A DNA stretch of 40,010 nucleotides from Dimargaris cristalligena (GCA_003614675.1 ML002343.1:1-40010); one strand, 5' to 3'. Shown: positions 1 through 40,010, counted from the first letter of the stretch. Notes: generated from the letters alone by a model not told the origin. A program made the numbers and translations.

Positions 1-1
1 T

Positions 2-3000
2 AACTGTGGGTGCCGCAATGTCTTTTTTGTTGGGATTTATTCCGGCCAAGAGTGATTCGGTGGTGGTTCTATTGTGTCGTCAGCCCTGTGCTGCCATTTC
101 CAACAGCAAGGACGTCACCTGGGATATCACTGAATGGCTGCCCTTGATTGACGACCGCTGTTTTCTGCCCTGGCTGGTCACTGTGCCCTCCGAGCAAGAA
201 CAGCTCCGCGCTCGTCAAGTGACGGCCCAACAGATCAACCGAATTGAGGATATGTGGAAGGAGCGGCCCGACGCCGAGTTTAACGACGTCGAGAAACCCC
301 AGGAAGGGGATGAACCCGATCCCATTAAGCTCCGCTACGAAGACGGCTATCAGTATCAGAATATCTTCGGACCTCTGGTGCAAATGGAAGCTGAATACGA
401 TAAGAAGATGAAGGAGGCCCAGGCCCAGGAGGACATTGCCGTCCGCTGGGATATAGGTTTGAATCAGAACCGCCTGGCCTGGTTTATCTTCCCCAAACTC
501 GAACTGGGCGAGGTCCGTCTAGCGGTGGGCGACGAACTTCGCCTGCGTTACCGTGGCGAATTACACGCCGAATGGGAGGGCAATGGTCACGTCATCAAAA
601 TCCCCAACAATACCAGCGACGAGGTGTGTCTGGAATTGAAGCGTGGCGACGATGCCCCCACTGACTGTACCCACAACTTCACCGTGGATTTTGTTTGGAA
701 CTCCACTAGTTTTGACCGTATGCAGGCCGCGCTTAAAAAGTTTGCGGTCGACGAGATGGCCGTCAGTGGCTACCTGTACCACAAGCTGCTGGGCCACGAT
801 GCCGAGCCCCCCGTTCTCAAGGCAGAATTGCCCCAGCGCTTTTCCGCGCCCAATCTACCCGAACTCAATCATTCCCAAGTCTTCGCCGTCAAAAGTGTGC
901 TGTCCCAGCCCCTGAGTCTGATCCAGGGTCCCCCGGGTACGGGCAAAACGGTGACGTCGGCCACAGTGGTGTATCACTTGGCCAAGATGGCCGCGGGCCA
1001 GATTCTGGTGTGTGCGCCTAGTAATGTGGCAGTGGACCAACTCACTGAGAAGATTGATTTGACGGGGCTCAAAGTGGTCCGAGTCATGGCCAAATCCCGT
1101 GAGGAACTGGACTCGAGTGTCCGTCACCTGTCTCTGCACGAGCAAGTCATGAATATGGACACCTACCCGGAACTGCAGAAACTGCTCCGCCTACGTCAGA
1201 GCGTCGGTGAATTGAGTCGCAAGGACGAGCAGCGTTTCATGAAGTTACGCCGGGCCTGCGAGCGCGAAATCCTCGAAAACGCAGATGTGATTCTGACCAC
1301 CTGCTCCGCCGCTGGCGATCCGCGGTTCAGCGGCCTCAAATTCCGGGCGGTACTTATTGACGAGTCCACCCAGGCATCCGAGCCCGAAATCATGATTCCC
1401 TTGGTCCACGGGATCCGCCAAGTAGTATTGGTGGGTGACCACCAGCAGCTCGGGCCTGTGATCATGAACAAACGGGCCGCCAACGCCGGGCTCAACTTTA
1501 CCCTGTTCGAGCGTCTCATCCACCTTCGTCTACGTCCGCACCGTCTGCAGGTGCAGTACCGTATGCACCCGTGCCTGTCCGAATTCCCCAGTAACATGTT
1601 CTATGAGGGTTCCCTACAGAACGGTATCACCACCCAGGAGCGTCTGCGTGCCGACGTCAAGTTCCCCTGGCCCGTACCCGAAACACCCATGATGTTCCAC
1701 ATCAATTTGGGCCAGGAGGAAATTTCCACCAGCGGTACTTCGTACCTGAACCGCACGGAGGCCACCAACTGCGAAAAAATTGTTACCACGTTTTTGCGGG
1801 CTGGCGTGTCCCCGCAGTCCATCGGCATCATCACCCCTTACGAAGGCCAGCGAAGCTACATTGTTAACTATATGCAGTTTAGCGGTACGTTGCGCAAGGA
1901 ACTGTACAAGGAAATCGAAGTGGCCAGTGTCGACGCATTTCAAGGTCGGGAGAAAGACTACATTATCCTGTCGTGTGTCCGCAGCAACGAGCACCAGGGT
2001 ATCGGGTTTTTGAACGATCCCCGCCGCCTTAACGTGGCCTTGACCCGTGCTAAATACGGACTGGTCATCCTAGGGAACCCGAAGGTTCTGAGCCGCCATG
2101 GACTGTGGCATGACTTGCTGACCCATTTCAAGGATAACGATTGTTTGGTCGAAGGGGCTCTCACTAACCTTAAAGTTAGCTTGATCCAGTTGAGTCGGCC
2201 CCGCCGGCACCAGTTCAACCGTCGGTCCAAGGCCACGGCCAACTGGACTACGGACGATCCCTTAGCGGCAGCCAACGGCCGTATGTCGGGTAACGGCGGG
2301 GGTGCTCCGTCCCCGTTTGCCTCCACTGCCAATGGTCACCCTCACCACATGTGGCAGGACTCCATGAGCTCGATTGCGGCGTATTCCCAACCGGGACTGG
2401 GATCCCAATTGTCTATCCCACTGATTGGCTCTCAGACGGCACCGTTCAGCCAGGAATTGTCCCAGTTGGGTGAAGACGCCTACGGATCGTATATCCCTAC
2501 TAATCCCCACCACCGCAATAACCAAGGGCATCAGAGTCGGGGTCGTCGCGGCCCCGTGGGCGGCCACGAGTCCCACCTGCGTGGACACGGCGCAGGGGTC
2601 AGTGGCCGTGGGGCTCCCCAGTCGTACTATCAAGGGGGCGGTGGCTACCGGCAAATGGCGCCTACCGACTTTGCTGGCGGACCGTCATCTGACATCATGA
2701 GCCAAACAACGGGCTACGATGAACAACTGACCCAGGGTAGTGTCGGAGTCCAGTATTCGGCGTCTATCCTCATGTCCCAGTCCGATCGAATGAACGTCGC
2801 GGATTGGCTGGGGTCTTCGCATACCCATTATGGATCCAAGTCCATGGGTAATGGAAATACCAACAATGCTTCGTCCAGTCGCCCGAATGGCAACAGTAGA
2901 AGCCATCATCATTCCTCGCATCCTACTTCGACGGCCCGCGCTTACGGTGGTTACCATGACCCCGACGTACACGCTGGCGGCGGCTTGTACGACTACCTCG

Positions 3001-3164
3001 ACGATATCTATAAGGCCCACCCCGTGCAGGCCCCTCGTAATTCCCTCTACGGCGGGGCCCCAGCGGGTGGCAGAAAGGGACCGTCGGGCCACCCGGGAGT
3101 CGCGGATGATGCCCAGTCCGACTTTGGCTCGGAATTGAATTCCCAAAAATTCACGCAGTTCTAG
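2..3164 (+). CDS. UPF1: Regulator of nonsense transcripts 1 / UPF1 (NAM7) SF1 RNA helicase, 5'-truncated by the window edge; apparent +1 frameshift at T6 (23-28)
   Basis: End of the Cys/His-rich domain ([29 protein letters not shown]), Walker [19 protein letters not shown], Walker [34 protein letters not shown] and [11 protein letters not shown]. Low-complexity S/Q/G/H C-terminal tail with SQ motifs. Confidence 0.97.
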
Positions 3165-4372
3165 TGGGATGTGCGGGAGCGGGGTTTAGTCCGTTGATAT
3201 AGTGATGCGTAGCGCCGCAATTTCTCCCCCCTTCTTCATTTTCCCCTCTGCCATCGTACCAATCTCGGCTTTTCCACCAACGACTCACTCCTGCCTTTTA
3301 TACCACTCATTTTCACCCGGTCTGCTCAACTGACCAGGGTCCTGAACAAGTTATTAGACATGCTATTCGGCCCCAAAAAGTGGTGATCCGTTGAACGTCT
3401 ACCTCGTTTTGCCCAATGTTTGGCGTTCACTTCATTTGAGCTTCTGATTTTGGCATATAGGCCAATGTGATGAAAGTGGGCCCAGTCAGTTCCACATTCC
3501 CCTACATTATCTCTGTTTAGAGAGGTGGTTTATTCAGAGTCGTTCTAACAACTCACCTTGCCAGATTGTTCATGATTCGAACCTTTCTGTGCTTAAGGGT
3601 AGGCATGTAATAGGCGCTCAGCAATATGGGTGGGTGAGCACCACCTTTCAGCCAGCACGGCGCTGGGTATCGAAGAAGTGCATAGTTTACGCGTGCCTAC
3701 GAAGAAAAGGGTGTGCTCGAGTGGATTGAAGTATAATTATACCCTTGAGTCTTTTATGGCACAAATTTTGCTCGCTTAACGCCTGGCCCTTGGCACTTGA
3801 GGCACAGGTCTTTAATTCAGTGGAGGGTAATATTCTCTTCACTAAGTTTCATTGTGGAGATTGCTATACCAGGAGTCCAAACCTTTTATGTGGGCACATT
3901 TCGCTAACATAATTATATAGCCCGTGCATCATCACTTTTCACTATTTCTTCCTTTATAATAAACCAACTATCACCAGCATTGCCACTTTTCTTTGACACT
4001 ATGGGGCCATTTCAGTACCACTATATAGGAGTTTTAATGAAATATACATGATAGAATTTAGTGGATAATGCATTTTTAACTAGTAAAACTTGCTCTAGGC
4101 CAAGCCTCTCCCACATGAGCAATGTCAACATTTCGCCATGCACTATTTGCGGGCGTATTATCACGCCAGTGGCCTGGTTCAGAAAAAAATATTGAAGATG
4201 TTGAAATTTATTATTAATGGGTATAGTACTTTTAAATGAGTAGAAATCAGTCGCAATATATAGAAGTGCCTTTACTAAAACCTACTACTACTGATGTGCT
4301 CAATTTCAAAGCCCTTAACATTTAGTCTGCAAAACTAAAAACAACCATTGGCATCTCTTAATTTAAAGAGAT

Positions 4373-4377
4373 AAAAA
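4373..4377 (-). terminator. Pol III oligo-T terminator of the 5S gene
   Basis: AAAAA on + (TTTTT on -) at the 3' end of the 5S sequence. Confidence 0.6.
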
Positions 4378-4494
4378 GTTATAGCACTAACTATTCCCAA
4401 GTGGTCTCCCACCTCAGTACTAAATTAGCTGACAATTCCTTAACTACGCAGATCTAACGGGATACGGTGTAAACAATTGCATATGACCATAACT
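4377..4494 (-). rRNA. Dispersed 5S rRNA gene (divergent variant or young pseudogene)
   Basis: The reverse complement reads AGTTATGGTCATATGC...CACCGTATCCCGTTAGATCTGCGTAGTTAAG...TTAGTACTGAGGTGGGAGACCACTTGGGAATAGTTAGTGCTATAACT (118 nt). The 5' and 3' ends pair (AGTTATGGT/GCTATAACT). Box A-like AGTTAAG and box C-like GGTGGGAGACC are present, followed by a T-run. Confidence 0.88.
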
Positions 4495-4789
4495 GAAAAT
4501 TTATGGATTACCAATATAATACCTGGTAAAGAGCACTATTTCTGAATTTAATTGAATAGAGCACCCCTGTGCTATAATGTAAAAGATCCTAAGTATTGAA
4601 AAATATCCTATTGAAACTGCCAATACCCCCCTTTGAAAACCACATTACTTATATTTCGCAGTCCCGGGGGATTAGCCGGAGCCCTGGCCTTGTAACATTA
4701 GGGAGAAGGTGTCCCCGTCACAACTTGGGGATAGCCATAGCGAGATTAATTCTGAAGCTAATAGGTCCCCCCATTGGACCACAACCCCC

Positions 4790-6229
4790 TCAAGGACTGG
4801 GTTGAGTATGGGTGGAATCCAATGTTAAGCCATCCAGGAAGATCTGGTTGACCGTGGTATTGGGCGGAGCATTCACAATTTGCACCAGGGCATGCTGAAT
4901 AAAGCCTACCATACGGTCAATGGAGGCTTCCGTGTACAGTTTGGTATTATAGAACACCACTGGGTCAATACTGGACCTTTTTTCAAAAAAATCGACAACA
5001 AGATTAGACTTGATCAGCTCAAAGAACCGAACGTCGGATACTTTCAAGTTGTGGGTGGGGTTGGACCCCATGGAGTCGGGTAGAATATCATAGCCCATCT
5101 CCGTGGCATAGGGGGTTTCGGTGGGGGGTTTCCCCGATGCTGCTGCCGTCCATTTAAAGATATCGACTGGACTAGTGTATTCAAACTGGGCTAAGTTAGT
5201 GTCCGTCTCTTCCAATGATAGGAGCCACGATTCGATGGTGGAGTGGCCCAGACGTACTCGAAAGGGAAGCATGTTGATACAAGGTCCAATCGTTTGGTCC
5301 ATGGCGGGAAGATTAAGGCGGCGGCCGGAAGTGAAGGTTTTGAAGGTTACCTCATTCTGGTCCAGGAGGCGGCCCAAAACGACGGCATAGGCGGCCCGGA
5401 GGAGGGTGGTAACCGTAATGCCTAGTCGCTCCGCAAATTGGTACAGGGCTTCTTTGGAAACATCGAGTTTGGTTATATACACCGTATGGCCTAGTACACC
5501 GACATGGTTAGAGGCAGAAGGGGGTGCGGGTGTAGGGAGGGCATCTTGCAAATAATTGATCCAAAACGTTTGGGTCTGGAGAGGGTCTACCTGATGGTGC
5601 ACATGGTCAACTAACACTGCATGAGTGACTGCTGGCGGAGGAACGGCTAGCTGGGGACAGTGGTAGGCCTCCAGTAGCAGCTTGAGTAAGGTGAAGAGCG
5701 ACAGACCGTCCATTAGTGAATGGTGCAATGAAAGAACTAGGATATGAACGTTCGTGTCCATGGTGGGGAAGACAAAGTTGTGAACCATGTGGTTTTTTAT
5801 GCAAAAGCCACGCTGGTTGTTCTCCATGAGAAAGGCATCCAAGGAAGACAGGGGCTCGTCAACGACCACCCATGCAGTAGGGCAGGAACGTAGAACGACT
5901 TGGGCGAACTCGGGTGTCTGTCTACCCGGTAATTCGATAAAGTGGGACCGCAAAGGGGCATGCTGTTCGGAAACGGCATTCCAGGCCTGTATCAATTGAG
6001 GAACCTCCAATGGGCCCGTGAGGGTGGCCGACAATTGAATGTGGTAAGCGGTCGGGTCGGCGGTGAGGTCCATAAGCACAGCAGACTGGGCCGAGATACA
6101 CGGTAGAAAGTCCTCTACCTGGCTAAGCGGGATCTGGCGGTTAGCCAATTCATTGACTACCGCTTGAGTCTCGGTATCAGAGAGTTGGAAATAGGCGGAC
6201 TTGAACAGAGTGTCAGTAGCACGTAGCAT
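4790..6229 (-). CDS. Stand-alone NRPS condensation (C) domain protein, 479 aa
   Basis: C1-like VEDFLPCISAQ, AWNAVSEQHAPLRSHF, catalytic HHxxxDG (LHHSLMDG), FW, LRAAYAVVL and TSGR...IGPCINMLPFRV. No A or T domain in the ORF. TATAAA on the minus strand about 140 bp upstream (~6368-6373). Confidence 0.88.
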   Translation of the reverse strand: MLRATDTLFKSAYFQLSDTETQAVVNELANRQIPLSQVEDFLPCISAQSAVLMDLTADPTAYHIQLSATLTGPLEVPQLIQAWNAVSEQHAPLRSHFIELPGRQTPEFAQVVLRSCPTAWVVVDEPLSSLDAFLMENNQRGFCIKNHMVHNFVFPTMDTNVHILVLSLHHSLMDGLSLFTLLKLLLEAYHCPQLAVPPPAVTHAVLVDHVHHQVDPLQTQTFWINYLQDALPTPAPPSASNHVGVLGHTVYITKLDVSKEALYQFAERLGITVTTLLRAAYAVVLGRLLDQNEVTFKTFTSGRRLNLPAMDQTIGPCINMLPFRVRLGHSTIESWLLSLEETDTNLAQFEYTSPVDIFKWTAAASGKPPTETPYATEMGYDILPDSMGSNPTHNLKVSDVRFFELIKSNLVVDFFEKRSSIDPVVFYNTKLYTEASIDRMVGFIQHALVQIVNAPPNTTVNQIFLDGLTLDSTHTQPSP

Positions 6230-7272
6230 GGTTGGCTGACTCGATTACTAAAACGAAGGAGGCGAGGCTAGGGATGGGCGTACTGGGAATATATGGATGG
6301 ATAGCGAGTAGGTAATGCCAAAAGGGACTCGGTGAAGTTAGAATTAAGGTGTCCGGCCGGAAAATTATTTATAAAGCAGGGCCAGTCATAATTGAGGTAT
6401 TAATCTGGAGTGGAATCGGGGGCTCTATGAAAAAGACCTTTAACCCGGGTGAAAGGCTCCAGTGGCATCAAACAGACTATACCTACCCAAACTCTGTTTT
6501 ATTTCTATGGGTATCCGCTTATTCTTGGCATTTACCAATACACGGCTGCAAATAAGGCAAGGGGCATGTTAATCTAATAGCGATAATGTATCATTTAACC
6601 TGTAATTCGCCTTTAATGTTCCCACCATCACCCGTCGGCACTGTACGATGAGAGATAAAGCTGTTCGTGATGTCAGGGCCCAATAAATTGGCAGGCAATC
6701 TTTGTTTTCATGCGTTTACGGCCGCCTTGCTTAGTCAGTTGTCACTCCGTCGTGCGATGTAGGCCGTTGGGTGCATTCGGTGGCAAAGTCGAGTGAAACG
6801 ATCCCTCCAAGCCGGCCGATTGGTTAAGAGCACCTGGGAGCACATGCCAAGCCACAGGTGATACCGTTATCATCGATCAGGGCGTAAGTGTGAAAGTGCC
6901 AGTATACCGTGTAGATGTTTCCCATAGGAACGATAATCCATCATCAAAAGTTGAAAGAGCCTGAGAAGTATGAGGGCGTAACCGCCGGGTCATTAATTAA
7001 AGCAACGATGGTACTGTACACCATGCCATAGGTGTATGTGCGAGAAAAATGGCGGGGAAACATCCGAAGAGAATTTCCGAATAGTAAGAATCGATGGGGT
7101 TGGGATGTCGTAATGAAACAATCTGGCAATATATTAGGCCATAGAGCATTGTATAGTGCGGGCTAAGGTCTACCCAGCGAGGTAACTAAACCGAAACATT
7201 TATTTGATGATGAGGGATGTTAGTGGCCAAGAACCCATCTACAGTCTACTCTCCCGTACACGCACACCATAT

Positions 7273-7408
7273 GGGAGAAGTTCATCCAAGCTGTATAACG
7301 AAAAATCCATTAGATTCGGCCAATATTACTAGTTAAAAATAAATTTCCCATATATTCTCCCATACACATATATTGCAAACCCTTATATAGCTGGGCTGAA
7401 TTTCACCC
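7273..7408. mobile_element. 136-bp MITE, copy 1
   Basis: Imperfect ~27-bp TIRs GGGAGAAGTTCATCCAAGCTGTATAA ... TTATATAGCTGGGCTGAATTTCACCC, flanked by ATAT on both sides. Homologous to 11961-12096, 18703-18844 and 21500-21635. Confidence 0.85.
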
Positions 7409-8212
7409 ATATGTAAAACACCATGCAGCCATATCGAACCTAGCCCATACCCATGCCTTAGTATGGCCCTTCCTCCCCCATGTTTTCCTTGCATGACCCT
7501 TTCTTGTGTCAGAGCACCTCCCTCCCATTCCTTCTCCTTGCACTTCCGCTCAAGGCCATATTCCCCCCCCGCCTAATTACTTTCTACCACTCGCCATTTA
7601 GCATGTTGGCCTAGCCTTATTAAACTCCTATACTACCGCCCGTCTGTCTCCAACCCCAATAAGCCCCCTGGTGTCTCGACTTACCATTAACCTGAAAAAC
7701 TAGGCAACGTCCGGGGGCACCCGTGAGGGAAACCCCATTACCAGGAGTGGCATAGACCATAAAGGGAACAGGAACATTCTGTGGCAACCAGCCAACAATA
7801 AGTTCTACATTCTAAAGAGAACGAGGGATGGACGAATTTATCGCAGCCGAAACACACGGTCAATCAGCCGAGTCCTTCTAGAAATAGTTAGACTAGGAAA
7901 AGAGAAAAGAAGTGAGAGTTGGGGCCCGGCTCCCATAACGTCAAGTGTTTGGTTGTTTTGGGATACCTATAGTTTTATGACCCAAGGATGTGCACCTCCT
8001 ACCATAGTTACCCATTTCTTGGCATCTATCCTTTGGTTCAAGGCCAAGGCAAGCGGAGCCGGTTATAAATACCCTGGAAGACCGAACAGTTGTTCAGACC
8101 ATTAGCTCTACCTATTTCTTATTTTTAAACCCCGCTACTTTACCTAGCCTTTCATCATTCCCGTGCTTATATATCTTCCTGTTTAACCTTAACCATCCTC
8201 CGTACCGAACCC

Positions 8213-9011
8213 ATGGGCAGCAGTAAGTTTTTATTCGATATGTTCCCCTAGCTGCATTGGTATCCCATAGTGGGCGGTGCTGAGAATAGAGCGCCAAGAC
8301 CGACCGACCTGCACTCCCGCTTGAATCTGGTTCAGGGCGTCATATCGACCGGTGTATTTATTCTGGAGAGTCAATGTTTAGGCCCGCTATACCATATCCG
8401 GTCCTATATAATAATGCGACATGCTTAATTTGTACTAGCGGCTTTCTACAACCACTAACCACCCTCATCTGCATGTACCTCTAATTCTCTTTCAATCAAT
8501 AGACCAACCCGTTCGTTATTTAATAAAGCGTCCCAGGCGCATGTCGCGAGATAAGGATGTCATCAATGAAAATGGCGAAATCGTCTACCGTCGACTGTCG
8601 GGGACGCTCGGCAGCCTGAAGCGATTTGAGGAGGCCATAACAAAGGAGGTAATTTGGAAACACCCGGCCAAATTCCCATCCCCTGATAAGCGCGAATTTA
8701 TCAATCCCCGCACGGTCACCCGGGTCTTATTAATCCAGGATCACGGCTTTCACCAAACCTGGTACCGCTTCACCTATAGTGGCAACAACTACATCTGGAA
8801 GAGCGTGTCCTCCTTACACACTGAGCTCAAGTGCTACCACGAGGATAGCGGTATCCTCGTGGCTGAATTCAACGACAGGATTGGCAAACCCAGCTCCATC
8901 AATATTTACCCATTATCGGGGTGGGTTGATGGTTTCCAGGAGTTTCTGATATTTAGCGGTATTGATGTGGGTGAAACGATTATAGATTGTTACGGCACCA
9001 CTGGCTATTAA
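8213..9011 (+). CDS. Small hypothetical fungal protein (~172 aa), two exons (8213-8222, 8503-9011); possibly DUF6593/LURP-one-like beta fold
   Basis: ATGGGCAGCA|GTAAGT donor, CTAAC branch point near 8455 and CAATAG acceptor at 8502 join in frame to the 8541 ORF (MGSNQPVRYLIKRPRRMSRDK...). The motifs YRFTYSGNNYIWK and LVAEF resemble that family. TATAAA at ~8064. Confidence 0.7.
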
Positions 9012-9446
9012 ATTTGCCTCCGGTGGGGCAATTCGTTGAAGAGTATCTCCCTAATAGACTTGTACATGTGTCCCCTAGTGAATGCTTCCTTAATACAACC
9101 GTATTTACATACAATTATCCATCAACAGATTGCTAGTGTGACTTACACCATAGTTGGAGAAGGTGCCAATAAACAGGCTATAGATGTTACTTCGTTGTGA
9201 GTAGATTACTCAGTTGGCCAACTCGGTATTGTTTACTAAGACAAAGGCAGGATATTGGGCCAATTTCTGATACTTTGGCGTGTGAGCCGATGGACCCCCA
9301 GACCGATGTGTACTTAACACAGCCCGGCTGTATGAATATTTAAACCGAGTGAAAGTGTGTACATACTCGATACACCGAGCAGTTTAATATTAAGAACCGT
9401 TCAATGGGCCAACGACTCTGGTGGATACAAGGAAACGATATTATAT

Positions 9447-9527
9447 GGAGAGGTTCAACCCTGCTGTAAAACAAAAAACCCCTTAGATGAAGCAAATACC
9501 ATAGATTAAAAATGAACCACTCATATA
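9447..9527. mobile_element. Degenerate partial copy of the 136-bp MITE
   Basis: ATATGGAGAGGTTCAACCCTGCTGTAAAACAAAAAACCCCTTAGATGAAGCAAATA aligns to the reverse complement of the right end of copy 2. Confidence 0.6.
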
Positions 9528-10079
9528 ATATATACTGGCTCTATACTGATATACTGAGTCTGCTTGGCTATATTATGCCAAACTAAACCCTATGGTTACT
9601 CCTCAATTAGTCAGGTGCACCTCATGCCCCTTTTACTGATTAATTCGGCAATATATTTGGTATCAGCTCCTACTGCCGTCTATAAGACGCCCTTCGCAAC
9701 CTTATAATGGGCATCCTCTTAAATTATTCCTTCTATGCAAAGTAATCTAGCAAATACTAACATTATAACCCACGACATTGGGCTCTAATCGATTTTATAG
9801 ACAATTAGATAAATTTGGGAAAGTATATATATAAATATAGAGTAAAAAGAAAGGCCAGAAAAATACTAATAGACGGCGTATTTTTTTAAAAAAATAGAAG
9901 TCAACTACTGAAGAGATATAATAGATAGAATTGTTAACCAAAGATGTTTAGTACAATGTGCCTATAAGTCGACAGAAACAAGTGCCTCATCGGTGTTAAT
10001 AATATCTAACCTGGACTGGGGTACCTCCTCCCGACCAGGGTGATGTGAAGAGGGAATAGGCATGCGAGCATACCACCAC

Positions 10080-11057
10080 TTAAATGAAATGGGATGGGTC
10101 CAACTTGCACGACGGCTTATCGTTAGTGATAGTGGGCCCCGAGGCGGTGTTGGTCGTGGTAGGAGGAACCATCACCCTATCGTACCCACCAAGCGCATCA
10201 GGGACCTCTGCGACCCCCGCTTTCGGCGATTCGTAGTGCACTATATTCGAACTATTGGAGTAATAACGATGGTATAGACGACCAGCATCATCCAACTTTA
10301 GAGTATTGGTATACGTCAGAGGAAAACATTCCGTGTACCCAGATACTGGGCGTGGTCGATATATTTTTAATGCCATCGACACATCAGTCCAGCCCTGCTC
10401 AGCGGCACGTGCATATACTTTATCGCGTATTTCACCGGTATTGCCTACGAAGTTTAATAGCGCCCGAAAAAACTCGGGTTGACCGTAGGTCTTGGCTATA
10501 GAGAGAGCCCGGGCTATATGAGGGTCGTCGATTTCGGAAAAGAGGTTGAATTGTTGCAGGTCCATGGCAAATGTAGGCGTTAGGGTGGCGAACCGGGCTA
10601 AAGTATAGACCGCCATTTCGAACATGGCCCCTCCACACGAGTGTCGCAGCGAGTTCGTTTGTTCCAGTTGACTGACCAATTCTAGACGATCGTCCGGAGT
10701 TTTGGGCGAATTCACCCACACGACAGCCTTCTGCAGAAAATTAGAGATACGGACATAACTCGGAAGAATCCGGCGTTTTATTTCGAGCTCGAGCACTGTC
10801 ATGAGTGAAGGGGACATTGCTAAATCCATCAACTTCTGCAGCTGCTGTAAATCACCCTGGTGAATCTGGTCCTCGAGGAACTGAAAAGCGCCGACAAAGG
10901 GGTCGTAGTCCCGTTGGGCGGAGTCAGTTATGGGGACCACTTGGACATGAGTGTGGAGCCATGCGAGTTCAGGGTGAAACTCCCGCAACGCCTTCTGGAG
11001 TTCCACGTCATTGGAAGTTTCCGGGTTAGGTTTCCCGGTACCCGTTATGGGTTCACC
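10080..11057 (-). CDS. Orphan helical protein (>=325 aa; last exon, upstream exon not resolved), weak ankyrin-like helix pairs
   Basis: The frame stays open upstream of the listed GTG to a CTAAT...CCTTAG branch/acceptor at ~11058-11073. The segment ALSIAKTYGQPEFFRALL...AAEQGWTDVSMAL resembles degenerate ankyrin repeats. Confidence 0.6.
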   Translation of the reverse strand, partial: GEPITGTGKPNPETSNDVELQKALREFHPELAWLHTHVQVVPITDSAQRDYDPFVGAFQFLEDQIHQGDLQQLQKLMDLAMSPSLMTVLELEIKRRILPSYVRISNFLQKAVVWVNSPKTPDDRLELVSQLEQTNSLRHSCGGAMFEMAVYTLARFATLTPTFAMDLQQFNLFSEIDDPHIARALSIAKTYGQPEFFRALLNFVGNTGEIRDKVYARAAEQGWTDVSMALKIYRPRPVSGYTECFPLTYTNTLKLDDAGRLYHRYYSNSSNIVHYESPKAGVAEVPDALGGYDRVMVPPTTTNTASGPTITNDKPSCKLDPSHFI

Positions 11058-11960
11058 TAAGGTTGTGTATTAGAGGCGTGACAGAGGAAGATGGATATTG
11101 GACTCGACAAACCCCGGGAGAATCCAGTTAAGAATGAGCGACTGGGTTAGAACAATTGTGACGTTAGTGTTGATGTCGGGCAGGTATGGACTGAAATGGA
11201 GAGACATTCCGGACGTCCTAGCCAAGACCTATATTTTTAGAAGAATTGATGGCGGTATCATTGAATCAATGGTTACAGCCGGAGACTGAAAATCAAATAG
11301 GTTAAAAATACGGGAGAATTAAATAAGTATTTTGGTGTTTATGTTATATAATGGGGGTTAGGGATGCTCGGGGGAAGGCAGAGTTACCCATTCAATCATG
11401 GAGTAATATATTATAAGGCGAAAAATACCTCGTTGGCGATCTGATCCCTTGTGCGCTGCACTTGGTTCTGTTCAATTGATACACCGTCTGCCTGCCATTG
11501 GTCACCGGGGCCCACCGTTGGGAAGGGGGCCTTGTACCTCATATTATTCGGAACAGTTGTGGGTATACGAAGAGGACGAAGTATAGGGGGGATGACATGG
11601 TTGAATGCCAATCTACTGACAGTCTAAGGACTAATGTAAATAATATAACCATTTGACATAATAAGCGATCACTCTTGCACATTAATATCTGTTGGTAAAT
11701 GTTCAGCGGGCAATTGTGATGCTCAGGTAGAGTCTAACCACTATTGGGAAAATAACTATCATGGCAAAACAACTGTGGGCGGTAGAAAGCCATAAATGTC
11801 AGCATAGGATCAAAAAACAGGATATTTTCCTTCCGTCCAACCCAACTTACCACTAATACCCCCTCCTCCAACTATTTATTATTTAGAATAATGGGCCCTC
11901 TCGCTGGGGTGCATACTGGTATTTTACAAAATACCTTGAGTCGTTACCATTTTATGATAT

Positions 11961-12096
11961 GGGTGAAATTCGGCCCAGCTGTATAAGGTTTTAAATAATA
12001 AGCGTATGGGATAATGTATGGGAGATTTATTTTTAACCAGTAATATTTGCTTCATCTAATGGATTTTTCGTTATACAGCTCGGTTGAACCTCTGCC
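11961..12096. mobile_element. 136-bp MITE, copy 2 (inverted relative to copy 1)
   Basis: GGGTGAAATTCGGCCCAGCTGTATAA ... TTATACAGCTCGGTTGAACCTCTGCC, flanked by ATAT/ATAT; 136 bp. Confidence 0.85.
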
Positions 12097-12474
12097 ATAT
12101 TCGTTCAAACGCCCTTCGCAAAGTATCCGAATGTGGGGATGGGGAATCGATGGAGCCAGCCCCAAAATGGTCGAGGGGGTTTTGGTAGAGCCACAATTGC
12201 AGAAAGAGGACGTGATGGTGGATATATGTTTATATATAGTAAATGATATATACAGCGAAACACTCTACAACAGGGCTTGTTTTATCCACCATTTAATCAG
12301 GCAAATGGCCAACTCAGAGTAGAAAATTACTCTCTCAGGAAATAAAGGTTGGCGGTGAATACAAACAAAGGGATGTACATTGCCTGCGACCGTAATTTTT
12401 AATATGTTATTCATTTACCTGTCGCCCCTAAAGGAATACAAGAAACGGACCTTGTTGGTGGTCGGTGTCATTAA

Positions 12475-15400
12475 TTATGACGAAAAAGGAGAGCCCTCTT
12501 TGGGTGTTCCTTCTATTGGGCCCACCATATTTGGCACTGGCACCTCCTCCTCTTCCCCGCCGGCCCGCTGGCCTGATTCGAACAAACTATCGTACATTTC
12601 ATTACTCAACAACTCATCCAGGGTGCTTTCCAATTCCGGTATTGACACTCGCTGCAGCCGGGCCATTTCCGGAAACAGCTGGTCGTAGAATAAACTCAGT
12701 CGCTGCTCCACCATTTGCTGTTCCTGGGGCAGTTGGCGAATGAGGGTAACTAAATATACGGCCAGCAGTAGTTTACGACTAGGGGTGAACATACGCGCGC
12801 GCATGGCACTGAGTAGAAGACGTGTGGCTTGTTCGCCGGCGCGTACTTGACACCACGCGCGGAGTAGGGCGGCAGTGGCGGGGCTGGTGAGGCGAAGACC
12901 GAGGTGCTGGGCCCGTTGGAGAAATTCGTCGATATGGGCGGGTAGTTGGTGTTGGACGCACGTCTCGAAGAGAAAGATAAGGGTGGTGTTGTTGGGCCGG
13001 AGGCCGTAGTCGATGATTTGGTCCCAGACCTGGAAGGCCAAATGGGGTTGGTCGACCTCCCGGTAGGCCCGGATAAGGGTGTTGAATAAAAGCAAGTCGA
13101 GTGGTTGAATGCCACCACTACCACCATTTCCCGTCTTTTCTGTGGGGACAGCAGCCGGCATAGGGCCTGAATGGGAATACGAGTTGGAACGCGACTGTGA
13201 AAGAGGGGGTGCCGAATCAATAAGTTTGCTCACCGCTGCCACGATGCCCTGGTGTTCGACCCCCTTACACTGTTTAAGTATCCCCACCAAGAGAGCCGGG
13301 TCCACGGTATAGCCATCCTCGCGGTGGCGCATCCGTTCGAGTAGTTCCCACGCACGCTCCAACTCACCGTTTCGGGCCAACGCCGTGATGGCCGCGGTAT
13401 ACAAGGCCCGGTGGAACGGAATGTTCAGTGCCTGGCATTCATCGACGGCGGCCACCGCCAGGGCATTCCGCCGACCTCGCAGGAGTCCCGCAATCACGGT
13501 GGCGTACATAGTATTATCCAGCGCCAGTCCGTCGCGTTTCAAGTCCGCAACAAGGGGACTCACCGCCTCGAGGCGGCCGAGGGCGAGCGCGCAGCGGAGG
13601 AGGGACCGGTAGATCGAATAAGTCGTCGGTAAGCCGAACCGGGCCAATCCGGCCCGTACCGCCAGGGCACTATCCAAGGCGCGGTTTTCGCATAGACCCG
13701 CAATCAAATGGCCGAACACGAAAGCATCGGGTGGGAGTTTATGTTCAACCATCCGGTCGAATAGGGCCCGCGCCGCGTCCACCTCGTGCAGTTGCAGGTG
13801 GGCCCGGATCATGAGGCCGTAAAGGGCCCGGTCCCACGGTTGGTCCCGGAACTGTTGGACGCGGTCCATCATCCGTTCCAGTAAATCGCTACGGTGATGG
13901 ATGGCCAGGCGCAGCATAATGGCTAGGGTGAAGACGTTGGGGGTGACGGGACCCCGTCGCTGGGTCAGTTGTTCGAAATGGGCCACGGCACGCTCGGGAC
14001 AACCCCGGCGGACTAGGGTTTGGAGGATTTGGTTATGGACGATAATGGGGAGCCCGTCAAGTTGGGCGAGGGAAGCGTCATTGACCAAGGAATCGAGCGG
14101 GGTCGACGTGCCCGGGGGTAGCAAGCCCAATGCCCGGATGAAATTGCCGCGTAGAAACGAGTCGATGGGAATGTGGTAGGTTTGGGTATCGACGTAGAGC
14201 TCCTCTATCCAGACCAAGTGAGGATGACTCTCCCCGCCGCTGCTTCCACTACGAAGGCCGTGCATGAGCAATATATCGATGGTATAGCGATCGGGCCCTT
14301 CCGGCCGCCGCTTCAGACTTCGGTATACCTGGAGGGCTCCCCTGGTATTATCCATTTCGAGCAGCCCTAAAATCAGCTGATTACAGTCCTTGCGGGACAG
14401 ATCCGACGTGTCGTGGGGGATATGTTTCAGCATTTCCCGGGCTTCCATGGTTTGGCCTGTGGAGGCGAACCCCCGGAACAGGGTGATGAACACGTACGGT
14501 TCCACCGGAAACTGGTGGCTAAGCCACCCCCGTAGCACCATGTAGCCCTCGTCAAAGGCCCGTAACGCCACACACAGCTGCATGAGAAGGCGCCCGGTTT
14601 GAGCGTCGGGGGTGTACCGATACTGGGGCAATTGCTTTTTTAAAAACGCGAGAGCTCCTGTGGAGCTACGGGTCCTTGCCCGTAAAAAGTAGGTCAGGAG
14701 GCCGTGGATGATGAGTAAAGGGGCTGACACATTGAGCTCCCGGAACCGGTCGAGGACTAGGCAGGCTAGGGCAATGCGGCCCTGAAGGATGTAGCTGTGG
14801 GCCAGGATCCGGCCGTTCCGAACGGCGTGTCGCCGCAACGAGCTGTTGCGCTGGAGTACAGACACGGGACCGCGTAACAGATCCAAGGGCCGGTGAACGT
14901 GCTCGAAATCATCACTCATTCGATCCAGGAGCGCCAGACGCTCGACCCGGGCCGCATCCAAGTGGCGCCGTTGGGCATCAGTGGACTGATCGGGCCCCCC
15001 GGGAGTGTTGTGCGCGATTGAAGTGGCCGTCACTTCTAAATAGTTCATGAGCAGGGTGAGGGCCTGCTGGAACGCCGCGGGGGATAATTGATCGATCAGC
15101 CCATTGTTAGACATGTGCAAGTAACTCCGACGTAGCTGGTCGTAGTCGAAAACCGAACGGGCTAGAGCGGTTTCGAAGGACTCGGGATCCGCAAAAGGTT
15201 CGGGAAGGGATGCGGATAAGATAGCGTCTACCATGGCCGAGCGGCGTGGCTGAGCGGAGGTTCCCGAAGGCGACGGTGGGGTCGGTGTTGGTGAGGAGAA
15301 TGAGGAGGACAAAGACGACGAAGAAGTAGGTAGGGCTTTCGGGCTCGCCCCGTTGGCCTCACTTCCATTGCAGGGGGTGGAGACATTTTGGGGATCTAAG

Positions 15401-15585
15401 GAAGTTGGAGATAACGGTCGTGGTGGATAAAGCGGCGGTGGGCTGGCAAGACACCGGGCCAAATGCAATATAGGATTTAGTAAGACCTGCGGACGCACCG
15501 ACCCTTGGGGAGGGGAACCTCCTAGTAATAGGCGACATTGACCCGTTATCTGTCGAGCCAGAAGACCATAAACGGTATTGAGCAT
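12475..15585 (-). CDS. Pentatricopeptide repeat (PPR) protein, probably mitochondrial
   Basis: Many ~35-aa PPR-like repeats (YGLMIRAHLQLHEVDAARALFDRMVEHKLPPDAFVF; YTAAITALARNGELERAWELLERM; FNTLIRAYREVDQPHLAFQVWDQIIDYGLRPN). The likely start is MLNTVYGLLARQ at 15585, with an acid-poor presequence-like N-terminus. The ORF extends to 15708. Confidence 0.9.
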   Translation of the reverse strand: MLNTVYGLLARQITGQCRLLLGGSPPQGSVRPQVLLNPILHLARCLASPPPLYPPRPLSPTSLDPQNVSTPCNGSEANGASPKALPTSSSSLSSSFSSPTPTPPSPSGTSAQPRRSAMVDAILSASLPEPFADPESFETALARSVFDYDQLRRSYLHMSNNGLIDQLSPAAFQQALTLLMNYLEVTATSIAHNTPGGPDQSTDAQRRHLDAARVERLALLDRMSDDFEHVHRPLDLLRGPVSVLQRNSSLRRHAVRNGRILAHSYILQGRIALACLVLDRFRELNVSAPLLIIHGLLTYFLRARTRSSTGALAFLKKQLPQYRYTPDAQTGRLLMQLCVALRAFDEGYMVLRGWLSHQFPVEPYVFITLFRGFASTGQTMEAREMLKHIPHDTSDLSRKDCNQLILGLLEMDNTRGALQVYRSLKRRPEGPDRYTIDILLMHGLRSGSSGGESHPHLVWIEELYVDTQTYHIPIDSFLRGNFIRALGLLPPGTSTPLDSLVNDASLAQLDGLPIIVHNQILQTLVRRGCPERAVAHFEQLTQRRGPVTPNVFTLAIMLRLAIHHRSDLLERMMDRVQQFRDQPWDRALYGLMIRAHLQLHEVDAARALFDRMVEHKLPPDAFVFGHLIAGLCENRALDSALAVRAGLARFGLPTTYSIYRSLLRCALALGRLEAVSPLVADLKRDGLALDNTMYATVIAGLLRGRRNALAVAAVDECQALNIPFHRALYTAAITALARNGELERAWELLERMRHREDGYTVDPALLVGILKQCKGVEHQGIVAAVSKLIDSAPPLSQSRSNSYSHSGPMPAAVPTEKTGNGGSGGIQPLDLLLFNTLIRAYREVDQPHLAFQVWDQIIDYGLRPNNTTLIFLFETCVQHQLPAHIDEFLQRAQHLGLRLTSPATAALLRAWCQVRAGEQATRLLLSAMRARMFTPSRKLLLAVYLVTLIRQLPQEQQMVEQRLSLFYDQLFPEMARLQRVSIPELESTLDELLSNEMYDSLFESGQRAGGEEEEVPVPNMVGPIEGTPKEGSPFSS

Positions 15586-15940
15586 GCGGAAGGACAAAGG
15601 CAATGTTAGACGACTATAAGGCCTTTCGGGACTGGCGGAATTGAACTCAAAAGCAAGTAAATAAAAAGCTAAGCTGGATCGAATGGTTGCCCAGTGTGTC
15701 GAGTGCATTCAATTGAGCAAGGAAATCGTCCCGTTTTTGGATTCCTGTATATGACTTTGCAAATTGCGACTTAGACTTGAATAGTTCGGCTCGAATGAAT
15801 GAAACCGACTTCATACCTTCACATTTGAATATTTAAAGCCAGAGCCATGAAATTATCTAAATGGCCACTCCGTGGAAAATAATGCTTGGTAATTGGGTTT
15901 TCAAGGTCAAAACTCAATTACCAAGAATCTATTATAAATT

Positions 15941-16016
15941 GGAAGCGGTCCAACTGAGCTGTATAACCAAAATTCCGGTTGATGAAGGGACAGGTATAAC
16001 TCACTGGTTAAAAACC
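15941..16016. mobile_element. Degenerate half copy of the MITE, abutting the start of duplication unit A
   Basis: GGAAGCGGTCCAACTGAGCTGTATAACCAAAATTCCGGTTGATGAAG...ACTGGTTAAAAA matches the MITE left arm (AGCTGTATAACGAAAAATCCATTAGATGAAG...ACTGGTTAAAAA). Confidence 0.55.
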
Positions 16017-16023
16017 TATTTAT

Positions 16024-18520
16024 TCCGTCTGTTCTTCCGTCCTGCTGGTCGTGTTGCACCAATGCAGCCATTGGCTTAGTTAGCCGTTACCGTTACACTG
16101 TTTAGGATGACTGGTTTAGTGTATAGCCAAAACCACTAAACCATTTAACCAATCTGGCATTTTCGTGTATCTCTCCGGTTTTTTACCGAAAAAGCTGCAT
16201 GTATTTGCTAGTACAATTAAGGCCAATCCAATAACCCTTGTATTCACAGGTGTTGCCCCAGCGAGCCTGACATGGCCAGCCGGCCATCAATGAAGGAGGG
16301 CCCAACGGAAGAAAATTGGCACTGCCTATCTAACTAAAGGTAGGGTTCAAACGAAATGGAGGCGCCCCATTTTAGTGTAAAACCCCAAGCCCACCGTCGC
16401 CAACACAGAGCTAAGCAAAGCAGTATTCTTCTTTCAATAGCTGATTTTATCTTATATTTACTTGGTCAATTTGGTCCCCAAATCTCAAGCGGCCTTCAAT
16501 GACATGTGTAGTCCGCTCAATCAATTGTTGATCACCCATCGCCCATAGTATCTGTTAGGCGTCTTACCTCTTGGTAGGCGGATCTCCCATTTTAACTCTT
16601 TTGAATTTCAGGCACAAACGCCAATCATTTCAGAAGTTTTTAAACAAGAACGCCCGGGAAAACATGAAGGCATCTATTGTGTGGACCCTTATCGTCATCG
16701 CACCGGTGCTTTCAGCTCCTTCAACCAGTGCCGGCGCTAAAGTCAATGACCTCGCCGACTTGCCGTACGAAATACAGGAACGGGTTCTGAAAGAAATTCC
16801 CATCGAATCACTTTACGCCGGTGCTACAGCCAACCCCAAGTGGCGGGACATGATACTGAGATATAGGCATACTGTGGTGGACTCGGTAAGTGCTCGTGCC
16901 TTATATAAGTTGACCCCCCCCTTCATGCCACTTGATATATTAAAATGTGCTACAACAGGGTTTCCCCGAACGTGCCGCTTTATTATAGTTTACTTGGGGG
17001 TGCTGTTCTTAACTTGGGAATGGTATAGTGAGGCTTCTAATCTCTTTTGATTGTCTATAACGTTTAACTACACTGTATTCAAATCATCTGGGGTAGGCCC
17101 TAAAAGCACTGCAGCACCTTCCGGACACGAACCAAGTATTCGAGGCCGCCGGTCCCTCGATGGTTCTGCAAGGCCAAGCCGCCCTGGTTCCCCTGTTTGA
17201 CGGGTTTATTGCCTCCACGGTTATTCAAAAACTCATTCGACCTTTACTCGAATCAACGGAATTGACCCACCTCGACCAACCTGGCACGGCGGACTTACCC
17301 CACCGCCGTTCCTACACAAAACTCTTTAGGAATGCTTGGCCGTCTTTCCTTCAACCCCGCCCCGAAAGGTCGGTGGGAGGAACCTCAACCACCCCTACCG
17401 ACACCTCTTACGACTCCACTTTGGCCAACACGGCAGCGACGGCAAACTTGGATGAGGCTGGAGTTGCATCTATATTGGCCACCTATAACAACCGGGCGAG
17501 TGAAACTAAGATTTCTGAATTCAAATCAAGCCCACTGGAGGGTACTTTTTACCCAGCTCTGCAGCTGGTCATGGACGGAAAAGTGGCCGATTTGGTCAAA
17601 TTAACCGGCTGGACCTATAGTCCGGTGTTTGCTTCCTGGGTGGTGAAACATATAGCCCCTCTTATTCCCGGGGATTTGGCCCGAGCCACTGATTACCTGG
17701 TGGTCCAAGAGGTGAACCAATTCACCCAATTTTGTCGGAATTTCGTAGGCAACGACGACAACCACAATACGGAAAGTGAACTACCGAGATGGAACCAGTC
17801 GGAGGAAGGGTCTGTGGAAGATGAGTCCCAAGGTGCCACCACCGCTAATCCGGCGACGACTGTTGCAAACACGGCCGATGCAGTGGCATCAACCAACAAC
17901 AACTGGCGACTGACTCTTCTACCCGAACGATTGGCTGATAACCTGGTCCACTCCATTATTCTAACCTTAGTTCAGCGTGGCGACTTGGCCAGCTTGACCG
18001 ACTATCTGAACCAGGTTCGAACTAATCACCCCCGTGTGGAACCGTTCGTCCCCCTCGTCCTCATCATGGCCGCCAGTGTGGAAATTCCCAACCGCCGGGC
18101 CATTTTTAAATACTTTAAACCGGAACTGAAGGCATGGAATATCCACCGACCCCTTTACAAATGCGCCCAAAAGTACAGCTGGCTTAAAGTCCGCTCGCAA
18201 TTTTCGAAATGGGCCTATACTTTTGAAAGTGAATACTCCTACAAAAACATCATGGTGAGATGTGATTCGTCGGCGCCTAATAATGCGGTGGCCTATTTGA
18301 CCCCCCAGGGGCAAGTATCGTTTCGCTTTTACCACAATTAATAGATCTCTCTACTTAACTCAATTGAATACTAGGCCTGGTGTGGGCGGTAAAAGAATAT
18401 GCAATCTCCTAATACAATCTACCTGTATACATGTATACATTGGTAATGGGGTTGTAAAATCGGATAGTTGACTGGTCAGGTCAGGGTTGTCGGTCAACCT
18501 AACCCCGCATACAAATATTC
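16024..18520 (+). repeat. Tandem segmental duplication, unit A (promoter + gene + 3' flank)
   Basis: Colinear with 18910-21486 from TCTGTTCTTCCG through CTAACCCCGCATACAAATATTCG. Confidence 0.9.
16664..18341 (+). CDS. Signal peptide + F-box-like protein, paralog A (exons 16664-16885, 17097-18341; ~488 aa)
   Basis: Signal peptide MKASIVWTLIVIAPVLSA, then LADLPYEIQERVLKEIPIESLYAGATANPKWRDMI (F-box pattern). A phase-0 intron GTAAGT...GGGTAG joins exon 1 in frame to the 17160 ORF. Confidence 0.85.
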
Positions 18521-18702
18521 GGGAGCACTTATAATATTAACCCGGCCTCCGTTTCCTCCCATTCTATTTAACATAGGTGTTCTACGTCCATATTGTGCCA
18601 TAACTAGCTGAATTCACCCGCACTGCCTCTACATATTAATAGGATGACCCAGACAATTAGCCGAATTACAATTCGGGTCAGTATGTTATTATAAGGACGT
18701 AT

Positions 18703-18844
18703 GGGTGAAATTCGACCCATTTGTATAAGGATTTAAATAATACGTACATGGGAAAATAAACGGGTGATTCTATTATAATCAGCAGTATTTACATCACCCA
18801 ACGGATTTTTCGATATACAGCCCCTAGTTGAATCCAAATCTCCC
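18703..18844. mobile_element. MITE copy 3 (142 bp), between the duplicated units
   Basis: GGGTGAAATTCGACCCATTTGTATAA ... TATACAGCCCCTAGTTGAATCCAAATCTCCC, flanked by AT on both sides. Confidence 0.8.
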
Positions 18845-18909
18845 ATTTACTTTCCCGTGCACTCGTCGTTCCTAACCCTATACAGTTGGCTGGAATTCCA
18901 CCCACATCC

Positions 18910-21486
18910 TCTGTCTGTTCTTCCGCCCTACTGGCAGTTACACTAGTGTAGCTATTGGCCGAAGAAGGCGTTACACTGTTTGGGATGTTTAGTCTATTAT
19001 ATAGCCAGGGCATCGCTAAAATATTTAACCAAGCTGGCGTTTTCGTATATCTCTTCAGCCTATAGCGTATACGTGCCCCTATTTTCCTTGCATAGACTAT
19101 TAAGGTCGCCCCAATAACCTTGGAATCCACATGTGTTACTCCAGCAATACTGACATGGCTAGCCGGCTATAACATGAAAGGGGGCCCAACGGAAGGTTGG
19201 TACTACCTACCTAACTATAGGTAGGGTTCAAGCTAAAAGGAATTGCACCATTTTGGTATAAGAATCCGGGAATATCTTCGCCAGCACGAAGCTAAGCAAA
19301 ACAGCATTCCTCTTTACACGGCCAATTTTATCCTATCTTTATTTGGTTTATTTGGTTTCAACCCTTCGAGTTGTTTTCAATAGCATGTGTAGTCCGCTCA
19401 ATCAACTATTCATCACCCGTCTTCCATAGCACCTGCTAGGCGTATCCCCCATTTAACCATCCCGAATTTCAGGCCCAAACGCCAATCATTTCAGATATTT
19501 ACACGTAAATTTAGCCCAGCACTCGCCAAAATTTATAAACAAGAACGCCCGGGAAAACATGAAGGCCTTTAATGTATGGACCCTTGTCTTCATCGCACCG
19601 GTGTTTTCAGCGCCTTCAATCAGTGACGGCGCTAAAGTCCAAGATCTCGCCGACTTGCCGTACGAAATACAGGAACGGGTTCTGAAAGGAATCCCCATCG
19701 AATCACTTTACGCCGGTGCTACAGCCAACTCCAAATGGCGGGACATGATACGGAGATATAGACATACTGTGGTGGACTCGGTAAGTGCTCGTGTCTTATA
19801 TAAGTTGCCCCCCCCCTCCCTTCTTACCACTTAGCATTGATTGGGAAGCGCGCTGGGGAAGGACAACGTCTTGTATTCAAATGGGTCACCAGGTCTTTAA
19901 CCTGAACACCCCATTTTTGTATTCTAGCATGTTGGGGAAGTAGTATTGTAAATTAGGGAATAACATATAGCCAGGCGTCTTAATTTTTTTTTCTTGAATG
20001 ACAAAATTATATTTTAACGTCACTATATTCAAATCATCTGGGGTAGGCCCTTAAAGCACTACAGCACTTCCCGGACACGGACCAAGTATCCGAGGACGCT
20101 GGTCCCTCGACGGTGCTACAAGACCAAGCCGCCTTGGTTCCCCTGTTTGATGGGTTTATTATTTCTACGGTCATTCAAAAACTCATTCGACCATTCCTCA
20201 AAACATTAAATTTGGCCCATCTTGACCAACCTCGCCCTGCCGATACACCCGAGCCCCACCAATCCTTCGGGAGTCTCTTTAGGCCTAGGTCGTCTTTTCT
20301 TCAACCCCGCCCCGAAAGGTCGGTGGGAGGAACCTCAACCACCCCTACCAGCACCTCTTATGACTCCACTTTGGCCAACGCGGCGGCGACGGCAAACTTG
20401 GATGAGGCTGGAGTTGCATCTATATTGGCCACCTATAACAACCGGGCGAGTGAAACTAAGCTTTCTGAATTCAAATCAAGCCCACTGGAGGGTACTTTTT
20501 ACCCAGCTCTGCAGCTGGTCATGGACGGAAAAGTAGCCGAGTTGGTCCAATTAACCGGCTGGGCCCATAGCCCGACGTTTGCTGCTTGGGTGGCGAAGCA
20601 TATAGCCCCTCTTATTCCCGGGGATTTGGCCCAAGTCGCCGATTATTTGGCGGACCGAGAGGTGGCCCGATACGGCCAGTTATTTTGGTATTTCGCAGGC
20701 TATGGCGATAACCATACCCGAGGTGAACTACCGGAATTGAACCAGCCGGAGGAGGAGGGGCTCGTGGAAGATGAGCCCCGGGATACCACCACCACTAATC
20801 CGGCGGCGGCTGCTTCAAACAGCACAACCGATTCCATGGTTTCAGCCAACGACAACTGGCGACTGACCCTTTTACCCAGCCGACTGGCCGAGAACCTGCT
20901 CCACTCCATCATCCTCACCTTAGTTCAGCGTGGCAACCTGGCCGACTTGGCCGATTACCTAAACCAAATTCGGATGAACCACCCCCCTGTGGATCCCTTC
21001 GTCCCCCTCGTCCTCATCATGGCCGCCAGTGTAGAAATCCCCAACCGCCGGGCCATTTTTAAATACTTTAAACCGGAACTGAAGGCATGGAATATCCACC
21101 GATCCCTTTACAAATGTGCCCCAAAGCATGGCTGGCTTAAAGTCCGTTGGCAATTCTTTAGAATAGAATATGCTTTCGAAAATGAATACTCCTTCAGCAA
21201 CCTTATGGTGCGATGCCATTTGGCGGTGCCTAATAATGCGGTGGCTCATTTGACCTCCCGGGGGCACGTGTCGTTGCGTTTTTACCATAATGAATAGATG
21301 ATCTCTCTATTCAACTCAATTGACTATGAGGCTGTGGTATAGGTGGTAAAAAAATATACAATTTCCTATTATAATCTACCTGTGAACGTGTTTACACGTT
21401 TACATTGGCAATGCGGTTGTAAAATCGGATAATCGCCTGATCAGGTCAGGGCTGTTTCCCAGTCTAACCCCGCATACAAATATTCG
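18910..21486 (+). repeat. Tandem segmental duplication, unit B
   Basis: Colinear homolog of 16024-18520, including upstream region, intron ends and 3' flank. Confidence 0.9.
19559..21297 (+). CDS. Signal peptide + F-box-like protein, paralog B (exons 19559-19780, 20047-21297; ~490 aa)
   Basis: MKAFNVWTLVFIAPVFSA + LADLPYEIQERVLKGIPIESLYAGATANSKWRDMI. Same 222-nt exon 1 and same GTAAGT...GGGTAG intron position as paralog A. Confidence 0.85.
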
Positions 21487-21499
21487 AATGCATTCATAT

Positions 21500-21635
21500 G
21501 GGAGAGATTCAATATGGCCATAAAACCAAAAATTCGTTGAATATTGCAAAAACCACGGCATGAAAGTAAATATACCCCTTGTTTTCCCATACATATATCA
21601 TTTAAAACTGTATACAGCTGGGTCGAATTTCACCC
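21500..21635. mobile_element. 136-bp MITE, copy 4
   Basis: GGGAGAGATTCAA ... TATACAGCTGGGTCGAATTTCACCC, flanked by ATAT/ATAT; 136 bp; more diverged internally. Confidence 0.8.
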
Positions 21636-22119
21636 ATATAGTTATTGACCCTCGCCTACAGTATTCCCGCCAGTTTGCCAAAGTAGTGGTTTCTATGGTT
21701 ATCTACGATTTTTCCATGTGGCCTCTTCACGGATGCAAGCAATTGCATATAAGTTCAATGAGCAACGCCTGTGGTATCCACCTTGGAAATGAGAAGAAGA
21801 GGGCGGTCTATCTCCCTTTCAACATCAACCTATGAAGAAGCTTCTTTGATGCTCAATGCGTCTAATCCCCGGCTCTCGACATTAACCACCAAATCGAGCC
21901 ATATAGCAATGAACCAAGGAAAATAAAATTGATATTTGTATAGCCGTGCAATAGAATAGTAGACACTAGGGTGGAGTGGAGGGAGAAAAACTAGCTTTTA
22001 TGGTGCGTGAACTTATACTGTAAATAAGCAACAACTAAAAAACTTAAATAACAAGAGGATTCAACCAATGCACAAAAACGTATATAAATATTTTTAATTA
22101 AAAAAATAATTTGGAGATT

Positions 22120-24151
22120 TTAAATGCCTACTGAACGCTTATTCTCGGGGGCACGGGCCAGGTCCTCCCGCTGACTTTCAGTGATCAGGCGGTTCACGGC
22201 GGCCAGGTAAGCCTTGGCACTAGACTGGAGAATATCGGTATCGGTACCCAGACCCTGGTACACGGGCTTCGAGCCAAGGACGAAGTTATCGGCCGTTTCC
22301 TTCTCAGGCGACTGCTGCGGACCCTCGTCATCACTACCCCCGTTGACTCCCGGCATGGGGGCCTGGCTGATGCGCACCACTACTTTGCCCAGGGCATCCA
22401 GCTCACCACTGACTGCCTTGAGCTCGAACAGCTCCAGCTTGCAGTTGATTTTGATGGCCCGCTGGATGGCGCTGAAGATGGCCTCAATGGGACCAGTGGT
22501 GGAGGTGGCGGCCGCCGTCAGGGTTTCGCCCGACTGGGTGTGCTTGATGACCACTGTGGCAGTAGACGGAGTAGCGGGGCTGGAATTGGTCATCACTTGC
22601 ATGTTCTCCAATTCCAAGTAGGTATGGGTCGAAGCGGCCACGTTCATTTGGTCGGACACTAGGGCGATAATGTCGGAGTCGGTGATCTGCTGCTTCTGGT
22701 CGGCCAAACGCTTGAACTCGTCAAACGCCGACTGGAGCAGGTCCTGGTCAATGTCGGTGTAACCCAGGTCGGTCAGGCGGCTGCGGAAGGCGTTACGACC
22801 GCTGTGCTTGCCCAGAACCAGGTTGTTGGTAACGACACCCACATCCTCGGGGCGGATAATTTCGTAGGTCTCCTTGTTCTTGAGCACACCGTCCTGGTGA
22901 ATACCCGACTCGTGCAGGAACGCGTTCTTGCCCACGATGGCCTTGTTGGGCTGTACGGGCATACCACTAAGGTCGGCCACCATCTGGGATACCCGGGCGA
23001 AGTGCACGGTGTTGATGGTGTGGTGCACGGGGTACGTGTTGGGGTGGGTATGGATGTTCATGACGACTTCCTCCAGGGCGGTATTACCGGCCCGTTCGCC
23101 GATGCCGTTGATGGTGACTTCCACCTGACGGGCCCCGTTGGTGATACCGGCCAGGGTGTTGGCGGTGGCCAGACCCAGGTCGTTGTGGCAGTGGGTGGAC
23201 CAAATGGCCTTTTCGCTACCGGCGGTGTTGTCGATCAAATACTTAATGCGGGCGCCGTACTCGCTGGGGGTGTTGTAGCCTACAGTGTCGGGAATGTTCA
23301 AGGTAGTGGCGCCGGCTTCAATGACCGCGGCCAGAACCTCGCACAGGAAATCGGGATCGGACCGACCGGCATCCTCCGGACTGAACTCGATGTCTTCGCA
23401 CAGCGACCGACCCAGACGCACAAACTCGATGGCGCGGGCCACACACTGCTCACGGGAAATCTTCAGCTTGAACTTGAGATGGATATCGGATGTGGCCAGG
23501 AAAATGTGAATCCGCTTCAGAGGCGCATCTTTGACGGCGTCGTAGGCGGTACGGATATCCTTTTCGACGGCCCGGGCGAGACCAGCGATAACCATAGGCT
23601 TGCCGATCTTGTCGCGGCCCTCCATGAGGGGACCCACCTCGCGAGCGATCCGCTGGACGGCGTTGAAATCACCGGGCGAGGCTACTGGGAAACCGGCTTC
23701 GAGCACATCCACCCCCAGGCGGGACAGGGCCCGGGCCAGTTGAATCTTGTCGTCGGCATTCAGAGTGACACCAGGGGACTACACATATTGAGTATAGGGC
23801 ACAGGGAGTTCAGAATCCGAGATGAGAGGGAGGGTGGAGATATGGGTAGACGAAATGTATGCGAAGGAGGGGAGAGGGAGTTAGTGACTGGGAAAACGAA
23901 GGAAAGAAGGTTTGCTGAGCCAATAGCTATGTAAAAAGAGGGATAGCTGGGCCCTCTTTCAGTAATCAAGCAGTCACACAGCCTCTCACATCCCACGGGC
24001 AGGGGCCGGAGTAATGTGTAGAGGTTACTCAAGCACTAATGGAGGGGTGGTGTATTCTGTATTTTGTGAAACCTACCTGTTCGCCGTCGCGGAGGGTGGT
24101 ATCGAAGATGATTAGCTTATCTTTGCTAGACTGGTTCTGTACTGAGGCCAT
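22120..24151 (-). CDS. leuA: 2-isopropylmalate synthase (exons 24151-24077, 23778-22120; ~577 aa)
   Basis: Splicing gives MASVQNQSSKDKLIIFDTTLRDGEQ|SPGVTL. Motifs LEAGFP, FSPEDAGRS, IPDTVGY, HCHNDLG, GIGERAGN, HESGIHQDG and LGKHSGR, plus a C-terminal regulatory domain (GPIEA, SAKAYLAAVN). Confidence 0.96.
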
Positions 24152-25860
24152 GGTGGAGATAAATAAGGACTGCTTAGATATGGGGGAAGCGAGAGAGAGA
24201 GAATATGCAGTTGGGCAAAAATCGACAAGAACAGTATGTACTCGGGCGAGAGTATCGAACAGGGGAATATAATGGAAAGAAGGCGCAGGGTTGGAGCCAA
24301 ACTGGCGGTGATAACCTCAGGTTATATATATTATGTGCGACGGTGCAAAAAAATGCGAGAAAGAGAGACAGAGAGAGAAGGAAAGGGGAGGTTTAGTGGG
24401 TCACGTATGCCTTTCATTATTCACCGAAGGGATTCGCCTAGTCTTTATATTTGGTTATGGGACGATGGGGGAAGGAGGCTGGTGCGATAGTGAACACATA
24501 GAGAGACACGCGCATACGCATATACACATATGGTCTGTCCCCCTCCCTACTAAGACATGGCATATGTATAGTATGGTAGAAGCTAATAGATCAGGTTTAG
24601 CCTGTAAAGGGAGAAGGGGAAGAAACCCGCCCACCAGTCACGGTCAGCCAGGGTCCACCAATACCAGCGTTTCTGATGGGTAATAGTGACTAATTTACGC
24701 TGGGCCAATCAAATGCCTTTGTTAAAAGCAAGGGCTCTGGCTAGAAAGGGTTATATAGAGATAGAGAGAGAGTGTGTGTGGGGGGGAGCATGATAACTTT
24801 TACCAGGCAGACCATTTAAGTGGTTGGATGGACAAAGTTGCCAGTAGACTATTAATACGCACACCCCCATTACAGCCTCTTTCGCATTTACTGGCCCTTT
24901 TCCCCTCCCTAGATTAGAAACCACTCCATATATCAACCCCCTCGTACGCTTCGCGAGGTCTGTGGTACGCACGAGTTGGTGAGGGGGGGGGGAAGCGAGA
25001 GAAGAGACATAGTACGGCATGGCTAATCGGTTTAAAGCATGGTACTTGCAATACTAAAACGACACACCACACCTGTTTCTGCATGTAAAGCAAACCCTCC
25101 ATCCATTGAAGACAATAGCCCCCGGTAGTAATTAAATGGCTTAAATGAGTTCAACTTGCCAATTGGGGAAAAACGTTGGTGGGTATCTCGCAAATTACCA
25201 CACGCCCGCCGGAGTTTATTTAACAGTATTAAATAATTAATTTTGATAGGTGATCATACCCAAAAATCAAATCAACTAAGATGGATACTTTATTCTGAGA
25301 TATCTATATATTACAGTTGAAAAATAAATAAAAAAAGAACACGGGAAACGAACGGAGGGGGGGAGGGGAGGGAGGTGGGTTTACTGAGATACTAACGGGA
25401 TATAAGTCAGGGGAGGGGGGAAGGCAATGATAAAACTGAGATACAGGATTGTAAACTAGGCTGGTTTACATAATAGGGTGAAAGAAAGGAAGGGGGAATA
25501 TACGAATGGATTATTCGCCAATTAGATATGCTAACATAGGGTGTGGGGGATAAATCTGTAATATATGTGGTATACGATAGGAGCTGGAATGATACAGCGA
25601 AATAGAGGAGGAGAGAAAGGTAAAAATAGAATATTCATAGTAAACACATGGTGACCAATGTCGAGGGATGCAAAGGAAATAGATTGGATTAGAAAGAGCT
25701 AACCGGGACCGGCCGAAGTGCAAAAGAGAGAGTCAGCCAAATTTAACGTAAATGATAGGGGGGTGTGTGGGATGGGGTAAATGTGTACGAGGGAAAGGGG
25801 GGAGGAGGATTACTAATGAAAAGTGACAATATTTATAAGTGGGGGTAATAAATGATGTGG

Positions 25861-25892
<32 letters not shown>
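25861..25892. repeat. (ATT)n microsatellite
   Basis: About 10 ATT units. Confidence 0.9.
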
Positions 25893-25893
<1 letters not shown>

Positions 25894-25970
25894 GTTAATA
25901 ATGTTATTATTAGATAGAGGGAGGCTATATAGGCCCCATGAGACCAGACACTCCCCCTCAGAGACCTATT

Positions 25971-28487
25971 TTAACCATGTTTGTGCAGATACATGGTGTA
26001 GCCGAACCCATTACGATCCTTTTCGGAGACCAGAGGAGGGTGGGAGTTGAGGAAGAGCTCTTCGCCACGGGACAACAGACAACCCCAGCACCAATTCCAA
26101 CGCCGGAGCATTTCCAGGTCCTTGAGACACATGCTGGTACTCGCTTCGTACACGGGTAGTACCACCGCCAACCCAAACGGGGAAATGGGGTCTTTGGTGC
26201 CGTGGACCAGGATCAGTTGGGCCATGTGCACAATCTGCTGAAGCAGGTAGAACCGCCAGGGGGACAGGGCCAATAAGCCCCGGATCAGGGTAATTTCAGC
26301 GGGCGAGGGCGTCCACTCGAACGATGGCGACCCCACCACCAGACCAGGGGTCGACCGCATATCCACCGGGAGTTCGGGTAAAAGCTGCATCAGGGCGATC
26401 ATGACCGAGTCGGGGATAAGACCATCGGGCAGCTGCTGGATGCAGTGTTTGATGTGGGAGGCCACCAGAGTGAGGTTGGTCCGCACCGGACTCTTGAGGT
26501 TAGGCAGGGAAATGCTGCTGAAGCTGGCGCTAGTAATACCGCCGATGCCTCCGCCTAGTCCACTGCCGCCAGGGGTGCGGGGGGAGAGAGGCGAGCGGGG
26601 GGTCTGGCCCAGGAAGGGGGAGGAGGCGAGCGCCGCGGGCTTCCAGGGGTCTTCGTCCGTACTCGGGGGTACCCGGGTGTACTCAGACCCTTCCGTGAAA
26701 TGGCTGTCATTGGTGCACCGCGAGGAGGGTCGGGGCCGAGGGACCGGTGAAGCGGGAGCCGCCGCATAATCGACGGTGCGGCAGTAAGCGGCGTATAAAT
26801 CGGGGTATTCGCGGGGGCGGCTAGGGGAGGAGACCAGTGCATTGGTGGACTTGGCCGGCACCGGGCAGGAATTACGGTTGGGGGTCAAACGAATCATCAT
26901 CGGGTCGTCAAAGGTCGTCGTGGACGAGTTCCGATGGGGTGGTGGCGGTAGCATGAGCACTTGGGATTGCCGGTCCGTCTCCGTCGATAGTCGTTCAAAG
27001 TACTCCTCGAACCCGAGTTCATTCATGAGACGCAGTTTGCGGTGGTCGGCACTCTCGCGGAACCAGTGGCTGGACAATTGAAGCATATAGTCGGGCACAT
27101 CACTAGACAGCAGGTAGTCAAAGGAGACCTGCAGTTCCTCAAACAGGGACAGTGGGGGCGGGGTCTGAAGCATGCGGGGCAGGGTGTGGACCACGGGGAA
27201 GACTGCGGCGGGAGTGAGCGTGTGGGGTAACGAAGGGCGAGTCAGCAGTTCCACCATGTTCATGAGGATGATTTCGGTGCCCACTAGGAGGGACGGATCC
27301 ACGGTTTTGGACTTGGGGGTGACCAGTAAGGCGGCGTTGGGACCGTTGGGGGGATCGGGGTCCGTCAGCATGGCGGTAAACACCGTGGGCACGGGGGTGG
27401 GATAGAGAAACGAGAGGTGGCTTTGGCGAGGTGGCCGGGGGGCCATCCGCCGTTTGGTATAGGACGCCGACCGGGCATGAGAGGAAACGGACCCGCGCCG
27501 GAGGGTCGCTTTGCCCTCCTCGAGTACGGCCCCCCCGGTTGAGGTCAGATTGGCCGAGTCCTGCAGGGTCACGACGGATAATTTGGTCGGGAGGTGCTGC
27601 TGGATTTGGGCCATGAAACTCACGCCCAATTCCAATGCATATAGGGAGTCTTCGTTCTGGCTGGAGTATTCGGAAAGGGTCGGCAGGGCGGCAATCTGCA
27701 CTAGTGGACCAGCCATCAGGGCATTGGGCATGTGAAGCTTGACGGCGGCGAACCCGTAGATGATGCAGTACTGACGCAGAAACCACCGGGCATCCTGTTT
27801 GGGGTAGCGGGCGTCCGACCGCCCGATACCGCAGAAGCTGCGGCGACTTTTATTGGCGGCGTTGGTCGCGGTCGGGGAGGTATCGGACGCCTGGGCGGCG
27901 GCAATAATGGCCAGCCAGCATTCCTGGACGACCCGGGACAGATAGGCCTTGGGGGTCAGGCGTTCGCCGGTCAGGTTACCCCCGTAGGGCTTCCGCACAT
28001 TGTCCTTGAACTTGTCCCGGGCGGTCTGCAGCGGAATAAAGTCGGCCACGTCGCGGGTCCGGATACCCCAGGTCATGGTCTCGGCTTTTTCCAGTTTGAG
28101 GCACGCGAGTTCGTCGGCGAAGATAACGGTGATAAGCTTCAGCACGTAAAAAGGGGCATAGTCGGTCAAATAGGTGGCGGCGGTGGCCTTCTTGTCGGCG
28201 GCCATTTGACACTTGGTATCGGCCACCAGGTCCTGCACGTGCTTTAGCTTTTCGTGGTTGAGCCGCCGGGAGCGGGAACTATGTTTAGGTTTGACGAAGA
28301 CGCCCTGGACCACCCGCACGATGCGCTCCAGCCGCGAGCGCTGGCAAATAGATGAGACGGAACTGCGGTTTAGGTCGTAGGTACGGACGGATGACACGGA
28401 CGAGCCGGGGCGACTAGTTACACAAGAGGTATATTGGCGGTGCATTTTAGCCTTACGGTGGGGCGAGCGGTACTTGGCACCGATCAT
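25971..28487 (-). CDS. Hypothetical protein, 838 aa, with degenerate RhoGAP-like C-terminal segment
   Basis: Long GC-rich ORF with S/P-rich disordered linkers. VASHIKHCIQQLPDGLIP resembles RhoGAP VASxLKxFLRELPEPLIP, followed by LLQQIVHMAQLIL and GLAVVLP. Confidence 0.75.
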   Translation of the reverse strand: MIGAKYRSPHRKAKMHRQYTSCVTSRPGSSVSSVRTYDLNRSSVSSICQRSRLERIVRVVQGVFVKPKHSSRSRRLNHEKLKHVQDLVADTKCQMAADKKATAATYLTDYAPFYVLKLITVIFADELACLKLEKAETMTWGIRTRDVADFIPLQTARDKFKDNVRKPYGGNLTGERLTPKAYLSRVVQECWLAIIAAAQASDTSPTATNAANKSRRSFCGIGRSDARYPKQDARWFLRQYCIIYGFAAVKLHMPNALMAGPLVQIAALPTLSEYSSQNEDSLYALELGVSFMAQIQQHLPTKLSVVTLQDSANLTSTGGAVLEEGKATLRRGSVSSHARSASYTKRRMAPRPPRQSHLSFLYPTPVPTVFTAMLTDPDPPNGPNAALLVTPKSKTVDPSLLVGTEIILMNMVELLTRPSLPHTLTPAAVFPVVHTLPRMLQTPPPLSLFEELQVSFDYLLSSDVPDYMLQLSSHWFRESADHRKLRLMNELGFEEYFERLSTETDRQSQVLMLPPPPHRNSSTTTFDDPMMIRLTPNRNSCPVPAKSTNALVSSPSRPREYPDLYAAYCRTVDYAAAPASPVPRPRPSSRCTNDSHFTEGSEYTRVPPSTDEDPWKPAALASSPFLGQTPRSPLSPRTPGGSGLGGGIGGITSASFSSISLPNLKSPVRTNLTLVASHIKHCIQQLPDGLIPDSVMIALMQLLPELPVDMRSTPGLVVGSPSFEWTPSPAEITLIRGLLALSPWRFYLLQQIVHMAQLILVHGTKDPISPFGLAVVLPVYEASTSMCLKDLEMLRRWNWCWGCLLSRGEELFLNSHPPLVSEKDRNGFGYTMYLHKHG

Positions 28488-29898
28488 AGGATGAGCCGAC
28501 TAGACAAGTAAAAAGAAATAGAAAAGAAACCACGACAGGGGTTGAAGTGGAGGCGGGGTGGGAGGCGAATTGGGACTGGCTACTAAAGGAGGTCACCTAT
28601 GGCTAAACGCGAGAAAAGACCCTAAAGAGGAGATGGGGTAAAGGGGAGGTTAAAGTTATAACAGCAGCAGAGGGAGAGAGTGGCTGGCGGTGGGTGGACT
28701 GAGAACTGCCAAGTGTATAAGGCAGGCACGCAGAGAAAGAGAGAGAAGGAAGGAGGAGACACAGGAAAGAACCGCCAAGTGAAGTGAAGTGAGGTAAGAG
28801 AGAGAGAATGGGAAAGAGAGGAAAGGAAGAGTCACTATCAATAATAGATACCACCGCTCAGTCAATGTATGCGGAAGCGACGGGGCCAGTACAACACGTC
28901 GATAAGGAGAGCAAGGGGTAGAGAGAACGCCAAGGGCAAATGACGACGACGAACAGGAAGGTCGTAAAGGAAGAGTCGGGCCACAAGGTCTACTTGGGGC
29001 AGGCTATCACGAGTATGTCACGGACGAAGTATCGATAATCAAAGGATAACGGTGAGGGATTATAATGATAGGGATGGCTCTAGCAATAGTAATAGGAATA
29101 GAGATATTATAATAATAATAATAATAATAACAACAACGGGAGGAAAGAAGGGAAAGGTCGCCGGGGCCTTAAGCAAGTCTAATAAACGACCACTAGACTA
29201 TTATAGCAGGCGTCTATCAAACGAGGAACGTAATAACAACAGAACGAAGCGCAAATCAAACAAACTAATAACAAGCGAGGAGGTCCACAATAGGAGGAAG
29301 AAATAGAGAGAGAAATAGAGCGCGGAGTCTGAAAAGTCCAAGGGTAAATAAACAAGGGATGGAATGCGCCCCTGTGGTTGGCTGGATTGGCCTACCACGT
29401 CGCGGGATGCTTCTGTTTTGGGAAAACGCGTGTTTGGCTGAGATTAGCGCGCGCCAGTCGAGTTGATTGGCCAAGTTGTAGAAATTTAGATGCACGAGTA
29501 GTTTAGGGTAATATTCGCCTATGGCTTAACTGGGCTGTCGGGGAGAGTCCCAAAGGAAATAGTACAGTCCAGATTTATAGGGATAGAGGAGGAGTCATCC
29601 AGTTAAAACTACGAATGACCAAAAAAAAACAACAACTACACAATACACCACAGTGGATAGCTGCCACGGCCGAGGGTCCCGCACCAGTCGCTTCACGGCC
29701 CACGTATTCAAACTGTAAATAAAGAGGGGTAGTTAGGTTTAGCCAACCCCGAGTTACACAGGCACTACACGTCCCGTAAGGACCAAATGTAAACAAGCCC
29801 ACCCTCCACTTTATTCAAATACCACCAAAAACTTACCTATTGAATGACAGTTGATGATGACTCTACTACACCTGCCGAGAGATGGATAATAGAACCGA

Positions 29899-29903
<5 letters not shown>

Positions 29904-29931
<28 letters not shown>
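29904..29931. repeat. (TA)n microsatellite
   Basis: Pure TA run. Confidence 0.9.
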
Positions 29932-29935
<4 letters not shown>

Positions 29936-31099
29936 GAACACGATCAGTGGAGCGTATGCGGGAGGAACGGTTATAGCCGAAGAAAGGTTATGTACAAACA
30001 CTTGAGACGACGGAAGAGGAAGCGAAAGTGGGGATGCCAATGCGAGGATGACGAGAGATGCTGGTTGATTGAAGAGCAATAATGCAAAGGTGAGCTATAG
30101 AACGACAAGCCGGGACCGGGAGTGGCGTACGTTCCCTGTGGTTATATAATCCCAAACCCCTTCAAGAAAAAGAGCCGTGGCGGTAGACTAGCACAGTGAT
30201 AGTGACAGGAGTGCCCCACGACAAATACGGGGACTGGTAAGAAGGAATCCACCGAGTCGGGAAGGAGAGAAGAGTTAGAGATCGGTGTGGCAAGTGTGGT
30301 AGTGAACTCGCAAGCAGGGGAGAGAGAGTAACTGGAGGAGGGCATGCGGGGCGGGGTATACTGTTTATACTCCCCCGCGTTTCATCTCCCGGTGACCGAA
30401 AGTATCATCCGTTGCGCGGGGAAGTGCGCTACGTCTAGTGTAAATGCCATTTTATCAGAACCACCACTGTACGCGGAAGTGTAGCCGGTAAGCGGAATGG
30501 GGGTGGTGGTAATGTGGGGAGTACCTGAGTGGCAAGTGATTGATTGTCCTAACAGTCGTAAACAAAAATAAATACAGCCCTGAACATCGTTCACTACTCC
30601 AGCCGCCCTCAGGTCTAACACTATTATCCCGGACTATTCACTTTGCCTACGCATTTCCCGAAACCGCTGACTCAAAGGTGCCGTTTAATCCCTTCGTCAC
30701 TCCTACCGACATGGGCAATACCTCCCCTCTCCCGTTCTCTACCAACTCCGTCCGGATCGGGTAATAAAAATGCAAAACGGAGGCCTGATGATTCGGACTA
30801 CAAAGCAGAGATCGTAAGGGATCGGAATAATAATAACAACATAATCAAATAAACCGTAATAAAAATATTAAACAGCTCGTCCTTTCTTTGACCAAACGCT
30901 CGTTCGAATGGTGGAGAACTAGACAATCACAATACCACCATGTAACGCGGGGCGGATCGGATGGTCACCCCGCTATACTAGCCCCAACGCCTCCTCCTCC
31001 TATTTTTCTAGACCAAAGCATATTGGTAAATAAGGTAAGGAGATCAAAGTCCAGATCAACCCATTACGCATCGCAAAGGAGAGCTTCCATGCCTTGGGG

Positions 31100-31100
<1 letters not shown>

Positions 31101-31156
<56 letters not shown>
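31101..31156. repeat. (AG)n microsatellite
   Basis: Nearly pure AG run of ~55 bp. Confidence 0.95.
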
Positions 31157-31158
<2 letters not shown>

Positions 31159-31868
31159 CGTAATAGGTAGATTTAGGGGACTTTTAGGGGGTGCTGTAGT
31201 TTGTCACCTACTCTACCACACTCCCTAGTCGTATTTGGCTAGTCTTACGCCAAATCTCATATCCCCCCCCCTATTTCCCCCTTTCTCCTTTGCCCTCCTC
31301 CTTCTACATCCCCTGCTATCCAGGTGCATCGATTGGGAGAGAGGGATGCCACGGAGTTCATTTTGGTTAGCACCCTGGCTCTAGTTCGCTCTCCTTAATT
31401 ACCCCGCATCCTCCCTCCCACATTCCGACTGCCGCGACTCGGTGGGGTTGTTTACACTTTGGAAGCGTTTCGGCGGGGTTCTCCGGGAGGTCGTCAACAA
31501 AACCCTCTCACTATCCATCTGACAGCCCCGCTAGATTCCGGCATGAGCATGATTCGTTTTTATTCCACCCCTACCTTTTCATTCATCTATCGCTTTCCAC
31601 CTGCCGCAATCCTCGCGTTTACATAAGTATATATTTATTTATTTCGCAGCGTGTCAATGTTCCGTCGGTCCCCACAGTCCCAAGTGGCCTGTCTCCGCCT
31701 CACTGGCCAACTTGGCAGAACAAGTGGTTTGGCACCACTGCGAAGATACACTGGTGCACCTTATCCTCTACTCCCCCTCTCTCTCGCATCCTAGGCCGGT
31801 GATCCCGTCACTACACAGGGTGAATACGAGTGAGTGAGAAGCGGGAAAGTGATGGGCTATATCGGTTG

Positions 31869-31904
31869 CCACATCCACATCCACATCCACATCCACATCC
31901 GCAT
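31869..31904. repeat. (CCACAT)n hexamer repeat
   Basis: Five CCACAT units plus one CCGCAT. Confidence 0.85.
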
Positions 31905-32735
31905 CCTCATACCCCCGTTCTTCACACTTACCCTCAGACCCACCGGATCCCTTTCATTGTAATACCACTACTTGATTTGGTAAGATATATTTCGTTGTAC
32001 TTCAGGGATTTGCCCTACAACAGTGCCAGCAATGTTGGTGAATTGCTTCAAATCGAATCAGTGAGTGCAAGATAAATGTGCTTCATTTTCTGATATGTGC
32101 TAAATCATTCTAGTAGATAAAAGCACACTGTTTAGCCTATTGGTAGTAGTGACTCGGATCATTTCGCGTCGTTAAATTAAACTTCCATACACCACCGAGT
32201 CGGTTAAAGTTCAGGAGTGTTCAAAATTTTATTTGGAATGTAAAAAAATTACGACGCGTAGCTTGAATGTATTGGAATAACAATATATATATATATATAT
32301 AAAGGATTGCGAATAGACATTAGTATTAAAACGGAGCGTCCAAGTGTATGTGTTTAATATATAGTAGGGCTGTAGTGAAAGTAGTATGGGTAACAGCCCG
32401 ATATTAAGAAGGTTGGTGTACTTGCGGGCAAACCCGGTTTAATTTTAGAAACTCCAGACATATTCAGAATGTGGATGATACTTTGGCAAGTGCTGAATAA
32501 TGTTGCTCTAACCACCCGACCCGCGATGTCTGATGAAAATCCCCCCGTGTTAGGTGGTGGAAAACTACTGGGATTGGAGACTCGACTCAACTTGACTTGG
32601 TCTCTTCCCCCCCACCCCGCATGTCAAGCAGCTAATGGAGTCGAAGGGCCTCTGGCCGGATTGACTTCACCACCGCTCGCTTTGCTCCTTTAACGTTACT
32701 AGTTCGTTTCTCCTTACTTTCGCCCACTCTTCACC

Positions 32736-33888
32736 ATGCGCTCGTTTGTATCCACCGGTCGCAAGATCGTCGCCATTGGGCGTAACTTCAGGTAACTTAC
32801 CGCAGCCAAGAAAGCCCGCTTCTTGCCCTCATTCCCCACCCCCAACCCCCCTCATCCGTCCTACTTTTTAACGGACGCATAGAGTCTACTCCCCAAATAT
32901 ACCTCATTCGGACAGTAGGCACTGTCCGATAAACTTAGCCCATCCACCCTCTCTCTATATACTTACATCTCCCCCCCCCATTCCGCCCTAAAGGGATCAT
33001 GCCCTTGAGTTAGGTAACCAGGTCCCGAAGGCCCCCTTCTTCTTCCTCAAGCCCACTTCATCCTATGTGACCCCACCCCAGCCCATCGAAGTTCCCCAGG
33101 GCTGCACCGTACACCATGAAGGTAGGCCATGTAACTCGCGCGTTATGGAGCCTGTAACCTAGTTCGATACTGGCGTATTACAGTGACAACCCCTGTAGGT
33201 CAAGGTCAAGGCGTCACTCCGTACAGTCACCACCTATTACCTGCTACTTACTATTCTCCCCCTCAATCCTCTAGTAAATATTATAGCTAGTTTGCCCCCC
33301 CTCTTCTCTCCACTCACTTGATCATCTTATTACTATTATTACCCCCATCGGAATTGCGCAGTGGAACTCGGTGTCGTCATTGGTCAAACCGGCCGCGATA
33401 TTGCCGAGGCGGACGCCATGAAACACGTCGCCGGCTATGCACTCGCCCTCGACCTCACCGCACGTAATATGCAGGACGACGTCAAGCACCGGGGACTCCC
33501 CTGGAGTGCCGCCAAGGGGTTTGACACGTTCACGCCCATCGGTGAGTTTATCCCCCGCGATCGGGTAACTGACCCCCACCAAGTGAGACTCTGGTGTGAA
33601 GTGGATGGAGTGGCTAAACAAGACGGAACGACAGCGGATATGCTGTTTCGCATTCCGCAGCTGGTTGCCCACGTGAGCAGTATCATGACGTTGGAGGCGG
33701 GGGATGTGGTGCTGACGGGCACGCCCAAGGGGGTCGGGCCGATTGAACCCGGTCAGTCCATTACCGTAGGAATGGGTAATCTGGTCGCCCCAGCGGGCGG
33801 CGAAAAAGCCGCTTACGAGGAACTTAGTCGCCTGACCTTCCCCGTGGTGGCCCGCCAGGGCGGGTTTCATTTTAAACCCAGTGCCTAA
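32736..33888 (+). CDS. FAHD1: Fumarylacetoacetate hydrolase family protein (FAHD1/FMP41-like), exons 32736-32791, 32994-33121, 33362-33888; ~236 aa
   Basis: The spliced product reads MRSFVSTGRKIVAIGRNFRDHALELGN..PFFFLKPTSSY..HHEVELGVVIG..ALDLTARN..WSAAKGFDTF..GDVVLTGTPKGVG. Both introns are GT-AG and keep the frame. Confidence 0.93.
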
Positions 33889-34461
33889 ATTTTACCGCCG
33901 CAATCTAATACCTTTCCGCAGAGTGTAGGTAAATCTTCCAGCTACACTAAGGGTAAGGTCTGACTGTTGTTGGGTCAGTCAGGTTGGTTGACAATACCAA
34001 CATTCATCCCCAATATGCCAATCCGATGGATGGTGACTCGTGAAGGGCGGTATCCTTCTCTTGACCCATGGCCGGGTTTAATAAAATTTAATCCCCGAGT
34101 AAGGATTTATCTAAATAAAGCCCATCATTCCAATATATGCGTACAAAAATAGGTATTTCGATGACTGTATACCCCTTACCAAAATAGCGTTACGCTTATA
34201 ACGGCTTGTGTAATAGTGTCGTTCACACCGATTCAGTATCCTCGCGCGCCCGGGAACTGGACATGTTATTCAAATACTTCCTACATCGGTACATAGGTAT
34301 ATAACTTTATAGCCTAGCGGCCATGTTGGGCCGGGCCTCACAGCATTATGGGTTAGGAGGTCGGGTGATTTATTAAGTAATGCCAGCAGCTCTGCCCATA
34401 AATAAATAAACATCAATCATTTTTAACTGGGACCTTCTTTCTATTCTAAACACTGGCCGGA

Positions 34462-36627
34462 TTAGGCCTCGGGTTCCCGTTTCGGCTCAACTTGGTGAAT
34501 ATTGAACATGCGCGTTAGACCTTGCACATGCTTGTATTTGAATTCACCCCGCAATACGACCTGACGGGCCAATTCAATTTTGCCCGGTAGGTTCCATACG
34601 ACCATGCCCACGATATGGTTATCTTCTAAATAGAACACGATCCCGCGTTTGTACTCATCCGGTCCCTGGGTTGGTGTTTGGATCGACGTGGATGTAGTGG
34701 TAGTGGTAGTAGTATTGGCGGCAGCCAACGCCGCCCGCTTAGCGGCCCGATCGGCATCGGCGGCTTGCACGCCATTGTACAGGGGTTGCATCTCGCCTTC
34801 CTCGATGGTCGCCGCCACATCCTCCGTAAGGGCTTCGGTCGCGGGTGCGGGCGTGGGTTCGTCCCGGGCCCACACGCTAGCCGTAGGCATACGGGCGTCG
34901 ACTTTCCCGACGGCCTCAAAAGAAATGGCGGGGCCCAGATCGGACCAGAAGAGCGGCTGGTGGGTGTAGGGGTTCGATTCGCCCGCCATATTTTTACCGG
35001 CTAAATGGCCCATTTGGGCGGCATTGTCGTAATGTTCGAGACGACGCCGACCGAGGAGGGTGTCGTAATAGGATGCCGCATCGCCCGCTACGTACACGTT
35101 CCGGCGGGCCTCCAGTTCGGCATTGACAACGATACCGCCGCCGCGCCCCGCGTCGATTTCCAAACCGGCCTGGCGGGCTAGGGCCACGTCGGGGTCGATG
35201 CCAATAGCCTGGACAATGTGGTCCGCTTCCACTACGGCCCCATCCTTGAATTCGATGCTTAGTTTGGGGGTAGACCCGGGACCGTGGAGCGATTCCGTTT
35301 CGCTGATCCGGGTGATTTCCTTATGGCGCAGGACATCCACACCGAGGTCCGCAATCTGTTCGGTCGTCCAGCGGGACAGGTAACGGGGGAGCACGCGATT
35401 CAGAACGGTCGAGCCGGAGAGGACCTGGGTCACTTGGAGTCGGTGCGGTTTACCCGGTCCCGACGGACTGGCCCCAGTGGTGGTAGTCAATGGGGGGGAG
35501 GGGGAGGAGGTGCGCTGGGCGAGGGTACAGGCCAGTTCAGAGCCCAGGAAACCACCGCCAATCACGACAATCTGGCGGGCCACCCGACTTTCCTTTTCTA
35601 ACGCCTCGTAGTCGGCCAAAGTACGGAAGGTACTGGTCTGGGCACGGAGATGCGGAGGCAAGTCACGGACCAGTGGCAGTTCCCGGGGGGTGCCTCCGGT
35701 GGCCAACAGTACCTTGCCGTACTGGACCACGCGGTCGGTATCCAGCGTGATTTGCTGTTTTTCAATGTCCAGTTTCGTGACCCGGTGGCCGAGCAATAAA
35801 ATCGGCGGAGGAACGCGACCGGCGGAGGCCGGGGGGCACTTATAGACCATCTCGCCGCTTTCGGGATCAGACTCCACGATGGCGTAGGCCCCGCGGTCCT
35901 TGTAGAACACCGATACTTCCTGACCCGAGGCGTTACGGAAGGTGGTGGACGAGGGGGACTGCCACATTTCCTTGGACAGCTGGGGACGGCTGTAGGGGGG
36001 CACCTCTTCGTGCCCAATCACCAGGATCTCGGCCTGGGGGTCGCTGGACTTGATGGCCCGTAGCGCGTGGTAGGAGGCTGTACCGGCACCCACCAGGACG
36101 TATTTGTAATAGCCCGCTAGGGGACGGGTTTCCCCCTCGGGTAGCGGTGGTTCAGCAGTGATGGTGGTGATGGCCGGGGAGGGTTCACCGGGGGACTGGG
36201 TTTCGTCCGCATTAGAGGAGGAGGAGGAGGCGAGGGCCGCCGACTCCGTAGTCCGAAGTGGGCGGTCTTCCCGCGGCAGCAGTTTATAGGGTTGGGAACT
36301 GCCGGCCTTAACGGGGGTCCAGCTCAGGTAGGTAAAAATAGACCCGAAGACGAGAAACGAGCCGAAGGCGAGGATCTGCTCGGTTTGGTCGTAGGGCTCT
36401 TCGGGGGCTTTGGACTGCTGGTGGCGACCATGGTCATGGTCGTGGTCATGGTGGGCCGAGGAGGCATACGCCCGTTGGATTATACGGGAAAAAGTCGGGA
36501 CGGTGGAAGTCCGGAGACGGTGTTGGGTGGTGGTTCCTAGCAAGCTGAGCGAGGGACGTTGGGGCAGTCGGAGGAGAGGGAGTTTGGAGGCCCAGAGGCC
36601 TACCGAGTGTCGAATCAATGCGGCCAT
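34462..36627 (-). CDS. AIFM1: Apoptosis-inducing factor 1, mitochondrial (FAD/NADH oxidoreductase)
   Basis: Arg/Ser-rich presequence, TM helix (ILAFGSFLVFGSIFTYLSW), YVLVGAGTAS, PYSRPQLSKEMW, LLATGG, IGGGFLGSELA, AGDAASYYD..LGRRRLEHYD, FWSDLGP and KRGIVFYL..IVGMVVWN. Confidence 0.92.
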   Translation of the reverse strand: MAALIRHSVGLWASKLPLLRLPQRPSLSLLGTTTQHRLRTSTVPTFSRIIQRAYASSAHHDHDHDHGRHQQSKAPEEPYDQTEQILAFGSFLVFGSIFTYLSWTPVKAGSSQPYKLLPREDRPLRTTESAALASSSSSNADETQSPGEPSPAITTITAEPPLPEGETRPLAGYYKYVLVGAGTASYHALRAIKSSDPQAEILVIGHEEVPPYSRPQLSKEMWQSPSSTTFRNASGQEVSVFYKDRGAYAIVESDPESGEMVYKCPPASAGRVPPPILLLGHRVTKLDIEKQQITLDTDRVVQYGKVLLATGGTPRELPLVRDLPPHLRAQTSTFRTLADYEALEKESRVARQIVVIGGGFLGSELACTLAQRTSSPSPPLTTTTGASPSGPGKPHRLQVTQVLSGSTVLNRVLPRYLSRWTTEQIADLGVDVLRHKEITRISETESLHGPGSTPKLSIEFKDGAVVEADHIVQAIGIDPDVALARQAGLEIDAGRGGGIVVNAELEARRNVYVAGDAASYYDTLLGRRRLEHYDNAAQMGHLAGKNMAGESNPYTHQPLFWSDLGPAISFEAVGKVDARMPTASVWARDEPTPAPATEALTEDVAATIEEGEMQPLYNGVQAADADRAAKRAALAAANTTTTTTTSTSIQTPTQGPDEYKRGIVFYLEDNHIVGMVVWNLPGKIELARQVVLRGEFKYKHVQGLTRMFNIHQVEPKREPEA

Positions 36628-36640
36628 GGGAAGGGAGAAA

Positions 36641-36682
36641 TAATAGTAGTAGTAATAATAATAATAATAATAGTAGTAGTAT
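36641..36682. repeat. Compound (TAG)/(TAA) microsatellite in the AIFM1 5' leader
   Basis: TAATAGTAGTAGTAATAATAATAATAATAATAGTAGTAGT. Confidence 0.8.
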
Positions 36683-37957
36683 TAGGGCAGAAGGAAATCA
36701 GATAAGGACTATGCCTACATAAGACTACCAGGCTGAGTCGAACTGGCAGTTGCTTTCTAAGCAATATTTTATATGTGGATTCCGAAGCGAAAAATGGTCA
36801 ATCTGCTTGGTTACTGCTGGAGGTTGCTCGACTGAAAAGAGATAGAGACCGCACTCACTCCTCCCCACTATTAATAGATTGGGGGGTTGCCACTCTGCTC
36901 TATCTAATAAGCTGGCACGTGGTATCTAGATTTTGATGCAGTGGGACTTTCTAGGGACGTAATTGAGAGGTTTACGCACCCCCTTACCATCAATTACCAC
37001 CCACTCACATCACAGTGGTTTTGAACTATGGCGCTTATTCTCCTGGAAAACCATTTTTTCAAACTTAGCCGCTCAAAGGACATTATTCAAGAAATTGGCT
37101 ACTTTCCCGGCACCCCTGCCGTCCCAAAACTCGGTGTTTAGTAGAATAGAAAGGTGAGTAGGTGTGCACCTACCCCCTCACCTTAGGACCCTGTATATTG
37201 GGGGTAAAGGTGTATTATTCATGTGCAGAACACCTCAGACCAGCACGATACCACCGAATTAAGTAAAGGCGCCGTGAGGTCAAATGGCAACGTTCTTTAG
37301 CTCCAATAGTACCAATTTGAGTATCTACGGTATAGGCCACTTTATTTCTGGAATTCGTTAGTTGTTTTCTGTAACACCGTTGGGGTAGGTTGTTCCCGAA
37401 AGGGACAGGTCAAGGACATGGTCGAGTCCGTAGATGGGGTGCGGTTGGGTTGATGGGCATCTAACGTAGGCCAGCCCTACACCATGTCCCAAATAGTCTG
37501 ATCAGATGTATTGCTTTTTAATGTTGTGGCGTTGAAAGGAATATAGGGTGAAGAGTGTGGGTAAAGTGCCTCAAAGTCCAGGTTGGGAAGATCGTCTAGG
37601 TAGTACCACTACATTGTCCAACCTCCCCTAGCGGGGGTACCCTAGATTTTGGCGATTTTTATATATTCAGGACTTTCGAGAGTGAGTTTTTTTCAATATG
37701 GTGGGCAGAATCATTGAATTAGGTTGAAGTCGGCCGACTATAATATACTGTATCAGAAAGTAGAGCATTTTTAATGATTGATTATTTCAAATGTGTGCTC
37801 GCTGGGCTCCTAAATGCGATATATAAGTAATGGCTTGTCTGGACAAAATCCACGTTCGGGCCATCATTGAGATACGTATACTAAATACTACATCCTTGCC
37901 TTACCTTACCTTCCCTCCCCTCCCCTCTATATAATTTATTATTCACCCTTCGGCATT

Positions 37958-39338
37958 ATGCTCGTGTTTTCCCCTTTATTCGGGAAGTTGCTATTTGGGG
38001 GCACTTTTTTTCTCAATTATGTTGGTCACGGGTCGTCCCTCCCTCCCCGCTACTTCTTATCAGAGAATCGCGATACTCTCGGCAGATTAGTATCGATGGA
38101 CTGGGATCAAGATATTCTTTCGTCTGGAAAGCCCGCATGGGAAGGTGATCCAGCCTCTAGAACCGCGGCGGATGGAGAAGAATCTGGTGATACCAGCAGC
38201 CTCGACAATTTATTCCAAAAACGGGTATGCTTGAGCATTGTTGACCAAGGAACAACCACATCATGTCAGCTGACTGAGCTTCACACGATTCCAGCCGTAT
38301 TTGAACGGCTCCGCAAGAGCGGCCGGGTGACCCAAACGGTAGGTTGAGTTGGTTAGGATATGCTGCGCCACTTGAGATACCTCCAATTGTGTGTATCGTG
38401 TAAATAAAAGTCCCCACTGGGATGGAAAAAGAGGGGAGGGGCTGGTTGACTATCCCCACTTAGCCTTTATATCCAAAATAGCCCATGCTAACTCCTCCCC
38501 CCCTACCAATACCCGCACTATTTATAAATTAACTTCATCTGATGCCTGCAGGATCGCAGCGAGCTTTGGGCCCTCGTTATGCAAATTCGACCATCGCCTG
38601 ACGTAGTTACCTACTTGCATGGTTTATTAAGTACTTTGCCGTGGCCCCAGGCCCGGTATTTGCTCTACCAATTCATCATGGGCGATGGCGAGCTACCGCC
38701 AGCACCGGCGGGTCGGGTAGCCATTCGGTACAATGCACTTGCGCACCTTGTTCTATCGTCCGACAGCCACCTTGCCCTTGACCTTGACCGGCCATATTGA
38801 GCAACAATTCGCCCAGGAGGTAGCCGAGCAGATCGTCTCAGTCCATTACCCCGCTTATTCACCCATCGCCCGGGCCTGGATGGGCCAACTCGAGAGCGTG
38901 GTAGCCATCCTGGCCGTCCGGGGCCAAACCGACGTGCTCCAGTGCCTTTTCGCGATGGACAGGCGCGTCCGACCATTATCGGCCAGGTCCCTCCTAACCG
39001 CCGTGGGCTGGGCCTTTTGGTTTCATGAAAGTCGCGCCGTGCTTGCGCTCTTAGGCCAACTACCAACGGACGCCCCGGTGGTGCCCTCCTCCGCCTTTCC
39101 TGCGTGGGCCGGAATGCAGCGGGAACTGGAATTCTGGGCGGGATTGGAGGAGGAGGCCATGCGGCGCTATTATCATACGGGATTGCAGGCATTGCTAGGG
39201 AAAAGGTTTTTACATGAAGGAGGTGGTGGCTTCGACGCGTCATGTCCCTGGGCAATATGGTCCGATACCACTAGGCCAGCGGCTATTCACCGGGACGACG
39301 TGTTGGCCATGTTAGCACATCGTACGGTATTTGTTTAA
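37958..39338 (+). pseudogene. Orphan, possibly secreted protein gene with apparent frameshift (exon 37958-38338, exon from 38552; frame switch near 38770-38797)
   Basis: Hydrophobic N-terminus. A GTAGGT donor at 38339 and CTGCAG acceptor at 38551 join in frame to the 38579 ORF, which stops at 38800. A +1-frame ORF continues to 39338. Confidence 0.55.
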
Positions 39339-40010
39339 TGGTGTCAATCAGGCCAGATGGATATATAGTTGAGTTACCGGGGATTATTATAATTCGAACC
39401 CAAAACAGGCAATTGCGGGGCCGCATTGGGCTCCAGTTCGAATCGAAACAACTATTTGAGAATCATTGTGACCAATCAGGACCCTAAGGCTAGTATCAGC
39501 TGAGGTGAGGGATTGGCTCTCCCTGATGTTGAAGGTGGTTAACTGGCGCATTGTATAGGTCATTTGCCCTGGGTCAACTATGAAAGATTATTATCAAATA
39601 CACAACTCTGCCTTCTTTCTTGTTGCTAATAATACACCTCAGGCCATTTTTCCTTTTATTTTTTCACTCGCATTATATTATATACTGTGGCGCTTTATTA
39701 AGCCGGAATATGGGGTGTGACATGTGCTTTTCAGGTCTATAGAGATATAAAAGGCAGGCAATAGGTCCTTTTCTTATACCGCTATACTATTGATTTTTAT
39801 TAGGTTTCTGTGATCGATCCAACCTAGTAAAGCCGTGGATAATCGAGCTTGCCGTTCTTTAAACCCCCCAACTTTCCTCAACCCTATTTAATTGTTATTT
39901 CGAGACGCTATGGAGGCCGTTCTCAACGCTACCGTCGCTTCGGCGCATCCCTACTTCCCTGGACCTGGCTAAGCATCATCCGTTTGGGGCGATGAATAAT
40001 GCGCGCTGGC

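Follow-up and report, generated by a model that had tools for sequence, protein, structure and literature searches.

A tandem gene pair of Dimargaris cristalligena coding for candidate secreted F-box-like proteins

F-box effectors of other parasites

The SSGP71 proteins of the Hessian fly (Mayetiola destructor) have both a signal peptide and an F-box, the latter binding Skp1 of wheat, as set out in passages of two papers (PMC7330099, PMC4617103). Effectors of this build were therefore already described in a eukaryote, and the idea has more precedent than the first-pass annotation of the present locus suggested. As portrayed in those passages, SSGP71 resembles the reading proposed here in several respects: a eukaryotic parasite, a signal peptide followed by an N-terminal F-box, presumed delivery into the host, and mimicry of an E3 adaptor. 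In SSGP71 the F-box is followed by LRRs, the family is very large and the host is a plant, whereas the Dimargaris family has an orphan helical region in which no repeat family was detected, comprises four detected loci and has a fungus as host. No sequence relationship between the two was detected in protein searches.

Among bacteria, Ralstonia RipG7 (RipG/GALA) carries an F-box that recruits host Skp1/SCF, according to a passage of one of the same papers (PMC4617103), and the titles and abstracts on Legionella AnkB describe it as a pathogen F-box protein recruiting host Skp1/SCF. Such bacterial effectors bind their substrates via LRR or ankyrin repeats, whereas none of these were found in the Dimargaris proteins, and no homology between the bacterial effectors and the Dimargaris family was detected. 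Agrobacterium VirF is a further bacterial F-box effector of the same logic. RipG/GALA, AnkB and VirF are delivered by type III/IV injection; by contrast, the Dimargaris proteins bear a eukaryotic signal-peptide-like leader. The likeness to yeast Cdc4 is of another kind, as it gave the best profile match (1nex_B) and stood among the best structural rows (3mks_D, 1nex_B), but this match ends at the F-box, beyond which the Dimargaris proteins gave no hit to WD40 or to any other known family that binds substrates. Cdc4 itself lacks a leader of the signal-peptide type and works inside its own cell.

The origin of the DNA in a haustorial mycoparasite, proposed in the first-pass annotation, is borne out by the placement of D. 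cristalligena in the Dimargaritales, which feed via a haustorium within living fungal hosts according to the relevant part of the source (PMC9866270). In the literature searched, we found no description of signal-peptide plus F-box effectors of fungi, "Dimargaris" together with "F-box" occurred nowhere, and neither did the phrase "secreted F-box". Nor did we find secreted F-box proteins described in the body of the papers on the D. cristalligena genome, on zygomycete secretomes and on the comparison of Kickxellomycotina. Among the titles and abstracts of the matches listed, the mycoparasite literature contained no secreted F-box protein, and the F-box effector literature was bacterial or off-topic, with no fungal effector. 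The fungus-on-fungus setting is what would be new. To our knowledge, the effectors of haustorial mycoparasites of early-diverging fungi are almost wholly uncharted.

Gene models of the tandem pair

The window, by which we mean the whole stretch of DNA analysed (40,010 nucleotides, ML002343.1:1-40010), contains two related genes, A and B, in a direct tandem duplication with a spacing of about 2.9 kb. The features are as follows, in window coordinates.

16311..18533, + strand: first copy of the duplicated unit, spanning the promoter region, gene A and its 3' flank, with direct-repeat families D1-D8
16664..16885, + strand: gene A exon 1, 74 codons, ATG at 16664, residues 1-74 of P0007
16664-16738, + strand: gene A leader, approximately codons 1-25, signal-peptide-like build by hand rules
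16751-16885, + strand: gene A F-box-like motif, codons 30-74 (Pfam F-box-like, residues 30-65, E 0.053)
16886..17096, + strand: gene A intron, 211 nt, phase 0, donor GTAAGT, acceptor TAG
17097..18341, + strand: gene A exon 2, 414 codons and stop; last part of F-box helix 3, two S/T-rich low-complexity linkers and an orphan region with the invariant C430 and C463, helical in a low-confidence AF2 model
19192..21498, + strand: second copy of the duplicated unit, spanning the promoter region, gene B and its 3' flank
19559..19780, + strand: gene B exon 1, 74 codons, residues 1-74 of P0009
19559-19633, + strand: gene B leader, signal-peptide-like build by hand rules
19646-19780, + strand: gene B F-box-like motif (Pfam F-box-like, E 0.014)
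19781..20046, + strand: gene B intron, 266 nt, GTAAGT...TAG
20047..21297, + strand: gene B exon 2, 416 codons and stop

The proposal that four ORF fragments join into two proteins of about 490 residues was confirmed: 16664-16885 spliced to 17097-18341 gives the deposited protein P0007 (488 aa), and 19559-19780 spliced to 20047-21297 gives the deposited P0009 (490 aa), both letter for letter. Without splicing, the frame of A would stay open for 128 codons and that of B for 91. Comparison of the two copies backs the predicted splicing of exon 1 to exon 2 in both genes, exon 1 having 91.4% identity in a gap-free alignment and exon 2 having 83.2% identity, while the introns and flanks are much less conserved (61.8% identity for the intron, where 14 of the 17 gaps have lengths that three does not divide). 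On the 5' side of the ATG the copies differ by indels of 34 nt and 20 nt, which indicates that the upstream DNA is non-coding and that this ATG is the start. An additional upstream coding exon, which would make the leader internal, is ruled out by the same indels.

These comparisons also bear on the notion that the genes are artefacts of annotation or assembly, or duplicates in decay, and not expressed as modelled, which we consider most improbable. Both copies retain an uninterrupted frame, of 488 codons in A and 490 in B, exon conservation is far above that of intron and flanks, the structured parts have a dN/dS below 1, both copies have the canonical GTAAGT...TAG sites, and the same layout is found in two more distant paralogues. 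The direct-repeat families D1-D8 lie 2861-2965 nt apart, start to start, and the unique parts of both copies are present in DNA contigs from two separate studies. The contigs of the four runs compared with the locus are all DNA, and none contained splice-like joints. Around the pair, the neighbours are housekeeping genes, such as LeuA, rather than an effector cluster, and a tRNA scan of the window found no tRNA genes.

Leader and F-box-like motif

The leaders of A and B look like a classical cleavable signal peptide. This assessment, made with hand rules rather than a trained predictor, bears out what the first-pass annotation had seen on exon 1. In both proteins one basic residue is followed by 17-23 uncharged residues, including a 12-residue hydrophobic core and several (-3,-1) sites, and then by an acidic flank. 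A Sec-type signal peptide has a positively charged n-region, a hydrophobic h-region of about 7-15 residues and a polar c-region with small residues at -3 and -1, and a hand-rule check of five proteins of the family agreed with this build. All five have an uncharged N-terminal run (14-23 residues), a best 9-residue Kyte-Doolittle mean of 2.1-2.9, and two to six (-3,-1) sites followed by an acidic or neutral flank. A single basic residue precedes the run in four of the five, P0011 as annotated having none. The leader, like the motif behind it, is retained in a paralogue of only 21% identity. Other destinations fit less well. A mitochondrial presequence was rejected, as P0007, P0009 and P0010 have no Arg or Lys until about position 26 except for the basic residue 2, and the core is uniformly hydrophobic. 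The polar C-termini speak against a GPI anchor, and an HDEL or KDEL ending, expected for ER retention, is present in none of the five proteins.

The hydrophobicity of the leader could also be read differently, with A and B as conventional F-box subunits of SCF ligases belonging to the parasite itself, in which the leader serves as a membrane tether or a buried helix and the F-box stays in the parasite cytosol to regulate the parasite's own proteins. F-box proteins are normally cytosolic or nuclear, and the housekeeping neighbourhood would suit such a role. In three of the five proteins an internal helix equals or exceeds the leader in 12-residue hydrophobicity, so the leader core is not more hydrophobic than internal helices there. 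Fungal F-box families are moreover often expanded and lineage-specific, as exemplified in part of one source by a 31-member orphan family of Choanephora (PMC5238444). Against this stands the length of the hydrophobic core, about 12 residues compared to roughly 20 for a membrane span. The orientation of a membrane-inserted leader is set by the positive-inside rule, and with a basic residue before the core and acidic residues after it, the remainder of the protein would face the lumen, not the cytosol. In the AF2 model, residues 1-24 have a pLDDT below 50 and the leader is left unpacked against the F-box, and the leader layout recurs at four loci despite the 21% identity. We consider this reading decidedly unlikely.

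About eight residues after the leader, the motif recorded in the first-pass annotation is present as written in both copies (residues 30-64: LADLPYEIQERVLK.IPIESLYAGATAN.KWRDMI). The top Pfam family for both exon-1 peptides was PF12937 (F-box-like), aligned from profile position 1, with scores of 13.7-15.6 bits (E 0.053, 0.014) that lie below the gathering threshold of 24.3; PF00646 (F-box) likewise scored 12.0-12.3 bits, below its threshold of 20.5. With full-length proteins the F-box match weakened in P0009 (E 0.19) and vanished in P0007 and P0010, and a Pfam scan of four N-termini returned an F-box family in two. When a profile of these four N-termini was searched against 177,635 PDB sequences, the best match was the F-box of Cdc4 (1nex_B, E=0.06), and the gap-free HMMER alignment covers the F-box exactly, matching L-P, E-I, W and the hydrophobic positions. 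The corresponding searches with full-length profiles gave chance-level rows (SigA low-complexity, E 4.4, in one; triosephosphate isomerase, E 0.3, and Cdc4, E 0.85, in another). F-box families are found in the ESM-Atlas clusters nearest to residues 27-130 (top score 0.91), and UniRef labels P0007, P0009 and the paralogue P0011 as "F-box domain-containing". No substitution of P34, Y35, E36 or W60 occurs among the four N-termini or among five aligned full-length proteins, the L-P-Y-E and Trp remaining unchanged even in the 21%-identical paralogue. Between A and B the overall dN/dS is 0.53, with linker windows above 1; within the N-terminus, constraint is strongest on the F-box-like part (0.37), compared to 0.76 for the leader, which is nevertheless still hydrophobic.

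The AF2 model of exon 1 contains three helices (35-43, 47-54 and 58-71), with block-mean pLDDT values of 69-79 over residues 31-70. In Foldseek, chains from Skp1/F-box-protein complexes made up 16 of the 39 rows listed, every E-value being at least 3, and the best such row was Cdc4 (3mks_D, rmsd 1.5 over 37 columns). VIA-align found nothing at Z 5 or above among 48,161 PDB representatives. Its top row (lpg1670, Z 4.6) is an uncharacterised protein from outside Skp1 complexes, and the F-box chains, with 5ibk_E at Z 4.4 and 1nex_B at Z 4.0, were intermixed with unrelated helical rows, in the noise range for helical models. Taken together, these results are weak but point one way, towards a divergent F-box. 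The claim of an F-box in the first-pass annotation thus stood as regards the presence of the motif and the best-matching family, with which the PDB, Atlas and Foldseek results concur, and fell short at the Pfam thresholds.

C-terminal region, family distribution and possible action in the host

The C-terminal part of about 410 residues is mostly helical, as judged from low-confidence AF2 secondary structure, and the description of exon 2 as an unrecognised helical domain was borne out. Exon 2 of A and B had no Pfam family at E 0.1 or below, Pfam recognised no LRR, WD40, Kelch or ankyrin repeats behind the F-box, and there was no PDB sequence match to the region and no usable ESM-Atlas match to residues 190-488. 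The full-length AF2 model, built on a five-sequence alignment, had a mean pLDDT of 40 and was unusable, and was therefore kept out of the fold search. Two cysteines (C430 and C463 in A) are invariant in all five aligned proteins.

On another reading, the proteins enter the secretory pathway but their F-box-like helices do not bind Skp1, and they are specific to the lineage and serve outside the cell, in the cell wall or at the haustorial interface. The three-helix module would then be a chance look-alike, or an F-box remnant co-opted for another role, and it would be the orphan helical region that carries out the actual function, perhaps stabilised by a disulfide between the invariant cysteines. 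Such a protein would have the very leader features that underlie the effector reading, the F-box evidence is below threshold throughout, S/T-rich low-complexity linkers are typical of many secreted fungal proteins, and no known substrate-receptor domain was found in the C-terminal region. A chance look-alike is harder to reconcile with the choice of F-box over other families by four independent kinds of search, with the strong constraint on the motif, and with L-P-Y-E and Trp being held invariant at 21% identity. Overall, we regard this explanation as unlikely.

The matches to the family that were found lie at four loci, all in D. cristalligena, which speaks against a large expansion. Searched with a profile of the family, 1.84 billion representative proteins yielded three matches, and word-based protein searches gave four and five, all in D. 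cristalligena. This restriction was judged with three other Dimargaritales proteomes in the database, which does hold LeuA orthologues from Dimargaris verticillata, Tieghemiomyces parasiticus and Dispira parvispora (72-73% identity). A scan of metagenomes with the family alignment gave 134 pattern matches, none of which was confirmed by tblastn. The leader-then-motif layout is common to the four loci, despite the low identity of one paralogue. Effector families are often species-restricted, duplicated and fast-evolving, and the Dimargaris family, apparently restricted to one species, duplicated and fairly fast-evolving, fits this pattern.

From sequence, A and B are plausible candidates for effectors exported into the host fungus, where they may redirect protein degradation. 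The leader would take the protein into the secretory pathway, in which an F-box has no partner, so the protein would most likely act after export, in the host cytoplasm. This would involve export from the haustorium and uptake into the cytoplasm of the host fungus; neither our analysis nor the literature searched gave evidence of protein delivery into host cytoplasm by haustorial mycoparasites. Inside the host cell, the F-box would attach to Skp1; particular host proteins would be presented to the SCF ubiquitin ligase by the orphan C-terminal region and so be degraded. We put forward the whole reading, a secreted F-box effector acting on the host SCF, tentatively, as having somewhat less than an even chance. 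The more specific proposal, that these are the first fungal secreted F-box effectors, mimicking SCF adaptors with a new substrate-binding domain and targeting the highly conserved host Skp1, is offered with greater reserve, as clearly short of an even chance.

If the effector reading is true, mycoparasite haustoria would be shown to move proteins into the host cytoplasm, and the pair would give a testable handle on parasite-to-host protein delivery between two fungi. It would also represent a third independent origin of F-box mimicry, beside those of bacteria and the gall midge, and provide a new substrate-receptor domain. Should it prove false, an F-box-like module behind a secretion-type leader would still be unusual.

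Gene structure and surroundings of the tandem pair

The names on database proteins matching the window agree with its origin from Dimargaris cristalligena. The two genes under study, A and B, each consist of two exons, and in both the intron starts with GTAAGT, ends with TAG and lies in phase 0.

Gene models (forward strand)
Gene A: exon 1, 16664-16885; intron of 211 nt; exon 2, 17097-18341; spliced translation equal to the deposited protein
Gene B: exon 1, 19559-19780; intron of 266 nt; exon 2, 20047-21297; spliced translation equal to the deposited protein

The first-pass annotation had joined ORF fragments into two proteins of about 490 aa, and this reconstruction was right: the spliced translations are identical, at every residue, to BJ085DRAFT_40028 (P0007, 488 aa) for gene A and BJ085DRAFT_32564 (P0009, 490 aa) for gene B, both already named "F-box domain-containing" in UniRef. 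The soundness of the models was judged by comparing exons, introns and flanks between the two copies.

Comparison of copies A and B
Upstream 350 nt: 67.3% identity; 5 of 6 gaps not multiples of three
Exon 1: 91.4% identity; no gaps
Intron: 61.8% identity; 14 of 17 gaps not multiples of three
Exon 2: 83.2% identity; some gaps, frames open over 414 (A) and 416 (B) codons
Downstream 200 nt: 73.9% identity; 4 of 5 gaps not multiples of three

Read without splicing, the frame meets a stop after 128 codons in A and 91 codons in B. Indels of 34 and 20 nt distinguish the copies immediately before the ATG, which makes a shared upstream coding exon impossible and the ATG the start. The more distant paralogues P0010 (53-54% identical) and P0011/P0012 (21%) have the same layout, with continuous reading across the exon junction. 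Genes A and B lie within a direct tandem duplication of about 2.9 kb that takes in about 350 bp of upstream sequence. Unique parts of both gene copies are present in DNA contigs of runs from two studies, and we regard an artefact as very improbable.

The surroundings of the pair are ordinary, with no effector island.

Neighbouring features
3-3164, forward: UPF1-type RNA helicase, housekeeping
4790-6244, reverse: ORF of 484 codons with NRPS condensation domain (PF00668, E 5.9e-36)
8439-9011, forward: ORF of 190 codons, no Pfam family at E <= 0.001
10080-11069, reverse: ORF of 329 codons, no Pfam family at E <= 0.001
12475-15708, reverse: PPR-repeat protein, housekeeping
22120-23778, reverse: 2-isopropylmalate synthase (LeuA), housekeeping
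25971-28499, reverse: ORF of 842 codons, no Pfam family at E <= 0.001
33322-33888, forward: FAA-hydrolase fragment, housekeeping
34462-36681, reverse: AIF-like oxidoreductase, housekeeping
38665-39270, reverse: ORF of 201 codons, no Pfam family at E <= 0.001

The ORF with the condensation domain fits the richness in secondary-metabolite genes reported for the species in PMC9866270. Between genes A and B, each of the four sequencing runs covers the stretch 18562-18735 at a contig word-depth of roughly 1450-2260, compared with roughly 20-240 nearby. The stretch is therefore a dispersed repeat of high copy number, perhaps a small mobile element, and loose ends at 18700 and 18764 indicate that elsewhere it adjoins different sequence.

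The leader and the F-box-like motif

The N-terminal leader was judged with scripted classical signal-peptide rules in five proteins. In every case the N-terminus includes a stretch of 14-23 residues free of charge. Its strongly hydrophobic core (best 9-residue Kyte-Doolittle mean 2.1-2.9) is about 12 residues long, the size of a signal peptide and not of a membrane span. Each protein also offers 2 to 6 sites conforming to the (-3,-1) rule, with an acidic or neutral flank behind them. In four of the proteins one basic residue precedes the uncharged stretch; P0011 as annotated has none, and P0012, the model of that gene in another strain, has its start seven residues further upstream and includes one. 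This charge distribution would place the remaining protein in the lumen. HDEL or KDEL endings and hydrophobic C-termini were absent from all five. Between A and B, dN/dS is 0.76 in the leader and 0.37 in the motif behind it, with leader hydrophobicity kept; a leader that changes faster and yet stays hydrophobic is typical for signal peptides. A classical-type signal peptide in exon 1, as originally proposed, is thus predicted by these hand rules. As a caveat, an internal helix equals or exceeds the leader in hydrophobicity over 12 residues in three of the five proteins. The alternative of an F-box protein working in its own cell, with a hydrophobic N-terminus that is not cleaved, ranks third among the readings and appears rather unlikely.

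The tests of the motif are individually weak and all point in one direction. PF12937 (F-box-like) scored best of the Pfam families with either exon-1 peptide (E 0.053 and 0.014), with an alignment beginning at profile position 1, and PF00646 was listed too. The earlier suggestion of an F-box-like motif, to be checked by Pfam on the spliced proteins, therefore stands as far as the best family is concerned, but the scores (13.7 and 15.6 bits) are under the threshold of 24.3, formal membership failed, and the match fades with the full-length proteins as query. An F-box family was matched in two of the four N-termini scanned. The best PDB sequence match of a profile of these four was the yeast Cdc4 F-box (1nex_B, E 0.06 among 177,635 sequences), aligned without gaps and with Leu-Pro, the hydrophobic positions and Trp all matched. 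The nearest clusters among language-model neighbours of residues 27-130 carry F-box families, the top score of 0.91 being a lead and not a proof. AF2 modelled exon 1 as a leader without structure and helices at 35-43, 47-54 and 58-71, with block-mean pLDDT of 69-79 over residues 31-70. Foldseek returned no significant match (all E >= 3); 16 of the 39 matches listed were, by entry titles and lengths, chains of Skp1/F-box-protein complexes (Cdc4, Fbw7, FBXO22, Fbx4, Fbs1, Fbs2, D3). VIA-align gave Z 4.4 for 5ibk_E and 4.0 for 1nex_B, values that unrelated helical rows score alike, the top row being an uncharacterised Legionella protein (Z 4.6). We consider it quite probable that the exon-1 motif is a genuine, divergent F-box. 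Secretion of a protein with an F-box-like module that has no affinity for Skp1 is the second-ranked reading, somewhat unlikely but ahead of the own-cell alternative.

A possible role in another cell

The tandem pair combining a predicted signal peptide with an F-box-like motif was confirmed as an observation. A secretion-type leader and an F-box contradict each other within one cell, so the simplest explanation would be that the proteins of genes A and B leave the parasite and then encounter the Skp1 of another cell. Among fungi, Skp1 shows strong conservation. According to PMC9866270, the Dimargaritales obtain their food by way of a haustorium placed within the living host. On these three grounds we tentatively place first, at somewhat less than an even chance, a host-directed F-box adaptor mimic. 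The effector interpretation of the first-pass annotation is partly supported and stays a hypothesis; beyond sequence likeness to a signal peptide and an F-box we infer each of its steps, and the gene pair is a good candidate, not a demonstrated system.

Bacterial effectors that act by F-box mimicry are well documented (RipG7, AnkB), and the SSGP71 proteins of the Hessian fly represent a eukaryotic case with a signal peptide. They have the combination of signal peptide and F-box that is predicted for genes A and B; binding of the F-box to wheat Skp1 is a feature of SSGP71. The literature searched contained no fungal case of such mimicry, no publication on Dimargaris together with F-box, and none for the term "secreted F-box". 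The main text of the D. cristalligena genome paper does not contain F-box, ubiquitin, "secret", "effector" or "signal peptide", and that of the zygomycete secretome paper neither F-box nor ubiquitin, nor the name Dimargaris; supplementary secretome tables may list the proteins. In the Kickxellomycotina paper, ubiquitin occurs once, within a cited title, and F-box proteins are not the subject where secreted proteins and effectors are treated. If true, the proposed role would represent a known strategy, F-box mimicry, in a new form within an interaction type so far unstudied.

The C-terminal region, distribution and evolution

Exon 2, first described as an unrecognised helical part, matched no Pfam family at E <= 0.1, no PDB sequence and no Atlas neighbour. 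The AF2 model of the full-length protein cannot be relied on (mean pLDDT 40). Helices make up most of its secondary structure, next to two long S/T-rich linkers without structure (about 128-193 and 291-347) and a pair of short C-terminal strands. C430 and C463 (gene A numbering) are invariant in the five aligned proteins, and a disulfide between them would fit a secretory protein.

The family was found in D. cristalligena only: among 1.84 billion representative proteins, a profile search gave three matches (P0008, P0010, P0011), two word-based searches of 5.8 billion proteins gave four and five, and a metagenome scan detected no relative. As a coverage control, the neighbouring LeuA has orthologues with 72-73% identity in Dimargaris verticillata, Tieghemiomyces parasiticus and Dispira parvispora, and others in many Kickxellales. 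Related proteomes are therefore present in the database, yet without a detectable family member; low-coverage assemblies or fast divergence are possible reasons for this absence.

Comparison of the two copies gives a dN/dS of 0.53 for the gene as a whole; the ratio falls to 0.37 for the F-box-like part and to 0.32 for the final 140 codons, and exceeds 1 in two 40-codon windows, both within the linkers. The spread of dS within the gene (0.04 to 0.55) suggests that A and B have undergone gene conversion with each other. A second D. cristalligena assembly has for 16664-21297 a lone mosaic protein of 489 aa (P0008, H4R33_003397), which agrees with gene B over about 150 residues at the N-terminus and about 65 at the C-terminus, and with gene A in between. 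Contigs of sequencing run X4 contain unique parts of both copies, which makes collapse of the tandem pair during assembly likelier than a real single gene; the alternative is that the copies recombined or underwent gene conversion. Across genes A and B, run X4 has eight single-base differences, and it lacks 3 nt at position 20748 in the variable, low-complexity linker of gene B, an in-frame strain polymorphism.
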